DNA of 59,612 nt, taken from Bacteroidales bacterium (GTDB taxonomy: Bacteria; Bacteroidota; Bacteroidia; Bacteroidales; P3). A program made the position numbers and the translations under genes. Positions within the stretch are counted from its first letter, which is position 1, and each line of letters starts with the position of its first letter. Where the stretch lies: the NCBI GenBank assembly GCA_017501495.1, contig JAFVWV010000149.1:1-59612 (forward strand), given 5' to 3'. The notes below the pieces were generated by a model. That model searched no databases. It saw nothing but the letters and a program-made list of their open reading frames with translations, and was not told the origin of the DNA. This document shows, piece by piece, positions 1 to 59,612 of this stretch.

Positions 1-62
1 CTTTTGTAATCGTTGAATTATCGTTGAAATATCGTTGATGTATCGTTTATATGCACTACCGG
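1..62. repeat. Right arm of a palindromic phased-repeat element (TCGTTGA units, then GCACTACCGG), cut off by the window edge
   Basis: aatcgttgaattatcgttgaaatatcgttgatgtatcgtttatatgcactaccgg closely matches the right arms of the elements at 14901-15027 and 41388-41493. Confidence 0.7.
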
Positions 63-191
63 TCGGCTACCGGATGGCTGCTATATATAATAAAATTTCA
101 ACAAAAAGGCCAACATTCCGGATTTTTGCGTATTTTTGCAGAATTACCCGATATGGGCATACCTGCATTAAAGATTAATACACAAAGAATT

Positions 192-1148
192 ATGACACAA
201 ATAAAATCTAAAACAGACTGGAAAAAAGAAGTCTACGCCTACATTCTGCTGATTGTGGGCAGCGCATTGTTCGCAGCTGGCGACGTGATGTTCGTCAACC
301 CCTACATGATGGCCCCCGGCGGCACCTACGGTCTCTCCAACGTATTCAGCACCCTCTGGGGCGGCAAGATATCGATATGGGCCATCTGCATGGATGTGCC
401 GCTGCTGATCATCGGCACATGGATTCTCGGGCCCAAGTTCGGCGTGAAGACCATCATCTCCACCTTCCTCATCTTCGGCTTCACCTTCGTCATCGAAAGC
501 TGGCTGTGGGGCTACAACCCGGTGATCCACGACGGTCCGATAGTGGCCGCACCCATCGAGGGCCTTTCGATGGTGCAGACGCACGACGGCATGTGGTTCG
601 TGCCCGACTACTTCCTCAACACCGTGGTGGCAGGCCTGATTTACGGCGTGGCCATCGGCATGATCTTCCGTAGCGGCGCCACGAGCGGCGGCTCGGACAT
701 CATCTCGATGATTCTGCACAAGTACACCAAAATCTCGCTCGGCACCCTGGTGACCATCGTCGACGGATGCATCACGCTGAGCACCCTCATCGCCTTCGGC
801 GACATACGCCTGCCCATCTACTCCATCATCATCATCTTCATCGAAGGCAAGGTGATCGACCTCGTGGTCGACGGCATGAAGAGCTACAAGACCATGTTCA
901 TCGTCACCGACCAGATGGACACCGTGCGCGACTACATCATCAACGACCTCCATCGCGGCGGCACCTACCTGCAGGGCAAAGGCCTCTACCAAGGCAACGA
1001 ACGCAACATGATCTACGTCACCCTCGAGCGCCCCGACATGGTCAAACTGCGCGCCAAGCTGCACGAGCTCGACCCGCAAGCCTTCGTCAACGTGGTGGAC
1101 AGCAGCGAGATTCTCGGCCAGGGTTTCAAGGCCCTGCCAAAAGAGTGA
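192..1148 (+). CDS. YitT-family membrane protein (multi-TM N-terminus plus DUF2179-like C-terminal domain)
   Basis: ORF 51..1148. A -7 box tatttttg at 131-138 argues for an internal start (ATG 192, alternative 153). Hydrophobic N-terminal two thirds, and a C-terminus GGTYLQGKGLY..MIYVTLERPDMVKLRAKL typical of YitT. Confidence 0.75.
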   Translation: MTQIKSKTDWKKEVYAYILLIVGSALFAAGDVMFVNPYMMAPGGTYGLSNVFSTLWGGKISIWAICMDVPLLIIGTWILGPKFGVKTIISTFLIFGFTFVIESWLWGYNPVIHDGPIVAAPIEGLSMVQTHDGMWFVPDYFLNTVVAGLIYGVAIGMIFRSGATSGGSDIISMILHKYTKISLGTLVTIVDGCITLSTLIAFGDIRLPIYSIIIIFIEGKVIDLVVDGMKSYKTMFIVTDQMDTVRDYIINDLHRGGTYLQGKGLYQGNERNMIYVTLERPDMVKLRAKLHELDPQAFVNVVDSSEILGQGFKALPKE

Positions 1149-1190
1149 CCACCGGCACAATAAAAACAGCCAATCCGCGTTAAAGAAACC

Positions 1191-2387
1191 ATGAAGGTAC
1201 TCCAGCTCTGCACCAAACCGCCATATCCGCCGGTCGACGGCGGCACCATCGCGATGCACAGCATCACGCAGGGGCTGCTGGCCGCCGGATGCGAGGTGCG
1301 CGTGCTGACGGTGGAGACCGACAAGCACCCCCTGCGGAGCGAAGCCGTAGACGAGCACTACAGGCAGCAGACGCACATAGAAAGCGTGTACATAGACCTC
1401 GGGGCGAAACCCCTGCCGGCCCTGATGGCGATGATGTGCGGCGAGTCGTATCACGTCAAACGCTACGTAAGCCCAGCCTTTGCCGAAAAGCTGCGCCGGG
1501 TGCTGCAGGAAGAGGAGTTCGACATAGTGCACGTCGAAAGCATATTCCTCACACCCTACGTGCCACTCATCCGCCGCCATTCGCAAGCCAAAATCATACT
1601 GAGAGCCCACAACGTGGAGCACATGATCTGGCGGCGGGTGGCACAGAGCACGCGCCACGGGCTGAAGCGCTGGTACCTCAAGCACCTGTCGCTCACCCTG
1701 CGGGCCTACGAAGTGGAGCACGTGAACGACTACGACGGCGTGGTATGCATCACGCGCAACGACGCCGAACGCTTCCGCGCCGACGGCTGCCGCCGCCCTA
1801 TAACCGACATACCCTTCGGCATCGAGCCCGAAGAAGTGACGCACGCAGAGGTGGAACGCGGCTCGCTCTTCCACATCGGCGCCATGGACTGGATTCCCAA
1901 CCAGGAAGGCATCGAATGGCTGCTCGACGAAGTGTGGCCAGCCGTGCACCGCGAAGTGCCGCAGACCCATCTCTACCTGGCCGGACGCAAAATGCCGCAG
2001 CGCTGGATGGACGCTTCGATCGACGGTGTGACGGTGGTGGGCGAGGTGCCCGACGCCATGTACTTCATCGGCAGCAAGCAAATAAACATAGTGCCCCTGC
2101 TCAGCGGCAGCGGCATACGGGTCAAGATAATCGAGGCCATGTCGGTAGGCAAAACAGTAATCAGCACCACCGTTGGCGCGCAGGGCATCGACTACACCGA
2201 CGGTGTGAACCTGCTCATCGCCGACACGCCCGCCGACTTCGCACGGCAGGTGCGCCGCTGCATGGACGACCCCGAATACTGCGACAGCGTGGGCCGGGCC
2301 GCCGCACGGCTCGTCGCCGAACGATACAACACAAGCAAGCTCACACAAGAGCTGCTGCAATTCTATAATTCAAGATTGGAACAATGA
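1191..2387 (+). CDS. Glycosyltransferase, GT4/GT1 family
   Basis: 398-aa ORF. N-terminus PPYPPVDGG and C-terminus SGSGIRVKIIEAMSVGKTVISTTVGAQG fit the GT-B glycosyltransferase signature. Confidence 0.8.
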   Translation: MKVLQLCTKPPYPPVDGGTIAMHSITQGLLAAGCEVRVLTVETDKHPLRSEAVDEHYRQQTHIESVYIDLGAKPLPALMAMMCGESYHVKRYVSPAFAEKLRRVLQEEEFDIVHVESIFLTPYVPLIRRHSQAKIILRAHNVEHMIWRRVAQSTRHGLKRWYLKHLSLTLRAYEVEHVNDYDGVVCITRNDAERFRADGCRRPITDIPFGIEPEEVTHAEVERGSLFHIGAMDWIPNQEGIEWLLDEVWPAVHREVPQTHLYLAGRKMPQRWMDASIDGVTVVGEVPDAMYFIGSKQINIVPLLSGSGIRVKIIEAMSVGKTVISTTVGAQGIDYTDGVNLLIADTPADFARQVRRCMDDPEYCDSVGRAAARLVAERYNTSKLTQELLQFYNSRLEQ

Positions 2388-2899
2388 GAAAGATACTGTT
2401 GACAATGACGATGGCCGCCATGGCCATGCTGGCTGCGGCCCAAGTGGGCATCCCCGGCACCCAAACCACCATACGCCTCAACAGCGAAGACTGGCGCTAC
2501 CTGCGCACCTTCAAACTCGACGACGGAGCCGACATCTACCTCTACTACTACATAGGCCATACCGTGGTCGACGGCGAAGGCGACACCGTACTGCCATTCC
2601 TGAGACTCTACGTCAACGAAGGGTACGACGGCGACATCTACGAGCTGGCCTACGACCGCTACATGCAGCAGCCATTCCAGTCGCTCAACGAATACACCCA
2701 CGGCCCCGGCCTGCCAAAAAAAGGAGGCCTGGGCTACGACGGCGTCTACACCAACCCGTCGGACCAAAAAAACTACCGCTTCCTGATGACCTACTTCATA
2801 GACCAGGGCACAGCCGTGGAGATGCGCCTCGAAACCACCGTGGACACCTATGAGGAGATGGAATTCGAATTCAAAGACATTCTCGGCACATTAAAATAA
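2384..2899 (+). CDS. Hypothetical secreted protein
   Basis: 171-aa ORF whose start overlaps the upstream stop (ATGA). Signal-peptide-like N-terminus MTMAAMAMLAAAQ. Codon usage resembles its neighbours. Confidence 0.6.
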   Translation: MRKILLTMTMAAMAMLAAAQVGIPGTQTTIRLNSEDWRYLRTFKLDDGADIYLYYYIGHTVVDGEGDTVLPFLRLYVNEGYDGDIYELAYDRYMQQPFQSLNEYTHGPGLPKKGGLGYDGVYTNPSDQKNYRFLMTYFIDQGTAVEMRLETTVDTYEEMEFEFKDILGTLK

Positions 2900-2915
2900 A
2901 ACCAGATTGACAGCT

Positions 2916-5678
2916 ATGAAGATGAAAAAAGCATTGTTTGCCGCCCTTATGTGCATGGCCGCCGCCATGGCAACGGCACAGCTCGACATTGACACCCTCG
3001 GCAACTACGAGGAGCGCTTCACCAGACTCAACAAGGCCTACGCCAAAGAGCCCGACAATGTCGAGGCTCTATACAACATGTCGCTGTTCTATTTCGACAA
3101 TTCGCACCCGATGCGCAACCTGCCGATGGCCATGAAATACATACAGCGCGCCGAGGCACGCCATATAGTGCTGCTCGAAGAAGACCGGTTTGGCGAGCTC
3201 ACACGACTGGCCCGCAAGAACATCACCCTCACCACTCTGCGCCAAACCAAGCAGGCCATCATCGACGCCGCCTACAACACCCTCGAGGTGCGGACCGACA
3301 TGAGCCGCGTTGAATTAGACACATACCTCGACGCCTTCGGCATCGACATCGAGCTCGTGCGCCTGCTGCGTCAGCGCCGCATCAACCAGGTCTACGACGA
3401 AGACCTGCGCAAAGGCACCGCCGAAGCCTACTACCACTTCATCGACATATACCCAGGCACCAACGAAGCCGAAGAGATGGAGGAGCGTCTGTCCCGCCTG
3501 GCCCCCGGCCTGTTCGAGGGTGTGGCCAGCGAAGCCGCAGCCGACACCATTGCGGCCCGCTTCCCGCTGAGTCCTTCGATCAACCGCGCCGCCATGAAGC
3601 AGAAAAGCCGTCTGGCCTATGCCGAAGCCTCGCGCCGCAACACCATAGCAGCCTACAACGACTACCTCAACCGCTACCCCTCTGGCGACGAGAACGTGCA
3701 GGCTCGCGAAAAACTGGCACGCATGCTCGAATCGCAATTCTCCTCGCTGAGCACAACCAAAGAGTATGCCGCTTTTGTAGAAGCCAACGCCGACAACGCG
3801 CTGGCCGACTCGGCCCTGGCCGAGATGCGCCGCCTGATTGTGAAAAACCGCGACATTGAAGCCGCACGCTACTACCTCAGCCACTTCAAGCAAGACGCCC
3901 ATTACGGCGATGTGTACAACATCTACTACAACTGGCACGCCGAAGAAGGCAACGGAGCACCTATCAAGCGTTTCGCCAAGGAGCACCCGGACTTCCCCTA
4001 TCAGCGTGCCATCGAGGCCGACCTCGAACGGGCCGAAAAGATAGACCGCATAATGCTCTTCGAAGACTTCATCGACGTCGACTTCGAGCGCTACGCCGGC
4101 TATGTGCGCCGCCTCACCGGCAAACGGGCCGCTTTTGTGCCGCTTCAGCGCATGCTGCAAACCAAGCTGCTCACTCGCAACTATCAGGCCGCCCTCGAAC
4201 GTGTACGGCAGTTCGACCTCTGCTTCGAGAGTGTCGACAACAACGAATACAACGAGCTTCTCGGCATACTGCGCGCTCCCGCCACGGGACGCAGCCTGAC
4301 CAAAGAGTTCTCCGCATCATACAATATCCTCAACCCATGCGTCAATCCTGCCGACGGGCGCCTCTACTTCACCCGCTCGACCGGTTCGAGCGCCAACCGC
4401 ATCTGCTATGCCGTGCGCCAAGGCAACAGCTGGCGCGCTGCCGGCGACGCCCAGTTCTCGAACACCGACAACGAAGGGCTCACCCTCTTCGGCTTCTACG
4501 ACGGCGGCAAACGCATGCTCCTCGGCAGCAACGGCGATATCTGGATTGCCGAACTCGACGGCGGACAATGGCGCATCAGCGACATACCGACATACCCTGT
4601 CAACACTGACTACAACGATGTGGACGCCTACATGCTGCCCGACGGCAGCGGTATGCTGCTCGCCTCCGACCGCCCCGGCGGACAGAACCTCAACCAGAGC
4701 GGTGAATATTTCCATGGCGACACCGCCATGGCCTCCGACCTCTACTTCATACCCTACACCCAGAACGGATGGGGCACCGCCGTCAACCTCGGCATCAAGG
4801 TAAACAGCCCCTACAGCGAACGCAGCCCCATCATGAGCCGCAACCTGAAAACGCTCTATTTCGTCACCGACAGCCGCGGCCTCGGTTTCGGCGATGTCTA
4901 CATGGCCACACGCAACAGCGTCGAAGACTGGGCCTCGTGGAGCACTCCCGTCAACGTGGGCAAAGAACTGAACACCGGCTTTGCCGAGAAGTGCATAAGC
5001 TTCAGCCCCGACGAGAAACGCATCTACGTCTCGTCGAACTACAGTCTCGGCCGCTACTCCTGCTATTCGTTCGCCACATCGCACAACACCACCGACTCTT
5101 ACAAGACACAGACCATCGACATCCTTGGCATGGAGGGCATGCTCTACCGCGTGCGCGTGGCCGACATGACGCAGCAGAGCATCACCCAGCAGATCGACTG
5201 CCAGGGCGAGAGCCAATCGGTGGACATCAGCGTGCATAAAGACAAGCGCTACGCTGTACTGGCCGACGCCGGCATGTACTTTGTGCCGGCCATCGTGGTC
5301 GATCCACGCGTCAAGACACCGCGCCTGCGCGGCTACACATTGCCCGTGCTTGTCGGCATGGACAAGCCGCTGCCGCTGCCCGCCATCGAGTTCGAAGAGA
5401 AATCGTCCGAGATACAGCCCGTCAGCCGGATGCAACTCGAACAGTTGGCCCAATTCATCAAACACGATGCCACGTGCACCCTTGAGCTCATCGTCAACGT
5501 GCGCGGACGCGACGACGTCTACTGCTACAACCTCTCGCTCGAGCGAGGCCGCGCCATCCGCAACCTGCTGCGCGACATGAATATCGATGAAAGCCGCGTC
5601 ACCATATCGGCCTACGGCAACGTCAACACCAAGAAAGGCGAGGCTCCGGGGGTATCAATCCGCTTCCGCCAACAGTGA
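2916..5678 (+). CDS. Outer-membrane-associated protein: TPR N-terminus, TolB/PD40-like beta-propeller repeats, OmpA-like C-terminal domain
   Basis: Signal peptide MKMKKALFAALMCMAAAMATAQ. Repeats of type GRLYFTRS, KTLYFVTDSRG and KRIYVSSN. C-terminus YNLSLERGRAIRNLL..RVTISAYG is OmpA-like. Confidence 0.7.
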   Translation: MKMKKALFAALMCMAAAMATAQLDIDTLGNYEERFTRLNKAYAKEPDNVEALYNMSLFYFDNSHPMRNLPMAMKYIQRAEARHIVLLEEDRFGELTRLARKNITLTTLRQTKQAIIDAAYNTLEVRTDMSRVELDTYLDAFGIDIELVRLLRQRRINQVYDEDLRKGTAEAYYHFIDIYPGTNEAEEMEERLSRLAPGLFEGVASEAAADTIAARFPLSPSINRAAMKQKSRLAYAEASRRNTIAAYNDYLNRYPSGDENVQAREKLARMLESQFSSLSTTKEYAAFVEANADNALADSALAEMRRLIVKNRDIEAARYYLSHFKQDAHYGDVYNIYYNWHAEEGNGAPIKRFAKEHPDFPYQRAIEADLERAEKIDRIMLFEDFIDVDFERYAGYVRRLTGKRAAFVPLQRMLQTKLLTRNYQAALERVRQFDLCFESVDNNEYNELLGILRAPATGRSLTKEFSASYNILNPCVNPADGRLYFTRSTGSSANRICYAVRQGNSWRAAGDAQFSNTDNEGLTLFGFYDGGKRMLLGSNGDIWIAELDGGQWRISDIPTYPVNTDYNDVDAYMLPDGSGMLLASDRPGGQNLNQSGEYFHGDTAMASDLYFIPYTQNGWGTAVNLGIKVNSPYSERSPIMSRNLKTLYFVTDSRGLGFGDVYMATRNSVEDWASWSTPVNVGKELNTGFAEKCISFSPDEKRIYVSSNYSLGRYSCYSFATSHNTTDSYKTQTIDILGMEGMLYRVRVADMTQQSITQQIDCQGESQSVDISVHKDKRYAVLADAGMYFVPAIVVDPRVKTPRLRGYTLPVLVGMDKPLPLPAIEFEEKSSEIQPVSRMQLEQLAQFIKHDATCTLELIVNVRGRDDVYCYNLSLERGRAIRNLLRDMNIDESRVTISAYGNVNTKKGEAPGVSIRFRQQ

Positions 5679-5783
5679 GCAAGTTATCAACATCCGGCGG
5701 CGGATTTCTTTTTCATGCAGTAAGCCTGCATGTTAAAAAATGTTAGTAATTTTGCCGCCGAAAACCACAATAACCTGACGCCT

Positions 5784-6593
5784 ATGGAACAACACCGCAC
5801 CATCACCATCGACGGCCGCACCGTTCACTACCGCGACGAAGGCCGTGACAACACGCGCACCCTCGTGCTACTGCACGGATTCCTGCAGAGCCTCGATGTG
5901 TGGAGTTCCTATGTGCTCAGCTATATGAACCACATGCGCGTCATCACCATCGACCTGCCCGGCCACGGGCTGACCGACACCTTCTGCGACGTCCACACCA
6001 TGGACTTCATGGCCAAGATAGTCAAAGATGTGCTGGCCGACGCCGGTGTCGAACAGTGTGTCATGGTAGGACACTCCATGGGCGGCTACGTGGCCCTGGC
6101 CTTCGCCGAGCGCTATCCATACACCCTCCGCGGACTCGGCCTCATCAACTCCCACGCCCTGGCCGACACCGAAGAGCACCGCCGTCACCGCGAAGAAGCC
6201 TGCCGTTCGGTGCAGGCCAACCGCGCCTCGTATATCGTGGGTTTCATACCCGGCCTCTTCGACGAGAGCCGTCAGGCTGCGCTGAGCCAGGACATCAAAG
6301 ACCTGCAGGAGCAATGCCTGCTCACCAGCGCCCAATCCATCATTGCCGCACAACAAGGCATGGCCCAACGCCCCTCGCGCATACAGACCCTCGCCAACCT
6401 CGAAGTACCGACACTGTTCGTCTACGGGAAGAACGACCCGCGCATACCGCTCGAGACAGGCGTGGCCTGTGCCATGGTGCCCCGCCATTCCGAAATGCTC
6501 ATACTCGACGGCGTGGCGCACATGGCCTTCATGGAAGAACGCGACTACGTCAAACCCCGCCTGCGCAACTTTGTGGATACCTGCTACTTCTGA
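5784..6593 (+). CDS. Alpha/beta hydrolase
   Basis: HG oxyanion motif (LLHGF) and nucleophile elbow GHSMGG. A -7 box taattttg at 5747-5754 favours ATG 5784. Confidence 0.8.
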   Translation: MEQHRTITIDGRTVHYRDEGRDNTRTLVLLHGFLQSLDVWSSYVLSYMNHMRVITIDLPGHGLTDTFCDVHTMDFMAKIVKDVLADAGVEQCVMVGHSMGGYVALAFAERYPYTLRGLGLINSHALADTEEHRRHREEACRSVQANRASYIVGFIPGLFDESRQAALSQDIKDLQEQCLLTSAQSIIAAQQGMAQRPSRIQTLANLEVPTLFVYGKNDPRIPLETGVACAMVPRHSEMLILDGVAHMAFMEERDYVKPRLRNFVDTCYF

Positions 6594-6621
6594 TTCTTTT
6601 ACTACACACAGATAAACAATT

Positions 6622-6662
6622 TGGACTGGTCAAATCACAAATTTGGCCAGTCCATTTTTTTT
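6622..6662 (+). terminator. Rho-independent terminator after the hydrolase gene
   Basis: Stem tggactgg / ccagtcca followed by a T8 run. Confidence 0.7.
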
Positions 6663-6708
6663 GTCCTTTTTTTTAGTTTTATAAAACCCTGACAATCAGC
6701 AACCCAAA

Positions 6709-6830
6709 GTAACCATCTCCTACTCTTCGCTATACTTCCTCTTACTATACGCTATACCAACTACTACAAAAGTAAGAGGAGGTATAGCGAAGAGTAAGAG
6801 GAGGTATAGCGAAGAGTAGGAGGAGGTGAC
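6709..6830. repeat. Large imperfect palindrome (MITE-like) with an internal 22-bp tandem duplication
   Basis: The left arm gtaaccatctcctactcttcgctatacttcctcttac pairs with the right arm gtaagaggaggtatagcgaagagtaggaggaggtgac. The unit gtaagaggaggtatagcgaaga occurs twice in tandem. A one-arm relative lies at 50727-50786. Confidence 0.75.
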
Positions 6831-7031
6831 TGTCAATGTAGCCATGTACCGCTCCCCCCAGAAAAAAATTTGCCGGTTTGTTTTTTACAGCAAACCACTA
6901 ACCACCAAAGAGTCAACAACCTGCATTAAAAACAAAAACAAAAATTAAAAAAAATTTTGCACATTTACAAAAAAGATGTACATTTGCCGAGTTGAAATAA
7001 ATCAAATGTTTAACACAAATTATTAAATATC

Positions 7032-8375
7032 ATGAAAGTAAACGAAATCATGGCCAATTTGGAGGCCAAACATCCTGGTGAAAACGAATACCTGCAGGCC
7101 GTCCGCGAGGTCCTCGAGACCATCGAAGAGGAATACAACAAACACCCCGAATTCGAGGCCAACAAGATCGTCGAGCGCATCGTCGAGCCCGACCGTATCT
7201 TCACTTTCCGTGTGACCTGGGTCAACGATAAGGGTGAGGTTTGCACCAACCTCGGCTACCGCGTTCAGTTCAACGCCGCCCTCGGCGCCTACAAGGGTGG
7301 TCTCCGCTTCCACAAGGCTGTGAACGTCAGCATGCTGAAGTTCCTCGGCTTCGAGCAGATCTTCAAGAACAGCCTCACCATGCTGCCCCTCGGCGGTGGT
7401 AAGGGTGGTTCCGATTTCGACCCCGTTGGAAAGAGCGACGCCGAAATCATGCGCTTCTGCCAGGCCTTCATGTATGAGCTGTGGCGCAACATCGGTCCCG
7501 ATCAGGACAGCCCCGCTGGTGACGTGGGTGTCGGCGGCCGCGAAATCGGCTACCTCTATGGTGCCTACAAGAAACTCGCTCGCGAGCACTCGACCGGCGC
7601 TCTGACCGGTAAGAGCTACGGCTGGGGTGGTAGCCTCATCCGTCCCGAGGCCACTGGCTTCGGCGCCATCTACTATGTCGACCGCATGGTCCGCGAAAAG
7701 GGTGACACCCTCGCCGGCAAGCGCATCGCCCTCTCTGGCTTCGGCAACGTGGCTTGGGGTGCTGCCACCAAGGCCACCGAGCTGGGTGCCAAGGTCGTCG
7801 CCATCAGCGGCCCCGACGGTGTCTGCGAGATCGAGAACGGCATCACCAAAGAGATGATCGACTACATGCTCGACATGCGCGCCAGCAACCGCAACAAAGT
7901 TCAGGATATGTCCGACAAGTTCCCCGGCCAGGCCAAGTTCACCGCTGGCAAGAAGAGCTGGGTTGTGAAGTGCGACATCGCTATGCCCTGCGCCTTCCAG
8001 AACGAGCTCGCCGAGGAAGATGCCAAGATGCTCCTCGCCAATGGCGTGAAGTATGTTGCCGAGGTTTCGAACATGGGTTGCCAGCCCGCCGCCATCGCCG
8101 CCATCCAGGCCGCCAAGGTTCCCTTCGGCCCCGGTAAGGCTGTCAACGCCGGTGGTGTTGCCACTTCGGGTCTCGAAATCTGCCAGAACGCCGAGCACCG
8201 CAACTGGACTGCCGAAGAGGTCGACAAGAACCTCCACACCATCATGAACAACATCTACGACATGTGCGTTGAGCACGGTCGCGAGGCCGATGGTCACATC
8301 AACTACGTGAAGGGCGCCAACATCGCCGGCTTCATGCGCGTTGCCAAGGCCATGGTTGCTCAGGGTATCATCTAA
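7032..8375 (+). CDS. gdhA: NAD(P)-specific glutamate dehydrogenase
   Basis: 447 aa with KGGLRFH and PLGGGKGGSDFDP motifs. -7 box tacatttg at 6979-6986. Confidence 0.95.
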   Translation: MKVNEIMANLEAKHPGENEYLQAVREVLETIEEEYNKHPEFEANKIVERIVEPDRIFTFRVTWVNDKGEVCTNLGYRVQFNAALGAYKGGLRFHKAVNVSMLKFLGFEQIFKNSLTMLPLGGGKGGSDFDPVGKSDAEIMRFCQAFMYELWRNIGPDQDSPAGDVGVGGREIGYLYGAYKKLAREHSTGALTGKSYGWGGSLIRPEATGFGAIYYVDRMVREKGDTLAGKRIALSGFGNVAWGAATKATELGAKVVAISGPDGVCEIENGITKEMIDYMLDMRASNRNKVQDMSDKFPGQAKFTAGKKSWVVKCDIAMPCAFQNELAEEDAKMLLANGVKYVAEVSNMGCQPAAIAAIQAAKVPFGPGKAVNAGGVATSGLEICQNAEHRNWTAEEVDKNLHTIMNNIYDMCVEHGREADGHINYVKGANIAGFMRVAKAMVAQGII

Positions 8376-8414
8376 TTCTTGTCAACAAGATTTAGACATG
8401 ATATGAACCAACGA

Positions 8415-8456
8415 GGAAGCCGCTCAGCTTAGTCGGAGCGGCTTCCTTATTTTTTT
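8415..8456 (+). terminator. Rho-independent terminator after gdhA
   Basis: Stem ggaagccgctc / gagcggcttcc followed by a T-run. Confidence 0.8.
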
Positions 8457-8459
8457 GCC

Positions 8460-9455
8460 ATGCATACCTCACTACACTACCTGCTGCACAGCGGCAAAAA
8501 CTCAAAGTTCACCTACTATCTGAGTGCGGTGCTGCGCGATATTGTGCCCGATGCACTCTTCCGCTCGCGCCTGCATGCCGAACTCGAACACGGCCGCAGC
8601 CTCTACGACGAGGCCTATATCGCAGACCGCGTCGACTACTACTGCCATCTGGCCGACGGTGCCACGCTTGCCGTCGATGCTCCGCGCCTGGGCGACCTGC
8701 ACCTCAAAGGGCACAACAGCGCCTACTACTACGACAGCCGCGAGGTGACGCAGTGGTTCGACCCCGACCTGCGCTGGCAGTATCTCTTCGGCGACATACG
8801 CGACATACCGGCGCAACCCACCGTGGTCAAGAGCCGCAATATCGGACCCGACAACGGCAACGCCGTGCTGCTCAAGCTCGACAAGTGCCGCCATTTCGTC
8901 TTTCTCGACGACAAGATACCCTTCTCCGAGAAACGAGACACAGCCATCTTCCGCGGCCAAGTGGGCACACGACAGAACCGCATTGCCTTCGTCGAGCGCT
9001 GGGGCGGCCATCCGCGTGTCGATGCCGCCAACACCCTGGCCAAGGGTGGCCTCATGGCCAGCAACCCCGACGGCCGCGCCACCGCGCCGCGTCTTTCGCT
9101 CTACGACCACCTGCACTATCGCTACATTATGGCCCTCGAAGGCAACGACGTGGCCAGCAACCTCAAGTGGGTCATGTCGAGCCGCTCGCTGGCCGTCATG
9201 CCGCGCCCGCTGTGCGAGACCTGGTTCATGGAGGGCCGCCTCATTCCGGGAGTGCACTACGTCGAGGTGCGCCCCGACTATGCCGATCTCATCGAGAAGA
9301 TGGACCACTACAGCGCCCACCCCAACGAGGCGGCAGCCATAGCCGACGCCGCCAACCGCTGGGTAGACCAATTCCGCGACCTGCGCCGCGAACGATATAT
9401 CGCCCTGCGTGTCATGCAGCGCTACCTCTCACAATGCAACAATATTAAGCTATGA
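8460..9455 (+). CDS. Glycosyltransferase family 90 (CAP10-like) protein
   Basis: 331 aa. YRYIMALEGNDVASNLKWVMSSRSLAVMP is typical of Glyco_transf_90, recalled from memory of the family. Confidence 0.6.
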   Translation: MHTSLHYLLHSGKNSKFTYYLSAVLRDIVPDALFRSRLHAELEHGRSLYDEAYIADRVDYYCHLADGATLAVDAPRLGDLHLKGHNSAYYYDSREVTQWFDPDLRWQYLFGDIRDIPAQPTVVKSRNIGPDNGNAVLLKLDKCRHFVFLDDKIPFSEKRDTAIFRGQVGTRQNRIAFVERWGGHPRVDAANTLAKGGLMASNPDGRATAPRLSLYDHLHYRYIMALEGNDVASNLKWVMSSRSLAVMPRPLCETWFMEGRLIPGVHYVEVRPDYADLIEKMDHYSAHPNEAAAIADAANRWVDQFRDLRRERYIALRVMQRYLSQCNNIKL

Positions 9456-9868
9456 AACACATCGAAATCGTCAACGGTCCCAACCTGAACCTCACCGGCG
9501 TGCGCGAGCCAGACGTCTACGGCAGCGAGACGATGGAACAAATGGTGACGCGCCTGCGCACGCAATACCCGCAGGCGGAGATAGGCTACTACCAGAGCAA
9601 CGTAGAAGGCGAGCTCATCGACCATATACAGCGCGTAGGCTTCGCAGCCGACGGCCTCATTGTCAACCTCGGCGGCTACAGCCACACCAGCGTAGCCCTG
9701 CACGACGCCCTGCTCGCGGTGCCCGCGCCGAAAGTGGAGGTGCACCTGAGCAACATCTTCGCGCGCGAAGAATATCGCCACCACTCCCTCGTCACCAGTG
9801 CCTGCCGCGGCATGATCTGCGGCCTCGGCCTGCGCGGCTACGAGCTGGCCGTGGCATCTCTGCTCTAA
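9452..9868 (+). CDS. aroQ: Type II 3-dehydroquinate dehydratase
   Basis: IVNGPNLNLTGVREPDVYG, GGYSHTSVALHDAL and VEVHLSNIFAREEYRHHS. Confidence 0.95.
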   Translation: MKHIEIVNGPNLNLTGVREPDVYGSETMEQMVTRLRTQYPQAEIGYYQSNVEGELIDHIQRVGFAADGLIVNLGGYSHTSVALHDALLAVPAPKVEVHLSNIFAREEYRHHSLVTSACRGMICGLGLRGYELAVASLL

Positions 9869-9921
9869 AAAAAATTTCCCCCTCACTGTAAGATTTGCCA
9901 TACCTTGTACGTCTACATGGT

Positions 9922-10413
9922 ATGAAACGCGACACCGAACAGTTCAAGCACGACTACCTGCCCCTGCAGCCCGCCATGCAACGCATGGCAGAGAGGCTCC
10001 TCGGCAACGAGGACGAGGCGGCCGACGTGGTGCAGGACTGTTTTGTGGCGCTTTGGGAACAACGCAGCGACCTTCGCCGCGTGGTCAACCGCGAGGCTTG
10101 GTGCATCCAGCTGGTGAAGCACCGCTGCATAGACATTATCCGCAAGCGCAAGCCAACCTACAGTCTTGACGACGATATGCCCCTCTACGACGCCGAAGAC
10201 GACGCCTACAGTGCCCGCCTCGACATGGCACGGTCGCTACTCGACCGCCTCCCCCAAAGGCAGGCCGAGGCCGTCCGTATGCGCCACTTCGACGACCTCG
10301 ACAACGACGAGATTGCAGCCACGATGGGCATCAGCATAGACAATGTATACACACTCATCTCGCGAGCCTATAGCACAATGAGACAAATGATAGCCAAATA
10401 TGAAAACCGATAA
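9922..10413 (+). CDS. ECF-type RNA polymerase sigma-70 factor
   Basis: Region 2 DVVQDCFVALWE and region 4 HTH EIAATMGISIDNVYTLISRA. Confidence 0.85.
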   Translation: MKRDTEQFKHDYLPLQPAMQRMAERLLGNEDEAADVVQDCFVALWEQRSDLRRVVNREAWCIQLVKHRCIDIIRKRKPTYSLDDDMPLYDAEDDAYSARLDMARSLLDRLPQRQAEAVRMRHFDDLDNDEIAATMGISIDNVYTLISRAYSTMRQMIAKYENR

Positions 10414-11095
10414 TAATATGGAACAGACGCGTCACGACGCGTCTCTACAGCAGCTGCTCGGCGCCCTCGAGCGCGACGGCCGCAATGCGCGCCGCCAGCA
10501 GCAGTTGTCCGAAATGATAGACGGCCTGGCCGCCAAAGAGAAGGCCGATGCCCACCGTGTGCGCCGCATGTGGACCATGCGTATTGCGGCGGCAGCCTGC
10601 GTGTTCTTCTTCATCGTTACGGCGGTGCGCGTGTGGTTCATCCCCACGGAGCAAACCGTAGAACCGCAGGTGGCCCGTGCAGAGGCACCCGTGGCCGACA
10701 CCGCCGCGCCGATGCCGGAAGCGCGGCCAGCCATCGCCACCCCGGCACCGAGCCTGAGCCACAAGCGCAAGGCGGCTATGCCTAAACCTTCAGTCGAGAG
10801 CACGACAATGCCCGAGGAACTGTTGGTCGAGGCAGCCCCACAGCCGCCAGCCCCGCAGCCCACAGAGCCCGAACCGCAAGCCATCGACCAGGAACCTGTC
10901 TATGCCCAGTCCACCGAAAGCCCCATCGATAGCATAGCGCAACCATTGAGCAGCCTCGCCGCCAAGCCCGAGCCGCTGGCGCAGGCCACGCCCAAAGCCG
11001 AGCCAAAGCCCCGCCGCAGCTTGTGGAAGAGCCTCTTCGGCCGCACAGCACCCAGCGAGATGGATGGCACTATACTGGCCATCAATATACTGTAA
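10400..11095 (+). CDS. Putative anti-sigma factor / membrane protein with a Pro/Ala-rich C-terminus
   Basis: Overlaps the end of the sigma gene. One TM segment IAAAACVFFFIVTAVRVWFI, followed by a low-complexity tail. Confidence 0.55.
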   Translation: MKTDNNMEQTRHDASLQQLLGALERDGRNARRQQQLSEMIDGLAAKEKADAHRVRRMWTMRIAAAACVFFFIVTAVRVWFIPTEQTVEPQVARAEAPVADTAAPMPEARPAIATPAPSLSHKRKAAMPKPSVESTTMPEELLVEAAPQPPAPQPTEPEPQAIDQEPVYAQSTESPIDSIAQPLSSLAAKPEPLAQATPKAEPKPRRSLWKSLFGRTAPSEMDGTILAINIL

Positions 11096-11114
11096 ATCAA
11101 CAAACCCCATCTAT

Positions 11115-11882
11115 ATGAGACATACTCTAACACTAATGGCAGCCCTGGTCGTAGCCTTCGGCCTGCAGGCGCAGAGCAACACAGCCACAGCCGACACCCT
11201 CGGCCAGGCCGAGCAGCCCCACGTATCGCTCCAGCTTGGCCTTGGAGGCGGCGCCACGCTGTACTCGAACATGTACGACGACTCGCCCTACTACTCGCGT
11301 TACGGCCTCTTCGTGCAGGTGCCGCTGATGTTCGGCTATGAGGTGTCGCCCCGCTGGGAGCTACGTGCCGGCCTGCGCTATGACTTCTGCTTCGACCCGC
11401 TCTACTATCCCGTGAAGGTCAACTATGCGGAGCGGGATGGATTGGCCTACAGCCAGGGACTCGACTTCGAGAGCGCCCCCGTGAACGGCAAGCAGAGCGC
11501 CTATGCCCTGCGCAGCTATATTGGCATACCGCTGCAGGCCACGTGGTACCCCTATCCGCGCGAGAAGCGCCTGCTGCAGTTCCAATTCGACCTTTTCGCC
11601 GGCTATGCCGTGGGCCGCACGGTGATGATAAACCACCGCTCTGTGAGCCGCACCATCGCTGGCGACCAGGTGAACTGGAGCGACACCTCGCCGCTGGGCG
11701 AAGAGCTGACCACCGACGACAATACCTTGCTGCGCTGGCGCCTGGAGCTGGGCGCAACCGTGAGCACCGACGTGCTGGGCCTCATACACGGCGTGCGCTT
11801 CTTCGGCAACCTGCTGCCCACCTACCGCGACCCCTTGACGGGCGACGGCGTGTACCTGTTCGGAATGAATTTTTACCTATAA
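11115..11882 (+). CDS. Putative outer-membrane beta-barrel protein
   Basis: Signal peptide MRHTLTLMAALVVAFGLQAQ, alternating beta-strand pattern and an aromatic C-terminus. Confidence 0.6.
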   Translation: MRHTLTLMAALVVAFGLQAQSNTATADTLGQAEQPHVSLQLGLGGGATLYSNMYDDSPYYSRYGLFVQVPLMFGYEVSPRWELRAGLRYDFCFDPLYYPVKVNYAERDGLAYSQGLDFESAPVNGKQSAYALRSYIGIPLQATWYPYPREKRLLQFQFDLFAGYAVGRTVMINHRSVSRTIAGDQVNWSDTSPLGEELTTDDNTLLRWRLELGATVSTDVLGLIHGVRFFGNLLPTYRDPLTGDGVYLFGMNFYL

Positions 11883-11896
11883 AATTGTATGTCAAA

Positions 11897-12805
11897 ATGA
11901 AACGCAACCTCAAACCCACCATTGCCGCCATTGCCTTTTTTGCCATCATGACCTTGGTAGGCATCGAGAGTGCCCACGCGCAAATCAACCTGCTGGAACA
12001 GGTCCACGCCACCGACACCAACCCCCTGATAGCCACCACCGGCCCCAACACCATAGGCGCGGGCCACCTGCAGCTGAGCGCCGACGCCACCTGGAGCCAC
12101 CTGAGCTACACCAGCGAGAGCTACCTCCTGCCCGGAACCGCCGTCATGCCCACCTACCCGGGCACCATCCACATGGTGAACTCCATGCGCTGCAACGCCT
12201 TTGGCGGCGCCCTCGGCGTGCGCTACGGCATAGGCAAACTCCTCGAACTCAACGCAAGCTTCAGCGGCGGCCTCAACACCGAGCGCGACAACGCCATCAT
12301 GAACAACCACGACACCGTCATCATCGCCCGCTGCCAGACGCTCGACGTAGCCTTCGGTGCCAAAGTGCACGTATACGAAGGGCACGCCTGGGTGCCGCAG
12401 ATGGCGCTGGCGGCGCAGCTCTCGGAAAGCTTTGTGCGCTTCGGCGATCGCGACGGCTTCGACAGCCACACCCCCGCCTGGGCCGTCGAGTTGCAGCTGC
12501 GCAACCGCTTGGGCCACCGCTGGATGCTCGACTACCATGTGGGTTTTGCCAGCAACGAAGTCTGGCTCGGCTCGCGGGCGACGGCCGCCAAGTTCACCTA
12601 TGGCCTCATGGCGCGCTTCCTGGCCAGCGACCGCCTGCTGCTCGGCGCGGGGCTTGAGGACGGCAACGGTCTGTTCGAAGCTCACTTCCAGGCCACACCG
12701 AGCCTGCAACTCAAGGCCCAAGCCCGCGTGGCCACCGGCCTGGGTGCCGACATGTCGACCACCAGCGCATACGGCATGCTTGGCATCAACTGGATGATTA
12801 AATAG
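11897..12805 (+). CDS. Putative outer-membrane beta-barrel channel, paralog of 12855..13679
   Basis: Signal peptide ending AHAQ. Shares TTGPNT[IV]GAGHLQL and a C-terminal G[IV]xWM[IL]K with the next gene. Confidence 0.6.
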   Translation: MKRNLKPTIAAIAFFAIMTLVGIESAHAQINLLEQVHATDTNPLIATTGPNTIGAGHLQLSADATWSHLSYTSESYLLPGTAVMPTYPGTIHMVNSMRCNAFGGALGVRYGIGKLLELNASFSGGLNTERDNAIMNNHDTVIIARCQTLDVAFGAKVHVYEGHAWVPQMALAAQLSESFVRFGDRDGFDSHTPAWAVELQLRNRLGHRWMLDYHVGFASNEVWLGSRATAAKFTYGLMARFLASDRLLLGAGLEDGNGLFEAHFQATPSLQLKAQARVATGLGADMSTTSAYGMLGINWMIK

Positions 12806-12854
12806 AACCAATTCCACACTACAGAATTCTAATTCTCAAACGTATATTCCTCTT

Positions 12855-13679
12855 ATGAAAAAAACTTTTATGGCCATCTTAGCCATGGCCACAGCCATCA
12901 CTATGGCCCAAGCCCAGGTCAACATAACCGTCGACCGCGACACCAACCACCTCTTTGCCACCACTGGACCCAACACCGTGGGCGCAGGCCACCTGCAACT
13001 CGGTTTTACCGCCGGATACCTCTGGCAACGAAGCGCCTCCGACCTCACCGCGTCGCCCACCACGCGCTACAGTTCAAGCACCCTTGGCGGAACAGCAACG
13101 CTACGCTACGGCCTCGGCGAACACATCGAGCTCTCGGCGAATTTCGGAATGTCGAGCATCAGCGCACATTACGCATCAACTATCAATATCGCCACCCCCA
13201 CCATCGACACCACAGGCAGCACCTATGGCCTCGGCGCAGGCTTCAGGATCAAAATGTTGCAGTCGCATACATGGTGGATGCCTACCGTCACCCTCGGCCT
13301 CGGCGGTTTCATGCCCATCGTCCTCGGAACCGACAGCTCCAGCGTGACCCACATCTTCGGCACCGCCATGCAGATGCGCAACCACATAGGCAAGCGATGG
13401 GCCATCGACTATTCAATAGGTTTCAGCCTCGGCGATGGACAGCATCCGCACTACACAGCGTGGCACTACGGCGTAACCGCGCGGTACTTGGCCACAGAAA
13501 GCTTGATGCTCGGCGTCGGCTTTAACGACGGTTCGACCCAGCTCGAAGCCAGCTGGCAGGCCACGCCGACCCTGCAGCTCAATATCAAAGGTGGCGCCTC
13601 CGGTGGACTCGGCATCCTAAGCGGCGTCGGAAGCATCAAAGGCTCCGCCACCCTCGGCGTCTGCTGGATGCTAAAATAA
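12855..13679 (+). CDS. Putative outer-membrane beta-barrel channel, paralog of 11897..12805
   Basis: Signal peptide ending AQAQ, with the same conserved N- and C-terminal motifs as the preceding gene. Confidence 0.6.
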   Translation: MKKTFMAILAMATAITMAQAQVNITVDRDTNHLFATTGPNTVGAGHLQLGFTAGYLWQRSASDLTASPTTRYSSSTLGGTATLRYGLGEHIELSANFGMSSISAHYASTINIATPTIDTTGSTYGLGAGFRIKMLQSHTWWMPTVTLGLGGFMPIVLGTDSSSVTHIFGTAMQMRNHIGKRWAIDYSIGFSLGDGQHPHYTAWHYGVTARYLATESLMLGVGFNDGSTQLEASWQATPTLQLNIKGGASGGLGILSGVGSIKGSATLGVCWMLK

Positions 13680-13742
13680 TATCAGGATGTAACTGTTGCG
13701 AAACACTAAATAAAAACCAAACAAATTTTAACGAATTTAAAA

Positions 13743-14729
13743 ATGAAAAAAATAAATCACTTCTCATTCATGATGTTGCTCATAGGCATCATAACCATTA
13801 CTTCTTGTGGGAAAGAAGAGTTTAAAACATCAAAAAAAAGCGGGAATAATATCTCAAAAATCGAGATTCCCCATTACAATGATTTGCAAGATGTATTTAA
13901 ACATATGTCCAGTGCGTCATCGTGTACCGTTGATTCAATGTCAGACAAAGGAAGCACACAAAGCCCCCAAATTATCGGAACTTTATCCGATTCATTTTAT
14001 AATACCATTGATTTCGCGAATTTCCAAAATCAAGATGAAGCAATTGAATTCTACAAAAATCATTCTACAATGCTTGACAGTACAATACAAGGTGGTGAGA
14101 TATCAATCCACCCCAAATATTGGGGAAATCCGTATAGATATGTTGCAAATACCGATGGATTGTTTGCGATTGGACAATATGTCTACAAAATATTCAAACG
14201 TCATACAGTAGCAACAAAAGAAGATAATCTGAATGCATTAATTGCATTATCTGAAACTGATATACCTTACGTCGATAGTTCTATTTTTTTCGTTCAAAAA
14301 ATAAGCAATTCCACAAAAAGCATTCACGACAATTGTGATTACAGAGACAACATCTCAAACAAAAAGACAATTGGTAACGATAGAGTTGTTCTGGAATTAG
14401 TAACCACATATGGTAGCTACCCCGGATTTTCAAGCTATATTAGAAAAAGTGTTCATACATATAGCGAACACAAATCAGTAGGAATATGGTGGACGAGCAG
14501 ACATACAATAACTTGCCAAGGATCTGTAACTACACATGAGAAGTCTGAGGGTTCCACCACATGGACTGAGAAGAATTACCCAATCTCGTTTTCAGGTGCA
14601 ACAAATGGGAAATGGATTCATTTTGCAGAGCTGCTTGTTGCAGACAATGGTGCCGACCATCTACATTATACCAGCTATTACATAACGTCTCGAACACCAG
14701 GAGTCGCATATGCAGTTTTAACTCACTAA
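13743..14729 (+). CDS. Hypothetical lipoprotein in an AT-rich, foreign-looking segment
   Basis: Signal peptide plus lipobox ITITSCG. Composition is clearly more AT-rich than the flanks. Confidence 0.6.
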   Translation: MKKINHFSFMMLLIGIITITSCGKEEFKTSKKSGNNISKIEIPHYNDLQDVFKHMSSASSCTVDSMSDKGSTQSPQIIGTLSDSFYNTIDFANFQNQDEAIEFYKNHSTMLDSTIQGGEISIHPKYWGNPYRYVANTDGLFAIGQYVYKIFKRHTVATKEDNLNALIALSETDIPYVDSSIFFVQKISNSTKSIHDNCDYRDNISNKKTIGNDRVVLELVTTYGSYPGFSSYIRKSVHTYSEHKSVGIWWTSRHTITCQGSVTTHEKSEGSTTWTEKNYPISFSGATNGKWIHFAELLVADNGADHLHYTSYYITSRTPGVAYAVLTH

Positions 14730-14900
14730 TACCAATTAGCCAACACTTTTATAAATACAAAATGCAGCAGTTACCCCCGAATAATTTCGGCCAATAACAT
14801 AACATCTGTTAATAACAACGAAGCTTCATCAAAAAAACGATGAAGCTTCATTATTACAGACAGAAACATGCATGCCAGACCGCCTCAAATAGGGCACCCA

Positions 14901-15027
14901 GTGCTATCCGGTAGTGCATATCAACGATACTTCAACGATATATCAACGATATATCAACGATTAAAATCGTCGAAATATCGTTGATATATCGTTGAAGTAT
15001 CGTTGATATGCACTACCGGATAGCACC
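14901..15027. repeat. Complete palindromic phased-repeat element with roughly 62-bp arms
   Basis: gtgctatccggtagtgcata-(tcaacga + 4 nt)x4-ttaaaa-(tcgtcga/tcgttga + 4 nt)x4-tgcactaccggatagcac. The arms are reverse complements apart from two positions near the centre. Confidence 0.9.
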
Positions 15028-15096
15028 AAGATGGGTTAAATTAACAAAAAATTGCACGGCGGCGAAAGAAAATTTTGCCAGTTTCGGAAAAGTTCG

Positions 15097-15104
15097 TATC
15101 TTTG
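15097..15104 (+). promoter_or_regulatory. Bacteroidetes -7 promoter box (tatctttg) of the rimP-nusA-infB operon
   Basis: Matches TAnnTTTG about 43 nt before the rimP ATG. A leader hairpin agagagg/cctctct lies at about 15114-15136. Confidence 0.6.
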
Positions 15105-15146
15105 CATCGGAATGAGAGAGGTCGAAAGCCTCTCTTTGTTGTAGTT

Positions 15147-15587
15147 ATGATAGAGAAAATCAAAATATTAGAGTTGGTGAATGCCGCGCTCGAAGGCACG
15201 GACAAGTTCCTTGTGAACCTGAAAATCACCCCCGACAACCGCATCTACATCGACATCGACGGCGACAACGGCGTGACCATCGACGACTGCATCGCGCTGA
15301 GCCGCGCCGTGGAGAGCCAGCTGGACCGCGACGAGGAGGACTTCGCCCTCGACGTCAGCTCAGCCGGTGCCGACCAGCCGCTGAAGCTCACGCGGCAGTA
15401 CCGCAAGAACGTGGGTCGCGACCTGGAGGTTGTGACCGTCGACGGCGAACGCGCCGAGGGCACACTGGAGGACGCCTCGGACGAGGGCATCGTGCTCCGC
15501 ACCCACGCCACCAAGAAACAGCCCGCCGAGACGCTGCGCTTCGCCTACCGCGACATCAAGAGTGCCCGCGTGGCCATTAAGTTTTAG
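15147..15587 (+). CDS. rimP: Ribosome maturation factor RimP
   Basis: Sits directly upstream of nusA-infB. Size and sequence (LVNLKITPDNRIYIDIDGDNGVTIDDC) fit RimP. Confidence 0.85.
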   Translation: MIEKIKILELVNAALEGTDKFLVNLKITPDNRIYIDIDGDNGVTIDDCIALSRAVESQLDRDEEDFALDVSSAGADQPLKLTRQYRKNVGRDLEVVTVDGERAEGTLEDASDEGIVLRTHATKKQPAETLRFAYRDIKSARVAIKF

Positions 15588-15615
15588 AGAGAAAAAAGAA
15601 AAAACATAGACAAAG

Positions 15616-16851
15616 ATGAAAACATTAGACTTGAGCGCTTCCTTTCAGGAATTCAAGGAATTCAAGAACATCGACCGCGAAACGCTGATGCGCATCCTCG
15701 AAGAGGTGTTCCGCGCCGCCCTGGCCAAACACTACGGTTCGGAAGACAACTTCGACATCATCGTCAACATCGACAAGGGCGACCTTGAAATTTTCCGCAA
15801 CCGCACTATCGTTGAAGACGGTGCCGTGCAGGACCCGACACGCGAGATTGCGCTGAGCGACGCCCTGAAGATCGAGGACGACTTCGAGGTGGGCGAAGAA
15901 CTTAGCGAACCCGTGCTGATGAGCGAATTCGGCCGACGCGAGATTCTGAGCATCCGCCAGAACCTGGTCGGCAAAATCCAGGACTACGAGAAGTCGCTCG
16001 TGTTCCAGAAATACAAAGACAAAGTGGGCGAAATCATCGTCGGCGAAGTCTATCAACCCTGGAACAAGGAAATCCTCATCCTCGACGACGAGAAAATCGA
16101 GCTGGTGCTGCCCAAGAGCGAGCAGATACCGGCCGACCGCTACCGCAAGGGCGACACGGTGCGCGCCGTGGTGCTGAAGGTGGAGATGCGCAACAACAAC
16201 CCCATCATCATCCTGAGCCGCACAAGTCCCATCTTCCTGGAGCGTCTGCTCGAAGCCGAGGTACCCGAGATATACGACGGCCTGATCAGCATCCGGAACA
16301 TCGTGCGCCAGCCTGGCGAAAGAGCCAAGGTGGCAGTGGAGAGCTACGACGACCGCATCGACCCCGTCGGAAGCTGCGTCGGCGTCAAAGGCGGCCGCAT
16401 CCATGGCATCGTGCGCGAGCTGCGCAACGAGAACATCGACGTGCTCAACTACACGCCGCGCGTCGACCTCATGATACAGCGCGCCCTGAGCCCGGCCAAA
16501 ATCAGCAGCATCAAAATCAACGAGGAAGAGAAGAAGGCCGAGGTCTTCATGCAACCCGACCAGGTGAGCCTGGCCATCGGCAAGGGCGGCTACAACATCA
16601 AGCTGGCCTCCAAACTCGTCGGCTACGAAATCGAAGTCTTCCGCGACACCGACGAAGACTATGACGACGTGGCCCTGCAGGAGTTCAACGACGAGATAGA
16701 GCAGTGGGTCATCGACGAGCTGATCAAGATCGGCTGCGACACCGCAAAGAGCGTCCTCGCGCTGCCCAAGGAAGAGCTAATCACACGCACCGACCTCGAA
16801 GAAGAAACCATCGACCACGTGCTCGAAGTGTTACGCTCAGAATTTGAATAA
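15616..16851 (+). CDS. nusA: Transcription termination/antitermination factor NusA
   Basis: 411 aa with S1 and KH-domain sequence (AVVLKVE.., QVSLAIGKGGYNIKLASKL) in the conserved rimP-nusA-infB order. Confidence 0.95.
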   Translation: MKTLDLSASFQEFKEFKNIDRETLMRILEEVFRAALAKHYGSEDNFDIIVNIDKGDLEIFRNRTIVEDGAVQDPTREIALSDALKIEDDFEVGEELSEPVLMSEFGRREILSIRQNLVGKIQDYEKSLVFQKYKDKVGEIIVGEVYQPWNKEILILDDEKIELVLPKSEQIPADRYRKGDTVRAVVLKVEMRNNNPIIILSRTSPIFLERLLEAEVPEIYDGLISIRNIVRQPGERAKVAVESYDDRIDPVGSCVGVKGGRIHGIVRELRNENIDVLNYTPRVDLMIQRALSPAKISSIKINEEEKKAEVFMQPDQVSLAIGKGGYNIKLASKLVGYEIEVFRDTDEDYDDVALQEFNDEIEQWVIDELIKIGCDTAKSVLALPKEELITRTDLEEETIDHVLEVLRSEFE

Positions 16852-16919
16852 TTGGGACACCACAGTTTTCAATTTTCAATTCCTAATTATCAACTTACAA
16901 GAAAGGACTCGACAAAGAT

Positions 16920-17969
16920 ATGGCAAGTTTCAGACTTAACAAAGTAGCCAAGGACTTCAACGTGGGCATACAGACCCTGGTTGAGTATCTGGCCAAGAAG
17001 GGGCACCAAGTGGAGCAGAGCCCCAACACCAAGATTAGCGACGAACAGTACGAGTTGCTGGCCAACGCCTTCCAGAGCGAACGCAAAGTGAAGGAGGAAG
17101 CCGACAAGATAGAACTGATGCCGAGCGGTAGCAACCGCGTTGTCGAGGCCAACAACAAGCCCGAGCCCGAAGACGAGCCCGAAGAGCTGATTATCAAAGG
17201 CCACTCGTCGAGAAAGAACGCATCGAAGGCAGAAGCCAAGGCCGAGCCTGCAGCCACACCGGTTTCCGAACCGGAACCGCTGCCCGAGCCCGAACCGGAA
17301 CCGCAGCCGGAGCCTGAACCCGAACCTGAGCCCGAGCCCGAACCGGAACCTGAACCCATTGCCGCAGCAGCGACCGAGAATCAGGGAGACATCGATGACG
17401 CCGACAACAACGAGCAAGAAGCGGCCGCCGAGGAGACTGCCCAAGCCGATTCTGCCAGCCCCTTCAACGTGGTGGGCAAGATTGACCTCAGCGCCATCAA
17501 TCAGCGCATGCGTCCTGACAAAAAGAAGCACAAGAAGGGCGAGAAACACGAACCCGCCGTGTCGCCAGCCGCAGCGGCAAAACCCAAAGCCGCAAAGGCC
17601 GAGGCCCCCGTAGAGGCTCCCAAGCCCGCTCCCGCACCGGCCGCGGTGGAGACTCCCAAACCCGCCGAACCGGCAAAGCCCGAACCCGAGTTCATACAGA
17701 CCCAGTACCAGAAGCTGGAAGGCCCCAAGGTGCTCGACAAGATCGACCTCAGCCAGTTCTCCAAGGACGGCGCCGACACCCCCGGCAGCAAGCGCAAACG
17801 CAAGCACACCAAGAAGGAAGCCGTCAGCGCACAGGAGGTGAAGAAGATTGGCGCCGAGGTGGCCAAGAAGGAGAACAAGGAGAAGGAAAAAGCCAAGAAG
17901 GAGAGCCAGAAGAACGCCGCCGCACAGCAACAGGGTTCCGGCAAGAAGAAGAAAAAGAAAGAGGAGTAG
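16920..17969 (+). CDS. infB: IF-2 N-terminal region, ended by an in-frame TAG at 17967-17969 (same frame as 18087..19889)
   Basis: Low-complexity Lys/Glu/Pro/Ala-rich N-terminal IF-2 region including a (PE)n run. The reading frame continues unchanged past the TAG into the conserved IF-2 core. Confidence 0.7.
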
Positions 17970-18086
17970 AAACCCGTCGAGATAGACGACACCGAAATCG
18001 AGAAGCAGATCCGCGACACGCTGGCCCGCCTCTCGCCCCTCGGCAAGAGCAAGACCTCCAAGCACAACCGCGAGAAGCGCCAGAAG

Positions 18087-19889
18087 GTGCACGCCCAAAT
18101 GGAAGAGGAGCTCCAGCACGAGATGGAGCAGCAGAACGTGCTGCAGGTGACCGAGTTCGTCACCGCCAACGAGCTGGCCACCATGATGAACGTGCCGGTG
18201 ACCAAGATTATCGCCACCTGCATGTCGGTCGGCATCTTCGTCAGCATCAACCAGCGCCTCGACGCCGAGACCATCAAGCTCATCGCCGACGAGTTCGGCT
18301 TCGAGGTAAGCTTCGCCTCCGAGGATGTGGTCAACACCATCCACAAGATCGAGGAGGAGGACCGTCCCGAGGACCTCGTGCCCCGCAACCCCATCATCAC
18401 CGTTATGGGCCATGTGGACCACGGTAAGACATCGCTGCTCGACTATATCCGCAAGACCAACGTCATCGCCGGCGAGGCGGGCGGCATCACGCAGCACATC
18501 GGTGCCTACGAGGTGCAGACTGCCGACGGCCGCAAGATCACCTTCTTGGATACTCCCGGCCACGAGGCCTTCACCGCCATGCGTGCCCGTGGTGCCAAGA
18601 TGACGGATATCGCCATCATCGTCATCGCCGCCGACGACAAAATCATGCCGCAGACCGTCGAGGCCATCAACCACGCCCAGTCGGCCGGTGTGCCCATCGT
18701 CTTCGCCATCAACAAAATCGATAAACCCGGTGCCGACCCCGACCGCATCAAGACCGAGCTGGCCAACATGAACCTGCTCGTCGAGGAATGGGGCGGCAAA
18801 TACCAGAGCCAGGACATCAGCGCCAAAAAGGGCATCGGTGTCGAAGAGCTGCTGGAGAAAGTCATCCTGCAGGCCGACATCATGGAGCTCAAGGGCAACC
18901 CCAACAAGCGCGCCAAGGGTGTGGTCATCGAGAGCGCCCTCGACAAGGGCCGTGGCTACATCGCCAAGCTCCTCGTGCAGGACGGCACCATCCGCAAGGG
19001 CGACCCCATCGTGGCCGGTGCCATCGCTGGCCGCGTGCGTGCCATGTACAACGAGCGCAACCAGGAGGTCATGTCCGCCGGTCCCTCGCAGCCTGTGCTG
19101 CTGCTTGGCCTCACCGGCGCCTGCCAGGCTGGCGACACCTTCAACGTCATGGAGAACGAGAAGGAAGCCAAGGACATCGCCGCCAAGCGTACCCAGCTGG
19201 CCCGCGAGCAGGGCCTGCGCACCCAGACGCACCTCACCCTCGAGGAAATCGGCCGTCGCCGCGCCTTGGGCAACTTCAAGGAACTCAACATTATCGTCAA
19301 GGGCGACGTTGACGGCTCCGTGGAAGCCCTCAGCGACTCGCTCATCAAACTCGGCACCGAGGAGGTGCAGGTCAACGTCATCCACAAGGGCGTGGGTCAG
19401 ATTTCGGAAAACGACGTCACGCTGGCCATGGCCTCCGACGCCATCATCATCGGCTTCCAAGTGCGTCCTTCCGTTGGCGCCCGCAAGATGGCCGAGACCG
19501 AGCATATCGACATCCGCCTCTACAGCATCATCTACGACGCCATAAACGAGCTCAAGGACGCCATCGAGGGCATGCTTGCCCCCGAAACGCAGGAGAAGAT
19601 CGTGGCCAACCTCGAGATCCGCGAGACCTTCAAGATCAGCAAGGTGGGCACCATCGCCGGCTGTATGTGCCTCGACGGCAAGATCAACCGCCAGAGCAAC
19701 ATCCGCATCATCCGCGACGGCATCGTGGTCTACACCGGCAAGCTCGCCTCCCTCAAGCGCTTCAAGGACGACGTCAAGGAGGTGGTCAGCGGCCAGGACT
19801 GCGGCCTGAACATCGAAAACTACAACGACATCAAGGTCGGCGACATCGTCGAAGCCTACGAGGTCATCGAAATCAAGCGCAAGCTTTGA
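18087..19889 (+). CDS. infB: IF-2 conserved core (IF2_N, G domain, domains II-IV). The open frame actually resumes at 17970.
   Basis: [20 protein letters not shown] and NKID G-motifs. 18087 is the first ATG after the TAG. Confidence 0.9.
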
Positions 19890-20028
19890 TAGGTTATAGG
19901 TTATGGGTTATAGGTTGTACTAAGCCCCGTAGGGGCGACAGCGAATAGGCAGGGGTGAAGCGCAGCGTAACCCCTGCACACTCAACAACCCACCACCCAA
20001 GCCCCGCAGGGGCGGCAGAAAATAAGAA
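19890..20028. repeat. Structured intergenic element: GGTTRTR heptamer x4 plus three GC-rich hairpins
   Basis: ggttata ggttatg ggttata ggttgta, followed by gccccgtaggggc, caggggtgaagcgcagcgtaacccctg and gccccgcaggggc. Confidence 0.6.
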
Positions 20029-20610
20029 ATGACAAAGAATCTCTACATAATAGCAGGTTGCAACGGAGCTGGCAAGACGACAGCATCCTACACCATACTG
20101 CCCGAGATTCTTGACTGCCACGAGTTCGTCAACGCCGATGAGATTGCCCGCGGCCTGTCGCCATTCAACCCTGGCGGCATGGCCATCGAAGCCGGCAAAC
20201 TGATGTTAAAGCGCATCAAAGAACTGCTCAGCCGCGACGAATCCTTTGCCATAGAAACCACCCTCGCCACCCGGTCTTATGTCAATCTTGTACATCAAGC
20301 ACAGGCCAAAGGCTATCTCGTTACCCTTGTGTTCTTTTGGCTCAACAGCCCAGAGTTGGCGCTACGGCGTATTGCCGAGCGTGTACAGAACGGTGGCCAC
20401 GATATTCCAGAGCCAACAGCACGACGTAGGTACATTGCAGGTATTGACAACCTCTTTAACCTATACATCCCGGAGGTTGACTATTGGATGATTTATGACA
20501 ATAGCGAATCTCCCTGTCTTCCCGTTGCACAAGGGAAAACAACGAAGACATCAACCCTCTACGATGAGGACAAACTGAATAAAATCAAGAGTTATGTCAG
20601 AAAAAGATGA
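20029..20610 (+). CDS. Zeta-toxin-family P-loop kinase
   Basis: Walker A AGCNGAGKTT at the N-terminus and a size of about 190 aa. GC is lower than the surrounding core genes. Confidence 0.65.
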   Translation: MTKNLYIIAGCNGAGKTTASYTILPEILDCHEFVNADEIARGLSPFNPGGMAIEAGKLMLKRIKELLSRDESFAIETTLATRSYVNLVHQAQAKGYLVTLVFFWLNSPELALRRIAERVQNGGHDIPEPTARRRYIAGIDNLFNLYIPEVDYWMIYDNSESPCLPVAQGKTTKTSTLYDEDKLNKIKSYVRKR

Positions 20611-20776
20611 GCAACTGCTAACCGAGAAATTGTTATACGGTTTGAAAATCTCCGAGCGTCGCATGCTCGAAGAGAAAGCCCTGCATGGAGAGGACATTGT
20701 CGTCTGTGATGCCGACAACAACATCCACCGCATACCCGCCAGCGAAGCATTAAAGAAACTTCCTGCCATACAATAA
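20594..20776 (+). CDS. Small hypothetical protein overlapping the zeta-like gene by 17 nt (possible cognate partner)
   Basis: 60-aa ORF, translationally coupled by overlap. No recognisable motif. Confidence 0.35.
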   Translation: MSEKDEQLLTEKLLYGLKISERRMLEEKALHGEDIVVCDADNNIHRIPASEALKKLPAIQ

Positions 20777-20844
20777 AACACAAATAATGGCGTTTAAATT
20801 ATACTAACGCAATAACACAATCACACAATAACGCAATATCAACT

Positions 20845-20919
20845 GCTCCTGTAGTTCAATGGATAGAATAGAGGTTTCCTAAACCTTTGATCAGGGTTCG
20901 ATTCCCTGCGGGAGTACCA
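20845..20919 (+). tRNA. tRNA-Arg (anticodon CCT) with encoded CCA
   Basis: Cloverleaf by hand. Acceptor stem gctcctg/cgggagt, anticodon arm gaggt-ttCCTaa-acctt, T arm cagggttcgattccctg, then a discriminator A and CCA. Confidence 0.9.
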
Positions 20920-20921
20920 AA

Positions 20922-20955
20922 AAGAAGAGCACACGCATAGTTGCTCTTCTTTTTT
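20922..20955 (+). terminator. Rho-independent terminator after the tRNA
   Basis: Stem aagaagagca / tgctcttctt followed by a T-run. Confidence 0.75.
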
Positions 20956-21190
20956 ACACTAATTCGCTTTTTGTGTAACGTTAATCATCGTGTAATTATC
21001 CGTTAATCATACGTAAATCCTTTTGATTGACGGTAATTCGCATTTATCAAAATTCTTCCGTGCGGGCGATATGGAGGCTGGGCATTCTCCATTTTTTTCG
21101 TATCTTTGCATCGATGTCGCGTTATTGAAACAGGCAACATCCACCAACTAACAAGCATAGTATCATACGAATAACATAACCTTAGTGATT

Positions 21191-22549
21191 ATGAAAAGAC
21201 CAACTTTCAAGCCCCAAGCGCCCGACATAATCCTCACGGGTGACGGCCGCAGGATTGCGAAGACCTGCCTGCTGCTTTTCTTCTTGTTTGCCAGCACTTT
21301 CTGCCATGCTCAGACGGCCGCCAATGTCCTTTTCGTGGGCAACAGCTACACCGAGGTCAACGACCTGCCGGGGATGGTGACGCAGATTGCCCGGTCGATG
21401 GGCGACGAGCTCGCCTGCCAGAGCAACACCCCCGGCGGCTGCACCTTCAGTCAGCATTGCAGCAACCACTCGATGGAGCTCATCCGACAGGGCGGCTGGC
21501 ACTTCGTCGTGCTGCAGGAGCAGAGCCAGTATCCGTCGTTCCCGCAGCAGCAGGTCGAAAGCGAGGTGTTCCCCTACGCCCAGCGGCTGGTCGACTCCGT
21601 CTACCGCCATTCGCCTTGTGCCGAGCCGGTGTTCTACATGACGTGGGGGCGCAAGAACGGCGACCAGGGCAACGCCCCCTATTTCCCCGTGCTGGGCACC
21701 TACGAGGGCATGGACAGCATGCTCTGCGAGCGCTACACCTACATGGCCGAGGCCTACGACGCCTCGCTGTGCCCCGTGGGTCGCGTGTGGCGCTATCTGC
21801 GCACCCGGCACCCCACTATCGAGCTCTACCAATCCGACGGCAGCCACCCCTCGGTGGCGGGCACCTATGCGGCCGCGTGCGCCTTCTACACACTCTTCTT
21901 CCATCGTAACCCGACGGGCATACCCTTCGAGCCCTCGCAGATGGCCCCCGACGTTGCGTCGGCCATCCGACATGCCGTCGATTCGGTAGTGTATCAGCAA
22001 CTTGACAGCTGGCGCCGTCCGCAACCCGTGGCCGCCTTCGAGAGCCACATCGACGACACCGACCCCATGACGGTCGTCCTGGCCTCCACCTCCGCGCATG
22101 CCGACAGCCTTGTGTGGATAATCGACGATGGCGAAGCCCTCGGCACGACCGACACCACGCTGACGCACACCTTCGCCGACACCGGCAGCCACACCATCAC
22201 CCTAATCGCCTCGCGCCATTGCATGGCAGACACCACCACCGCGTCCGTCCACATCGTTGGCGACACCACGCCTCCCCTACCCATAGGCATCGCAAGTGCT
22301 GTCAGCATCAACGATTTTGCCGTTTCCCCAAACCCTACCGACGGCATGGTCATCCTTACGATACCGCCCAACTGTGAAATGCAGAGAGTCGTAGCGACCG
22401 ACATGGCTGGACGCCAGATAAAATCAGTCCCGGTCACGTCGACCGACATTAAGGTTGTTTTTTGGATAGATAACTGTGCTTCAGGCGTCTACTTACTGCA
22501 TGCCGTTGCCGCGACAAGAATCGCAACACGCAAGATAGTAGTAAGATAA
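21191..22549 (+). CDS. SGNH/GDSL-like hydrolase with a T9SS C-terminal sorting domain
   Basis: Block I VLFVGNSYT, block V SDGSHPS, and a C-terminus SPNPTDGMVILTI...GVYLLHAV...KIVVR that is typical of the Por/T9SS CTD. Confidence 0.7.
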   Translation: MKRPTFKPQAPDIILTGDGRRIAKTCLLLFFLFASTFCHAQTAANVLFVGNSYTEVNDLPGMVTQIARSMGDELACQSNTPGGCTFSQHCSNHSMELIRQGGWHFVVLQEQSQYPSFPQQQVESEVFPYAQRLVDSVYRHSPCAEPVFYMTWGRKNGDQGNAPYFPVLGTYEGMDSMLCERYTYMAEAYDASLCPVGRVWRYLRTRHPTIELYQSDGSHPSVAGTYAAACAFYTLFFHRNPTGIPFEPSQMAPDVASAIRHAVDSVVYQQLDSWRRPQPVAAFESHIDDTDPMTVVLASTSAHADSLVWIIDDGEALGTTDTTLTHTFADTGSHTITLIASRHCMADTTTASVHIVGDTTPPLPIGIASAVSINDFAVSPNPTDGMVILTIPPNCEMQRVVATDMAGRQIKSVPVTSTDIKVVFWIDNCASGVYLLHAVAATRIATRKIVVR

Positions 22550-22753
22550 TTTCCGTTTATTTGGCTCCATCGAAGATATTCCTGCGCGTAGGTGCTCAAA
22601 AACATTTACACATTAACACATTGGATGCGCGGCTACTCCTTTTACTCCCCTTTTGCTCCCCTTCGTACCCCCTTCTGGGTAACTCTGCTGTAACTATACA
22701 ATAACTCCGCTGTAACTCCGTTACACTCATAGTCACCATCAACAACACACACT

Positions 22754-23542
22754 ATGGCAAAGACCAACCCAACCCTCGGTCCTAATTCTGGCAAAATCGG
22801 CGACTTGGTATATTACACCCGCTTCGGCAAGGAGTTCGTCCGCCGTAAGGCAAAGACTTTTAACGACTGCAAGTCGGAAGCGCAGCTGCGCCAGCGAGCC
22901 ATCTTCAAGGCCACCCAGCAGACCGCAGCCCTCTATGGTTCCCTGTTGCAACGCGGCCTCACCAAGTACGCCCATAGCCAAGGCCACACCGAAGCCAACG
23001 AGTTCTCGCGCCTCAACAAAGAGCGCTTCTCCTATGCCGACGGCAAAGTCACCATCGACTACCCCGCCCTGCAACTTGCGGTTGGCCCCCTGCCCTCTGT
23101 CGCTTTCACAGCTTGCCACGCCGGAGGTCTCCACATCACGCTGACGTTCGACCCCAACCCCTCCGCCGACAAAGCCCGTCCCGACGATGTCGTCCACATC
23201 TATGCCGTCTCCCCGCAAGCCGAAGTCTGTATGCTAATGACTAGCGTAGAAAGGCAATCCGGACAGGCCGCCTTCGAACTACCCGACCTGAGCGACGAGG
23301 TAACAACAGCATGCAAAAAAGAGCCAACGAATAAACCATTGAATAAGACTAATGCATTCACACACTCACGCACTAACGCAATCAACTATCACCTCTACGC
23401 CATCGTCGAAGCAGCCAACACCGCCCCCATCTCCACCCTCTCCGCCGCCGAGAAGAAAGCCAACAAACTCCACCGCAACATCAACCGCCGCGTCTCCAAC
23501 TCTATATTCATCGGCTCCATCATTGCACCATGCCTCCCCTAA
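22754..23542 (+). CDS. Hypothetical protein, member of a three-paralog family (with 41546..42265 and 51055..51777)
   Basis: N-terminus GKIGDLVYYTRFGKEFVRR aligns with GRLKKSGVTFYTRNGQMVAR of 41546. It is a stand-alone gene behind a long CT-rich leader. Confidence 0.6.
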   Translation: MAKTNPTLGPNSGKIGDLVYYTRFGKEFVRRKAKTFNDCKSEAQLRQRAIFKATQQTAALYGSLLQRGLTKYAHSQGHTEANEFSRLNKERFSYADGKVTIDYPALQLAVGPLPSVAFTACHAGGLHITLTFDPNPSADKARPDDVVHIYAVSPQAEVCMLMTSVERQSGQAAFELPDLSDEVTTACKKEPTNKPLNKTNAFTHSRTNAINYHLYAIVEAANTAPISTLSAAEKKANKLHRNINRRVSNSIFIGSIIAPCLP

Positions 23543-23674
23543 AAAACGTTGATACGCTTCATCCAGCCCACCCCCAAACTGAAATTCAGCCCATTTGCTC
23601 AATGACAAAAACAATGAGAACCAAGAAATTACTTCGTATAAAACTGTTTATTTTGTCAATTTAATTCTTTTTTG

Positions 23675-23682
23675 TATCTTTG
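23675..23682 (+). promoter_or_regulatory. -7 promoter box (tatctttg) of the restriction/defence operon
   Basis: Matches TAnnTTTG 26 nt before ATG 23708. No comparable box was seen between the next five tightly packed genes. Confidence 0.55.
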
Positions 23683-23707
23683 CATTTGCATAGATAAATA
23701 TCTTACA

Positions 23708-24964
23708 ATGGGACAACAAACTGATTGCAAGCAAAAAAGAAAAGGTTTGTTCACGATGATAGACCTTTTCGCAGGAGCAGGAGGTCTCTCTGAGGGGTTT
23801 GTGCAGGCTGGATTTGACCCCATTGCACACATTGAAATGGATAGAGACGCATGCGACACGTTGAGGACTCGCTGCTGCTATCACTATCTCCGCAACAAAA
23901 ATAAACTCGATATCTATTATAGCTACTTAAAAGGAGAGATTTCCAGAGACAAGCTATACAAGTCAGTACCTTCATGGGTTATTGATGCAGTAATAAATGT
24001 AGAGATTTCCGACAATACAATCAAATCAACTTTTGCAAAAATCAAAGAGTTGTCTGCCAACAGAGGGATTGACCTGATCATAGGTGGTCCTCCGTGCCAA
24101 GCATATTCTCTTTTGGGTCGACACGACAAGAAAATGGAAGATGACCCTCGCACCCGTTTATATCTTCAATACGGTAAGTTCCTTGCGGAATTCAAACCGA
24201 AAGGATTCGTTTTTGAGAACGTGCCGGGGCTGTTGAGTGCAAAAAAAGGAGAGCATTTCAAGAATTTAAGAGAATACTTCGATAGCTTGGGTTACAATGT
24301 ACACTATAAAATGCTCGATGCATCCGACTATGGTGTTTTACAAGTCAGGAAAAGGCTCATTATTGTAGGCTGGCAAAAAGAGCATGACTATGGATACCCG
24401 GACATTCCAATAAATAAAGCTTCTGTTGCTGTCAACGACATCCTTAATGATTTGCCTCTTTTGAAAGCAGGCGATGTTTTGCAGGTGGCACCGTATAGAC
24501 AGTCTGCAAACGAGTATTTGCTTGTTAGTGGAATTCGAGATAAAGACGAAGTATTTGTTACACAAAACATCACTCGTCCTATCAACACCAATGATGCCGC
24601 CATCTATGCTTATGCCATAAAAGCTTGGAATGACAAACATATCCGCGTTAAATACACCGATCTTCCTGTGGAGTTGAAGACGCATAAAAACGAGGAATCG
24701 TTTTTGGATAGGTTTAAGGTAGTTGATGGGAATGGTCTTTCGCATACTTTAGTCGCTCACCTTGCCAAAGATGGCCACTACTTTATCCATCCAAATATCA
24801 ATTACTGTCGTTCCATATCCATACGGGAAGCCGCCAGGCTGCAATCATTCCCTGACAACTACTTCTTCGAGGGAAGCCGTTCTGCAAAATTTAAACAAAT
24901 AGGCAATGCTGTGCCACCTTTGATGGCTAAGACTATTGCCACTACTATATTTCAAATGTTATGA
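23708..24964 (+). CDS. DNA (cytosine-5)-methyltransferase (M1)
   Basis: Motif I DLFAGAGGLSEGF, IV GGPPCQAYS, VI FVFENVPGL, VIII LQVRKRL, X QIGNAVPP. Confidence 0.95.
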   Translation: MGQQTDCKQKRKGLFTMIDLFAGAGGLSEGFVQAGFDPIAHIEMDRDACDTLRTRCCYHYLRNKNKLDIYYSYLKGEISRDKLYKSVPSWVIDAVINVEISDNTIKSTFAKIKELSANRGIDLIIGGPPCQAYSLLGRHDKKMEDDPRTRLYLQYGKFLAEFKPKGFVFENVPGLLSAKKGEHFKNLREYFDSLGYNVHYKMLDASDYGVLQVRKRLIIVGWQKEHDYGYPDIPINKASVAVNDILNDLPLLKAGDVLQVAPYRQSANEYLLVSGIRDKDEVFVTQNITRPINTNDAAIYAYAIKAWNDKHIRVKYTDLPVELKTHKNEESFLDRFKVVDGNGLSHTLVAHLAKDGHYFIHPNINYCRSISIREAARLQSFPDNYFFEGSRSAKFKQIGNAVPPLMAKTIATTIFQML

Positions 24965-27134
24965 CCGATAACTTGCCCATAAATTCAATGGAAGTGCCTG
25001 TTGATGACCAAGAACGGGTCGCAAAATTCAAGCCCCGTGCAAGGTTATTATTACAATTAGGGGACCAGCTGATAAAAAACGAAAGCATTGCATTGCTTGA
25101 GTTGGCCAAAAATGCTTATGATGCAGATGCCTCAAAAGTAACAATAATCATGCATAATCCAGATTCGATTGAAAATGGTGACATTGAAATTGAGGACGAT
25201 GGATTTGGCATGACCGGCGACATTGTTGAAAATGTTTGGCTTGAACCGGGAAGTAACTTTAAGCAGGAGCAATATATTGAACGTAAAGTGACACCTAAAT
25301 TCAAGCGACTTCCAATTGGTGAAAAAGGAATTGGTAGATTTGGTGCCCACAAACTTGGCAATGTCATTGAAATGACAACAAAAAATGCCGATGATAAAGA
25401 AGTTTATGTGCGTATCGATTGGACAAGGTTTGCGGAACATAAGTACTTAGATGAAGTTCCAATAAAAATAATAGAAAGGGGTAATCCCCAATATTTTACG
25501 GATGGAAAGACCGGAACCAGAATTGTTATTCATGGCTTTCGTCATCCTTGGGAAAGAGGAACTGCTCGCGAAGTAAAGAGAGCAATGACCTCTATAACTT
25601 CTCCTTTTGAAACAGTTGGATCGTTTAAACCGAGCTTTGAGATATTAGATAAACCAAATGGTTTGATGGAATATTGTCATGGGATGGAGTTCGTGATTAT
25701 TCTCTCTTTCAGTTTGAGGCAATAATAGAGGGTAATTCAATCACACATTTTTCCTACAAATTCACACCATGGGCGACCATGACGAAATTGAAAGAAAGAG
25801 AAGTTGGCATCACGGATTCCATTGTAAACAACTATTTGAGAATAAAAGATGAGAAAGAAGAGGATGTAAATCTAAAACAATATAAAATCGGCAGGATAAA
25901 ATTTAAAGGCTACATTTTTGACCAAGATGCTTTTGTGTTAAAGATGGGGTTATCAGATAAATCCGGTTTTAAAGCATATTTAAAGTCTAATGGTGGGGTT
26001 CGTGTATTTCGAGACGGGCTAAGAATATATGACTACGGAGAACCCGAGAATGACTGGTTGGCATTGGATTATAGAAGATTTCAGCAGCCGACAAAAGCCA
26101 TTAGCAATAATCTCATTGTCGGTGCTGTTGAACTAAATAGAGATGAAAGCTCTGATTTGGAGGAAAAGACAAATCGAGAGGGCTTTGTGGCTAATGATGC
26201 CTATGCTGCATTTAAGAATGCTGTTTTGCATATCATTGAAATAGTTGAGATTCTTCGTCAAACAGACAAGAAAAAACTAAAAGAAATATACGGCCCGACA
26301 CCGAAATCCGAGCCCGTAATGAGCCTTATCGGAGAGGCTCAACGGTATGTCGAAGATAAGGTCGCAAACAGTGAAGTGAAAGCTGAAATCAAGAAATACC
26401 TCGTTAAAATCGAGCGTGACTATAAGATAGTGACCGACAATTTGCTAAAAGCCGCTGGTGCTGGCCTGAATATGTCCGTTGTTGTACATGAGATTGAAAA
26501 AATAATATATGAAGTCACAAAAGTATTAAAATCAGAGAAAGCATCGGAAAGAGTTCTTCATCTTGTGGAACATCTTTCTTCGCTGATTGATGGCTATGCA
26601 GATTTGATTCGTCGTTCAGACCAAACAACAGAAAATGTTGTTAACATTGTGAATCAAGCATTGTTTAATACAGAATATAGACTAGAAGCTCACAACATAG
26701 TTCTAATAAAAAAGTATAGTGGCAACAGTCAAATAAAAAATGTGCGATGCAAGGTGGCCAGAAATTTGATGATTAGCACTGTAATGAACCTGATCGACAA
26801 CTCTATCTATTGGCTTGATCAAAAATATTTCAAGAAAAAAGAAAAGAATGAATCGTTTAATAAGAAACTATACATTGACATTTTCCAAGAAAATGATTTT
26901 GTAAACATTTTGGTCGCTGATAATGGTACAGGCATATTATTACCCACGGAAGAAATCACAGAACCATTTGTTACAGGAAAGAAAAATGGAGCTGGCATGG
27001 GACTAGGCCTTCATATTGCAAGTGAAGTGATTGCTGCACAAGGTGGAAAAATCATTTTCCCCGACAATGGGGATTATGATGTCCCAGCAGAATTCCAAGA
27101 AGGTGCAATTGTCGTATTATCATTGAAAAAATAA
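24961..27134 (+). pseudogene. Fused MORC-like GHKL ATPase plus histidine-kinase transmitter (DHp + HATPase_c), split by a 1-nt frameshift near 25653-25662
   Basis: N-terminus: ELAKNAYDADASKVTI, IEDDGFGM, GEKGIGRFGAHKLG. C-terminus: H-box-like VVHEIEKII, N-box MNLIDNSIYW, G1 VADNGTGI, G2 GAGMGLGLHIA. ORFs 24961..25725 and 25674..27134 overlap in frames 1 nt apart, and the frame-2 sequence reads naturally from 25653. Confidence 0.75.
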
Positions 27135-27142
27135 TCTTATAT

Positions 27143-28504
27143 ATGAAAGATAGCATTATACCGATAACGGGACGTATTGCCATAATTGATGACAATATTA
27201 ACGAAGTAAAACCACTTATGAGGGAGTTTTCTCAAAACAACATCCCTTATGTTTATATCAAAGGTGACGACGAATCTTTTTTCCCAGAAGAACCAGACAA
27301 TGATATTCGGATACTTTTTTTAGATATTAATCTTTTAGGGCAATCCTCTACTAACGATAAAAACATTAAAAGCAATCTTATTAGTGTAATCCGAAGAGTT
27401 ATTTCCCCTAATAATTACCCGTATGTTTTAATATATTGGAGCCTTCAGGAACGTGAATATGACGCAATAATTCGAGAAGTGTTTGAAACCGTCTTGGAAG
27501 ATAGGCGTCCCATTTCTGTACATCGGTTTATAAAATCGGACTTCTTTTTAATACCGGGAGGAGAAGAACAACCTACTGACAAGAACATTGTTGAAGAATT
27601 AAAGAGAATAGTTCAGGGAATCCCTGCATATAACTATTTAATGCAGTGGGAAAATATTGCACATAATTCCACAGACAAGTTATTAAAAGAAATTTTTCCA
27701 AATGCAACCCCCGATGAATGGGAAAATGTAACGAACGTAATAATAAATTCATTAGGGCAAGCATACATTGGACAATATTTCCACGATGCTCCAATTGAAG
27801 AAAAAATCAAAGCAAGTTTAATGGCCTTAAATATGATATTTGTCGATTCTTTAGACAATCATTTAGGTCAATGTGAGATAAACAATCCCCAAGAGCTAAC
27901 TTCAAATGATTTTGACAAACAAAGAATAGGAGAATTAAAAGCCACTCTCAATCACAAATTGCTCATTTATACAACTCCCAACAATATTTGTGAACCAGGT
28001 GTGGTTATCCAATACACAAAGCCTACAAATGGCTATTTTGAGTCATTTCTACACAAAGTATTATCTATTTTCTCAATAAAACATGAAATCTTATGCAAAA
28101 CGCCAGACATTCTTGATGGTTTATTGAAGCAAGAATTAGGCAACAGAGTAAAACAGATAAAACAAGAAATCCAACAAACCTGGATAAGAATAGGTGTTGT
28201 AGTAACTCCAAGTTGCGATTTTGCACAAAAGAAAAAAATCTGTGACCGGGTTGTGCAAGGTGTCATGATAGAATCTCAATTTAGAAATTATTTAAATCAA
28301 GGTGATGCCTTTTATACCTCTCCTATAATAAGGCATGATGGGAGAAATTATATTGTCGTATTAAACTTTAATTATTTTATTACAACAAACCTTAACGGCG
28401 AGTCAGACTGCACTATTCTTTTTAAAATAAGACGTCCAATGTTGGCAGAAATTCAATCAAAATTAGCTCGACATATCAACCGACAGGGAATAATGAATTT
28501 ATAG
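27143..28504 (+). CDS. Receiver (REC)-like domain protein with an uncharacterised C-terminal domain of about 300 aa
   Basis: RIAIIDDN (acidic pair), ILFLDINLL (candidate phospho-acceptor Asp61), VLIYWS and a later Lys fit a CheY-like pattern. The rest of the protein has no motif I recognise. Confidence 0.6.
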   Translation: MKDSIIPITGRIAIIDDNINEVKPLMREFSQNNIPYVYIKGDDESFFPEEPDNDIRILFLDINLLGQSSTNDKNIKSNLISVIRRVISPNNYPYVLIYWSLQEREYDAIIREVFETVLEDRRPISVHRFIKSDFFLIPGGEEQPTDKNIVEELKRIVQGIPAYNYLMQWENIAHNSTDKLLKEIFPNATPDEWENVTNVIINSLGQAYIGQYFHDAPIEEKIKASLMALNMIFVDSLDNHLGQCEINNPQELTSNDFDKQRIGELKATLNHKLLIYTTPNNICEPGVVIQYTKPTNGYFESFLHKVLSIFSIKHEILCKTPDILDGLLKQELGNRVKQIKQEIQQTWIRIGVVVTPSCDFAQKKKICDRVVQGVMIESQFRNYLNQGDAFYTSPIIRHDGRNYIVVLNFNYFITTNLNGESDCTILFKIRRPMLAEIQSKLARHINRQGIMNL

Positions 28505-28513
28505 ACAGGTATT

Positions 28514-29776
28514 ATGCCAAAGAACACATATAATATTAATTCTTTTTTTGCAGGAGTAGGCGGATTTGACGTAGCGTTTGAAAGACAAGGATTTTCGACG
28601 ACATTACTGTGTGAGATAAACCCGTTCTGTAATCAAATCCTAGACAGGCATTGGCCTCATGTTAAAAAAGTTGGTGATATTAATATTATTAAATCAGACG
28701 ATATTCCACAATCTAATGTGTGGTGCGGAGGATTTCCTTGTCAGGACATTTCTGTTGCTCGGGGTGCTTCAGCAAGATTAGGATTGAAAGGAACCAGGTC
28801 TGGTTTGTTTTATCGTTTTGCAGAACTAATTGAAGCAGAAAAGCCCGAAGTTGTAATTATTGAGAATGTTGCCGGTCTGTTTACATCTAATAAAGGAAGA
28901 GATTTCGGAGTTATTCTACAGACTCTATCCTCTTTGGGTTATGCTGTTGCTTGGAGATTGTTGAACAGCCGCTATTTTGGTGTTCCGCAGTCTCGTACAC
29001 GTGTTTATTTGTGTTGCTGGAGAAATAACCCCCAAAAAGCATTAAGCGTCATGTTCGATAAAAAAGGTGCTGTAAAACCACAAAACGAAAGAATTGATTT
29101 TATTACAGAAGATAACGCCCGTAATACATATCCTAAAGTACCTAAAGTAGCCTATTGCCTTGCGGCTTCATCTGGAAGACATACTGGAACGGATTGGAGT
29201 AGGACATATGTTGTTTGCAGAAATGGTGTCCGACGTTTGTCACCTGTTGAATCAGAAAGACTTCAGGGTTTTCCAGATAATTGGACTTTGCCGTCGGAGG
29301 AATTGATAAATGATGAAAACATAAACACGCTCAGATATACTGCAATAGGGAATGCAGTATCTGTTCCTGTTGTTGAATGGGTGGCAAAAAAGGTGAAGAA
29401 ACAGCTTGGAAGTAAGCTCAAGGAAAATGATTTAGCGGATGATATTATGTCATATCATGATTTAAAAAAATCAAAGTGGTCTGATGTGGAATTAAATAAT
29501 ATTGACTTTACCGATACAACAAAAACATATAAATGGGAAAGAGGTGGTTTGGTCTGGCATAACCGGTTCATCGAATGCAATATTCCGCCCACTCCTTCTG
29601 AAATTGTTAATTCGTCTTTGTCAAACTTGATTGAAAAAAAACAAAACAATCCAGTTTATTTTCTTTCGCCAAACGCAGCAGAAGGAATTTTACGACGTGT
29701 TGATAGCCAAAATAGAAGTCTTTTTGCACCATTGCGAATCGCTTTAGAAAAATTAAGTTCCCAAAATAACAAATAA
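28514..29776 (+). CDS. DNA (cytosine-5)-methyltransferase (M2) with a C-terminal extension
   Basis: Motif I SFFAGVGGFDVAF, IV GGFPCQDIS, VI IIENVAGL, VIII PQSRTRVY, X IGNAVSVPV. Confidence 0.95.
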   Translation: MPKNTYNINSFFAGVGGFDVAFERQGFSTTLLCEINPFCNQILDRHWPHVKKVGDINIIKSDDIPQSNVWCGGFPCQDISVARGASARLGLKGTRSGLFYRFAELIEAEKPEVVIIENVAGLFTSNKGRDFGVILQTLSSLGYAVAWRLLNSRYFGVPQSRTRVYLCCWRNNPQKALSVMFDKKGAVKPQNERIDFITEDNARNTYPKVPKVAYCLAASSGRHTGTDWSRTYVVCRNGVRRLSPVESERLQGFPDNWTLPSEELINDENINTLRYTAIGNAVSVPVVEWVAKKVKKQLGSKLKENDLADDIMSYHDLKKSKWSDVELNNIDFTDTTKTYKWERGGLVWHNRFIECNIPPTPSEIVNSSLSNLIEKKQNNPVYFLSPNAAEGILRRVDSQNRSLFAPLRIALEKLSSQNNK

Positions 29777-29777
29777 T

Positions 29778-31520
29778 ATGATGAACTTCAATTTTATTAC
29801 AGTCCGATTAGGCAAAGATAGCATTCCTGACATTGAAAGGATTTGCTCGTCGGAGGTTGGCGTTCTGAATGATTCTTTCGCCATAAATGTGAAATGTACT
29901 CAGATTCCTGAAAATTATAATTCGGGAGATTATGCTTTTATTTGGTTGGGCTCAGACAACAATAAAGGAATGCCAACAAAATGGAAACAGGGATTTAAAG
30001 CAATAGGACGGGTTGGTACTATTATACGTGGTGCCAGTTATAATGAGACATCTGAAACCGCTATTAATATTGTCTACGTTTTTAATGACGCAATCAATCG
30101 TCTTGATTTTTTAAGGTCTGCACCTATTGAGTATTATTGGTGTTCAAACATGCCATTGATTGGAATTGACGATCATGCTAATCAAACGATAAGAAGTGTT
30201 AGTGGTTCATCTTTATGTGATATTCCCGCACTCTTTTGCTCAATAAATAGAATTTGTGACACCTTTAAAAGTGATATCTTAAAAATAGAACCTGGTTTTC
30301 TGCACCTTTTCTCTTTTTCAATACCAAAACCCAAAAACTTCCCTGATGCAAAATCAATAGTTGAAGTTAAACAACAGAATAATAAAAAGACAACTACAGG
30401 GAATACTTATCTACCCTACCTCGCCGCCTTGCGGACGAAGCCGTTTATGTTGCTGGCGGGTATTTCGGGAACGGGAAAGAGTAGGATTGTGAGGGAGATG
30501 GCAAAGGCTTGCTGGAAGGAGGGCGACCCGGAATATGGGAAGCCCCTCCCAAGGAACTTCTGCATGGTGCAGGTAAAGCCCAACTGGCACGACAGCAGCG
30601 AACTGATAGGCTATGTGTCGCGTCTGAACGGGGAGAAGTTCGTGGTGGGTCCGTTCCTACGTTTCCTGGCGGCGGCACTCAAAGAGCCCGATGTGCCTTA
30701 TTTCCTCTGCCTTGACGAGATGAACCTCGCCCCTGTGGAGCAATACTTCGCCGAATACCTCTCCGTCATTGAGAGCCGCAAACTGAACCCCGACGGTACC
30801 ATCACTACCGACCCCATCATCGAATATGAGAACACCGATGCCTACGGCAGCCTGATAGACCAACTGTTTGACACACCTGAGGAACGCAAAGCCTACAAGA
30901 CCGATGATGGCGGCAAGCGCCTCTCCATCCCACAGAACCTCTTCGTGGTGGGTACGGTGAATATGGACGAGACAACCTTCTCGTTCAGCCGTAAGGTGCT
31001 GGACCGCGCCATGACTATCGAGATGAATGAGGTGGACCTACACGGAGGTCTTGAGAAAGGCACCGGCAACGACATCGGCTATATAGGCAACAGTATCATC
31101 GGCGATGCCGCCGAGGGCTGCGATGTGTACGAGGACAACCGCGAGCTGTGCGACCAAGTGCTGGCCTACCTGGAGCAGGTGAACGCCATCCTAGAGGGCA
31201 CCCCCTTCAAGATAGCTTACCGCACCCGCAATGAATTCCTGATGTACGCCGTCAATCGCAAGGCTCTGGCCCCCGACAGCCAGCTGTGGCAGACCCTCGA
31301 CGAGATGACCTCTATGAAAATCCTCTCCCGCATCGAAGGCGACGAAGAGCGCACCAAGAAAGTCCTCGACGGCCTCAAAGCCCTGGTAGATGAGCAGATT
31401 GTGTCCGCCATCCCGCCCGCCGAAGAAGGCAATCCTGTGCAGAAAAGCATCTCCGCCGCCAAGATAGAAGAGATGCAGAAGAAACTCCAAGCCACAGGCT
31501 TCACCAGCTACTGGGCATAG
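29778..31520 (+). CDS. McrB/LlaJI.R1-like AAA+ GTPase restriction subunit. The AT-rich N-terminal domain presumably binds DNA, and the AAA+ domain is GC-rich.
   Basis: Walker A LLAGISGTGKSR, NWHDSSELIGY, Walker B FLCLDEMNLAP, VVGTVNMDETT and SRKVLDRAMTIE, all typical of the McrB AAA_5 family. Confidence 0.8.
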   Translation: MMNFNFITVRLGKDSIPDIERICSSEVGVLNDSFAINVKCTQIPENYNSGDYAFIWLGSDNNKGMPTKWKQGFKAIGRVGTIIRGASYNETSETAINIVYVFNDAINRLDFLRSAPIEYYWCSNMPLIGIDDHANQTIRSVSGSSLCDIPALFCSINRICDTFKSDILKIEPGFLHLFSFSIPKPKNFPDAKSIVEVKQQNNKKTTTGNTYLPYLAALRTKPFMLLAGISGTGKSRIVREMAKACWKEGDPEYGKPLPRNFCMVQVKPNWHDSSELIGYVSRLNGEKFVVGPFLRFLAAALKEPDVPYFLCLDEMNLAPVEQYFAEYLSVIESRKLNPDGTITTDPIIEYENTDAYGSLIDQLFDTPEERKAYKTDDGGKRLSIPQNLFVVGTVNMDETTFSFSRKVLDRAMTIEMNEVDLHGGLEKGTGNDIGYIGNSIIGDAAEGCDVYEDNRELCDQVLAYLEQVNAILEGTPFKIAYRTRNEFLMYAVNRKALAPDSQLWQTLDEMTSMKILSRIEGDEERTKKVLDGLKALVDEQIVSAIPPAEEGNPVQKSISAAKIEEMQKKLQATGFTSYWA

Positions 31521-31546
31521 AAAGTATATAATATGGATTTGTCATT

Positions 31547-32707
31547 ATGAATACTTATAATATACCGACGTTACCTCTACCTTACGACCTTGAGACCATT
31601 GCCGTCTTAAAGCAGGTAAACCGAGCAAACAAAAAGCTGGCTGAGTTGAAGGGCGTCGCACAAACTATTCCCAACGAGCAGATTCTTATCAGCAGCCTAA
31701 CCCTACAAGAATCCCGGGACAGTTCCTACGTGGAAAACATTGTCACTACGCATGACGAATTGTATCGTGCGGAATTGGAACCGACGTTGATTGAATTCAA
31801 TGCCGCAACCAAAGAGGTTTTGCACTACAGAGAAGCCATCAATGAAGGTTTCCGTCTTGTAAGAGACAAGAACATTCTCACGCTGAATCATATAAAACGC
31901 ATCCAAGAAATACTTGAAGAAAATAAAGCCGGATTCAGAAGTACACCTGGAACAAAGCTCAAGAGAGAATCCGATGATGCCATCGTATATGTTCCGCCTC
32001 AGGATCCGATGGAGGTGGAAAGATGCATGGTAAACCTGGAACAATTCATTAATGACATTGAGTTGAGCCCTGTCGACCCATTAATCAAAATGGCCATTAT
32101 CCACCATCAATTCGAAAGTATACATCCTTTCTACAACGGCAATGGGAGAACAGGTCGTATTGTAAATATATTATATCTCGTCATAAGCGGCTTGCTTGAC
32201 TTGCCAATCCTTTATCTAAGTCGATACATTACGCACAACAAAGGTGAGTACTATCGACTATTGCAAGCCATCAGAGACAAGAACATAGACAATGCGAAGG
32301 AATGGGAAGAATGGGTTTTGTTCATTCTCAAGGGTGTTGAATCAACTGCTGAAGACACGATAACCCTTGTAAAAAGTATTGGATCAATGATGGATGATTA
32401 CAAGAGGATTTTGAGACCGGCTTTCGGGAAAAAATATAGTCATGACCTTATAAACGGTTTGTTCTATCATCCCTATACCAAGATAGAACATGTGGAAAGA
32501 AATCTACAACTCTCACGACAGACAGCCTCAAAGTACCTTAACAAAATTGTATCATTGGGATTGCTTCACAAAGAAAAGATTGGAAAAGAGAACTACTACA
32601 TAAACACCAGATTGATGGATTTATTTGTCAGTTTCGGTGAATATGACGCTATCGTCCCCAATGAGAGTATAGAATCTGTTCATGTTAACGAAATCAAAAA
32701 AAATTAA
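31547..32707 (+). CDS. Fic-family protein (Fic_N, Fic core, C-terminal wHTH)
   Basis: Core motif HPFYNGNGRTGR at 32123-32158, inhibitory-helix motif SSYVEN (SxxxEN) at 31721-31738, and an AT-rich composition. Confidence 0.85.
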   Translation: MNTYNIPTLPLPYDLETIAVLKQVNRANKKLAELKGVAQTIPNEQILISSLTLQESRDSSYVENIVTTHDELYRAELEPTLIEFNAATKEVLHYREAINEGFRLVRDKNILTLNHIKRIQEILEENKAGFRSTPGTKLKRESDDAIVYVPPQDPMEVERCMVNLEQFINDIELSPVDPLIKMAIIHHQFESIHPFYNGNGRTGRIVNILYLVISGLLDLPILYLSRYITHNKGEYYRLLQAIRDKNIDNAKEWEEWVLFILKGVESTAEDTITLVKSIGSMMDDYKRILRPAFGKKYSHDLINGLFYHPYTKIEHVERNLQLSRQTASKYLNKIVSLGLLHKEKIGKENYYINTRLMDLFVSFGEYDAIVPNESIESVHVNEIKKN

Positions 32708-32747
32708 CATGAGATGCATGGTCATGTTAAGAAATTTCATTTTTTTT
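32704..32747 (+). terminator. Possible terminator after fic
   Basis: Stem ttaacatga / tcatgttaa, then gaaatttca and a T8 run. The T-run is not adjacent to the stem. Confidence 0.4.
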
Positions 32748-32805
32748 AACACGTTATTATTGTCAAGTTGATTTTTTGAAAAAAACTTAACACGAGAATT
32801 ATTAC

Positions 32806-34938
32806 ATGGACCTCCTGCGCATCACACACGACGATTTCTTCCTGACGGTGGAAAGTACCCAGTTCCAACGAATGTGGGACAAGGGGAGTCGCATCCTCGG
32901 CAGGGAGAAGTTGACCTCCTCATATCATTGGGGTGAGGGGGTACAGAAAGTGGTGCTGGTGAAAGGGGATGTTGAATGTGAGATTGTGCAGGACAATACC
33001 GAGACACCCGCTGTATTCTTCGAACAGACGGACTACAGCGTGTGGGTGGATTTTACCAATTCCAAGGTGACAAAAGCATGGTTCGACAGCCCAAGGAAGG
33101 ATGTCAACGACCGCTTCTCTTGGAAAGGGAGCAAGCAGATGTTGGCAGGATTCCTGAACTACGGTAACGAAATTGGCCGTGCCGACATGCCGATATGCTA
33201 CACCGTGAACGGAGTGCAGAAAAAATTTGTTTTCTCCTACGATGTCATCTCAGCCAAGTTGGACTATCATCAAGACTGGAAGATTATCCTGCAGGACATC
33301 GAGGAGGAGTACCGCATGCTGTCGCTGGACTACCTGCGGCGCACCTATCACGGCATCAAGGAAGAGCATGGCGAGAGTTACGACATCATTTGGTGGAATA
33401 TCTTCGGCGGGCTGCAAGAGCAGTTCCTGCGTACCGTCCATAACATCATCGACCGGCCACGTCATCGGCTGAAATCCATCGAGACCTACAAACGGGCCGA
33501 CCAGATACGCCGCCTCACACCGCAACTGGAGCAACAACTGGCCGAGCACCGCATGGAAGAGACCCGCCTGTACCGCGTAGAGGAGCAGCAGAACACCTAT
33601 AATACCCCAGAAAACCGTTTCCTGAAGCATGCCCTGCTGACGGTTCAAAAACGCTATTCTGCCCTCGCAGAGAGAGTTCTCCTGCAGGACACCCGTATGG
33701 CCGACACCCACCGGGACAGGATAGCCCACACCCGTGACGAGCTGAACCGCCTGTTGCGACACCCCTTCTTCCGTACCGTGGGACCATTTGACGGCATCAA
33801 GCAGGAGTCGCTCATCCTGCAGAAGGATGTAAATTACTCGAAAGTGTTCCGCATCTACACCATCCTGCAAAAGTCCTTCAGCCTCAACGACGGTCTCTAC
33901 CGCATGGAGACCAAGGACATAGCCACCCTGTACGAGATATGGTGTTTCATCCAGGTGGAGAAGGTGGTCAAAGAGCTGACTGGCGCAGAAGCCGAGCAGC
34001 ATAGCCGCACGGAGATGAGTGGTCTTTTCACCTACAGTCTTGGCAAAGGCGAACACTCGAAGATTATCTTCAAGAAAGACGATGTGACGCTGGCTGAGTT
34101 GGTTTACAATCCACGGCATAGTGACAAGGACGACGTGAAAGGTATTGGTGAGTTGGAGTCGAAGACCGTGCCGCAGAAACCCGACATCGTGTTGCAGCTC
34201 ACCAAGGACGATCTGCAGGAAGGCATGAAACTCACCTACCTCTTCGATGCCAAATACCGGTTGGAGAAAGATGGTGCGAACGATGTGCCCCCCGACGATG
34301 CCATCAACCAGATGCACCGCTACCGTGACGCTATCTACTATAACAGCAAACACCGGGACGAGAAGATAAAGAAAGAGGTCATCGGCGGCTACATCCTCTT
34401 CCCCGGCCAGATGGACGAACTCTCGCGCTTCCGTCGCAGCATCGACGAGGTGAATATCGGAGCTTTCCCTATGCGTCCCGGCGACAACCAGCACGAACTA
34501 TTGTCCGACTTCATCAAAGACCTACTGAACAAACACGCCGTGGAAATCGTCGAGCAAGTTATCCCGCAGAAAGGTACCTACCTGGAGATAAAGAACAGAG
34601 TCTTGGTTGGCGTAGTCAAGTCCGACAACCCTCAATATGAGAACTTCAAGGATGGCACCGCCTCCTTCTACTACTCTGGCGACACTTTTCCAACTACCAT
34701 CCCATTGGATGGCATAGATTATTTCGCACCATACATCCCCGACAAAGGAATACGTGACCTATATCTTGTGTCAGGCATCCACACCTCAACCAAGGCCAAG
34801 GGGGCTGATGACGACAAACTTCGTATCACCTTTGAGCTCAAATTTGCCCGTACTTTATTTACAGACTACAAAATAGTCCCCCTCCCGATACAACACACTT
34901 TCAACGACACCTCATTGGACAAACTAACTTTGGAGTGA
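32806..34938 (+). CDS. McrC/LlaJI.R2-like restriction subunit (DUF2357-like N-terminus plus PD-(D/E)xK nuclease)
   Basis: 710 aa. KPDIVLQL ... YLFDAKYR gives the D...(D/E)xK arrangement seen in McrC-type nucleases. It follows the McrB-like gene. Confidence 0.7.
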   Translation: MDLLRITHDDFFLTVESTQFQRMWDKGSRILGREKLTSSYHWGEGVQKVVLVKGDVECEIVQDNTETPAVFFEQTDYSVWVDFTNSKVTKAWFDSPRKDVNDRFSWKGSKQMLAGFLNYGNEIGRADMPICYTVNGVQKKFVFSYDVISAKLDYHQDWKIILQDIEEEYRMLSLDYLRRTYHGIKEEHGESYDIIWWNIFGGLQEQFLRTVHNIIDRPRHRLKSIETYKRADQIRRLTPQLEQQLAEHRMEETRLYRVEEQQNTYNTPENRFLKHALLTVQKRYSALAERVLLQDTRMADTHRDRIAHTRDELNRLLRHPFFRTVGPFDGIKQESLILQKDVNYSKVFRIYTILQKSFSLNDGLYRMETKDIATLYEIWCFIQVEKVVKELTGAEAEQHSRTEMSGLFTYSLGKGEHSKIIFKKDDVTLAELVYNPRHSDKDDVKGIGELESKTVPQKPDIVLQLTKDDLQEGMKLTYLFDAKYRLEKDGANDVPPDDAINQMHRYRDAIYYNSKHRDEKIKKEVIGGYILFPGQMDELSRFRRSIDEVNIGAFPMRPGDNQHELLSDFIKDLLNKHAVEIVEQVIPQKGTYLEIKNRVLVGVVKSDNPQYENFKDGTASFYYSGDTFPTTIPLDGIDYFAPYIPDKGIRDLYLVSGIHTSTKAKGADDDKLRITFELKFARTLFTDYKIVPLPIQHTFNDTSLDKLTLE

Positions 34939-34995
34939 CCAACTCACCATGGCACCCGAACAGCGGAACCGTCGCATGTAATTTCCGTAAGCCTT

Positions 34996-35367
34996 TTAAT
35001 CCTCTATTATCCACAGATATTCTTTCAGCGGGACTTTGCCGGAGGGGGTGAGGCGGATGCCTTCGGAGGTTAAGAGGGAGGCTTGGGCGAGGTAATGCGA
35101 GGCGAGGCGGCCGGAGGCGTTGACGACGCGATGGCAGGGGAGGTCGGCATCGGGGGCCCCACGCATGATGCGACCCACCAGACGGGAATGATTGGGCCAG
35201 CCACACAAGGCGGCGATACGGCCATAGGTGAGCACCCGTCCACGCGGTATCTGTCGGACGATGTCGTAGACCTCGGCACGAAGGGTGGCCTCGCTCGGCT
35301 GTGCTGCAACGTTTATCATGAACGAATAACGCAATGCGCTGCTAATTATTGTCTCTCCTTTTATCAT
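34996..35367 (-). CDS. MGMT-family (O6-alkylguanine transferase DNA-binding domain) protein
   Basis: 123 aa with RIPRGRVLTYGRIA and the active-site-like motif PCHRVVNASG. Confidence 0.8.
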   Translation of the reverse strand: MIKGETIISSALRYSFMINVAAQPSEATLRAEVYDIVRQIPRGRVLTYGRIAALCGWPNHSRLVGRIMRGAPDADLPCHRVVNASGRLASHYLAQASLLTSEGIRLTPSGKVPLKEYLWIIED

Positions 35368-35370
35368 ATA

Positions 35371-35680
35371 CTCCTGCTCGCGCTCCGCGCATCGCGAAAT
35401 CTCGTAGATCTTGTAGATTATTCCGCCTGCGGCGAGGACGCAAGGCGAAACAATATATAAGATTTATGGATCTCTGCCCATCAGGGTTAGGCGATTAATT
35501 CTCCTGCTCGCGCTATGCGCTTGCAAGATCTTGTAGATCTTGTAGATTATTTCGCCTGCGGCGGGGCGCAAGGCGAAACGATATATAAGATTTATAGATC
35601 TCTTCCCGCAGGGCTTGGCGATTAATTCTTCTGCTCACGCTCCGCGCATCGCGAAATCCCGCAGATCTTGTAGATTAAGA
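35371..35680. repeat. Tandem repeat, about 2.4 copies of a 127-130 bp unit
   Basis: Units start at 35371, 35501 and 35628 (ctcctgctcgcgct...). Each contains agatcttgtagatta sub-repeats and an imperfect hairpin cgcctgcgg..cgcaaggcg. Confidence 0.9.
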
Positions 35681-35766
35681 GAAAAATTATTTGGCCATTC
35701 CGGCGAAAAGTGTTACTTTTGCAATCAAAATGACGAGACAACGAACGGAAACTACAGAATCATCCT

Positions 35767-36597
35767 ATGAAGCAAAATAGAATCAAAATCTGGCTGCTCG
35801 TCGCGCTACTGGTGCTGGCGGGAACGACGGCTCTGGCGGCATGCAGCGACAAGGAGGACACCCTTGCGGGGAGGCCCACCATTGAGCGCATCGAGCGGCG
35901 GGGCACGCTGCTGGTCGGCACCACGGGCGACTACCGACCGTTGTCGTTCCGCGAGCCGGAGACGGGCGAGTACTGGGGCTTCGCCATCGAGTTGGCCGAG
36001 TCCATGGCCAAGCGGATGGGCGTGGCGGTGGAGTTCGTACCCACCTCGTGGCCCACGCTGACCGCCGACGTGCAGGCCGAGCCACAGCTGTTCGACATGG
36101 CCATGGGCGGCATCACCATCACCGAAACGCGCTGCGCCACAATGCTGATGAGCGAAGGCTACCTGGCCAACGGCAAGACCATCCTCTGCCGCACGGAGGA
36201 CACCGTCCGATTCCGCTCGCTCGAGGACATCGACCGGCCGGAGGTGCGCGTGATGGTCAACCCCGGCGGCCTCAACGAGCAGTTCGCCCGCCAATACCTC
36301 ACCCACGCCACCCTTATCGTTCACCCCAACAACGAGGAGATACCCTCGCTCATCGCTGATGGCGAAGCCGACGTGATGATCACCGAGATAACGGAAGCCC
36401 CCTACTATGTGCAGAGCGACCCGCGCCTGGCGGCGCCCCTGCTCGACGCGCCCTTCACCCACGGCGAGATCGGCGTGCTGATGCGACAGGGGCAGGACGA
36501 CCTGCTGGCCCTCGTCAACAGCATCATCCGCCAGATGAAGTCCGACGGCACCCTCCGTCAACTGACCGAGAAGTACGGATTGGTGTACGCCTACTGA
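35767..36597 (+). CDS. Periplasmic solute-binding protein, family 3 (amino-acid-binding / cyclohexadienyl dehydratase-like)
   Basis: Lipoprotein signal LAACSDK, LLVGTTGDYRPLSF and MAMGGITIT are typical of SBP_bac_3. -7 box tacttttg at about 35713. Confidence 0.7.
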   Translation: MKQNRIKIWLLVALLVLAGTTALAACSDKEDTLAGRPTIERIERRGTLLVGTTGDYRPLSFREPETGEYWGFAIELAESMAKRMGVAVEFVPTSWPTLTADVQAEPQLFDMAMGGITITETRCATMLMSEGYLANGKTILCRTEDTVRFRSLEDIDRPEVRVMVNPGGLNEQFARQYLTHATLIVHPNNEEIPSLIADGEADVMITEITEAPYYVQSDPRLAAPLLDAPFTHGEIGVLMRQGQDDLLALVNSIIRQMKSDGTLRQLTEKYGLVYAY

Positions 36598-36636
36598 AAA
36601 ACAGAAACCAAGACCCACAGAATACCGCAACACCCT

Positions 36637-37182
36637 ATGACCGACACCATGACACCCGAGCAGCGGCACCGCTGCATGTCGCACATACGCAGCAAGGCCA
36701 CGAGGCCGGAACTGCTGGTGCGGCGGTGGCTGTGGAGCCACGGGTATCGGTATCGGCTGAACGTCAAGAGTGTCCCCGGCAAGCCGGACATCGTGCTGCG
36801 GCCCTACCGCACGGCGATATTCGTCAACGGGTGCTTCTGGCACGGACATGGTGTGCGTCCTCCGGCCGTACAAATTGAAAATTCAAAATTGAAAATTGAA
36901 AACTCCCCCTGCTGTAAGATTCCACAGACTAACCGCAACTTCTGGCTGGAGAAGATACGTCGCAACCAGGAGCGCGACCAGCGCAACTACACCCTGCTGC
37001 AGGACAACGGCTGGCAGGTCATCGTCGTCTGGGAGTGCCAACTGAAGCCCGACAAGATAGAGCGCACCATGCGCGAGGTGGAACTGGCGCTGAACAACAA
37101 CCTGCTGGCAATATATAAACACCATCCCCTCCCCTACTCCACCGACGAGGACGAACCCATGCCCATGGCGGCGGAGGATTGA
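36637..37182 (+). CDS. vsr: Very-short-patch repair endonuclease (Vsr) carrying an in-frame insertion of about 18 aa
   Basis: RSKATRPEL, PGKPDIVL, FVNGCFWHGH, NFWLEKIRRNQERD and VIVVWECQL. The segment VRPPAVQIENSKLKIENSP lies between GH and CC. Confidence 0.85.
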   Translation: MTDTMTPEQRHRCMSHIRSKATRPELLVRRWLWSHGYRYRLNVKSVPGKPDIVLRPYRTAIFVNGCFWHGHGVRPPAVQIENSKLKIENSPCCKIPQTNRNFWLEKIRRNQERDQRNYTLLQDNGWQVIVVWECQLKPDKIERTMREVELALNNNLLAIYKHHPLPYSTDEDEPMPMAAED

Positions 37183-37292
37183 ATTCCCTCGGCGCCGAAG
37201 CAGCAGGAATCACGAAGAACCTGTAGACTCCGACTGGAAGTCACCTCACGGCAGCATCACAATAAAAGGGGTGATGCCTCGTTATGTAATAC

Positions 37293-38117
37293 ATGGGTAA
37301 AATCAAAATATACTATTTCAGCCCTACGGAAGGAACCCTGCACGTGGCACAGCATCTGGGCGAACGGCTGGGGCAGCTGATAGATGCCCCGACAGAGTAC
37401 CACTCCTATACGCTGCCTCAGGAGCGCGAGGAACTTCCGACCTTCGAGACAGACGACATCGTCCTCTGGGCAACACCTGTCTATGCCGGACGCATACCCA
37501 ACAAAACGCTCGACTATGTGCGCCAGGCGCTTCACACACAAACACACAACAAATCCCTTGCCCTCGTCACATTCGGCAACCGCGCCTACGACAATGCGCT
37601 GGCGGAGCTGGTGGGTCTGATGCAAGACGGCGGCATGCAGACCGTGGGAGCTGTCGCCATGGTTACGCGACACGCCTTCAGCGACACCCTTGGTGCCGGA
37701 CGGCCAAACCATGAAGACCTCGCCGCCCTCGACCGCTTTGCCGTGCAGGTGGCGAAGAAGATACGCTCCGGCAATCCTACCGTAATACATATTCCCGGCG
37801 AAGCCCATCCTGATAAATACTACACCCCCCTGAAGACCAACAACGCCCCTGCCGGTTTCCTCAAAGCCAAGCCCTCGTGCGACAGCACCCGCTGCACCCG
37901 TTGCGGCCGCTGCCTTGAGGTATGCCCCATGGGGAGCATCACGAACACCGACGGAATGCCCGCCTTCGACGGCATCTGCATCAAATGTCAGGCCTGCCGC
38001 CGCAGCTGCCCCACAGGAGCCATCGCCTTCACCGACGAGGAATACCTCTCGCATGTAGCCATGATCGAGCGCACCTTTGCGATGCCCAAACAACCGGAGT
38101 TCTATGTGGCAGAATAA
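37293..38117 (+). CDS. Flavodoxin-like domain plus 2x[4Fe-4S] ferredoxin domain protein (EFR1-type)
   Basis: N-terminal flavodoxin-like fold (KIYYFSPTEGT), plus C-terminal CTRCGRCLEVCP and CIKCQACRRSCP. Confidence 0.7.
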   Translation: MGKIKIYYFSPTEGTLHVAQHLGERLGQLIDAPTEYHSYTLPQEREELPTFETDDIVLWATPVYAGRIPNKTLDYVRQALHTQTHNKSLALVTFGNRAYDNALAELVGLMQDGGMQTVGAVAMVTRHAFSDTLGAGRPNHEDLAALDRFAVQVAKKIRSGNPTVIHIPGEAHPDKYYTPLKTNNAPAGFLKAKPSCDSTRCTRCGRCLEVCPMGSITNTDGMPAFDGICIKCQACRRSCPTGAIAFTDEEYLSHVAMIERTFAMPKQPEFYVAE

Positions 38118-38140
38118 GAGACTTGCTCAACAATAGGAAC

Positions 38141-38533
38141 ATGATGGGAAAGACAATAGAAGTTGTAGCTGCAATCATCCACGACGGCCATGGCCGCATC
38201 TTCGCCACCCAGCGCGGCTATGGCGAATGGAAAGACTACTGGGAATTTCCCGGCGGGAAGATGGAGTCCGGCGAGACCCCCGAAGAGGCACTGCTGCGCG
38301 AGATATGGGAAGAACTGGAGACCAGAATTGCTGTGGAGAGGCTGGTGGAAACGGTGGAATGGGACTATCCGGCATTCCACCTCACCATGCACTGCTACCT
38401 CTGCCATGTGGAGAGCGGGCACTTGGAACTGAAGGAGCACGAGGCAGCGCGATGGCTCACCAACGCCGAGTTGGAGAGCGTCGAATGGCTGCCAGCCGAC
38501 TGGGAGCTGATAAAGACTCTCAAATCAATCTAA
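38141..38533 (+). CDS. NUDIX hydrolase (MutT-like 8-oxo-dGTP diphosphatase family)
   Basis: Nudix box GGKMESGETPEEALLREIWEELE. The start is taken at ATG 38141 within ORF 37922..38533. Confidence 0.85.
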   Translation: MMGKTIEVVAAIIHDGHGRIFATQRGYGEWKDYWEFPGGKMESGETPEEALLREIWEELETRIAVERLVETVEWDYPAFHLTMHCYLCHVESGHLELKEHEAARWLTNAELESVEWLPADWELIKTLKSI

Positions 38534-38540
38534 AAGACCG

Positions 38541-41042
38541 ATGGAAGCCAGCACCCAAATACTGAAAGCCGAAAGACTTCGACGCGAACTGGAAGCGCTG
38601 CCCATTGCCTCGATAGCCGAAACTGTGAACGACACGCTGCGGCGCAATGCCGCTTTGGTTGTGACGGCGGCACCTGGAACCGGCAAGTCGACGCTGCTGC
38701 CGCTGACTATCCTGGCAGGGATGCCCGATGACGGAGGCAAAATCGTCGTGCTGGAGCCTCGGCGCGTGGCGGCGCGGCAGATAGCCTCACGCATGGCGTG
38801 GCTGCTGGGCGAGACTGTGGGCGAGACTGTGGGCTACCGCATACGGCTGGAGAGCAAGGTGTCGCGGCAGACGCGCATAGAAGTGGTCACCGAGGGTGTG
38901 CTGACGCGCATACTGCTCGACGACCCGGCTCTGGAAGGCATCGGGGTGGTGGTGTTCGACGAATTCCACGAGCGAAGCCTGAACACCGACGAAGCCTTTG
39001 CGCTGACACGCCAATGCCAGCAGCTGCTGCGCAGCGACCTGCGCATGGTGGTGATGTCGGCCACCATAGGCGCCGCAGCCTTGCAGGAGGCACTGCACTG
39101 TCCGCTTCTGCATTGCGATGCCAAGATGTTTCCCGTTGAGATAATCCATTCCGACAGCATAGGAGCAACCGACCCATCCGCCGTAGCCGGGCGGATGGCG
39201 AAAGCCATACTGCAAGCCCACCGCAGCCACGAAGGCGACATACTGGCCTTTCTGCCGGGCGAGGGCGAAATACGCCGGACGGCGGAGCTGCTTGACGGGA
39301 GCCTGGACGGAACAGCGATATGTCCTCTCTACGGCATGCTCTCCAACGACGAGCAGGCGCGGGCCATAGCCCCGAGTCCGGCTGGCGAGCGCAAGGTGGT
39401 CTTGGCCACGCCCATTGCCGAAACCTCGCTGACCATCGAGGGTGTAAGGGTGGTGGTTGACAGCGGTCTGTGCCGCAAGATGGTGTTCGACCCCCGGAGC
39501 GGCCTGAGCCACCTGGAGACGGTGCGCATCTCGCTTGACATGGCCACCCAGCGCACCGGCCGTGCCGGACGTGTGGCGCCCGGCGTGTGCTATCGCCTGT
39601 GGAGCAAGGCCGACGAAGCCCGAATGGAGCCCGAGCGGAAGCCCGAGATACTTGAAGCCGACCTCGCCGCGCTACTGCTCGATGCCGCCATCTGGGGCGA
39701 GAGCGAGGTGGCGGCCCTGCCATGGCTGACGCCGCCGCCGAAGGCATCGGTAGTACATGCACGCAGGCTGCTCGTCGCCCTCGGCGCGTTGGACGAACAG
39801 GGCAAGGCTACCCCGATGGGCAAAGCCATGGCCAAACTGCCATGCCATCCACGCATAGCCCGCATGCTGCTCACAGCCGAAAGCCCCGGACAGCGGGCCC
39901 TCGCAGCCGACATGGCCGCCCTGCTTGAAGAAAAAGACCCGCTGGCCGGCGAAGCCGACGTCTCGCTGGCGAAGCGTATAGACGCCCTGCGCCGCCAACG
40001 CAGAGCCAATGGAGGCCGCTGGGCACACCTCGTCAGGACAGCACGCCAATACGCCGCCTTGATAAAGGCCGACGACGACAACACATCTGCAAACCCCTAC
40101 GACGCAGGGGCACTGCTGGCGTCGGCATTCCCCGAGCGCATCGGCAGGCGATGGCGAGAGGGTGTGGGCGTGTTCCAGCTGTCGGGCGGCGACCTTGTAG
40201 GCATCGATGCCCAGGACCCACTCTCCGAGGCCGAATGGATTGTGGCCGCCTCGATGCACCAGAAGGCCGGCGGCACGGGCAAGGTGTTCCTGGCCAGCCT
40301 TGTAGACCCCACCGATCTGAAAACCTACGCCACCGAGCGCGACATCATAGCCTGGGACGGCAAGGCCGGATCCGTCATAGCACGCAAAGAGAGGCGTATT
40401 GGTAACATTCTCTTGGAATCCAGACCGCTGACGGGCGACACACGCGATGCCGTGCAGCGTGCCGTCTGCGAAGCCATAGCGAAAGAAGGACCATCGATGC
40501 TGGCCTTCACCGACAAGGTGGCCAACCTGCAGCGGCGCATTGCCTTCGTCGGCCAGCGGCACCCCGAACTGGAGCTTCCTCCTGTGGACACCCCGTCGGT
40601 GTGCGCAAGCGCCGCAGAGTGGGGCCCGCTCTTCGTGGGCAAAGCCGCCACCGTGACCGAGCTCAAGAAGATAGACCTCTGCGAGGTAGTGTGGAGCCGC
40701 CTCGACTACGGGCAGCAGCAAGCCGTGGAGCGGCTGGCGCCGACCCACATCGCCGTTCCGTCGGGCAGCCGCATTGCAGTGGAATACCGCCTCGGAGCCG
40801 AAGCGCCGGTACTGCGCGTGCGCCTGCAGGAATGCTTCGGCCTGACTGAGACGCCGCAGGTGGACGGCACGCCGGTGCTGATGGAGCTGCTCTCGCCGGG
40901 CTTCAAACCCGTGCAGCTCACGAGCGACCTGCACAGCTTCTGGCAGTCGACCTACTTCGAGGTGCGCAAAGAGCTACGCCGCCGCTACCCCAAGCACGCC
41001 TGGCCCGACAATCCGCTGGAGGCCCAACCCCACAGAAAATGA
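38541..41042 (+). CDS. hrpB: ATP-dependent RNA helicase HrpB (DEAH/DExH box)
   Basis: 833 aa with Walker A AAPGTGKST, VVFDEFHERS, SATI and TNIAETSLTIEGV-like motifs, plus an HrpB C-terminal region. Confidence 0.9.
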   Translation: MEASTQILKAERLRRELEALPIASIAETVNDTLRRNAALVVTAAPGTGKSTLLPLTILAGMPDDGGKIVVLEPRRVAARQIASRMAWLLGETVGETVGYRIRLESKVSRQTRIEVVTEGVLTRILLDDPALEGIGVVVFDEFHERSLNTDEAFALTRQCQQLLRSDLRMVVMSATIGAAALQEALHCPLLHCDAKMFPVEIIHSDSIGATDPSAVAGRMAKAILQAHRSHEGDILAFLPGEGEIRRTAELLDGSLDGTAICPLYGMLSNDEQARAIAPSPAGERKVVLATPIAETSLTIEGVRVVVDSGLCRKMVFDPRSGLSHLETVRISLDMATQRTGRAGRVAPGVCYRLWSKADEARMEPERKPEILEADLAALLLDAAIWGESEVAALPWLTPPPKASVVHARRLLVALGALDEQGKATPMGKAMAKLPCHPRIARMLLTAESPGQRALAADMAALLEEKDPLAGEADVSLAKRIDALRRQRRANGGRWAHLVRTARQYAALIKADDDNTSANPYDAGALLASAFPERIGRRWREGVGVFQLSGGDLVGIDAQDPLSEAEWIVAASMHQKAGGTGKVFLASLVDPTDLKTYATERDIIAWDGKAGSVIARKERRIGNILLESRPLTGDTRDAVQRAVCEAIAKEGPSMLAFTDKVANLQRRIAFVGQRHPELELPPVDTPSVCASAAEWGPLFVGKAATVTELKKIDLCEVVWSRLDYGQQQAVERLAPTHIAVPSGSRIAVEYRLGAEAPVLRVRLQECFGLTETPQVDGTPVLMELLSPGFKPVQLTSDLHSFWQSTYFEVRKELRRRYPKHAWPDNPLEAQPHRK

Positions 41043-41187
41043 TTATGAGACTTCTATAAATACATATTTGAAAGTGCGTCTCTTCGAGACGCTAATTTGT
41101 ATCTGCTTGATATACTCCACACTTATAGTGTGGGGTTATTGAGAGTTTGCCTCTTCGAGGCAATTTATAGAAGAACCATACTGCATA

Positions 41188-41234
41188 AAGAAAGCGCTGC
41201 CGACAGTGTTTTGTCGGCAGCGCTTTCTTTTATT
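41188..41234. terminator. Strong, potentially bidirectional terminator hairpin
   Basis: The 19-bp stem aaagaaagcgctgccgaca / tgtcggcagcgctttcttt has A- and T-runs on either side. Confidence 0.75.
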
Positions 41235-41387
41235 ATAATACATAATACTCAGCACATTGGCACGACAAAAAGAATTGTCGTGCAGAGGTCGACCTGCGAC
41301 AAAATCCGCCACTTTAACATTTTTTGATTTTGCCATGTCGGAGAAAAAACTTACCTTTGCATCTCGACTTGGGAGCCCACCGAGAGC

Positions 41388-41493
41388 GCATATCAACGAT
41401 ACATCAACGATATATCAACGATATATCAACGATTAAAATCGTCGAAATATCGTTGATATATCGTTGATGTATCGTTGATATGCACTACCGGTA
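41388..41493. repeat. Third copy of the palindromic phased-repeat element, lying downstream of a -7 box and so probably transcribed
   Basis: gcatatcaacgatacatcaacgatatatcaacgatatatcaacgattaaaatcgtcgaaatatcgttgatatatcgttgatgtatcgttgatatgc followed by actaccgg. -7 box tacctttg at 41353-41360. Confidence 0.9.
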
Positions 41494-41545
41494 GCGGCTG
41501 GAATACGACCTGGATAACATAAATTAACATAAAAATCGATACACT

Positions 41546-42265
41546 ATGAGCAAAGAAAAGATTGCCGGCCTGATGATCAACGGCCGATTGAAAAAGAGCG
41601 GAGTGACCTTCTACACCCGCAACGGACAGATGGTGGCGCGGACGGCGCACAGCAACCAGCCTCAGAGCCGCACGCGCGGCCAGTTTGTGGCGCGCCAGCA
41701 GCTGGCACACAGCTGCCGCCTGTGGACGACGCTGAAATGGGCCGGAGAGCCGACCTTCGCCACCGAGCAGTCGCCCTACTCGCGCTTCCGCAGCATGATG
41801 CGCCGCACACCGGTGGTGTTCCTGCCAAGCACCGGGCGATTGAGCAATGCCACGCTGCTGCTGCCCGGCATGCCGGTGAGCGACGGCCTGCTGCCCACCA
41901 TCGAGCAGCGCCTCGGCGAAGTGGACGGACAGCCGGCGCTGCTGACCAGCCTGCAGCGGAGCGACCTGCGCCGCGCCGACTCACTGCTGCTCTACACACT
42001 GAAGCAGACTGTGGAGAACGGATGTCCCGGCGTGGTGGTGAAACGCGCCGAAGTGAAAGCGGCAGACATGGTCGACGGACCCGACGGACTGGCACTGGCG
42101 GCCGACGAATTCGCCGACAACAACATGGGCTGGGCGCTGGTGCATGTGCGCCAGGGAGCCTACTCGGCCCAGACGGTGGTCACCCGATGCACCCTCTACG
42201 AACAATACACCACTGAAGAGGCCCTGCAGCGCGCCGCCGAAAGCTACGGCGGATTGACGAAATAA
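41546..42265 (+). CDS. Hypothetical protein, paralog family member
   Basis: Shares FADNN[MC]GWALVHVRQG, TRC T[LI]Y and TEEALQ.AA.S[YF]GGL with 51055..51777, and its N-terminus resembles 22754..23542. Confidence 0.65.
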   Translation: MSKEKIAGLMINGRLKKSGVTFYTRNGQMVARTAHSNQPQSRTRGQFVARQQLAHSCRLWTTLKWAGEPTFATEQSPYSRFRSMMRRTPVVFLPSTGRLSNATLLLPGMPVSDGLLPTIEQRLGEVDGQPALLTSLQRSDLRRADSLLLYTLKQTVENGCPGVVVKRAEVKAADMVDGPDGLALAADEFADNNMGWALVHVRQGAYSAQTVVTRCTLYEQYTTEEALQRAAESYGGLTK

Positions 42266-42297
42266 GATTTGATAATCGAGAAACGAGAATTGAAACA

Positions 42298-43515
42298 ATG
42301 AAGAAAATCTACACCCTTTTGATGGCCGCCCTGTGCCTCGCGGCTGTGGGCTGCAATAAAACAGAGAAAACCACAGACATGAAATACCGCCCGCTGGGCG
42401 CCACAGGACTTGAGGTGAGCGAGATAAGCATCGGCTGCGGCGGCTTCGAGAAGCTCGACAGCGCCGCCTCGCTCGAGCTGATGACCATGGCGCTCGACAG
42501 CGGCATGAACTACATCGACATCTACGATGCCTCGCCGAAGACACGCTCCAACATCGGCCACGCCCTGCAGGGCCGACGAGACGAGATGATTATCCAGGGC
42601 CACATAGGCACCATCTACAAAGACGGCCAGCACACCAAGACGCGCGACGTCGCGGAGGCCAAGGCCGGCTTCGAAGACCTCCTCGCCCGCCTGCATACCG
42701 ACCACATCGAGGTGGGCATGATACACATCACCGACAGTCAGGAGGAATGGGACGAGATACAGGGGTCGCCCTTCCTCGACTATGTGTTCCAGCTGAAGAA
42801 AGAGGGCAAAATCAAGCACATAGGCCTCAGCAGCCATAACGCCGAGGTGGCCCTACGCGCCGCCAAAAGCGGATGGGTGGAAGTCATCATGTTCTCGCTC
42901 AACCCCGCCTTCGACCAGCTGCGCGGCGGCGCCATACCCTGGGAGAAAGGCGCCATGGAGAACCTGCAGGGCGGCATAGACCCGGTGCGCGTGGAATTCT
43001 ACGACTACTGCGCCACACACCATATAGGCGTCACGGTGATGAAGACCTTCGGCGGCGGTGGCAAACTGCTCGACGAGAAACAGTCGCCCCTTGGCGTGGC
43101 CTACACCCCCGAGCAATGCATCGCCTACTGCCTGGCCAAGCCATGCATCAGCACCTGCATCCTCGGCATCGACAACATGGACGAGCTGAAACGCGACCTG
43201 CACTGGATGCACGCCACCGAGGCCGAGAAGGACTATGCCAATGTCGTCAAGCGCGAACAATCCAATCTGGGCGGCGACTGCACCTACTGCAACCATTGCT
43301 CGCCCTGCACCCAGGGCATCCCCATAGCCCGCGTCAACGAACTGCTCGACAAAGCCGAGCGCGACGGCCTGACCGACGAGCTGCAGGCACAATACAACAT
43401 GCTTGACCACAAAGCCTCGGAGTGCACCCACTGCGGTGCCTGCATGAGCCGCTGCCCCTTCGGGGTCGACATCCCGGCCCGAATGGACGCCGCCAAGGCG
43501 ATGTACGAGAAATAG
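42298..43515 (+). CDS. Aldo/keto reductase with a C-terminal 4Fe-4S binding region (alternative start ATG 42379)
   Basis: MKYRPLGATGLEVSEISIGCGG is a typical AKR N-terminus. C-terminal motifs are CTYCNHCSPC and CTHCGACMSRCP. The 27 codons upstream resemble a lipoprotein signal. Confidence 0.8.
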   Translation: MKKIYTLLMAALCLAAVGCNKTEKTTDMKYRPLGATGLEVSEISIGCGGFEKLDSAASLELMTMALDSGMNYIDIYDASPKTRSNIGHALQGRRDEMIIQGHIGTIYKDGQHTKTRDVAEAKAGFEDLLARLHTDHIEVGMIHITDSQEEWDEIQGSPFLDYVFQLKKEGKIKHIGLSSHNAEVALRAAKSGWVEVIMFSLNPAFDQLRGGAIPWEKGAMENLQGGIDPVRVEFYDYCATHHIGVTVMKTFGGGGKLLDEKQSPLGVAYTPEQCIAYCLAKPCISTCILGIDNMDELKRDLHWMHATEAEKDYANVVKREQSNLGGDCTYCNHCSPCTQGIPIARVNELLDKAERDGLTDELQAQYNMLDHKASECTHCGACMSRCPFGVDIPARMDAAKAMYEK

Positions 43516-43548
43516 CACACCACTGAGAAAGGCAACATCCACGGTCGC

Positions 43549-44934
43549 ATGCTGTTCAATACGATAGAGTTTCTGGTGTTCCTGCCGGTGGTCACGGCGC
43601 TGTTCTACCTGCTTCCGCAGCGGTGGAGATGGCTGTGGCTGCTGGCAGCCAGCTGCTTCTTCTACATGTGGTTCATACCGCAGTATATCCTCATACTGGC
43701 GGCGACCATAGCCATAGACTACGAAGCAGGGCTGCTGATGGAGCGCTGGAACGACCGACCACGGTGGCGGCGGTGGTGCCTGGTGTCGAGCGTGGTGAGC
43801 ACCTGCGTGGTGCTGTTCGTCTTCAAATACCTCAACTTCTGCAGTGAGAACCTGGTGCTCATGGCTCAGCATTTCGGATGGGCACACCCGCAGCGGGCGT
43901 TGAACATCGCATTGCCGATAGGACTCTCTTTCCACACATTCCAGAGCCTGAGCTACGTGATTGAGGTCTACCGCGGCAACCAGCGCGCCGAACGGCACGC
44001 CGGCTACTACGCGCTGTATGTGATGTTCTATCCGCAACTGGTGACAGGCCCCATCGAGAGGCCACAGAACCTGCTGCGCCAGTTGCACGAGAAGAAAGAG
44101 CTGCAGGCCGACAACATAGCCCGCGGCATGAGACTGGTGCTCTTCGGTCTGTTTCTGAAGATGGTAGTGGCCGACAACATAGGGACACTGGTCGACCAAG
44201 TCTACGCTGCACCGCAAGACTTCGGCCGGGCCGACATCGTTCTGGCCATGGTGTTGTATTCATTCCAGATATACGGCGACTTCTTCGGCTATTCGACCAT
44301 CGCGCTGGGATGTGCACGGATGATGGGCTTCACGCTGACCGACAACTTCCGGACTCCCTACCTGGCCGACAGCATACGCGAGTTCTGGCACCGGTGGCAT
44401 ATCTCGCTCTCCACATGGTTTCGCGACTACCTCTACATACCGCTTGGCGGCAACCGCGTGAAGCTGCCGCGTTGGATGCTGAACACAATGGTGGTGTTCA
44501 CGGTGTGCGGCATCTGGCATGGAGCCAACTGGACATTCATGCTCTGGGGCGCAGCCTACGGAGTGCTGCTGATTGTTGAGAAATTGGCCGGAAGCAAGAA
44601 CGGACGATGGCGCTGGATGCACGTAGCACTGACGTTCACGGCAGTGACGCTGCTGTGGACGGTGTTCCGCGCGCCGTCGCTGGGGGCGCTGGCCGACATT
44701 TACGGTGCATTGATTCATGGAGGCGGCAACAGTCATCTGAACATCGGCGCACCACTGATAGTGGCGCTGGCGGCATTCATAGCCATCGACGTGCTGACGC
44801 GCCGGACGCGCTTCGACGAATGGTGCGGCCGCATGGCAGCGCCGCTGCGCTGGACAATCTACGCGCTTATGGCCTTCGCCATCGTGGCATTCGGCTCGGT
44901 GGAGCAGCACCCATTCATCTATTTCCAGTTTTAG
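43549..44934 (+). CDS. MBOAT-family membrane O-acyltransferase (AlgI/DltB-like)
   Basis: Multi-TM protein with FWHRWHISLSTWFRDYLYIPLGG, which carries the conserved His. Confidence 0.9.
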   Translation: MLFNTIEFLVFLPVVTALFYLLPQRWRWLWLLAASCFFYMWFIPQYILILAATIAIDYEAGLLMERWNDRPRWRRWCLVSSVVSTCVVLFVFKYLNFCSENLVLMAQHFGWAHPQRALNIALPIGLSFHTFQSLSYVIEVYRGNQRAERHAGYYALYVMFYPQLVTGPIERPQNLLRQLHEKKELQADNIARGMRLVLFGLFLKMVVADNIGTLVDQVYAAPQDFGRADIVLAMVLYSFQIYGDFFGYSTIALGCARMMGFTLTDNFRTPYLADSIREFWHRWHISLSTWFRDYLYIPLGGNRVKLPRWMLNTMVVFTVCGIWHGANWTFMLWGAAYGVLLIVEKLAGSKNGRWRWMHVALTFTAVTLLWTVFRAPSLGALADIYGALIHGGGNSHLNIGAPLIVALAAFIAIDVLTRRTRFDEWCGRMAAPLRWTIYALMAFAIVAFGSVEQHPFIYFQF

Positions 44935-44943
44935 ACCGCTAAC

Positions 44944-45951
44944 GTGAGAAAAGAGATACGACATATAATCCTTGGGGTGCTGACGGCAGCGGCAGTGATG
45001 GCCGCGGTGGCCGCGGTATACCGGCTCACGCTCCACGACAAAGACATGACAGAACAATGCGCTTTGATGGAGAAAGTGCAACGAGCCGTGGACGAACAGG
45101 CCGAAATCATCTACCTCGGCGAATCGTCGGACTTCAGCGTAGCCGATGCCGACACCGACAGGCGCAGCATCTGCCGCATGGTGGCCGATGAATTGGGAGA
45201 ACCACGCATGTGCGACATGGCCTCGGCCGCCACACATGCCGGCGTGTTCTACGACATGATGAACCGCCTTCCCAAAGAGAGCAACATACATACCGCCGTG
45301 GTGACAGTCAACATGAGGTCGTTCACAGCCGAATGGATCTACTCCAAACTGGAGACACCTCTGCGCAAACAGCAGTTGATGCTGAAGCGCAGACCCGCAT
45401 TGTGGAACAAGGCTATGCTGGTATTCAAAGCCTATCCGCGATGGAGCGAGAAGGAGCGCGACCGACTGGTCGTAAAACACCTGCGCCGACAAGCCGCCCC
45501 GCCGCCCTATGCCAATGCCAGGGCATGGGACGTCGCCATGGCCGACAGCCTGACGACCGCAGGATGGCCTCAAGACAGCGTGGCCATGGCCTGCCACTAC
45601 ATAAAATGCTTCGCCACAGCGATGGACGAAGACAATCCGCGCATAAGAGACCTGGACCGCATAGTGCAGCTGTGCCGACAGCGCGGATGGCGGCTGGTGA
45701 TGCACATACTGCCCGACAACGAGGAACAGATGAGCCGCATGGTCGGACAACGGCTAGTGCAAATACTGCGCGACAACGGCCGATACGTACAGCAACGCTA
45801 CGAGGAAATGGGCGCCACAGTGGTCAACAACCAAGGACTGCTGCCTGACTCGACGTTCACCGAGCGCAACTATCCCACCGAACACTATACGCAAGAAGGA
45901 CGACTGGCTGTGGCTAAAGCCATAGCCGCGATAATGGAAAGTGAAAAATAA
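44944..45951 (+). CDS. Membrane-anchored hypothetical protein, possibly an SGNH-like partner of the MBOAT enzyme
   Basis: GTG start, N-terminal TM segment, IIYLGESSDFS (GDS-like block I) and a C-terminal YPTEHYT (DxxH-like). Its position after the MBOAT gene supports the link. Confidence 0.45.
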   Translation: MRKEIRHIILGVLTAAAVMAAVAAVYRLTLHDKDMTEQCALMEKVQRAVDEQAEIIYLGESSDFSVADADTDRRSICRMVADELGEPRMCDMASAATHAGVFYDMMNRLPKESNIHTAVVTVNMRSFTAEWIYSKLETPLRKQQLMLKRRPALWNKAMLVFKAYPRWSEKERDRLVVKHLRRQAAPPPYANARAWDVAMADSLTTAGWPQDSVAMACHYIKCFATAMDEDNPRIRDLDRIVQLCRQRGWRLVMHILPDNEEQMSRMVGQRLVQILRDNGRYVQQRYEEMGATVVNNQGLLPDSTFTERNYPTEHYTQEGRLAVAKAIAAIMESEK

Positions 45952-45961
45952 AACACCAAAC

Positions 45962-47554
45962 ATGAAATATTCAGTAAAATTAACGATTGCGACACTGTGC
46001 ATGACGATGCTGGCTCTGGCCGCAAGTGCGCAGGTGAACCAGAAAGAAAGCTGCACATCGATCATGGTGGGCAAGCGGGCATCGACCGACGGGAGCGTCA
46101 TCACCTCGCACACCTGCGACGGACGCTACCGCACATGGATGAGCATCGAACCGGCCATGAAAGCCGAGAAAGGCCGCAAACACACCGTGCGCCGAGGCAC
46201 CATGCAGACCCGCGACGCCAGCGACACCACCGGCGTGCGCAACATGGGCACCATACCTATGGGCGATGCCACCTATGCCTACCTCAACACAGCCTACCCC
46301 TGCCTCAACGAGAAGCAGCTGGCCATAGGCGAGACCACCTTCGGCGGACCCGACATACTGGAGAACAAAGAAGGCATGTTCACCATCGAGGAGCTGGAGC
46401 GCGTGGCCTTGATGCGCTGCTCCACCGCTCGCCAGGCCATAAATCTCATTGCCAAACTGGTGGAGAAATACGGCTACGGCGACGGCGGCGAGTGCATCAC
46501 CATAGCCGACAAGAAAGAGGTGTGGCAGATGGAAATCGTCGGTGCAGGTCCCGACAAAATCGGCGGCCTTTGGGCGGCACAGCGCGTGCCGGACGACCAC
46601 ATAGCCGTCAGCGCCAACATACCGCGCATCGGACGGCTGCAGCGCATGAATCCCGACTACTTCATGTGCTCGGACAGCATCGAGGCGGTGGCCAAACGCT
46701 ACAACCTTTGGGACGGACAGGGCGACTTCATCTGGTGGAAAGCCTTCAACACCTCGTGGGCCAACGGCAAGAACTTCCGCGAACGCGAATACTTCATCTT
46801 CAACAGTCTGGCGCCCTCGCAGGGTTTCACGATGGACATGGCCGAGTTGCCCTTCTCGGTGAAGCCCGACTCGCCGGTCGACGTCACCGACGTGATGCGC
46901 CTTCTGCGCTCTACCTACGAGGGCACAGAGATGGACATGACGAAAAACCTCAAGGTGGTGGTGGACCGCAAGCGCGAGGACGGCAGCAAATACAAAGACA
47001 CGGTGGTCAGCCCCGTGGCCAACCCCTGGCTGGGCGGCACGATGCAGCAGACGCTGAACATGTTGGCTCCCGGCACCATCGACTTCAAGCGCACGGTGAG
47101 TGTGGCATGGTGTTCCTACTCTTTTGTGGCGCAGCTGCGCGACTGGCTGCCCGACGCGGTGGGCGGCATCTGCTGGGTGGCACTCGACAACCCCGGCCAG
47201 AGTCCGCGCGTGCCCATCTTCTGCGGCACCACCGAGCTGCCTGCAGCCTTCGCCACCTGCGGCCAAAAGAATTACGTGCCCGACGCCGCCCTGTGGCAAT
47301 ACCGACGCGCCAACAAGCTGGCCACTGTGCAGTGGCAGCGCACCAAGAAACAGCACATGAACGCCGTGCTGCACCACGAAGGCAAGGCCTTCAGCGGACT
47401 GAAAAGCCTCGAAGACGGCATCAAGGGCATGAAAGACCCCAGCAAAGCCGCCAAACAGCTGAATGCCTACACCAAGCAGATATACGACGGCACCGTCGAG
47501 GCTTGGGCAGAACTGGAATCGCAATACTGGCACATGTTCGGCATGGGTTTTTAA
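45962..47554 (+). CDS. C69-family dipeptidase
   Basis: A signal peptide followed by ESCTSIMVGKRASTDGSVITSHTCDG, which carries the N-terminal Cys nucleophile signature of peptidase C69. Confidence 0.8.
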   Translation: MKYSVKLTIATLCMTMLALAASAQVNQKESCTSIMVGKRASTDGSVITSHTCDGRYRTWMSIEPAMKAEKGRKHTVRRGTMQTRDASDTTGVRNMGTIPMGDATYAYLNTAYPCLNEKQLAIGETTFGGPDILENKEGMFTIEELERVALMRCSTARQAINLIAKLVEKYGYGDGGECITIADKKEVWQMEIVGAGPDKIGGLWAAQRVPDDHIAVSANIPRIGRLQRMNPDYFMCSDSIEAVAKRYNLWDGQGDFIWWKAFNTSWANGKNFREREYFIFNSLAPSQGFTMDMAELPFSVKPDSPVDVTDVMRLLRSTYEGTEMDMTKNLKVVVDRKREDGSKYKDTVVSPVANPWLGGTMQQTLNMLAPGTIDFKRTVSVAWCSYSFVAQLRDWLPDAVGGICWVALDNPGQSPRVPIFCGTTELPAAFATCGQKNYVPDAALWQYRRANKLATVQWQRTKKQHMNAVLHHEGKAFSGLKSLEDGIKGMKDPSKAAKQLNAYTKQIYDGTVEAWAELESQYWHMFGMGF

Positions 47555-47582
47555 AGAAAATTGAAAGTTGAAAATTGAAAGT

Positions 47583-49280
47583 ATGAGACGACTGATTGTT
47601 TTTGTCATAGCGCTGCTGCCGCTGGTGGCCACGGCGCAGAATGTGAAGATCCCGAAGGGGGCCAACGAGTTCACCTACCACCAGATTGAATACGGCGAAC
47701 AGAACGACACCACAGAAGTCTATGTGCACCGCGACAACGACGTCGTTACCATCGTCACGCAGAAGCCCAAGGGCAAACTCATCCCCGGCTATTGCCAGAC
47801 GGTCACCGAGGTGGACTATGCACAGGACAGCATAACAGTCAACGCTTACTATGACGACTCCATCTACTTCTACCGCACGGGCTTCTCGCGCAACGATCTG
47901 GAGTGGAAAAAGGAAAACGGAAAGTGGAAAACCTCCGTCAACAGCAACACCTTGGAGTTCGAGATGGACGAGAAGGCGCCGGTCAATGTTAACCCGCTGC
48001 CCTACTACGGGCTGAACAAGGGTGTGCTGCGCACGTTCACACGCAACGGGCAGAAACGTCTGGTGCTGGCCAAGGCCGAGAAGGTCGACTGGGGGATGTG
48101 TGGCCCATTAAAGGTGCTGCTCCCGTCGCGCCGCGTTTCGCCCCGTGAGCTTGACCGCATCATGAAGGAACGCCTCGTCGTCACCACCCGCATCTTCGAC
48201 CACGAGCAGATTTGCTGGGGCAAGGCGAATGCCCATATCGACGGTGGACTGCAGGCTGTGCCCAGCGACACGGTGCTGCACTATGCCGGCGGCACCCTCA
48301 TCCTCAAGAAGGTCAAACTGCCCCGTCTACCGCACCACTACCAACACTTCGTGGAGCTGCACCAGCAGAGCAACGGCGACGCCTACGACCGCACTGGCTC
48401 GCTCTTCATCGTCACGCCAGGCTTCTTCGAGGGCATCAACAACCACCCCGACAGCTTGCCTGTCTTCACCGGCCGCGACGGCCAGCGCTACCAGGGCATG
48501 ATGGCCACGGGCAGCTACCAGCCCCCCATCGAGCTGGTGCGCTTCTTCACCCCCTTCGGCGTGGGCCACTTCAACGAGCGCATGGCCGGCTACGGCATCG
48601 ACTGGCGCGACGAGACTTTCTACCGTCAGGAGATTACCGACCTCTACTACCGCTGCATGGATGACCAGAGTGTATGCATCGGCATATGGATTGGCAACTA
48701 CGACGCCGGCGGCCATCGGGTCACCGTGGATATTAAGTCGTATCCCAACGATTACGTGTGGGAGGAACCGGGAGAAGAGAGTGAATTCCCCGGCGAAGTC
48801 GTCTCTCTCTTCAACACCTGCAATGTCCTCGAAATGGCCGGGCAGAACTACGGCAAGCTCTTCGCCACCGACTCGCTGACGGTAACATTCAGACTTGAAG
48901 ACATCGATCAGTCTGCCGAGTTGCGCTACATCAGCACCGGCCATGGCGGCTGGGGCGAGGGCGACGAGTTCGTGCCCAAGACCAACACCATCCTCATCGA
49001 CGGCAAGCCCGTCTTCACCCACACCCCATGGCGGCAGGACTGTGGCTGCTACCGCGACCTCAACCCGGTGAGCGGCAACTTCTGGAACGGTCTTAGCAGC
49101 TCCGACTTCTCGCGCAGCGGCTGGTGCCCCGGCACGGCCACGCAGCCCGTCTACTTCGACCTCTCGCCCTGGGCCGACGGCAAGGAGCACACCCTCACCG
49201 TGGCCATCCCGCAGGGCAAACCCGTCGAGGGCATGTTCAGCCACTGGGCCGTCAGCGGAGTGCTCATCGTGGAATATTGA
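47583..49280 (+). CDS. Secreted protein, PNGase F-like (peptide-N-glycosidase-related)
   Basis: Signal peptide MRRLIVFVIALLPLVATAQ. The C-terminal FSRSGWCPG resembles the N-glycanase C-terminal domain as I remember it. Confidence 0.5.
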   Translation: MRRLIVFVIALLPLVATAQNVKIPKGANEFTYHQIEYGEQNDTTEVYVHRDNDVVTIVTQKPKGKLIPGYCQTVTEVDYAQDSITVNAYYDDSIYFYRTGFSRNDLEWKKENGKWKTSVNSNTLEFEMDEKAPVNVNPLPYYGLNKGVLRTFTRNGQKRLVLAKAEKVDWGMCGPLKVLLPSRRVSPRELDRIMKERLVVTTRIFDHEQICWGKANAHIDGGLQAVPSDTVLHYAGGTLILKKVKLPRLPHHYQHFVELHQQSNGDAYDRTGSLFIVTPGFFEGINNHPDSLPVFTGRDGQRYQGMMATGSYQPPIELVRFFTPFGVGHFNERMAGYGIDWRDETFYRQEITDLYYRCMDDQSVCIGIWIGNYDAGGHRVTVDIKSYPNDYVWEEPGEESEFPGEVVSLFNTCNVLEMAGQNYGKLFATDSLTVTFRLEDIDQSAELRYISTGHGGWGEGDEFVPKTNTILIDGKPVFTHTPWRQDCGCYRDLNPVSGNFWNGLSSSDFSRSGWCPGTATQPVYFDLSPWADGKEHTLTVAIPQGKPVEGMFSHWAVSGVLIVEY

Positions 49281-49373
49281 ACATTTTTAAAATATTTTTT
49301 TGCAAGATAAGAAAATAGTCGTATTTTTGCAGCCAGAAAGAGAATAAAGTATTAACCCCCTAAATCGTAAAAA

Positions 49374-49532
49374 ATGGAAAAATATGTATGTGACGTTTGC
49401 GGCTACGTCTATGATCCAGCAGTCGGCGACCCCGACAACGGCATCGCTCCGGGCACCAAATTCGAAGACCTGCCAGCCGATTGGGTATGCCCACTCTGTT
49501 CGGTAGACAAAACACATTTCGAAAAACAATAA
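49374..49532 (+). CDS. Rubredoxin (52 aa, below the ORF-track size cut-off)
   Basis: [15 protein letters not shown]...[17 protein letters not shown] has two CxxC pairs with rubredoxin spacing. -7 box tatttttg at about 49322. Confidence 0.9.
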
Positions 49533-49553
49533 CATTTCAAAACAACCAATACC

Positions 49554-50069
49554 ATGCTTAACAAAAAAGTTTCAGACCTGCTGAACGAGCAGATCAACAA
49601 GGAGCTCTACAGTGCCTACCTCTATCTGGACATGAACAACTACTTCGACAAGCGCGGCCTCAACGGCTTCGCCAACTGGTACATGATTCAGGCTCAGGAA
49701 GAGCGCGACCACGCCATGCTCATCTACAAGTATATGCAGAACAACGACTGCCCCATCAAGCTGAACGCCATTGCCATGCCCGACAAAGTCTTCAAAAAAG
49801 ACATGGACGTGCTGAAGGCCGGCCTTGAGCACGAGGAGTACGTCACCGCCTCGATCCACGCCATCTACGACGCAGCCTACAAAGTGAAGGACTTCCGCAC
49901 CATGCAGTTCCTCGATTGGTTTGTCAAAGAGCAAGGCGAAGAAGAGACCAACGCACGCGACATGATTACCAAGATGGAACTCTTCGGCACCGATGCCAAG
50001 AGCCTTTATATGCTCAACCAAGAGCTTGCCGCCCGCACCTACAACGCGCCAAGCCTGGTGCTCGACTAA
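49554..50069 (+). CDS. Non-heme ferritin
   Basis: 171 aa with LNEQINKELYSAYLY, QAQEERDHA and the ferritin-like di-iron ligand pattern. Confidence 0.9.
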   Translation: MLNKKVSDLLNEQINKELYSAYLYLDMNNYFDKRGLNGFANWYMIQAQEERDHAMLIYKYMQNNDCPIKLNAIAMPDKVFKKDMDVLKAGLEHEEYVTASIHAIYDAAYKVKDFRTMQFLDWFVKEQGEEETNARDMITKMELFGTDAKSLYMLNQELAARTYNAPSLVLD

Positions 50070-50092
50070 CCCCTGAGCGTCAGCTACAAAAC

Positions 50093-50129
50093 AAACGGCC
50101 GCGCAGCATATGCTGCGCGGCCGTTTTTT
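50093..50129. terminator. Bidirectional terminator between ferritin (+) and the DUF2147-like gene (-)
   Basis: A perfect palindrome aaacggccgcgcagca / tgctgcgcggccgttt followed by a T-run. Confidence 0.85.
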
Positions 50130-50143
50130 ATCGACGAAAGCGA

Positions 50144-50602
50144 TTATTTTTCCCGCGTCCAGTAGACAGATTCGCTTATCCCCATCAGGGACCCCTTTAT
50201 TTTCAGACGTCCGTCGGCCATAAACTCGGCTGTCATTTTGGCCCTGATCCCCCTTTGTGGGTCGTATATCTTCGTGCCGTCCCAACGATGCTCTTTGGCA
50301 TTGTAGCGTAATCCGCTGAAAAGCACGATGCGGTCGGCCGGAATATTGCGCAAGCTCTTGTCTGGATTCTTCTTGTCGAGTATCTTGTTGCCTTTGTCGT
50401 CACGGTCGTGCTCGAGCCAAATGATCTGGGCACGGTAGGTACCGTCGTCAAACTTGGTTATCTTGGCACGGAAGCGGTCGCTGCCCTGCATACCACTGTA
50501 AGTGCCAACAATGGCGTCAGCTCGGTTGTTCAAGGTGTTCTGCGCCACTGCACCACCGACAATACCAAGCGCAAAGGCCATGAATATCAGTATCTTTTTC
50601 AT
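50144..50602 (-). CDS. DUF2147-like secreted protein
   Basis: Signal peptide MKKILIFMAFALGIVGGAVAQ, with GTW, KIYDP, G...A motifs and a size typical of DUF2147. Confidence 0.65.
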   Translation of the reverse strand: MKKILIFMAFALGIVGGAVAQNTLNNRADAIVGTYSGMQGSDRFRAKITKFDDGTYRAQIIWLEHDRDDKGNKILDKKNPDKSLRNIPADRIVLFSGLRYNAKEHRWDGTKIYDPQRGIRAKMTAEFMADGRLKIKGSLMGISESVYWTREK

Positions 50603-50726
50603 TTCTGTAATTATTACTTACCATGCAAAGATACGAATAAAACGCAAACCGAATATTTTTTTTTCATCATCTCGGAAAAAGGCAAAAAAACACGCCTTGC
50701 AAACACCTGATAGTCAGGGACCGATA

Positions 50727-50786
50727 GTGACCATCTCCTACTCCGCTCCTACTCTTCCCTATACCCGCGCTATACCAACTCTTACT
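50727..50786. repeat. Solo (one-arm) relative of the 6709-6830 palindrome
   Basis: gtgaccatctcctactc...cgctataccaactcttactc shares gaccatctcctactc and cgctataccaact with the left arm and loop of the 6.7 kb element. Confidence 0.6.
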
Positions 50787-51054
50787 CAAGTAATACCAAA
50801 GCAGTGGCAGAAAGGTTGTTGATCATTTGCATGTCGCTCCCGCACACTGTTTGAAACTGATGTCATTCTGCAAATAAATATTTGTAAATATCAAAATAAT
50901 GCGTATATTTGCAGTGACATCCAAAGATAGACAACACGATGCAAGTATTTGACCGACAACAAAATCGCATTGCCACAAATCTCCGATTGGCGATGGTTTA
51001 TGTTGCAGGATGCATTGCTTGACAGAAGGTAAAAAACAACAAGAGAAAAATAAT

Positions 51055-51777
51055 ATGGCGAAAAAGGATTCTTCGGAGATGCAGGTCGGTGACGCAACCC
51101 GCCCTCAATATGCCCAGACAGCAGCACAGATGTCGCGTGGCGGCATGCACATCCAATGCACACGAGCCCAATTTGAGTCGCGACAACGCATACGCCACAT
51201 CTCGACGCTTTGGCAGAAAATCAAAGCAGCCGGAGAGCCGATGTTTGCCGGCGAGAAGTCGCCCTACAACAATTTCGCCGCCATAGCCAACATCCTGCCG
51301 ACAATCTATCTGCCCAATACCGAGGGGCGACCGAACGCGGCAGTTCTCATCCCCGGTATGACAGTAAGCAATGGTCCATTGACGCCGCTGTGCGAATGGC
51401 TCGGCACTGTAGACAATCGTCCGGCGTTAATGACCAATCTGAGGAAAGCCAACATACAAAGAGGCGACCGATTGCGCCTATACTCATTCTGTCAGAGCAT
51501 GGAGTTCGGCTATCCTACACTGAACGTCGGCGTACGCGACGTAGCCCATAGTGAACTACGCGCAACGGAAAGCGGCATGGCACTGGTCGACCAACAATTT
51601 GCCGACAACAACTGCGGATGGGCTTTGGTCCACGTTCGACAAGGAGTCTGCTCGACGCAGGCCGTCATCACCCGGTGCACCATCTATCGAAGCTTCATCA
51701 CAGAAGAAGCCCTGCAGGCCGCCGCCTCAAGTTTTGGCGGACTGAAAGACAGCAAACGTAACCACAACGCAAAATAA
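51055..51777 (+). CDS. Hypothetical protein, paralog family member
   Basis: Closely parallels 41546..42265 across most of its length. -7 box tatatttg at about 50905 gives a leader of about 140 nt. Confidence 0.65.
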   Translation: MAKKDSSEMQVGDATRPQYAQTAAQMSRGGMHIQCTRAQFESRQRIRHISTLWQKIKAAGEPMFAGEKSPYNNFAAIANILPTIYLPNTEGRPNAAVLIPGMTVSNGPLTPLCEWLGTVDNRPALMTNLRKANIQRGDRLRLYSFCQSMEFGYPTLNVGVRDVAHSELRATESGMALVDQQFADNNCGWALVHVRQGVCSTQAVITRCTIYRSFITEEALQAAASSFGGLKDSKRNHNAK

Positions 51778-51811
51778 AACAAAGTATTAACCCCTAAACA
51801 AAGAAAACAAT

Positions 51812-52354
51812 ATGAGCAAAAAATTCATCTGCCCCGTGTGCGGATATGTCTATGAAGGCGACGTGATGCCCGAAAAGTGCCCCATTTGCGGCAAACCGAT
51901 GCAGGAAATGAAAGAAGACATCAAGACCTGGGCCGCCGAACATATCGTCGGCGTGGCCAAAGACGCTCCGGAAGACATCAAGGCCGACCTGCGTTCCAAC
52001 TTCGAAGGCGAGTGCAAAGAAGTGGGTATGTACCTGGCCATGGCCCGCGTGGCTCACCGCGAGGGCTACCCCGAGATAGGTCTCTACTGGGAGAAGGCCG
52101 CCTTTGAGGAGGCCGAGCACGCCGCCAAGTTTGCCGAGCTGCTGGGCGAAGTGCTGACCGACAGCACCAAGGAGAACCTGCGCGTCCGCGTCGAAGCCGA
52201 ATACGGCGCCACCGCCGGCAAGACCGACCTCGCCAAGCGCGCCAAAGCCCTCAACCTCGACGCCATCCACGACACCGTCCACGAGATGGCCCGCGACGAG
52301 GCCCGTCACGGCAAAGCCCTCGAAGGCCTGCTGAACCGCTATTTCAACAAATAA
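51812..52354 (+). CDS. Rubrerythrin-family protein with an N-terminal rubredoxin-like Cys4 site (reverse rubrerythrin arrangement)
   Basis: N-terminus [10 protein letters not shown]...CPICG, followed by a ferritin-like di-iron domain (EGECKEV, EEAEHA, EARHG). Confidence 0.85.
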
Positions 52355-52360
52355 CAAAAA

Positions 52361-53479
52361 ATGTCCCCCCGCAAGGCCATATCCTATGTACTCTTCCCCC
52401 TCACCTGCTGGTATGCTGTGGGGGTGGCTTTCAGGAATATGCTCTTTGCGTTAGGCTTGAAAAAACAAGAGGCTCCCCACATCACAACTATTGGTGTGGG
52501 GAACCTTTCTACCGGCGGCACCGGCAAGACACCGATGGTCGAACATCTGCTGAGCCTGCTGGCCGACCAACACACTACAGCCATGCTCAGCCGTGGCTAC
52601 AAACGGCGCAGCAAAGGCTATGTTGAGGACGACGGCACCCACAATGCCGCACAACTGGGCGATGAGCCAGCCATGATTGCCTCCAAGTTTCCACAGGTAC
52701 GGGTAGCCGTGTGCGAAAAGCGCATCGAAGGAGTACGTCGACTGATGGAGAATCCGGCCATGACCGGAATACCTGACGAGTCAGACCAACCTGACAATGG
52801 CACCCCGCAGCTGATTATCCTCGACGATGTGTTCCAGCATCGCAGCATCAAACCCAGCATCAACATCCTGCTCACCGACTACAGTCATCCCTTCTACAAA
52901 GACCACATCCTGCCATACGGAGACCTGCGCGAATTCAAAAGCGCCCGCTATCGGGCAGGCATTGTCGTCGTCACCAAGTGCCCGGCACAGTTAAACCCCA
53001 TCGAACGCCACAACATACAACAAAGTTTGCGGCTGCTCAACTATCAGAAGGTCTTCTTCTCGTACCTCAAGTACGGCGAATTGCAACATCTCGAGGGCGG
53101 CAGGGCAGACATCGACCTGCGCCGTATGGATTGTGTGCTGGCAGTCACCGGCATTGCACACCCCGAACCGATGGTAGCCGAGTTGAGACGCCGATGCAAG
53201 GTGCAACACTCGAGCTTCGCCGACCATCACGACTACTCCAAACGCGACATCGCTCATATACGTGAAACACTGAATGCCCTACCTGGCGAACGGAAGGCTA
53301 TAGTCACCACAGAGAAAGACGCCATGCGCCTGCGCGGCAAATGCGACGGGCTGCCTGTCTATGTGCTGCCCGTTGAGATGGCTTTCCACGATGGCCACAA
53401 CATAAACTTCGACCAAGTCATTGAGTCGACTGTGAGGGAAAACATCTCGTTCCTCTCAAAACTGAGCATCTGGAGTTAA
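52361..53479 (+). CDS. lpxK: Tetraacyldisaccharide 4'-kinase
   Basis: P-loop VGNLSTGGTGKTP and LSRGYKRRSKG. Confidence 0.9.
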   Translation: MSPRKAISYVLFPLTCWYAVGVAFRNMLFALGLKKQEAPHITTIGVGNLSTGGTGKTPMVEHLLSLLADQHTTAMLSRGYKRRSKGYVEDDGTHNAAQLGDEPAMIASKFPQVRVAVCEKRIEGVRRLMENPAMTGIPDESDQPDNGTPQLIILDDVFQHRSIKPSINILLTDYSHPFYKDHILPYGDLREFKSARYRAGIVVVTKCPAQLNPIERHNIQQSLRLLNYQKVFFSYLKYGELQHLEGGRADIDLRRMDCVLAVTGIAHPEPMVAELRRRCKVQHSSFADHHDYSKRDIAHIRETLNALPGERKAIVTTEKDAMRLRGKCDGLPVYVLPVEMAFHDGHNINFDQVIESTVRENISFLSKLSIWS

Positions 53480-53486
53480 TCCACGC

Positions 53487-54464
53487 CTATTTCTTTATAT
53501 AACTCAAGAAGTCGAGGTCGATACTAAGGCTCACGAAAGGCTTCAAAAGCCAAGCCTTGGCAGTGACATCGTCGATGCTTTCGCCGTGGCTCAGTTTCTC
53601 GCCCGTCTCACGACCTTCGGCCAGTACCTGGTATTCGGCCACGTTGAATCCGGCCGTGAGGTAGAAGAAATCGACAAACCTGAAGCTCAGGCCTGCATAG
53701 AAGTTCTTGAAGAGGTTGCTTCCGCCGAAGCCCACGTATAGCCCGAGGTCGTAGGCAAAATCCTGATCGAATTTCGGTATCTCGCCGGTTCTCAGTTCGT
53801 GGCTTTTGTTGAAATACTTGGTCATGTCCCACAGCATCACCGAAGCACCGGTGACATAGTCGAACTCGATGCTGCCTGCGTTGCGGTTGGCTATATGGCG
53901 GTCGCCGTTGGCATCGAGCCGTATCTCCCATGCGGGGGTGCGGTAGAATCGCATGGCCACACCCTGTATGGGGCGCACTTTCTTCTTGCGGTTGGTGGCA
54001 ACGGCCACTTTCTCCTCGGCAGCTTTGGCTCGCTCTTCGAGGTATTTGTTTTTCTCTTCGCGGCGCACAGCCTCAATCTCGGCCACACGAACCACCGAAC
54101 GCAGCGAGTCGACTATGCGGATATAGTAGTTGCGTTCGGCCTCAAGCTTTTCTTTGTCCACACCATTGGCGGTGAGGATCTCGCGGTAGAAGACCTCTTT
54201 CTCCTGCAGCGCTTTGAGGGCTGCTGTATCTGCCACACGCACAGTGACGGTGTCGGTACGCAGTATGTATACCGAGTCGGTGCGGTAGACGGTCAGGGTG
54301 TCGGTCTTGGTAACGAATACAGTGTCGTGTTTCGGCAGCCATGTACCCACGCCTGCATCGACGATGCTGTCGGCGGTGCGAAGCTGCACCTGCAGTGTGT
54401 CCTGGGCTTTGGCGCCAAGGATACTGCAAACGAAAAGCAATGCTATGGCCAGCAGACGTTTCAT
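53487..54464 (-). CDS. Hypothetical secreted / outer-membrane protein
   Basis: Signal peptide [21 protein letters not shown], a coiled-coil middle and a beta-rich C-terminus. Its start overlaps the hisS stop. Confidence 0.6.
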
Positions 54465-55813
54465 CCGAGGCGTTCTATCAGTTGGTCCACAGTAAGTGTC
54501 TCCTGTGTGCCGTCTTGCATGTTCTTCAGGGTGACTGTGCCGTCCCTCATCTCGCTCTCGCCCACAAAGGCCACATAAGGTACAGCCTTGCGGTTGGCGA
54601 AGTCCATCTGCTTCTTCATCTTGGCACTGTCGGGGTAGATGAGGGTGGAGATGCCTGCATCGCGCAGTCGTGCGGCGATGCCTATGCAGGCGGCCTGTTC
54701 GGCTGGGCCGAAGTTGATGAACATCACCCTTGCGGCCTGCTCCAGCCCTTCAGGGAAGGCCCCGAGCTCGGTGAGCACGTCGTAGATGCGGTCGGCACCG
54801 AACGAGATGCCCACGCCGCTGACATCGGGCATGCCGAAGATGCCGGTGAGGTTGTCGTAGCGGCCACCGCCGCAGATGCTGCCGATTTGCACATCCTTGG
54901 CTTTGACCTCGAAAATGGCGCCTGTGTAGTAATTCAAGCCACGAGCCAGGGTGAGGTCGAGTTCCACATCGCACTTCATTCCGGCTGCGTCGATATAGCC
55001 AAAGAGGGTTCTCAGCTCTTCGACACCCTTCTGGCCCACCTCCACGTTGGCGAACATCTGGCCGAGGGCGGCAAGCTTGTCGGCGGCACTGCCGCTGAGC
55101 GAGAATACGGGGTCGAGGGCGGCAATCTGCTCCTCGCCGAGGCCGCGTTCGCGCAGTTCGGCGCGCACGTTGTCGAGGCCTATCTTGTCAAGCTTGTCTA
55201 TGGCCACGGTGATATCCACCAAGCGCTCCGGCGCTCCAATCATCTCGGCTATGCCGGCCAGCACCTTGCGGTTGTTGATCTTCACGCAGACTTTGATGCC
55301 AAGCTTGGAGAAGACCATGTCTATCATCTGCACCAACTCAAGCTCGTTGAGGAGCGAGGTGGAGCCAATCATGTCGGCGTCGCACTGGTAGAACTCGCGG
55401 TAGCGACCCTTCTGCGGCCGGTCGGCGCGCCAGACGGGCTGCAGCTGGTAGCGGCGGAATGGAAAGACCACTTGGTCGCGGTGCTGCACCACGAAGCGGG
55501 CGAAAGGCACCGTCAGGTCGTAGCGCAGGCCGCGCTCGCAGATGAGCGGAGCCACCTTGTGGTAGTCCTGCGTGAAGTCGACGCCATCCATGAAGTCGCC
55601 GCTGTTGAGCACCTTGAAGAGCAGCTTGTCGCCCTCTTCGCCATACTTACCCATCAGGGTGGAGAGGTTCTCGAGCGACGGTGTCTCGATAGGCTCGAAT
55701 GCAAAAGCACGGAACACGGAGCGGATGGTGTCGAAAATATAGTTGCGGCGCGCCATCTCTGCGGGCATGAAATCGCGCGTACCCTTTGGTATTGAACACT
55801 TAACGGTTGCCAT
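54461..55813 (-). CDS. hisS: Histidine--tRNA ligase
   Basis: GTRDFMP, class II motif 2 [18 protein letters not shown] and GGGRYDNL. -7 box tatctttg on the minus strand just upstream favours ATG 55813. Confidence 0.95.
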
Positions 55814-55906
55814 AGTCAATCACTTTATTCTGCAAAGATACAATAAATCCCCGACATGGCCAAATAAAAAAAGCCCCGCTGCATTGCGAGGCTCGATGTG
55901 TTTCTG

Positions 55907-56470
55907 TCATTGAAAGCGACTTGGAAATTTTTCCAGCATGGAGTAGTCCTTCTCCATAAGCGACAGCAGGGAGTCTGTTATCACAAACTGGATATCATTT
56001 ATTGCATCGTCCACATATGCCCATGTGCACGTCATCCATTCGGAATGGTATGGAGCTCCTTTTAGCAAATATGACGTTGTATCATCCCAATTATATACAT
56101 ACAGATTCCCATAAGGTAGATAATGACGGCGTTGACGTGCAGCCGGGACATCCGTTCTCCAAGTTTGGAGCATAACAATGCTATCGAACGTTCCCTGGTC
56201 GATTTCCACCATGATTGCCGTGTAGTCTTTAACTGAGTCATCCACATGAAAAACTTCACATTTGTCCTTATATTTTTCATTTATGACAATATAGTCACAT
56301 CCCGGTCCAGGAAGCGGATACCAATTTTGAATCTCTACTGTCACTATACAGGAAGTTTCATTTCTCACAGAGAAAATATCTTTCGTTGCCCAAGTATTGC
56401 CCACCGGTTCACATCCATAGAGAATAAGCATAAGAGGCAAAAGTGTAAAAAAATTTTTTTTCATATACAT
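55907..56470 (-). CDS. Hypothetical lipoprotein in an AT-rich segment
   Basis: Signal peptide plus lipobox LMLILYGCEP. Composition is lower in GC than the flanks. Confidence 0.55.
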   Translation of the reverse strand: MYMKKNFFTLLPLMLILYGCEPVGNTWATKDIFSVRNETSCIVTVEIQNWYPLPGPGCDYIVINEKYKDKCEVFHVDDSVKDYTAIMVEIDQGTFDSIVMLQTWRTDVPAARQRRHYLPYGNLYVYNWDDTTSYLLKGAPYHSEWMTCTWAYVDDAINDIQFVITDSLLSLMEKDYSMLEKFPSRFQ

Positions 56471-56635
56471 TAAATATTAAAAAGGACATACCGGGGACAT
56501 TATTTGACGGACTCTCATCCTCTGCGCAAAATTCACTTGATGGACCATAGCCATGGTTAAATCACAATGAGAACAAACATTTGAATTCGCAAGATAGAAT
56601 GAATAGGCTTTTGTCATATTTCATGGCGTTTAATG

Positions 56636-56682
56636 GTTTTGAAAATCCCCTCGCCGCACAGTAGCCGTGCGGTGAGGGGATT
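56636..56682 (-). terminator. Terminator of the 2-oxoacid oxidoreductase operon
   Basis: Minus-strand stem aatcccctcaccgcac / gtgcggcgaggggatt followed by tttt, 17 nt after the stop. Confidence 0.7.
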
Positions 56683-56698
56683 GGAGTGTTGCTCTTTT

Positions 56699-57250
56699 TT
56701 AGAGAGTCTGGACTGCTTCGATGAGGCCCTTTCCGATTTCGATAGCTTCCTCGTTCTGGGGAATGAGGTTCCAGTGGCGCTGGGGCAGCGAGTGCTCGAG
56801 GCCTTCGTGGATGTACTGCTTGTCGACGATGGGTTTGAGCTTCAGGAAGCCGCCGAGGACCACCATGTTGAAGACCTTGCTGATGCCGAGCTCCTGGGCT
56901 TTGGCGGTAGCGGCGATCTTGTAGATGTTGATGTCCTTGCGGGTGGGCTCGTGGGTGATACCGTTGGGGTCGTAGATGAGCAGACCGCCGGGCTTCACGC
57001 TGGCCTCAAACTTGTCCAGCGACTGCTGGTTGAGGATGATTGCCGTGTCGAACTGGTTGATGATGGGCGAGCTGATGCGCTCGTCGCTGATGATGACGGA
57101 GACGTTGGCCGTGCCGCCGCGCATCTCGGGGCCGTAGCTGGGCATCCAGCTGACCTCTTTGTCCTGCATGACGCCGGAGTAGGCAAGGATCTTGCCCATG
57201 GAGAGGACACCCTGTCCACCGAAACCGGCTATGATGATTTCTTCAGTCAT
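56699..57250 (-). CDS. 2-oxoacid:ferredoxin oxidoreductase, gamma subunit
   Basis: IIIAGFGGQGVLSMGKILA is typical of the POR/KOR/VOR gamma subunit. It is the last gene of the four-gene operon. Confidence 0.9.
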   Translation of the reverse strand: MTEEIIIAGFGGQGVLSMGKILAYSGVMQDKEVSWMPSYGPEMRGGTANVSVIISDERISSPIINQFDTAIILNQQSLDKFEASVKPGGLLIYDPNGITHEPTRKDINIYKIAATAKAQELGISKVFNMVVLGGFLKLKPIVDKQYIHEGLEHSLPQRHWNLIPQNEEAIEIGKGLIEAVQTL

Positions 57251-57274
57251 TGTTTCTTTGATTTTAATTGTTGA

Positions 57275-58123
<849 letters not shown>

Positions 58124-58138
58124 TGCTGTATTCCTTTC

Positions 58139-59221
58139 TTATTTGATAATCTTGTTTTCAAGAGCCTCCAGGACCTCGCCGGGAGTGGGGATGATACCGC
58201 CGAAGCGGCCGAAGTGCTCGGTCTTGACACCGCACTCGGTGGCCAGGCGCACGTCCTCGATCATCTGGCCGGCGCTCATCTCGACGCAAAGGATACCTTT
58301 GACGCGTTTGGCAACCTCGGCCAGCTGTTTGGTCGGGAAGGGGAAGAGGGTGATGAGGCGGAACAGGCCGACCTTGATGCCTTTCTCGCGGGCCATCTGC
58401 ATGGCCTTCATGGCGATGCGGCTGCTCGAACCGTAGGCCACGATGATGTAGTCGGCGTCTTCGCAGTTGAGGGCTTCGTAGCGCACCTCTTTTTCCTTCA
58501 TCTCGGCGTATTTCTTCTGGAGCTTCAGGTTGAAGACTTCCTGGCGGGCCGAGTCGAGCTCAAGGCTGGTGATGATGTTGTGCGGACGGTTGGCGGGTTT
58601 GCCCCAAGTGCCCCACGGGGCGTTCTTGCGGCGCTCCTCTTCGGTCCAGCGGGCCACGTTGTCGCGGGTGTAGAGTTTCTCCATGCACTGGCCGATGGCA
58701 CCGTCGCTGAGGATCAGCACAGGGTTGCGGTATTTGAAGGCGATGTCCCATGCGTCGAACACGAAGTCGTACATCTCCTGCACCGAAGCGGGGGCGAGGG
58801 TGTAGAGCTGGTAGTCGCCGTGGCCGCCGCCCTTGACGCTCTGGAAGTAGTCGCTCTGCGAGGGCTGGATGGTGCCCAGACCGGGACCGCCGCGCATGAC
58901 GTTGACAACCAAGCAGGGGATTTCGGCACCTGCCAGGTAGGTCAGGCCTTCCTGCATCAGCGAGATTCCGGGGCTGGAGCTCGAGGTGGCCACTTTCTTG
59001 CCGGTGGCGGCGCCGCCGTAGACCATGTTGATCGAGGCGACCTCGCTCTCGGCCTGCAGCACGGTCATACCGGTGGTCTCCCACGGTTTCTCGGCCATCA
59101 GGGTTTCCATAACTTCAGACTGCGGGGTGATGGGATAGCCGAAGTAGCCGTCCGTACCGCTGGCAATCATTGCGCGGGCAATGGCTTCGTTGCCCTTCAT
59201 CAGTTTCAGTTCTCTTGCCAT
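58139..59221 (-). CDS. 2-oxoacid:ferredoxin oxidoreductase, alpha subunit (VorB/KorA-like)
   Basis: MKGNEAIARAMIASGTDGYFGYPITPQSE and the EMSAGQMIEDV region. Confidence 0.9.
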   Translation of the reverse strand: MARELKLMKGNEAIARAMIASGTDGYFGYPITPQSEVMETLMAEKPWETTGMTVLQAESEVASINMVYGGAATGKKVATSSSSPGISLMQEGLTYLAGAEIPCLVVNVMRGGPGLGTIQPSQSDYFQSVKGGGHGDYQLYTLAPASVQEMYDFVFDAWDIAFKYRNPVLILSDGAIGQCMEKLYTRDNVARWTEEERRKNAPWGTWGKPANRPHNIITSLELDSARQEVFNLKLQKKYAEMKEKEVRYEALNCEDADYIIVAYGSSSRIAMKAMQMAREKGIKVGLFRLITLFPFPTKQLAEVAKRVKGILCVEMSAGQMIEDVRLATECGVKTEHFGRFGGIIPTPGEVLEALENKIIK

Positions 59222-59245
59222 AGTATTCCTTTCTTTTCTTTTCGT

Positions 59246-59464
59246 TTAGATTTTTTTCTTGTAAACGGAGATCACGCCGTCGGGGCACACCATGGCGCAG
59301 CTGGCGCAGCCGATGCAGTTGTCATTGACGGTATGGGTGAAGTTGTAGCCCTTGCCGTTTACTTCTTTCGACAGCTCGATGCACTTCATCGGGCATACGG
59401 GTACACAGACTCCGCAGCCTTTGCAGTGCTCGGTATCGATGATGATTTGTCCTTTAAATGCCAT
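59246..59464 (-). CDS. 4Fe-4S ferredoxin-type delta subunit of the oxidoreductase
   Basis: 72 aa with CKGCGVCVPVCP and CIGCASCAMVCP. Confidence 0.9.
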   Translation of the reverse strand: MAFKGQIIIDTEHCKGCGVCVPVCPMKCIELSKEVNGKGYNFTHTVNDNCIGCASCAMVCPDGVISVYKKKI

Positions 59465-59520
59465 AATTTTAATGTTATAAGATTAATATTGCGTTTTTTC
59501 GTTCTCGAAATAACTGCCTG

Positions 59521-59528
59521 CAAAGATA
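59521..59528 (-). promoter_or_regulatory. -7 promoter box (tatctttg on the minus strand) of the oxidoreductase operon
   Basis: Plus-strand caaagata at 59521-59528, about 55 nt upstream of the delta-subunit ATG. Confidence 0.55.
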
Positions 59529-59612
59529 CGAAATAAAAATCAAATATCGCCAAAAATGGTGAGAAATATTTTTAGTCTACACCCAATGATTTGTTTATCA
59601 GCACGTTTAACC

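Follow-up and report, generated by a model that had tools for sequence, protein, structure and literature searches.

A low-GC island in a Bacteroidales genome carries two separable putative methylase-linked defence modules and a nested Fic gene

LlaJI, encoded by plasmid pNP40 of Lactococcus lactis, combines two m5C methyltransferases (MTases) with a McrB-like protein (R1) and a McrC-like protein (R2), and restricts unmethylated DNA. Detocs is a two-component-like anti-phage system whose kinase is accompanied by a buffer receiver and a receiver-effector. Both types of methylase-linked module considered below have been noted before in computational work. MTase-linked pairs of a protein with HATPase_c_3, HEF_HK, and HATPase_c domains and a Response_reg_2 protein were described computationally (Bellieny-Rabelo, Pretorius & Moleleki, 2021, PMC8011034). 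Methyltransferase-associated McrBC systems with an NxD motif were placed in a “yellow” branch, covered in one sentence only and deferred to a later publication, and two-component genes were reported to be frequent in the operons of this branch (Bell et al., 2024, PMC11090510); in the same work, DUF2357 joined to a PD-(D/E)xK nuclease characterizes McrC. No experimental work on a system that combines a histidine kinase/receiver pair with MTase and McrBC-like genes was found in the literature. The original prediction for the locus analysed here, that no characterised system shares its architecture, agrees with this as regards experiments, but it overstated the novelty of the architecture (PMC8011034, PMC11090510).

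The window, i.e., the whole stretch of 59,612 nucleotides of a Bacteroidales genome that was analysed, contains a foreign-looking island of ~11 kb (~23543-34995), with a GC content of 42% vs 57% across the rest of the window. The island and its borders comprise the following features:

22754-23542, + strand: DUF6266 gene, left boundary of the hot spot (same flank in L034 and L036)
23653-23682, + strand: promoter-like region upstream of M1, with a TATCTTTG (TAnnTTTG) box at 23675-23682, 26 nt before the ATG
23708-24964, + strand: M1, m5C DNA methyltransferase, first gene of the triad (Pfam DNA_methylase, 7e-66)
24961-27134, + strand: paraMORC-type GHKL ATPase with histidine-kinase-like DHp and catalytic domain (HATPase_c_3, 1e-14; HATPase_c, 6e-08)
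27143-28504, + strand: response-regulator-like (REC-like) protein (AlphaFold2 model and invariant residues)
28514-29776, + strand: M2, m5C DNA methyltransferase (Pfam DNA_methylase, 3e-61)
29778-31520, + strand: R1, McrB-like AAA+ GTPase of the NxD branch (AAA_5; PADLOC PDC-M26A, 1e-42)
31547-32707, + strand: SoFic-like Fic protein, between R1 and R2 (Fic_N, Fic, SoFic-like_C)
32806-34938, + strand: R2, McrC homolog with DUF2357 McrB-activating domain and PD-(D/E)xK nuclease (DUF2357, 1e-42; PDDEXK_7, 4e-35)
34996-35367, - strand: Ogt-like protein with DNA_binding_1 domain, right boundary of the hot spot (same flank in L034 and L036)
36637-37182, + strand: Vsr very-short-patch repair endonuclease, conserved right flank (Pfam Vsr, 4e-31; position kept in L034 and L036)

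The GC content is 0.33-0.42 in M1, the GHKL and REC-like genes, M2, the N-terminal part of R1, and the Fic gene, and it reaches 0.57 in the C-terminal part of R1 and 0.52 in R2, the host value being 0.57. All seven predicted co-directional genes are present, six of them as the single open reading frames listed, but 24961-27134 is divided into two. The gaps among the first five genes are -4, +8, +9, and +1 nt. The box at 23675-23682 is a consensus match only, and TAnnTTTG is no more frequent in the window as a whole than chance would give (28 observed vs 21 expected). Within 23600-35000 of the + strand, the motif occurs at 23675, at 25335 (intragenic), and at 34925 only, which bears out the claim that a single copy stands ahead of the genes. 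No strong + strand terminator-like site was predicted within the array. The array genes are probably co-transcribed, given a spacing of -4 to +9 nt even where the modules meet, the lack of a predicted internal terminator, and the one upstream box.

Pfam and PADLOC searches with the array proteins found the earlier domain calls largely correct, and the arrangement of a kinase/receiver pair among m5C MTases and a McrB-like/McrC-like pair was confirmed. The proposal that a LlaJI core is interrupted by a phosphorelay was not supported, as the two parts are separable and M1 goes with the kinase/receiver pair. The best explanation, which we consider probable, is a mosaic of three modules, namely, an M1-GHKL-REC triad, an M2-R1-R2 McrBC unit, and SoFic, rather than one interrupted LlaJI core.

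M2, R1, and R2 (28514-34938) form an autonomous methyltransferase-associated McrBC system of the NxD-motif branch. As in the “yellow” branch (PMC11090510), R1 has the NxD(E) signature GTVNMDE together with Walker A, R2 has the McrC architecture of DUF2357 and PD-(D/E)xK, an MTase adjoins them, and the array also includes two-component genes; in our survey, however, the two-component cassette is optional and exchangeable, not fixed. The GTVNMDE motif and Walker A were found in 84 of 90 R1 homologs and the PDI...DAKY motif of R2 in 61 of 61. R1 consists of a variable low-GC N-terminal specificity domain (29778-30404, GC 0.349) and a conserved GTPase module at host-like GC (30405-31520, 0.566). 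Many homologs of 480-700 aa align to the C-terminal ~64% of R1 only, with ~90% identity, and therefore differ in their N-termini, which fall into at least 33 clusters. Where two loci have similar R1 N-termini, the adjacent MTases are similar as well (44/44 pairs), compared with 79/1609 dissimilar pairs, and one and the same pairing of R1 with its MTase was seen both next to a GHKL cassette and where none is present. M2 is likely the cognate partner of R1. The usual arrangement of the McrBC loci has one m5C gene or two ahead of R1 and R2, and any large GHKL gene is absent from 22 of the 34 loci that were selected by R1 and have at least 6.5 kb upstream.

With E. coli McrBC (Type IV), the unit shares an AAA+ GTPase with an exchangeable N-terminal reader and a McrC protein with DUF2357 and PD-(D/E)xK; it differs in the R1 motif (NxD vs NxxD) and in the N-terminal domain of R1, which in the window is not MrcB_N. 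Pairing with an MTase implies that the target is unmethylated DNA, unlike that of E. coli McrBC. Restriction of unmethylated rather than modified DNA would be shared with LlaJI, as is the placement of one or more m5C methyltransferases before a McrB-like NTPase and its PD-(D/E)xK partner, although here only M2 would act as the partner of R1 and M1 belongs to another cassette. No LlaJI-named family was matched in the Pfam search of the array proteins. From E. coli McrBC, we infer a McrBC-type restriction with LlaJI-like logic for this module (28514-31520 and 32806-34938), in which M2 would protect the host, R1 would read the site of M2 through its exchangeable N-terminal domain, and R2 would stimulate the GTPase and cut DNA by its PD-(D/E)xK domain.

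M1, the GHKL/histidine-kinase gene, and the REC-like gene (23708-28504) form an autonomous three-gene cassette. M1 carries FAGAGG, PPCQ, and ENV motifs and matches the PADLOC DrmMII model over its full length (1e-163). Each of the 24 triad loci with enough upstream sequence has an M1-type MTase directly 5' of the GHKL gene, with phmmer E values of 1e-126 to 1e-210 in 22 of them. The order of the m5C gene, a single-ORF GHKL gene of ~717 aa, and the REC-like gene is invariant in loci of Bacteroidota, Ignavibacteria, and Desulfitobacteriaceae, and the genes 3' of the triad in other phyla are mutually unrelated (PLP decarboxylase, transposase, GmrSD_N, XhoI, AspBHI/Mrr). Among 11 triad loci that represent species and continue for at least 5 kb beyond the triad, one has an R1 or R2 homolog and 10 have no McrBC genes.

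The GHKL/histidine-kinase protein is large and soluble, with a MORC/MutL-type ATPase joined to a histidine-kinase-like DHp and catalytic domain. Conserved and mostly invariant in 23 homologs are E47, N51, D54, DDGFGM, GEKGIGRFG, H510-E511, and GMGLGL; the H510-E511 H-box is invariant, the NLIDN N box is partly conserved, and DNGTG has invariant D-N-G and final G. The presence of a histidine-kinase-like protein was thus upheld by its H-box and its N, G1, F, and G2 boxes. The gene was, however, taken for one open reading frame, and in this contig the loss of one A in CCAAAATGG, at ~25656 (A-run 25656-25658), splits it into 24961-25725 (HATPase_c_3) and 25674-27134 (HATPase_c). In loci L028 to L031, which are 97-99% similar, the fusion is intact (724 aa). 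Since the kinase gene carries this deletion, the triad is probably inactive in this contig, unless the deletion is an assembly error.

Profile searches support the kinase half of the proposed pair (HATPase_c), but the receiver half had no match in Pfam, NCBIfam, PADLOC, or PDB sequences and is supported by fold and conserved residues. The AlphaFold2 model of the REC-like protein (pLDDT 86) comprises a receiver-like domain (~10-135), a helical domain (~149-346), and a small beta-rich C-terminal domain (~348-446), the last being the likely output domain. Foldseek against PDB retrieved mainly receiver domains (probability ~1, E ~1e-3), and D16, D61, S100, and K131, at the ends of beta1, beta3, beta4, and beta5, are invariant. 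On this predicted structure and these residues, the protein is assigned as a putative receiver. Its C-terminal domain shows a weak resemblance to MazF/PemK, without sequence support, and the searches gave no nuclease motif or fold, other catalytic motif, or recognisable DNA-binding output. The family comprises at least 1264 clusters at 50% identity, without any Pfam model.

The pairs described in PMC8011034 resemble the triad in their soluble HATPase_c_3, DHp (H-E), and HATPase_c protein, in the receiver-like protein that follows without a known output domain, and in direct linkage to a C5-MTase, often with Vsr, which was detected in 10 of 33 triad loci. A PF19191-positive protein encoded in the same hot spot aligns collinearly with the window GHKL protein, in three segments of 28-30% identity. 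However, PF19191 and PF19192 match neither the window proteins nor their relatives, both matching alternative cassettes of L035 and L048, and a profile of the REC-like family showed no similarity to a Response_reg_2 protein; the triad therefore represents a large branch that is a sister to these pairs or analogous to them and has no Pfam model. With Detocs, it would share the concept of a His-Asp relay whose last member is a receiver joined to a non-transcriptional effector, but Detocs has neither the MORC-type ATPase sensor nor the obligatory MTase of the triad, and no PADLOC model matched the kinase half or the REC-like protein. It is proposed that M1 marks self DNA, the MORC-like ATPase module reads the DNA status, and the kinase module autophosphorylates at H510 and hands the phosphate to D61 of its partner, whose output domain may then act as effector by nucleic-acid cleavage or growth arrest. 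The effector step is a guess, because the REC-like protein has no identified nuclease or other catalytic motif.

The N-terminal part of the GHKL protein also matches the BbrUII/HgiDII restriction enzyme family (6e-22) and the PADLOC REase_II model (1e-12). With the MTase always present in the triad and an HNH_2 nuclease replacing the receiver-like partner in sister cassettes (L036, L041, L061), this would fit a paraMORC, BbrUII/HgiDII-like ATP-dependent restriction enzyme, whose GHKL protein and partner cut unmethylated DNA directly, without His-Asp phosphotransfer, the kinase/receiver features being structural relics. We consider this improbable: conservation of H510-E511 and the G1/G2 boxes across phyla (the N box partly), together with the invariant receiver residues, argues for retained phosphotransfer chemistry, and the REC-like protein has no detected nuclease motif or fold. 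Less probable still, indeed very unlikely, is that the pair works as a conventional two-component system controlling transcription of the restriction genes next to it, as its domains and its location at the operon head might suggest. No DNA-binding output could be recognised in the receiver-like protein, the kinase, a soluble protein, is joined to a MORC-type ATPase, and the pair moves with its own MTase into unrelated contexts.

The separation of the triad from the McrBC unit is most directly seen in a conspecific contig (L034), which is 96-97% identical to the window over 21772-23515 and from 28514 on. There, 23516-28513 is exchanged exactly for a different 7-kb cassette, M2-R1-Fic-R2 and the flanks are kept, and synteny resumes exactly at the M2 start codon. 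An interruption of a LlaJI core between M1 and M2 was not supported, in view of this exchange confined to 23516-28513, of the constant position of M1 before the GHKL gene, of the tracking of the adjacent MTase by the R1 N-terminal domain, and of the R1-plus-MTase pairing that recurs whether or not a GHKL cassette is present. A single integrated system of the LlaJI type, where phosphotransfer by the kinase/receiver pair would control the McrB/McrC-like enzyme or else a second effector, could be suggested by the co-directional, tightly spaced genes and the sole promoter-like box upstream. It could also be supported by GHKL cassettes of at least three families, which immediately precede R1-R2 units at 12 of the 34 loci, far more often than expected by chance for a rare gene pair. 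In L004 to L006, moreover, R1 comes immediately after the REC-like gene, without a second MTase. Nevertheless, we regard such an integrated system as unlikely, since the modules also occur apart, a conspecific strain exchanges the triad alone, and the R1 specificity domains follow the adjacent MTase, not the cassette. Furthermore, R1 of L004 and L036 shows a faint match to MrcB_N, with which E. coli McrB reads methylcytosine; this suggests a plain Type IV unit beside the cassette. Within the preferred three-module reading, functional coupling of the triad and the McrBC unit is possible but unproven, because two-component genes are frequent in operons of the McrBC branch (Bell et al., 2024). 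Also counting against this reading are the probable co-transcription of the array, the recurrence of GHKL cassettes before R1-R2 units, and the origin of the surveyed loci in gut Bacteroidales that are related to one another and hence lack phylogenetic independence.

The third module (31547-32707) would be SoFic, a stand-alone defence gene that occupies an optional position between R1 and R2. Among related loci, R1 is followed by R2 in 55, by Fic in 14, by AlbA_2/HATPase_c_4 in 8, and by a DUF1016-like gene in 3. The protein resembles the single-gene SoFic defence in its full-length PADLOC SoFic match (6e-114) and in having Fic_N, Fic, and SoFic-like_C. It differs in its NCBIfam SoFic score, which is below the equivalog cutoff (352.8 vs 550 bits), in the Asn that replaces the acidic residue of the catalytic motif (HPFYNGNGR, D to N), and in its nesting between mcrB-like and mcrC-like genes.

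A DUF6266 gene also lies upstream of the array in L035, and Vsr on the right is a companion to resident m5C methylation. The statement that the window has no integrase or transposase agrees with a check confined to the flanks and two other low-GC spots, where none was found. The site would be a hypervariable chromosomal hot spot of this Bacteroidales lineage, flanked by DUF6266 (left) and Ogt/SBP/Vsr (right), and the island a mosaic of three defence modules, arranged head to tail in a single transcriptional direction.

Seven genes, delimited by ORF calling in the window, run in one direction on the forward strand (23708-34938) within a low-GC island (about 23543-34995; 42% GC in a contig of 57% GC). 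They are listed here with the families returned by searches.

23708-24964, forward strand: M1, m5C methyltransferase
24961-27134, forward strand: GHKL/histidine-kinase gene, N-terminal HATPase_c_3 and C-terminal histidine-kinase-type HATPase_c
27143-28504, forward strand: REC-like protein
28514-29776, forward strand: M2, m5C methyltransferase
29778-31520, forward strand: R1, McrB-like, AAA_5, PADLOC PDC-M26A
31547-32707, forward strand: Fic gene, SoFic-like over its full length
32806-34938, forward strand: R2, McrC-like, DUF2357 and PDDEXK_7

In addition, the kinase gene product matches the N-terminal part of BbrUII/HgiDII-family restriction enzymes. The original prediction gave spacings of -4 to +9 nt between the first five genes and a lone TAnnTTTG box upstream at 23675; the ORF coordinates and a motif scan confirm both. 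The array is likely a tandem of independent modules, namely the triad of M1, the kinase, and the REC-like protein, the McrBC unit of M2, R1, and R2, and the Fic gene placed between R1 and R2. The host belongs to Bacteroidota: a gene neighboring the island encodes a T9SS sorting domain, and related loci carry a Bacteroidales label. No meaningful direct or inverted repeats were found flanking the triad, and no integrase or transposase gene was found in the island flanks or in further low-GC stretches of the window, which hold RimP/NusA and ferritin. Upstream of the island, at a distance of 2.7-3.5 kb, are a tRNA-Arg(CCT) gene (20845-20919) and a zeta-toxin/AAA_33-like kinase gene (20029-20610). 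The tRNA gene is 2.7 kb off and makes no contact with the island edge; as two host genes (DUF4886/T9SS and DUF6266) stand in between, it is not the insertion site. A 414-aa antisense ORF (33250-34494, reverse strand) lies wholly within R2 and is probably a side effect of R2 codon composition.

R1 contains AAA_5 with a Walker A motif and an NxD motif, and R2 combines DUF2357 with a PDDEXK_7 domain bearing a PD...DAK motif, so the predicted pairing of a McrB-like NTPase with a PD-(D/E)xK partner is borne out. The sequence GTVNMDE is present in R1 of the window and in 85 of 90 homologs. DUF2357 with PD-(D/E)xK constitutes McrC, and a branch of McrB proteins was described with an NxD signature instead of NxxD, no member of which is characterized; the group was left to a later paper (Bell et al., 2024; PMC11090510). 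The unit in the window resembles the NxD, methyltransferase-associated McrBC systems of that study in the signature of R1, in the two McrC domains of R2, and in the adjacent methyltransferase gene. In 62 of 90 loci, R1 is preceded by an m5C gene no more than two genes away. Among 80 metagenomic loci gathered through the conserved R1 GTPase module, the common form consists of one or two m5C genes, R1, and R2, at times followed by Vsr; a large GHKL gene is absent from 22 of the 34 R1-selected loci with at least 6.5 kb of upstream sequence.

Many R1 homologs of 480-700 aa match the window protein over the C-terminal ~64% only, at about 90% identity, and thus carry different N-terminal domains. 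The N-termini form at least 33 clusters among related loci, and the GTPase module is 60-90% identical across the loci bearing them. When two loci share an R1 N-terminal type, they also share the adjacent methyltransferase (44 of 44 locus pairs); when the N-termini differ, this enzyme is similar in only 79 of 1609 pairs. From this co-variation of reader domain and methyltransferase, we infer a common specificity for M2 and R1. In N-terminal clusters 0, 3, and 9, the same reader-plus-methyltransferase pair was found both beside a GHKL cassette and in loci lacking one. The GC content is 0.33-0.42 for M1, the GHKL gene, the REC-like gene, M2, the N-terminal part of R1, and Fic, compared with 0.57 for the C-terminal part of R1, 0.52 for R2, and 0.57 for the host. 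Within R1, the N-terminal 209 codons have 35% GC and the GTPase module 57%. L036, a related locus, retains of the window sequence no more than the flanks, the R1 GTPase module, and R2. This and the composition of the two halves indicate that R1 is chimeric, with an imported reader domain on a resident motor. Some other related loci contain an additional gene between the methyltransferases and R1, which shows that the hot spot gathers classical type II enzymes too.

L064, 8331-9341: NgoFVII-type restriction enzyme gene
L060, 8331-9371: gene for a NOV_C-domain protein
L099, 9150-9887: gene for an unannotated 246-aa protein

The triad was followed in 33 loci gathered through the REC-like protein. 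In loci reaching far enough, its order is constant: an M1-type methyltransferase, a single GHKL ORF of about 717 aa, and the REC-like protein. The GHKL and REC-like genes are adjacent in 32 of the 33 loci, the remaining one being a 1.6-kb contig with the REC-like gene alone, and in each of the 24 loci with sufficient upstream sequence a methyltransferase gene directly precedes the GHKL gene. The genes past the triad vary. McrB/McrC-like genes are found there in close Bacteroidales relatives, Z1/DUF4420/AIPR in four loci, and mutually unrelated genes in other phyla (PLP decarboxylase, transposase, GmrSD_N, XhoI, AspBHI/Mrr); a homolog of R1 or R2 occurs in 1 of 11 species-representative triad loci with enough flank. 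M1 and M2 had been proposed to act as a joint modification arm of the LlaJI type. However, in inheritance and exchange M1 goes with the GHKL/REC pair and not with M2-R1-R2, and only the methyltransferase directly upstream of R1 tracks the R1 N-terminal domain; the array thus departs from LlaJI, in which two m5C methyltransferases serve as one modification arm. No LlaJI-named family was returned at E <= 0.01 from Pfam or NCBIfam, and no Lactococcus record was among the matches listed in a plasmid tblastn search.

M1 matches one PADLOC model of the DISARM methyltransferase, DrmMII, over its full length (1e-163). DISARM combines DrmMII with DrmA, DrmB, and DrmC, and its DrmMII methylates CCWGG. 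Apart from this match, no window protein of the set was recognized by the PADLOC DISARM models, and DISARM was rejected for lack of its other components. A Dcm-like specificity of M1 would fit the frequent Vsr neighbors. Detocs and MADS were likewise rejected as classes with PADLOC; as to Detocs, the kinase half and the REC-like protein belong to no PADLOC family, in a release that may lack Detocs models.

A closer likeness is offered by soluble HATPase_c_3 + HEF_HK + HATPase_c proteins encoded beside Response_reg_2 proteins, with 91.6% linkage of the two genes and with C5-methyltransferases, Vsr, and type II R-M genes overrepresented near them (Bellieny-Rabelo et al., 2021; PMC8011034). The triad shares with these pairs the adjacent receiver-like gene and the linkage to a C5-methyltransferase, and the kinase of the window is a soluble protein in which HATPase_c_3, a DHp domain with His-Glu, and HATPase_c follow one another. 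HEF_HK (PF19191) and Response_reg_2 (PF19192) match alternative cassettes in loci L035 and L048; neither matches the window proteins, 32 aligned relatives, or 10 distant relatives. A bridge from the REC-like family to Response_reg_2 was rejected, as none of 10 distant members matches PF19192. The GHKL protein of the window aligns collinearly with the HEF_HK protein of L035 in three segments, and their partner proteins show no detectable similarity. Judging from these comparisons, we read the GHKL/REC pair as a putative sister branch of the HEF_HK/Response_reg_2 kind. The triad is an uncharacterized variant of a kind already flagged by comparative genomics.

The kinase gene had been described as a single intact fusion ORF, but alignments with homologs, at both protein and DNA level, show that it is broken in the window by a frame change. 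The window shifts frame at the point where a homolog reads ...DKPGWFDG..., with CCAAATGG in place of the CCAAAATGG of two relatives. An intact 724-aa kinase is encoded by L028, a related locus with a 99% identical REC-like protein (97% at the DNA level), and also by L029 to L031 (89%). Set against these intact relatives, the frame change indicates that the kinase gene in this contig is either inactivated or mis-assembled. The window length equals that of the longest contig (59612 bases) carrying two of its proteins; the window thus appears to be a complete metagenomic or MAG contig, which is relevant to the possibility of an assembly error. Programmed frameshifting or phase variation was rejected, as the run is just A3/A4 and the relatives are in frame. 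Conservation was read from 23 non-identical full-length homologs. The MORC/MutL-type motifs (ELAKNAYDADA, DDGFGM, GEKGIGRFG) and the H-box are mostly invariant, with H510-E511 invariant throughout; the G2 box GMGLGL is invariant, as are the D-N-G and final G of DNGTG, PFVT is mostly so, and conservation of the N box NLIDN is partial. This pattern is that expected of an enzyme still using both ATP sites and a phospho-accepting histidine.

The REC-like protein was recognized by no model of Pfam, NCBIfam, or PADLOC, and Pfam did not match its 32 aligned relatives either. Searches against PDB sequences, with the single sequence or a profile, gave nothing significant, and the family profile matched neither Pfam Response_reg nor a PF19192-positive protein, nor, in hhalign, E. 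coli CheY. The proposed receiver identity is nevertheless supported by fold and motifs. The AlphaFold2 model (pLDDT 86, pTM 0.78) contains an N-terminal (beta-alpha)5 domain, and D16, D61, S100, and K131, invariant in the 32-sequence alignment, are located at the C-terminal ends of beta1, beta3, beta4, and beta5. Model and invariant residues together provide the receiver fold, phospho-acceptor Asp, acidic pair, Thr/Ser, and Lys of two-component receivers. Receiver domains make up most of the top 50 Foldseek matches in the PDB (probability ~1, E near 1e-3), among them FixJ, StyR, DrrB, PhoP, and Spo0F. As the profile comparisons gave no match, the receiver assignment is drawn from predicted structure and motifs, and on that basis it is reasonable. 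No DNA-binding or other known output domain was found with Pfam. Residues 140-453 gave only MazF/PemK-like fold matches that recur but are weak (Foldseek; PDB E 0.04-0.5, TM ~0.5 over ~105 residues), and a BFVD fold search of this region returned PemK-like and endoribonuclease entries. In an hhalign profile comparison with MazF/Kid, represented by a small hand-typed alignment, the probability was 0.1%. The resemblance of the small beta-rich output domain to MazF/PemK is therefore taken as a faint fold hint, and homology is not claimed. At 50% identity, 1676 clusters belong to the family at E <= 1e-3 and 1264 at E <= 1e-10. Among 150 listed members, nearly all those of full length have about 420-480 aa, and domain shuffling is not apparent.

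The hot spot itself bears on the probable independence of the modules. L034, from a conspecific strain, is 96-97% identical to the window over 21772-23515, 28514-35420, and 35767-40969, and window positions 23516-28513 are exchanged there for a different 7-kb segment encoding AAA_15, DUF3226, a 908-aa GHKL protein, a 436-aa partner, and another m5C methyltransferase. The right-hand break of the swap is the first base of M2. This position at a module boundary, as well as the separate occurrence of both modules elsewhere, speaks against functional gating, i.e., coupling of the kinase/receiver cassette to McrBC restriction, for which one could invoke the probable co-transcription of the modules and the presence, in 12 of 34 loci, of GHKL cassettes (three families) ahead of this McrBC family, a tendency also reported by Bell et al. 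(PMC11090510). Moreover, certain R1 units next to GHKL cassettes lack an m5C methyltransferase of their own directly upstream and faintly match MrcB_N, the methylcytosine-reader domain, and so resemble plain Type IV units. We consider such gating quite improbable and retain the reading of tandem independent modules. An AAA_15/AAA_21 ATPase and DUF3226 pair, absent from the window, often stands upstream of GHKL cassettes at the hot spot (L034, 1939-3653; L035, 492-2197; also in loci L038, L042, L052, L054, L057, L093, and L105) and looks like another defense pair. A Vsr gene with host-like GC (36637-37182, forward strand) lies 1.7 kb past R2, after Ogt-like and SBP_bac_3 genes. Both L034 and L036 retain this three-gene flank, so Vsr appears to reside permanently beside a slot that keeps gaining m5C methyltransferases.

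The slot between R1 and R2 is variable as well. Across related loci, R1 is followed by R2 (55 loci), Fic (14), an AlbA_2/HATPase_c_4 protein (8), or a DUF1016-like protein (3), so SoFic is an optional passenger. The Fic gene matches PADLOC SoFic (6e-114) and scores 352.8 bits with NCBIfam, under the cutoff of 550. Fic enzymes have Asp or Glu at the acidic position of the motif HxFx(D/E)GNGR. In the window, the motif reads HPFYNGNGR (residues 193-201), with Asn at this position, and 10 of 14 related-locus homologs have HPFYDGNGR. The changed Fic motif and the kinase frameshift may be signs that the island is decaying in this strain.

On the model of McrBC and LlaJI, M2 would protect a site that the N-terminal domain of R1 would read when unmethylated; DUF2357 of R2 would then stimulate GTP hydrolysis by R1 hexamers, and the PD...DAK nuclease of R2 would cut. 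In the triad, the MORC-type ATPase would engage DNA, the kinase module would phosphorylate H510, and D61 of the REC-like partner would accept the phosphate, after which the output region would act. An HNH_2 nuclease takes the place of the partner in sister cassettes, which suggests that this position is an effector seat. A bolder proposal makes the triad an immune system in its own right, one of a new mechanistic class in which a MORC clamp reads methylation and a His-Asp relay fires a toxin-like output, possibly of MazF/PemK-like fold, in series with McrBC or tuning it; we regard it as rather unlikely.

No experimental study of the triad type or of the McrBC-unit type was found in the literature. 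The architecture had been thought unprecedented, but two kinds to which its parts belong were already flagged computationally (PMC8011034, PMC11090510), and the array is an uncharacterized variant of both. The original observation is thus largely real, with a broken kinase gene, and its interpretation is partly right on the domains and wrong on the wiring. With its frameshifted kinase and altered Fic motif, the window is inferior as material to an intact relative of the L028 type. No model in Pfam, NCBIfam, or PADLOC covers the REC-like family, which comprises at least 1264 clusters at 50% identity in several phyla. If the triad signals by phosphotransfer, epigenetic self-marking would be joined to two-component signaling. 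The hot spot also illustrates the joint exchange of McrB specificity domains with their methyltransferases. It constitutes a natural experiment, with one McrBC chassis, at least 33 reader-domain types, presence or absence of GHKL cassettes, and three alternative inserts, and this diversity could guide cloning and specificity mapping.

Follow-up and report, generated by a model that had tools for sequence, protein, structure and literature searches.

Background

Pairs of a kinase-like and a receiver-like gene linked to C5 cytosine methylases were described, by computation only, by Bellieny-Rabelo, Pretorius and Moleleki (Genome Biol Evol 2021; PMC8011034). These elements were named HEF_HK / Response_reg_2 (Pfam PF19191 and PF19192), members from Bacteroides were cited, and a regulatory role was proposed for the pair. 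The HEF_HK protein is soluble, about 700 aa long, and carries a HATPase_c_3 domain, a DHp with a His-Glu H-box and a HATPase_c domain. It is followed directly by a receiver-like gene of 400-460 aa without other known domain, with a C5 methylase beside the pair and Vsr nearby. The locus analyzed here has the same features throughout.

The paraMORC ATPases of restriction-modification (R-M) systems (Iyer, Abhiman and Aravind 2008) share with this locus an N-terminal GHKL domain with intact motifs, a transducer-type middle domain, linkage with cytosine methylases and Vsr, and a sporadic, mobile distribution. VcSduA (paraMORC3, Shedu-type) provides a precedent, as its ATPase Glu is required for the phage defence exerted by the fused nuclease (PMC12137116). 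A second precedent is Detocs (Rousset et al. 2023), a two-component-type anti-phage system. Only the logic is common to Detocs and the trio of methylase, kinase-like and receiver-like genes, the parts not being homologous beyond generic kinase and receiver folds. The Detocs kinase reportedly detects infection and then phosphorylates a receiver domain that carries a toxic effector, the effectors being swappable; the system is said to have a hybrid kinase whose sensor is of repeat type, a nucleosidase as effector and a separate receiver protein acting as a buffer, and to lack a methylase. The trio was not assigned to Detocs because its operon has neither a second (buffer) receiver gene nor a nucleosidase domain.

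Gene organization

The window (the whole stretch of DNA analyzed) is 59,612 nucleotides long, and the coordinates of the features are shown in Table 1. The length of M1 was counted from ATG 23708, its ORF being open from TTG 23672; the end of M1 and the beginning of the kinase-like gene share the bases ATGA. From M1 to M2 the gene ends overlap or stand 8-9 nt apart, and no terminator-like sites were found between them on the + strand. M1 shares 93-94% identity with the 418-aa methylase that precedes the intact kinase-like gene in three relatives (L001, L005, L086) and 78% with its counterpart in L088. M2, which directly abuts an McrB-like gene, is a variable accessory of the lineage; it is absent from L001, and L086 and L088 have another methylase (330-332 aa, 28-30% identical to M2).

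Table 1. Features of the methylase, kinase-like and receiver-like gene region
Feature	Position	Strand	Basis or remark
M1, C5 cytosine DNA methyltransferase, 418 aa	23708..24964	+	Pfam DNA_methylase E 7.9e-66; NCBIfam dcm
Kinase-like gene, 5' part	24961..25658	+	residues 1-232 and two bases of codon 233; ATPase module 1, transducer start
ELAKNAYDA	25099..25125	+	frame 1
IEDDGFGM	25189..25212	+	frame 1
GEKGIGRFG	25318..25344	+	frame 1
Frameshift site, AAA run	25656..25658	+	DNA comparison with L001-L005 and L094-L099
Out-of-frame tail GLMEYCHGMEFVIILSFSLRQ and premature stop	25659..25725	+	translation; tail itself 25660-25722
Kinase-like gene, 3' part	25659..27134	+	residues 234-724; rest of transducer, helical linkers, DHp, CA
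EKTNREGF	26163..26186	+	transducer motif
VVHEIEKII	26481..26507	+	second frame
Codon of His510 (CAT)	26487..26489	+	
NLIDNSIYW	26787..26813	+	second frame
DNGTGI	26919..26936	+	second frame
GAGMGLGLHIA	26988..27020	+	second frame
Receiver-like partner, 453 aa	27143..28504	+	N-terminal REC fold; AlphaFold2 and Foldseek
M2, second C5 cytosine methyltransferase, 420 aa	28514..29776	+	Pfam DNA_methylase E 3.3e-61
Vsr very-short-patch repair endonuclease	36637..37182	+	NCBIfam TIGR00632 E 4.8e-42

The module is located in a low-GC defence island beside McrBC-like and SoFic genes. Vsr, elsewhere the usual companion of C5 methylases and of the trio, is encoded approximately 7 kb from the trio in the window; on the Burkholderia glumae plasmid p85s3p it directly follows the receiver-like gene, an arrangement also reported in PMC8011034. 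PADLOC recognized no known defence system here and gave only a weak type II restriction-enzyme match on the GHKL domain. Searches with Pfam, NCBIfam, PADLOC and the PDB revealed no nuclease domain in the kinase-like and receiver-like proteins, and the only nuclease-type genes nearby are the McrC-like gene and Vsr. The region was also considered as a type II R-M system: the methylases M1 and M2 are present, and a recognizable cognate endonuclease was not found.

Interrupted reading frame

Positions 24961-27134 of the + strand are a single gene for a 724-aa protein, split by the loss of one A. The original prediction had placed a single missing base near 25651-25661, and the intact relatives locate it exactly: CCAAATGG at 25654-25661 reads CCAAAATGG in L001-L005 and L094-L099, the AAA run is AAAA in all relatives, and their codons at the break are CCA AAA TGG (Pro232-Lys233-Trp234). 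The predicted split, with a TAA at 25723-25725 closing the first ORF and a second frame open from 25653 (stop at 27132-27134), was borne out by translation, and all sequence elements listed in the prediction are present in both frames at the positions given there. The product of the first ORF (254 aa) ends in 21 junk residues that occur in none of the homologues. Full-length intact homologues (717-724 aa) are abundant, and alignment with them established the single-base gap and one restored protein, of 724 aa rather than the approximately 725 aa expected. In annotation the two ORFs should be merged into a single gene that is a pseudogene or contains a sequencing error.

Either a recent frameshift has switched off the kinase-like gene with the upstream methylase untouched, or the base is simply missing from the assembly. 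The latter, with an intact 724-aa gene and a working system in the organism, is a serious possibility that stays clearly below an even chance. Six metagenome contigs from different samples (L094-L099) match the window over 6-19 kb, and all six carry the A4 run together with an intact gene call of 715/724 aa. Four of them differ from the window nowhere else over 6-11 kb, which leaves no visible time for divergence; the other two show 1-5 base substitutions in unique sequence. Homopolymer length changes are moreover the commonest kind of consensus error, and the exact 254-aa truncated product is on record in no other assembly. On the other hand, all 87 homopolymer runs of at least 5 nt (34 of them at least 6 nt) agree over the 15.8 kb common to the window and L096, and the missing base is the only indel outside a tandem repeat, so the assembly shows no tendency to indel errors. 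For a systematic error a run of four A would be short, and broken copies occur in other genomes (the kinase-like gene in L061 and L079, the partner in L067). Restriction-like systems commonly lose their toxic arm while retaining the methylase, which also favors a real loss. The least likely of the three options, and a very improbable one, is that the halves work separately, the first as a 254-aa GHKL ATPase on its own and the second as a kinase of about 486 aa with its restart at TTG 25674 (16 nt past the shift; an ATG is also available at 25779): natural family members without the N-terminal ATPase domain have been published (34 of 222; PMC8011034), but the break lies inside the transducer domain (residue 233 in the AlphaFold2 model), the first ORF closes with junk residues, and no relative is split at this point, the gene being fused in every near-identical contig. 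For the window alone the message is a smaller one, namely a gene of known type in a broken state one base away from identical or near-identical intact copies.

Kinase-like protein

From the N- to the C-terminus the repaired protein consists of a GHKL ATPase, a transducer-type middle domain, long helices, a DHp (dimerisation/phospho-His helix pair) with His510 and a CA (catalytic ATP-binding) domain (AlphaFold2 mean pLDDT 85). It is cytosolic and has no membrane, PAS, HAMP or GAF sensor. The predicted presence of two GHKL modules in one polypeptide is confirmed by the intact homologues and by two Pfam domains, HATPase_c_3 on residues 43-172 (E 3.6e-15) and HATPase_c on residues 607-723 (E 1.8e-13), both of which were found in all 68 relatives tested, with conserved catalytic motifs in both modules.

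GHKL motifs I-III were defined as ExxxNxxD (catalytic Glu, Mg-binding Asn), DxGxG and the glycine-rich lid GxxGxG; here they are represented by E47, N51 and D54, by D79xGxG and by GEKGIGRFG, each at least 90% conserved in the 68 relatives. In the AlphaFold2 model, residues 1 to approximately 450 fold like the ATPase and transducer domains of Hsp90, SMCHD1 and MORC2. The Foldseek matches extend over about 450-500 columns and include the N-terminal and middle domains of Hsp90 (E 1e-13), SMCHD1 (E 1.4e-12) and DNA-bound MORC2 (E 2.3e-11), in agreement with the earlier assignment to the Hsp90/MORC/MutL kind. The modelled succession of a GHKL domain and an S5-fold transducer points to a MORC/paraMORC-type module, which was filed as paraMORC-like and not as MORC because Hsp90 and SMCHD1 score at least as well as MORC2. 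The NCBIfam model mutL also matches (E 8e-4), and MutL structures are among the PDB matches. The closest curated match to the N-terminal GHKL domain is the family of BbrUII/HgiDII type II restriction enzymes (NF050001; E 2.6e-21, residues 30-209), which are likewise paired with methylases. Membership in that family was rejected, the match covering 174 of 659 profile positions with 75.8 bits against a cut-off of 550, and without the nuclease part. Unlike the paraMORCs, the protein joins its ATPase on the C-terminal side to a histidine-kinase transmitter and not to a nuclease, TIR or helicase, and the output is handed to a separate receiver protein.

Residues from approximately 505 to 724 comprise the DHp and CA domains. 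The suggestion that this part is kinase-like was upheld by the family profile, which matches PDB kinases overall at E 1e-14 to 1e-18 and the solved kinases LvrB, ZraS and ThkA at E 1e-16 to 1e-18. The profile motif viHEiek aligns with the HEI(N/R)N H-box of LvrB and ThkA and places His510, invariant in the 68 relatives, on their phospho-His. In the AlphaFold2 model His510 lies in helix 505-525, paired with helix 530-550, and the CA domain carries N, G1 and G2 boxes (NLIDNSIYW, DNGTG, GMGLGL). Foldseek matched the C-terminal module to ZraS and LOV-HK/YF1, so that the structural comparison suggested with the original prediction gave Hsp90, SMCHD1 and MORC2 at one end of the protein and ZraS and YF1 at the other. 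The Pfam HisKA model does not match the kinase-like protein. Judged by its DHp and CA features, the C-terminal module appears to be a genuine kinase transmitter. It shares the HE-type H-box DHp and the N/G1/G2 CA domain with HisKA-type kinases (HK853, ThkA, LvrB, ZraS, FixL) and differs from the classical ones in its input, for which it has another GHKL ATPase. Four positions past His510 stands Lys in place of the Thr or Asn that is linked with phosphatase activity.

Receiver-like partner

The AlphaFold2 model of the partner (mean pLDDT 86.7) has its best Foldseek matches with the receivers FixJ, StyR, HemR and ETR1 (probability 0.99-1.0, E 2e-4 to 1e-2). In an alignment of 70 partners from many phyla a single column is invariant, that of the phospho-acceptor D61; D16 and K131 reach at least 90% conservation in the same set, S100 is invariant in a closer set of 44, and the 'PLM' motif of REC alpha-1 is invariant or nearly so. 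The modelled (beta-alpha)5 arrangement is that expected of a REC fold, in which acidic residues follow beta-1, the phospho-acceptor Asp follows beta-3, Thr or Ser follows beta-4 and Lys follows beta-5. The proposal that the product of 27143-28504 accepts the phosphoryl group is therefore plausible, with Asp16, Asp61, Ser100 and Lys131 conserved. Beyond the receiver, the middle of the protein is helical and includes residues 241-345, which are hypervariable; the C-terminal domain is of alpha/beta type, and Cys358-Asp359 and Arg447-x-Gly449 are invariant in it.

The sequence of the window partner matches nothing in Pfam or the PDB, and Pfam Response_reg (PF00072) gives no hit even at E 10. PF00072 matches three of the 70 partners and exceeds its cut-off only in L085 (44.3 bits versus 30.2). 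No nuclease or toxin was found to resemble the output domain of the window partner. The partners in L039 and L044 combine REC with a C-terminal RNxFAH HEPN motif, the HEPN matches being below Pfam thresholds. Operons that share 94-99% identity in their methylase and kinase-like genes have partners with no more than 43-60% identity, a pattern typical of arms-race components. This variation does not follow either methylase, which makes it improbable that the partner is a sequence-specific restriction enzyme of the classical kind, paired with M1.

Family and distribution

The family comprises 1074 clusters at 50% identity (E below 1e-30) from many bacterial phyla and one MAG labelled archaeal, and is found on 87 plasmid records; the trio occurs together with Vsr on conjugative plasmids of Burkholderia and Campylobacter. 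Gene order was counted in 80 species-representative loci. The receiver-like gene directly follows the kinase-like gene in at least 73 of them, across many phyla, and in 66 the kinase-like gene has a C5 methylase within 6 kb.

In the 2021 paper the elements are defined by a soluble protein with HATPase_c_3, H-box and HATPase_c, a receiver-like gene within three genes and an adjacent C5 methylase. The trio corresponds to a HEF_HK / Response_reg_2 element by architecture and gene context. PF19191 and PF19192 match neither the window proteins nor P0001; HEF_HK matches one of 68 kinase-like relatives (E 0.008), and among 70 partners one (L082) scores 25.2 bits with Response_reg_2 against a cut-off of 27. 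Both models are narrow, because proteobacterial and plasmid members fail to match as well. The sensor design, originally thought unusual, is not new: a publication of 2021 (PMC8011034) already describes the architecture, the receiver-like partner and the linked methylase, the family is large, and the window gene is of this known type.

Proposed function

The broken gene is that of the putative sensor-kinase in a compact, mobile trio (methylase, kinase-like protein, receiver-effector), which probably acts as a methylation-linked defence. Kinase activity, phosphotransfer, DNA sensing and defence are putative in every member of the family. The defence reading is based on the hypervariability of the partner between near-identical operons and on the HEPN domain in some relatives; the effector reading draws on both of these, on the lack of a DNA-binding output domain in the partner and on the location of the module in a defence island. 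The methylase would mark host DNA, and the N-terminal ATPase/transducer clamp would engage DNA or another sign of invasion. ATP-driven dimerisation of the clamp may then switch on autophosphorylation of His510 by the CA domain, and transfer of the phosphoryl group from His510 to Asp61 of the receiver-like protein would release the partner's C-terminal effector domain to attack the infected cell or the invader. This effector would be a HEPN RNase-type domain in some relatives and, here, the domain with the conserved Cys-Asp pair. Kinase and receiver proteins would thereby replace the restriction enzyme in a unit resembling restriction-modification.

A broader reading, tentative and falling a little short of even, is that the trio is a distinct, widespread class of methylation-linked immunity in which a DNA-clamping GHKL ATPase turns detection of foreign, unmodified DNA into a His-Asp phosphorelay with a swappable toxic output (HEPN in some lineages, a new Cys-Asp domain here), that is, restriction by phosphorelay without a classical restriction endonuclease. 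If the mechanism proposed above holds, two well-studied devices, a MORC/Hsp90-type ATP clamp and a His-Asp phosphorelay, would be joined into one chain from sensor to effector for self/non-self DNA discrimination, and the system would be a simple bacterial model of how MORC-type ATPases read DNA state. The system is mobile, and pathogens such as Campylobacter and Burkholderia have it on conjugative plasmids.

It is unlikely that the pair is instead an ordinary regulatory two-component system that controls neighboring methylase or restriction genes and has no effector function. Regulation would suit the kinase/receiver layout and the tight linkage to R-M genes (PMC8011034), and PGAP, the annotation pipeline of NCBI, names the Campylobacter partner 'response regulator'. 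However, a helix-turn-helix or other DNA-binding output domain is detectable in none of the 70 partners, some partners carry a HEPN-type output, and hypervariability within near-identical operons is unexpected for a housekeeping regulator. The kinase also has a DNA-clamp-type ATPase in place of a membrane or small-ligand sensor. In contrast to the regulatory proposal of 2021, the HEPN-type outputs, the hypervariable partner and the plasmid carriage point to an effector role.

In E. coli, Vsr is stimulated by MutL. A DNA repair module, whose MutL-like half would coordinate the repair by Vsr of T:G mismatches arising from deamination of 5-methylcytosine, is nevertheless quite improbable: the GHKL and transducer half resembles MutL-class ATPases, and Vsr is present in the window and is often the next gene (PMC8011034), but repair would need neither a kinase module nor a receiver with a large variable output, and the module is mobile, occurs in defence islands as well as on conjugative plasmids, and in some relatives ends in an output of HEPN type. 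The presence of Vsr is explained by the methylase alone, since Vsr accompanies almost any C5 methylase.

Split gene and its repair

The kinase-like gene is carried by two open reading frames, as originally predicted: an ATG-initiated frame at 24961-25725 (254 aa) and a second frame that stays open between 25653 and its stop codon at 27132-27134. On translation, all seven motifs quoted for the gene were found at the expected positions. The proposal of a single missing base held in DNA comparison, the window reading CCAAATGG at 25654-25661 where five related loci (L001-L005) read CCAAAATGG. One A was added after 25658, giving the 724-aa protein that was used for domain searches. The frameshift lies at residue 233, within the transducer domain, and the junction in intact homologues reads ...EILDKPKWFDG.... 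Hundreds of intact homologues of 717-724 aa with both domains were found in a large protein collection, the closest of them 97% identical.

The exact 453-aa product of the neighboring gene is encoded on seven contigs from different samples. Six of these span the frameshift site and align with 6 to 19 kb of the window, and the kinase-like gene is called intact in all six. Outside a 128-bp tandem repeat, four of the six contigs show no substitutions and two show one to five, and the missing A is the sole indel. The frameshift is therefore a one-base difference private to this assembly. The repeat and the frameshift are the only indel sites between the window and the otherwise near-identical contig L095. 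All 87 homopolymer runs of at least 5 nt agree over the 15.8 kb common to the window and contig L096, so the assembly is not generally error-prone, which mildly favors a real, very recent deletion. Judged on assemblies rather than reads, mutation is somewhat the likelier reading of this private difference, and a sequencing error, which would bear on the break only, is plausible to a lesser degree. Separate function of the two halves is very improbable. A truncated 254-aa product is not on record in other assemblies. Programmed frameshifting and transcriptional slippage were rejected from the sequence, since a slippery heptamer is lacking, the run of A is just 3 nt long, and the fused frame is encoded directly in all relatives.

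Kinase-like protein

In the repaired protein, Pfam places HATPase_c_3 at residues 43-172 (E 3.6e-15) and HATPase_c at residues 607-723 (E 1.8e-13). The best NCBIfam match of the N terminus is the GHKL part of BbrUII/HgiDII restriction enzymes, and those of the C terminus are many sensor kinases. An AlphaFold2 model (mean pLDDT 85) was made from P0001, an intact relative (97% identical), with 68 diverse homologues in the alignment. Foldseek matched about 450-500 columns of this model in the PDB to the Hsp90 N-terminal and middle domains (E 1e-13), the SMCHD1 ATPase module (E 1.4e-12), DNA-bound MORC2 (E 2.3e-11) and TRAP1, and about 260 columns to histidine kinases, namely ZraS and LOV-FixL chimeras including YF1. 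With the family profile, kinases among the PDB sequences matched at E 1e-14 to 1e-18, and the invariant His510 of 'VVHEIEK' was aligned with the H-box histidine of LvrB ('maHEINN') and ThkA ('vaHEIRN').

Catalytic motifs of both modules are kept in the 68 relatives, down to 26% identity: E47, N51, D79xGxG and GEKGxGR in module 1, and N610, N614, D654xGxG and GMGLGL in module 2. Together with the fold and profile matches, these motifs identify the C-terminal part as a complete DHp-CA transmitter, and the N-terminal half, as modeled, as an Hsp90/MORC/paraMORC-type module, GHKL ATPase plus transducer domain. The original prediction of two modules in one polypeptide is borne out.

Receiver-like partner

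No sequence match to the product of the downstream gene was obtained in Pfam, NCBIfam, PADLOC or PDB. Its AlphaFold2 model (mean pLDDT 86.7) begins with a receiver fold, for which the top Foldseek matches are FixJ, StyR, HemR and other receivers. The classical receiver set D16, D61, S100 and K131 is invariant in 44 close homologues; in 70 partners sampled across the family, D61 alone is invariant, and D16 and K131 are conserved in at least 90%. These residues fit a working receiver, and the suggestion that this protein is the phospho-partner of the kinase-like protein appears likely from the modeled fold and the conserved phosphorylation residues.

Residues ~150 to 345 are helical and are followed by an alpha/beta domain (346-453) in which Cys358-Asp359 and Arg447-x-Gly449 are invariant. 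For this output domain, the best profile match among PDB sequences was a cellulase at E 0.22, which is noise, and Foldseek matches in the PDB were confined to the REC part. Foldseek against viral models gave nothing below E 1e-3 for the partner, and Pfam assigned the output domains of the 44 and 70 relatives to no known family. None of the 70 partners carries a DNA-binding output domain.

Other outputs were found among the relatives. In L039 (8091-8846; Fibrobacteria MAG) and L044 (8150-8902; Gammaproteobacteria MAG), the kinase-like gene is followed directly by a gene for a 250-aa partner, consisting of a receiver domain and a C-terminal segment with the canonical RNxFAH motif and weak matches to two HEPN models, HEPN_Swt1 and DUF4145. 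The partners of loci L070, L071 and L074 have a third type of output, which is short. The partner output is therefore swappable.

Between the operons of the window and of three relatives from its own lineage (L001, L086 and L088), M1 is 94-99% and the kinase-like protein 95-99% identical, while the partner is just 43-60% identical, with the variation concentrated at residues 241-345. This hypervariability points to recombination or diversifying selection acting on the partner. L086 and L088 share M2 at 85% identity and their partners at 45%. The partner co-varies with neither methylase; it is therefore unlikely to be a classical sequence-specific restriction enzyme paired with one of them, and this candidate was rejected.

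Gene context and spread

The features of the window are listed in the table below. The genes are tightly packed, the M1 stop overlapping the kinase-like start, with gaps of 8 nt to the receiver-like gene, 9 nt from there to M2, and 1 nt from M2 to the McrB-like gene. GC content is 35-42% in the island and ~58-62% in the flanking genome, which indicates a probable recent horizontal acquisition. Type IX secretion genes in the flanks place the host in the Bacteroidota. Counts from a promoter and terminator scan were not above those for shuffled sequence, and the sigma-70 consensus is inapplicable to Bacteroidota.

Features of the window around the kinase-like gene
Feature	Position	Match	Remarks
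Zeta-toxin/AAA_33-type protein (193 aa), then overlapping 60-aa ORF	20029-20776		Island edge
C5 cytosine methylase M1	23708-24964		Upstream of kinase-like gene
Low-GC island	24000-33000		
Kinase-like gene (+)	24961-27134	HATPase_c_3, HATPase_c	Frameshifted
Receiver-like gene (+)	27143-28504		453 aa
C5 cytosine methylase M2	28514-29776		Downstream of receiver-like gene
McrB-like AAA_5 gene	29778-31520	PADLOC candidate PDC-M26A, E 1.4e-42	Abuts M2
SoFic gene	31547-32707		3' of McrB-like gene
McrC-like gene	32806-34938	DUF2357 + PDDEXK_7	3' of SoFic
Tandem repeat, 128 bp	35371-35677		2.4 copies, 84% identity
Vsr very-short-patch repair endonuclease	36637-37182	TIGR00632, E 4.8e-42	McrBC-like block between Vsr and both C5 methylases

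Synteny was examined in 80 species-representative loci from many phyla, retrieved with the family alignment. The receiver-like gene lies directly 3' of the kinase-like gene in at least 73 of the 80, and 66 have a C5 methylase no more than 6 kb from the kinase-like gene. Homologues were found on plasmids in 87 records, of which 56 are predicted to be conjugative. On Burkholderia glumae p85s3p the genes run kinase-like, receiver-like, Vsr, Dcm, and Campylobacter jejuni pAR-0413-1 is annotated with 'sensor histidine kinase', 'response regulator' and dcm.

Relation to a published family

Bellieny-Rabelo, Pretorius & Moleleki (2021) described GHKL proteins composed of HATPase_c_3, a new DHp-like domain 'HEF_HK' and HATPase_c, 91.6% of which are linked to a gene carrying another new domain, the receiver-like 'Response_reg_2' (PMC8011034). 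Neighboring C5 methylases are usually upstream and Vsr often downstream, and the family ranges over Proteobacteria, Firmicutes, Bacteroidetes, with Bacteroides among the examples given, and other groups (PMC8011034). In that purely computational work the family was tied to paraMORCs, and a role in R-M regulation was speculated (PMC8011034). A literature search found no later experimental paper, and the family has been described by computation only. The kind having been described in 2021 (PMC8011034), with widespread homologues, the design is not the rarity that had been supposed.

The corresponding models, PF19191 and PF19192, gave no usable matches to the window proteins, the 68 kinase-like and 70 partner relatives, or proteobacterial and plasmid members; the strongest links, both weak, were a kinase-like relative matched at E 0.008 and the partner of locus L082, which scored 25.2 bits where the cut-off is 27. 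The models are narrow, and as they miss nearly all relatives, membership by profile could not be shown. The window genes resemble the published elements in architecture and context but differ in Pfam-model match, and were therefore filed in that kind on architecture and synteny. On these grounds the kinase-like gene is taken to be a new, here broken, member of a kind described by computation. A distant blastn search with a Salinivibrio copy gave no matches in E. coli complete genomes. The window itself contributes a pseudogene or artefact call; the family is a candidate new type of methylation-linked immunity.

Proposed function

The phosphorelay reading has an observed basis in sequences and models: both ATP sites are intact, the phospho-His position is canonical, the partner conserves the receiver residues that phosphorylation requires, the two genes are near-obligate neighbors, C5 methylases are linked to them and the module is mobile. 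For the partner, an effector (immune) role is favored over a transcriptional one because there is no DNA-binding output, some relatives have a HEPN-type output and the partner is hypervariable; these three observations go beyond the 2021 paper (PMC8011034). Precedents for a defence role are paraMORC3/VcSduA, in which defence by the fused nuclease requires the GHKL ATPase (PMC12137116), and Detocs, described as a two-component-type anti-phage system.

From these observations and precedents the following chain is proposed. The ATPase/transducer clamp would sense DNA state or invasion and thereby gate autophosphorylation of His510; the phosphoryl group would pass to Asp61 of the receiver-like protein, whose output domain could then be released, and the methylase would supply self-protection. 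That the pair is instead a plain regulatory two-component system is unlikely given the outputs found. Still less probable is a MutL-like role of the kinase-like protein in Vsr repair, although Vsr is encoded in the window.

Other observations

The layout at 28514-34938 is odd: a methylase adjoins a McrBC-like pair whose two members are separated by a Fic gene. The two genes at the island edge may form a toxin-antitoxin pair. Among the relatives, the kinase-like gene is split on a Tunturiibacter plasmid (L061; 509 + 102 aa) and in Candidatus Synechococcus spongiarum (L079; 250 + 264 aa), and the partner gene is split in a Prolixibacteraceae MAG (L067; 219 + 255 aa). L016, from a MAG labelled Cenarchaeum, carries at 2026-12837 four tandem kinase-like paralogues (788, 746, 749 and at least 203 aa) interspersed with receiver-like fragments, an unusual local amplification in a genome labelled archaeal.

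What the first reader, a model, noticed from the sequence alone, without database searches (positions are those of the whole stretch)
27143..28504. Receiver-domain protein with an unrecognisable ~300-aa output domain: candidate effector of the module
What the sequence shows: the first ~130 residues follow a CheY-like pattern. D16/D17 lie in RIAIIDDN, D61 in ILFLDINLL, S100 in VLIYWS and K131 follows, with somewhat longer spacings than CheY. The remaining ~320 residues carry no nuclease, HTH, TIR, PNP or TM motif that I can recognise.

Inference: its position directly after the kinase-like gene and before M2 suggests it is the phospho-acceptor and output of the system. The output activity is unknown and is the main novelty target.
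Basis: inference. Interest (0 to 1): 0.7.

Follow-up and report, generated by a model that had tools for sequence, protein, structure and literature searches.

The report
Receiver-domain effector of methylase-linked kinase module
This gene encodes the response-regulator-like partner of an unusual soluble histidine-kinase/MORC-type ATPase that travels with DNA cytosine methylases; the gene pair was described computationally in 2021, and what is new here is that its uncharacterised output region is predicted to end in a basic, MazF-toxin-like barrel, which makes it a testable candidate effector of a methylation-linked defence cassette.

Summary
ORF 27143-28504 encodes a 453-aa protein whose first ~135 residues fold as a receiver domain (AlphaFold pLDDT 86.7; Foldseek top hits are response regulators). 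The phospho-acceptor pocket is almost universally kept in 129 diverse relatives: D61 and K131 in 129/129, D16 (D/E) and D17 (D/N) in 128, S/T100 in 124. No profile library recognises the remaining ~320 residues.

It is not a new kind of thing. The same pair, a receiver-like protein directly after a ~715-aa protein with an N-terminal MORC-type GHKL domain plus H-box and C-terminal kinase ATPase, beside C5 methylases and Vsr, was published by Bellieny-Rabelo et al. 2021 (Response_reg_2/HEF_HK). That work was computational only and did not treat the output region.

New here:
- The output is a ~200-aa helical domain with no structural match, plus a ~105-aa basic beta-barrel and helix. Its best PDB matches are all MazF toxins, at fold level only; profile comparison is negative.
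- C358 and R447 are invariant.
- The architecture is fixed across at least 1,166 clusters.

In this window the kinase gene carries a 1-nt deletion and the cassette lies on a low-GC island. Most likely role: a phospho-switched effector of a Dcm-linked defence cassette. This is inferred, not shown.

The parts
23672..24964 (+). M1: C5 cytosine DNA methyltransferase. Its stop overlaps the start of the kinase-like gene (ATGA, -4 nt). This is the methylase that most consistently accompanies the pair.
   Evidence: Pfam DNA_methylase E 7.9e-66. Best PADLOC hit is DrmMII, E 1e-163. NCBIfam dcm. A methylase sits directly upstream of the pair in L001, L008, L009, L010, L012, L013 and the P0003 contig; the truncated upstream ORF in L014 has no Pfam call.
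24961..27134 (+). Kinase-like partner (paraMORC-type GHKL + H-box + HATPase_c). It is read as two ORFs (24961-25725 and 25674-27134) because one A is missing from an A4 run at about 25656-25658. Relatives encode one protein of 703-724 aa.
   Evidence: HATPase_c_3 E 1e-14 and HATPase_c E 5.7e-8. The two ORFs are collinear with the intact 706-aa L001 protein (64% and 54% identity). The deletion is shown against L012 (99% relative) and L013. The H-box VVVHE(I/V)EK, the N, G1, F and G2 boxes and the N-terminal Bergerat motifs are conserved.
27143..27547 (+). Receiver (REC-like) domain of the target, residues 1-135. The acceptor Asp61 codon is at 27323-27325. Pocket residues are D16, D17, S100 and K131.
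   Evidence: AF2 model strands 12-16, 37-40, 57-60, 95-99 and 125-129 with intervening helices. Foldseek hits to receiver domains. Conservation counts.
27587..28180 (+). Helical middle domain of the target, residues 149-346. It is net acidic. It carries W169-E170-N171, D235 and N270, each kept in at least 90% of the family (N171 in 81%). No structural or sequence relative was found.
   Evidence: Helices 149-158, 161-184, 190-213, 218-243, 259-274, 298-346 with pLDDT about 90. No PDB or BFVD match covers it. Conservation. Charge.
28181..28504 (+). C-terminal beta-barrel plus long helix of the target, residues 347-453. It is net basic. It contains the motif (T/S)-P-x-C358-D359-[YF]-[AV]-Q362, R/K369, and the terminal H444-I-N-R447-(P/Q)-G449. 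The predicted fold is MazF/PemK/CcdB-like.
   Evidence: Foldseek PDB with the C-terminal-only model: the top 15 hits are all MazF toxins (E 0.02-0.23, probability 0.63-0.96, TM to target 0.49-0.58, about 100 columns, rmsd about 4 A). PemK-like and endoribonuclease entries are among the few BFVD hits with probability 0.3-0.4. C358 and R447 are kept in 129/129, D359 in 128, Q362 in 119, R/K369 in 124. Net positive charge in 91% of members. No profile-level similarity to MazF.
28514..29776 (+). M2: a second C5 cytosine methyltransferase, 9 nt after the target. It is present after the pair only in the window's closer relatives and is probably the methylase of the downstream McrBC/LlaJI-like unit.
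   Evidence: Pfam DNA_methylase E 3.3e-61. M2 follows the pair in L008, L012, L013, L014 and the P0003 contig, but not in L001, L009, L010 or L011.
29778..34938 (+). Neighbouring genes that are probably a separate restriction unit: McrB-like AAA_5 protein (29778-31520), SoFic (31547-32707) and McrC-like DUF2357+PDDEXK_7 nuclease (32806-34938).
   Evidence: Pfam and PADLOC hits: AAA_5, PDC-M26A E 1.4e-42, SoFic E 6e-114, DUF2357 E 1.3e-42, PDDEXK_7 E 4.3e-35. In L013 and L014 a 596-615-aa gene with no Pfam call and then SoFic follow M2, and the next gene is cut by the contig end. GC is 47-49%, against 36-40% for the M1-M2 block.

Best explanation
The ORF encodes the response-regulator-like half of a two-gene phosphotransfer pair. 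This is the RR-like/Response_reg_2 protein of Bellieny-Rabelo et al. 2021. Its partner is a soluble protein that fuses a MORC-type GHKL ATPase, a likely DNA-clamping sensor, to a histidine-kinase core (H-box plus HATPase_c).

The pair travels as a compact cassette with a C5 cytosine methylase and often Vsr. In several genomes the cassette contains no recognisable nuclease.

Proposed mechanism (inferred):
1. The methylase marks the host's own DNA.
2. The paraMORC-kinase detects a DNA state, most simply unmethylated or foreign DNA, and autophosphorylates on the H-box histidine.
3. It transfers the phosphoryl group to Asp61 of this protein.
4. Phosphorylation of the receiver releases or re-orients the C-terminal output, which is an acidic helical domain plus a basic MazF/CcdB-like barrel with an invariant Cys358-Asp359 loop and Arg447.
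5. The output then acts on nucleic acid or another essential target to stop phage or plasmid propagation, by restriction or by growth arrest.

Shown by computation here: the receiver fold, the conserved acceptor pocket, an intact kinase core in relatives, strict gene adjacency, the methylase and Vsr linkage, the fixed architecture, and the barrel's fold-level resemblance to MazF.

Inferred only: phosphotransfer, what is sensed, and the biochemical activity and target of the output.

In this window the kinase gene is frameshifted, so this copy may be inactive unless the deletion is a sequencing error.
For: - Fold: AF2 pLDDT 86.7, pTM 0.78. Foldseek hits are mainly response-regulator receivers.
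- Acceptor pocket: D61 and K131 in 129/129, D16 (D/E) and D17 (D/N) in 128, S/T100 in 124 of 129 diverse representatives.
- Partner: conserved His-Glu H-box, N/G1/F/G2 boxes and N-terminal GHKL motifs. The partner is always directly upstream.
- Minimal cassettes without a recognisable nuclease: L009 has Dcm-HK-RR between pheT and secreted-protein genes. L001 has Vsr-Dcm-HK-RR between TPR/PDZ and moaA/moaE genes.
- Published statistics: 91.6% linkage of the two genes over 644 regions, and over-representation of R-M domains nearby (PMC8011034).
- Homology: full-length homology between the window's clade and the proteobacterial clade (hhalign 99.7%, E 9e-27, 419 columns).
- Output region: the top 15 PDB fold matches are all MazF toxins. 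The barrel is net basic in 91% of members, while the other two domains are acidic. C358 and R447 are invariant, and D359, Q362, R/K369, E170, D235 and N270 are each kept in at least 90%.
- Architecture: fixed in the best 150 of 1,166 representative clusters.
- Operon structure: gaps of -4, 8, 9 and 1 nt.
- Horizontal acquisition: island at 36-40% GC against 57-61% in the host, next to a tRNA-Arg gene.
- Precedent: Detocs shows that a kinase plus a receiver-effector can be a bona fide anti-phage system (10.1101/2023.01.24.525353).
Against: - There is no experimental evidence for phosphotransfer, toxicity or defence for any member. The only paper is computational.
- The MazF relation is fold-level only. 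Foldseek E-values are 0.02-0.3. hhalign against MazF/PemK profiles gives probability below 1%. No Pfam PemK hit. No antitoxin gene is present.
- Residue-level equivalence to the MazF catalytic Arg and Thr could not be checked, because no coordinates or structural alignment were available.
- An invariant cysteine is not a feature of MazF-type RNases, so the chemistry may be different.
- No PADLOC model hits either protein, so the defence role rests on context alone.
- Some loci do carry other nucleases nearby, such as EcoRII-C and HNH in L007 and a LlaJI-like unit in L010. The pair could therefore assist other enzymes rather than act on its own.
- In the window the kinase gene is disrupted.
Confidence: 0.45

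Rival explanations
1. Regulator or adaptor, not an effector. The receiver-like protein has no catalytic activity. When phosphorylated, it binds and controls something else: the paraMORC-kinase itself, the methylase, or nearby nucleases. This would tune R-M activity, for example delaying restriction after transfer to a new host. The 2021 paper also speculated that the pair has a regulatory role.
For: - No catalytic motif of any known nuclease is recognisable.
- MazF/CcdB-type barrels can act through binding alone, as CcdB does on gyrase (general knowledge).
- The authors of PMC8011034 propose a signalling role that controls R-M systems.
Against: - There is no DNA-binding HTH or other regulatory output domain.
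- Minimal cassettes such as L001 and L009 hold only Dcm (with or without Vsr), HK and RR, with nothing else to regulate or recruit.
- The strict invariance of C358 and R447 and the near-invariance of several acidic and amide residues look more like an active site than a binding surface, although this is not decisive.
Confidence: 0.25
2. Split restriction enzyme. The pair is the R component of an ATP-dependent Type II-like restriction system related to HgiDII/BbrUII, where a GHKL domain is fused to a nuclease. Here the nuclease is a novel DNA endonuclease carried by the receiver-like protein. It cleaves unmethylated DNA directly, rather than causing RNA cleavage or growth arrest.
For: - The N-terminal GHKL domain of the partner matches the BbrUII/HgiDII restriction-enzyme family (NCBIfam NF050001, E 6e-22, positions 10-183 of 659) and the PADLOC Type II REase model PDLC03419.
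- The cassette always includes a Dcm and often Vsr, as in classical R-M systems.
- Conserved E170, D235, D359, D/E436 and H444 could bind metal.
- The C-terminal module is basic.
Against: - No PD-(D/E)xK, HNH, GIY-YIG or PLD signature or fold was detected.
- The only fold match is to RNase or gyrase-poison type toxins.
- A full kinase core with a conserved acceptor Asp would be an unusual way to couple the subunits of a restriction enzyme.
Confidence: 0.2
3. Pseudo-receiver. The N-terminal domain keeps the receiver fold but is never phosphorylated. It serves as a docking module that holds the protein on the paraMORC dimer. The C-terminal GHKL of the partner acts as an ATPase, not a kinase.
For: - No standard Response_reg profile recognises the domain.
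- Helix alpha2 is missing.
- The partner's N-terminal domain is an ATPase of the MORC/MutL type rather than a classical sensor.
Against: - All five residues needed for phosphoryl chemistry are conserved at 96-100% across very divergent members. This is hard to explain without catalysis at that site.
- The partner keeps the His-Glu H-box and all the ATP-lid boxes of true kinases.
Confidence: 0.1

Closest known systems
RR-like (Response_reg_2, PF19192) plus HK-like (HEF_HK, PF19191) two-component-like pair of Bellieny-Rabelo, Pretorius and Moleleki 2021 (PMC8011034)
   Same: - A ~450-aa protein with no standard domain and a receiver-like N-terminus carrying DD, D, T/S and K.
- It lies directly next to a soluble GHKL protein with an N-terminal HATPase_c_3, a His-Glu H-box and a C-terminal HATPase_c.
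- C5 methylase and Vsr are in the neighbourhood.
- Bacteroidetes are among the hosts.
- The window's clade is homologous over its full length to the proteobacterial clade (hhalign 99.7%). That clade includes a protein UniRef names 'Response receiver domain-containing protein' (P0198).
   Different: There is no difference in kind; this is a Bacteroidota-clade member. The paper did not analyse the C-terminal 320 residues, gave no structure-based assignment of the output, and contains no experiments. The Pfam models did not fire in the library used here, even on the positive control, so HMM membership could not be confirmed.
Detocs (DtcA kinase, DtcB buffer receiver, DtcC receiver-effector), Rousset et al. 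2023
   Same: It uses two-component logic for defence. A kinase phosphorylates a receiver domain fused to a toxic effector in place of a DNA-binding output. Defence needs the kinase His and the receiver Asp.
   Different: - The sensor differs: TPR in DtcA, against a MORC-type GHKL here.
- There is no stand-alone buffer receiver gene here.
- The effector differs: a PNP ATP nucleosidase in most Detocs, against a helical domain plus MazF-like barrel here.
- Detocs has no linked methylase or Vsr.
- No PADLOC hit links the proteins.
MazF/PemK/Kid (and CcdB) toxin fold
   Same: The predicted fold of residues 347-453 has a barrel with a long C-terminal helix and is about 105 residues long. All of the top 15 PDB matches are MazF toxins. 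The module is basic. A conserved R/K follows the beta1-beta2 loop.
   Different: - No sequence or profile similarity.
- It is fused behind two other domains rather than being a free ~110-aa toxin.
- There is no antitoxin gene.
- Its signature residues (invariant Cys358-Asp359, Arg447) are not those of MazF.
paraMORC/MORC GHKL ATPases of restriction-modification operons (Iyer, Abhiman and Aravind 2008; PMC2292703) and the BbrUII/HgiDII restriction enzymes
   Different: The described paraMORC families carry S5, nuclease or TIR extensions. None was described with a kinase core or a receiver partner.
Canonical two-component response regulators (CheY/OmpR/NarL and similar; Pfam Response_reg PF00072)
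   Same: The fold is the same, as are the five active-site residues and the gene order next to a kinase.
   Different: It is not detected by PF00072. Helix alpha2 is lost and the loops are longer. The output domain belongs to no known response-regulator class. The kinase is soluble, with a GHKL 'sensor'. The context is a defence or R-M island on mobile DNA.

Membership tests
RR-like / Response_reg_2 family (Bellieny-Rabelo 2021) | Receiver-like N-terminal domain with conserved acidic pair, acceptor Asp, Thr/Ser and Lys | tested here: met
   D16/D17, D61, S100 and K131 sit at the ends of beta1, beta3, beta4 and beta5. Conservation is 96-100% across 129 representatives.
RR-like / Response_reg_2 family (Bellieny-Rabelo 2021) | Gene directly adjacent to a GHKL protein with HATPase_c_3 + H-box + HATPase_c | tested here: met
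   Met in the window (the kinase gene is frameshifted) and in all other loci examined. The H-box and ATP boxes are shown.
RR-like / Response_reg_2 family (Bellieny-Rabelo 2021) | Neighbourhood enriched in C5 DNA methylase and Vsr | tested here: met
   M1 and M2 flank the pair in the window. Dcm and/or Vsr lie next to the pair in L001, L005-L014 and the P0003 contig. In L002 a methylase lies four genes upstream of the pair.
RR-like / Response_reg_2 family (Bellieny-Rabelo 2021) | Match to Pfam PF19192 above its gathering threshold | tested here: inconclusive
   There was no hit for the window protein, for 50 homologs at E<=10, or for proteobacterial homologs. P0198, which UniRef names 'Response receiver domain-containing protein', also gave no hit. 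The model is therefore absent or ineffective in this copy, and the test says nothing about membership.
RR-like / Response_reg_2 family (Bellieny-Rabelo 2021) | Homology to proteobacterial members of the family | tested here: met
   hhalign of A1 against A4 gives probability 99.7%, E 9.2e-27, over 419 aligned columns. tblastn finds full-length hits to Burkholderia and Rhizobium plasmid genes in HK-RR-Vsr-Dcm cassettes.
Canonical response regulator (Pfam Response_reg PF00072) | Sequence match to the Response_reg profile | tested here: not met
   No PF00072 hit for the window protein or any of 50 homologs, even at E<=10.
Canonical response regulator (Pfam Response_reg PF00072) | Phosphorylation of the conserved Asp by a cognate histidine kinase | not testable with these tools
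   This needs in vitro phosphotransfer. The only support here is indirect: a conserved pocket and a conserved H-box in the partner.
MazF/PemK toxin family (PF02452) | MazF/CcdB-type barrel fold | tested here: met
   Support is only moderate, and it comes from a predicted model. The top 15 PDB hits are all MazF, with probability 0.63-0.96, TM to target 0.49-0.58 and E 0.02-0.23. BFVD PemK-like and endoribonuclease hits are weak.
MazF/PemK toxin family (PF02452) | Sequence or profile similarity to PemK/MazF | tested here: not met
   No Pfam PemK hit. hhalign against a 4-sequence profile and a 107-sequence MazF/PemK profile gives probability 0.05-0.2%.
MazF/PemK toxin family (PF02452) | Catalytic Arg and Thr/Ser at the MazF positions, and a cognate antitoxin gene | tested here: inconclusive
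   R/K369 (96%) follows the beta1-beta2 loop, as MazF R29 does, and S/T414 is kept in 91%. No residue-level structural alignment was available to confirm equivalence. No MazE-like gene is adjacent in any locus.
Detocs | Three genes: DtcA (TPR-kinase), DtcB (stand-alone receiver) and DtcC (receiver + PNP or other effector) | tested here: not met
   No PADLOC family hits either protein. There is no stand-alone receiver gene in any locus. The sensor is a GHKL domain, not TPR.

The most novel reading that the evidence does not exclude
The M-HK-RR cassette is a self-contained, methylation-gated two-component immune system of a type not yet validated. In this reading, a MORC-like DNA clamp fused to a histidine kinase reads the methylation state of DNA. 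It converts that reading into a phosphoryl signal that unleashes a receiver-caged effector with a MazF-fold barrel and a new Cys/Arg-based active site. Restriction-type self/non-self discrimination would then be coupled to a toxin-type output rather than to a DNA endonuclease.
Probability: 0.25. Interest if true: 0.8.

Novelty: new member of a known kind. Interest (0 to 1): 0.5.

Why it matters
The family is large: at least 1,166 clusters at 50% identity, spread over Bacteroidota, Proteobacteria, Firmicutes and Ignavibacteriota, on chromosomes, conjugative plasmids and a virome scaffold. It is consistently tied to cytosine methylases. No member has been tested, and no defence-system catalogue recognises it.

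If the proposed logic is right, it would be a second example after Detocs of phosphotransfer signalling used as immunity. It would also be the first in which a MORC-type ATPase feeds a kinase, which bears on how eukaryotic MORCs read epigenetic marks.

The analysis gives concrete handles for experiments: the H-box His, D61, C358, R369 and R447, and the domain boundaries at residues 135, 149 and 347. For this particular window the finding is an ordinary member whose kinase gene may be broken.

Tried and rejected
- **Profile libraries.** Pfam, NCBIfam, PADLOC and PHROGs gave nothing for the target. The PDB sequence search with the family profile gave only noise.
- **Pfam PF19192/PF19191 membership.** I could not get a hit even for a positive control, so I dropped this test and used hhalign between clades instead.
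- **Genome-contig scan.** I ran it with the single protein rather than the alignment, and it returned only one locus.
- **First C-terminal-only structure job.** I rebuilt the alignment without that row.
- **By-eye MazF residue equivalences.** I aligned R369 and T414 by eye with MazF R29 and T52. Two hhalign tests, one with a 4-sequence and one with a 107-sequence MazF/PemK profile, gave no support. This stays a lead only. The forced local alignment was collinear and paired P356 and Q362 with the MazF P19 and Q25 signature, but at probability 0.1%.
- **BFVD fold search.** It added little.
- **Literature leads.** VcSduA in V. cholerae is a GHKL-Shedu fusion, not this system. DefensePredictor mentions a HATPase/REC candidate only in a figure legend and cannot be tied to this family. 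Iyer 2008 does not mention a receiver partner.
- **Promoter and terminator scan.** It was uninformative for this organism.
- **C5-methylase motif resemblance.** I considered and rejected the idea that the TPxC and WEN motifs mimic the PC and ENV motifs of C5 methylases. The order and the fold are both wrong.
Full report
**1. The observation**

The ORF at 27143-28504 (+ strand, ATG start, 453 aa) exists as described. It has at least 421 full-length homologs. All are unnamed or called 'hypothetical', and none has a precomputed Pfam domain.

An AlphaFold2 model built on 50 homologs is confident (pLDDT 86.7, pTM 0.78). Residues 12-134 form alternating strands and helices. D16/D17, D61, S100 and K131 lie at the C-terminal ends of strands 1, 3, 4 and 5, which is the receiver-domain active-site geometry. 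Helix alpha2 is replaced by a loop.

Foldseek against the PDB returns mainly response-regulator receivers: FixJ, StyR, DgcR, RR468, DrrB and RssB, with probability 0.99-1.0 and TM to target 0.5-0.59.

I aligned 129 representatives that are at most 50% identical to each other. Conservation at the pocket is:

| Position | Kept in (of 129) |
|---|---|
| D61 | 129 |
| K131 | 129 |
| W99 | 129 |
| 16 (D/E) | 128 |
| 17 (D/N) | 128 |
| 100 (S/T) | 124 |

No sequence library recognises the remaining ~320 residues.

**2. The partner and the cassette**

The two upstream ORFs (24961-25725 and 25674-27134) are one gene. They are collinear with a single 706-aa protein in an Ignavibacteriaceae genome (64% and 54% identity). 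The closest relatives of the window, at 99% and 89% identity, encode an intact 724-aa protein.

The window has lost one A from an A4 run (CCAAAAT became CCAAAT, about 25656-25658). This is either a real inactivating slip or a sequencing error.

The intact protein has these parts:
- an N-terminal MORC/MutL-type GHKL domain (HATPase_c_3) with all ATP-binding motifs;
- a middle region;
- an H-box, VVVHE(I/V)EK, with conserved His-Glu;
- a C-terminal HATPase_c with N, G1 (ADNGxG), F and G2 (GMGLGL) boxes.

It is therefore a soluble histidine-kinase core whose 'sensor' is a paraMORC ATPase.

The kinase-like gene sits directly upstream of the receiver-like gene in every context examined, with gaps of 3-9 nt:

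| Locus or group | Gene order |
|---|---|
| L001 | Vsr-Dcm-HK-RR, flanked by housekeeping genes |
| L009 | Dcm-HK-RR only, between pheT and secreted-protein genes |
| L008, L012, L013 and the P0003 contig (L014 the same, with its first ORF cut off) | Dcm-HK-RR-Dcm |
| L010 | Dcm-HK-RR |
| L006 | HK-RR-Vsr-Dcm, on a Burkholderia plasmid |
| L011 | HK-RR-Vsr, then Dcm on the opposite strand two genes on |
| L007 | HK-RR-x-Dcm-Vsr-EcoRII-C, on a Rhizobium plasmid |
| L015 | a 327-aa ORF (not annotated), then HK-RR, on an 'UNVERIFIED bacteriophage' faecal scaffold |

In the window the genes are packed with gaps of -4, 8, 9 and 1 nt. The M1-HK-RR-M2 block is 36-40% GC, against 57-61% in the flanks, and lies downstream of a tRNA-Arg gene. 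It is a horizontally acquired island.

M2 with the McrB-like AAA_5 gene, SoFic and the McrC-like nuclease recurs only in close relatives. It has a different GC content (47-49%), so I treat it as a neighbouring LlaJI-like unit and not as part of the conserved module.

**3. Comparison with what is known**

Bellieny-Rabelo, Pretorius and Moleleki (Genome Biol Evol 2021; PMC8011034) described exactly this pair. An 'RR-like' protein without known domains has a receiver-like N-terminus, which they named Response_reg_2 (PF19192). It is 91.6% linked, over 644 regions, to an 'HK-like' GHKL protein with HATPase_c_3, a new DHp domain (HEF_HK, PF19191) and HATPase_c. The neighbourhoods are rich in C5 methylases, Vsr and Type II R-M domains, and Bacteroidetes are among the hosts.

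The work is purely computational. It proposes only a regulatory link to R-M systems and does not discuss the C-terminal 320 residues of the RR-like protein.

The Pfam copy available here never reported PF19192 or PF19191. That includes proteobacterial homologs and P0198, which UniRef names 'Response receiver domain-containing protein'. HMM membership could therefore not be tested.

Instead I showed that the window's clade and the proteobacterial clade are homologous over their full length (hhalign 99.7%, E 9e-27, 419 columns), with identical gene contexts. I conclude that the window protein is a Bacteroidota-clade member of this published family.

Other literature checks:
- Iyer et al. 2008 described paraMORCs in R-M operons, but no kinase fusion or receiver partner.
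- Detocs is the validated functional analogue, with a kinase, a buffer receiver and a receiver-PNP effector. This pair is not a Detocs member, and no PADLOC model hits it.
- I found no later experimental work on the family.

**4. The output region**

A second AF2 model, of residues 140-453 alone, has pLDDT 86.5. It shows two parts.

(a) A helical domain, residues ~149-346. It is net acidic. It carries W169-E170-N171, D235 and N270, each kept in at least 90% of the family (N171 in 81%). It has no PDB or BFVD match.

(b) A beta-barrel with a long C-terminal helix, residues ~347-453.
- The 15 best PDB matches are all MazF toxins (MazF-mt3, MazF-mt1), with probability 0.63-0.96, TM to target 0.49-0.58, about 100 columns, rmsd about 4 A and E 0.02-0.23.
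- In BFVD, the few hits with probability above 0.25 are 'PemK-like' and 'Endoribonuclease' entries.
- This module is net basic in 91% of members.
- It holds the strongest motifs of the family: (T/S)-P-x-C358-D359-[YF]-[AV]-Q362, R/K369 (96%), and H444-I-N-R447-(P/Q)-G449. C358 and R447 are invariant in 129/129.

The MazF link is at fold level only. hhalign against a 4-sequence profile and then a 107-sequence MazF/PemK profile gave probability below 1%, and Pfam PemK is not hit. My eye-alignment of R369 and T414 with the MazF catalytic R29 and T52 is therefore unconfirmed. An invariant cysteine is not a MazF feature.

The profile of the C-terminal region finds 1,166 representative clusters. All full-length ones among the best 150 are 410-515 aa, with the match starting at residue ~135-165. 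The three-part architecture is fixed, and there is no sign of domain shuffling.

**5. How it most likely works**

Shown by computation:
- a receiver fold with a fully conserved phospho-acceptor pocket;
- a partner with a complete kinase core;
- obligatory adjacency of the two genes;
- linkage to Dcm and Vsr;
- cassettes that contain no recognisable nuclease;
- a basic toxin-like barrel at the C-terminus.

Inferred: Dcm marks self DNA. The paraMORC-kinase senses a DNA state, most simply unmethylated incoming DNA clamped by the GHKL dimer, and autophosphorylates. It then transfers the phosphoryl group to D61. Phosphorylation frees the C-terminal module, which acts on nucleic acid or another essential target and so restricts or aborts infection.

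I put 0.45 on this phospho-switched effector model. Within it, RNase versus DNase versus a binding poison is unresolved.

Rivals:
- a non-catalytic phospho-regulator or adaptor for other nucleases or the methylase (0.25);
- a split HgiDII-like restriction endonuclease with a novel DNA nuclease in the RR-like protein (0.2). This is supported by the NF050001 match of the partner's GHKL domain;
- a pseudo-receiver docking module (0.1). This is disfavoured by the 96-100% conservation of all five catalytic residues.

**6. Verdict**

The finding is real. The reading of it as a 'receiver plus unknown output next to a kinase-like gene' is right, but the module is already in the literature. It counts as a new member of a known, experimentally untouched kind.

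The added value here is:
- the domain map of the output;
- the fold-level MazF/CcdB resemblance, with its caveats;
- the list of invariant residues;
- the size and fixed architecture of the family;
- the minimal Dcm-HK-RR cassette;
- the fact that this window's kinase gene is frameshifted.

I score interest as moderate (0.5). A specialist in phage defence would want to test the system, but it would not overturn expectations. The most novel reading, a methylation-gated two-component toxin system, has perhaps a 25% chance.

Noticed in passing
window 25640-25680 (within 24961-27134): The kinase-like/paraMORC gene is split into two ORFs by the loss of one A from an A4 run (CCAAAT here, CCAAAAT in the 99% and 89% identical relatives L012 and L013, which encode an intact 724-aa protein). 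This is either real inactivation or a homopolymer sequencing error.
   Followed up: yes
window 16920-19889 (stop at 17967-17969): The infB (IF-2) gene after rimP-nusA has an in-frame TAG (GAG GAG TAG AAA) just after a poly-Lys stretch in the N-terminal region. The G-domain part could still be made from an internal start (GTG at 18087). It could be a nonsense mutation tolerated through internal initiation, or an assembly error. The 871-aa antisense ORF at 16890-19505 is probably spurious.
   Followed up: partly
window about 23600-35000; tRNA at 20845-20919: There is a strong compositional island. GC is 36-40% over M1-HK-RR-M2 and 47-49% over the McrB-like, SoFic and McrC-like genes, against 57-61% in the flanks. 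A tRNA-Arg(CCT) gene and a zeta-toxin/AAA_33-like ORF (20029-20610) lie just upstream. This suggests two separately acquired blocks at an integration hotspot.
   Followed up: partly
window 29778-34938; L013 7184-11547; L014 5845-9638: A SoFic (Fic adenylyltransferase) gene sits between the McrB-like AAA_5 gene and the McrC-like DUF2357+PDDEXK_7 gene. SoFic also follows the post-M2 gene in two relatives, so it may be part of that restriction unit (PADLOC candidate PDC-M26A/B).
   Followed up: partly
L015 (MT838277.1) 279-4796: A 5.4-kb 'UNVERIFIED: Bacteriophage sp.' scaffold from a human faecal virome carries three ORFs of 327, 703 and 438 aa. The last is a full-length homolog of the target at 23% identity. 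This is either a phage-borne copy or bacterial DNA in a virome.
   Followed up: partly
window 36637-37182: A Vsr very-short-patch repair endonuclease gene lies about 1.7 kb downstream of the island in host-like GC (60%), separated from it by an SBP_bac_3 gene (35767-36597). It may serve the island's C5 methylases or an older resident one.
   Followed up: no
window 28208-28228 (residues 356-362) compared with E. coli MazF residues 19-25: The Pro-to-Gln spacing in the family motif P356-x-C-D-Y-A-Q362 equals that in the MazF signature P19-x-x-G-x-E-Q25. A forced local hhalign pairs them collinearly, but with no statistical support (probability 0.1%).
   Followed up: yes
window 22754-23542: A DUF6266 protein gene lies directly upstream of M1, at the edge of the low-GC island. 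Its function is unknown, and I did not check whether it recurs in other loci.
   Followed up: no
L008 9634-14058: In a 63%-identical relative's locus, two large genes with no Pfam domain (690 and 781 aa) follow M2, and Vsr comes after them. They occupy the position that the McrB-like and McrC-like genes hold in the window and may be unrecognised restriction subunits.
   Followed up: no
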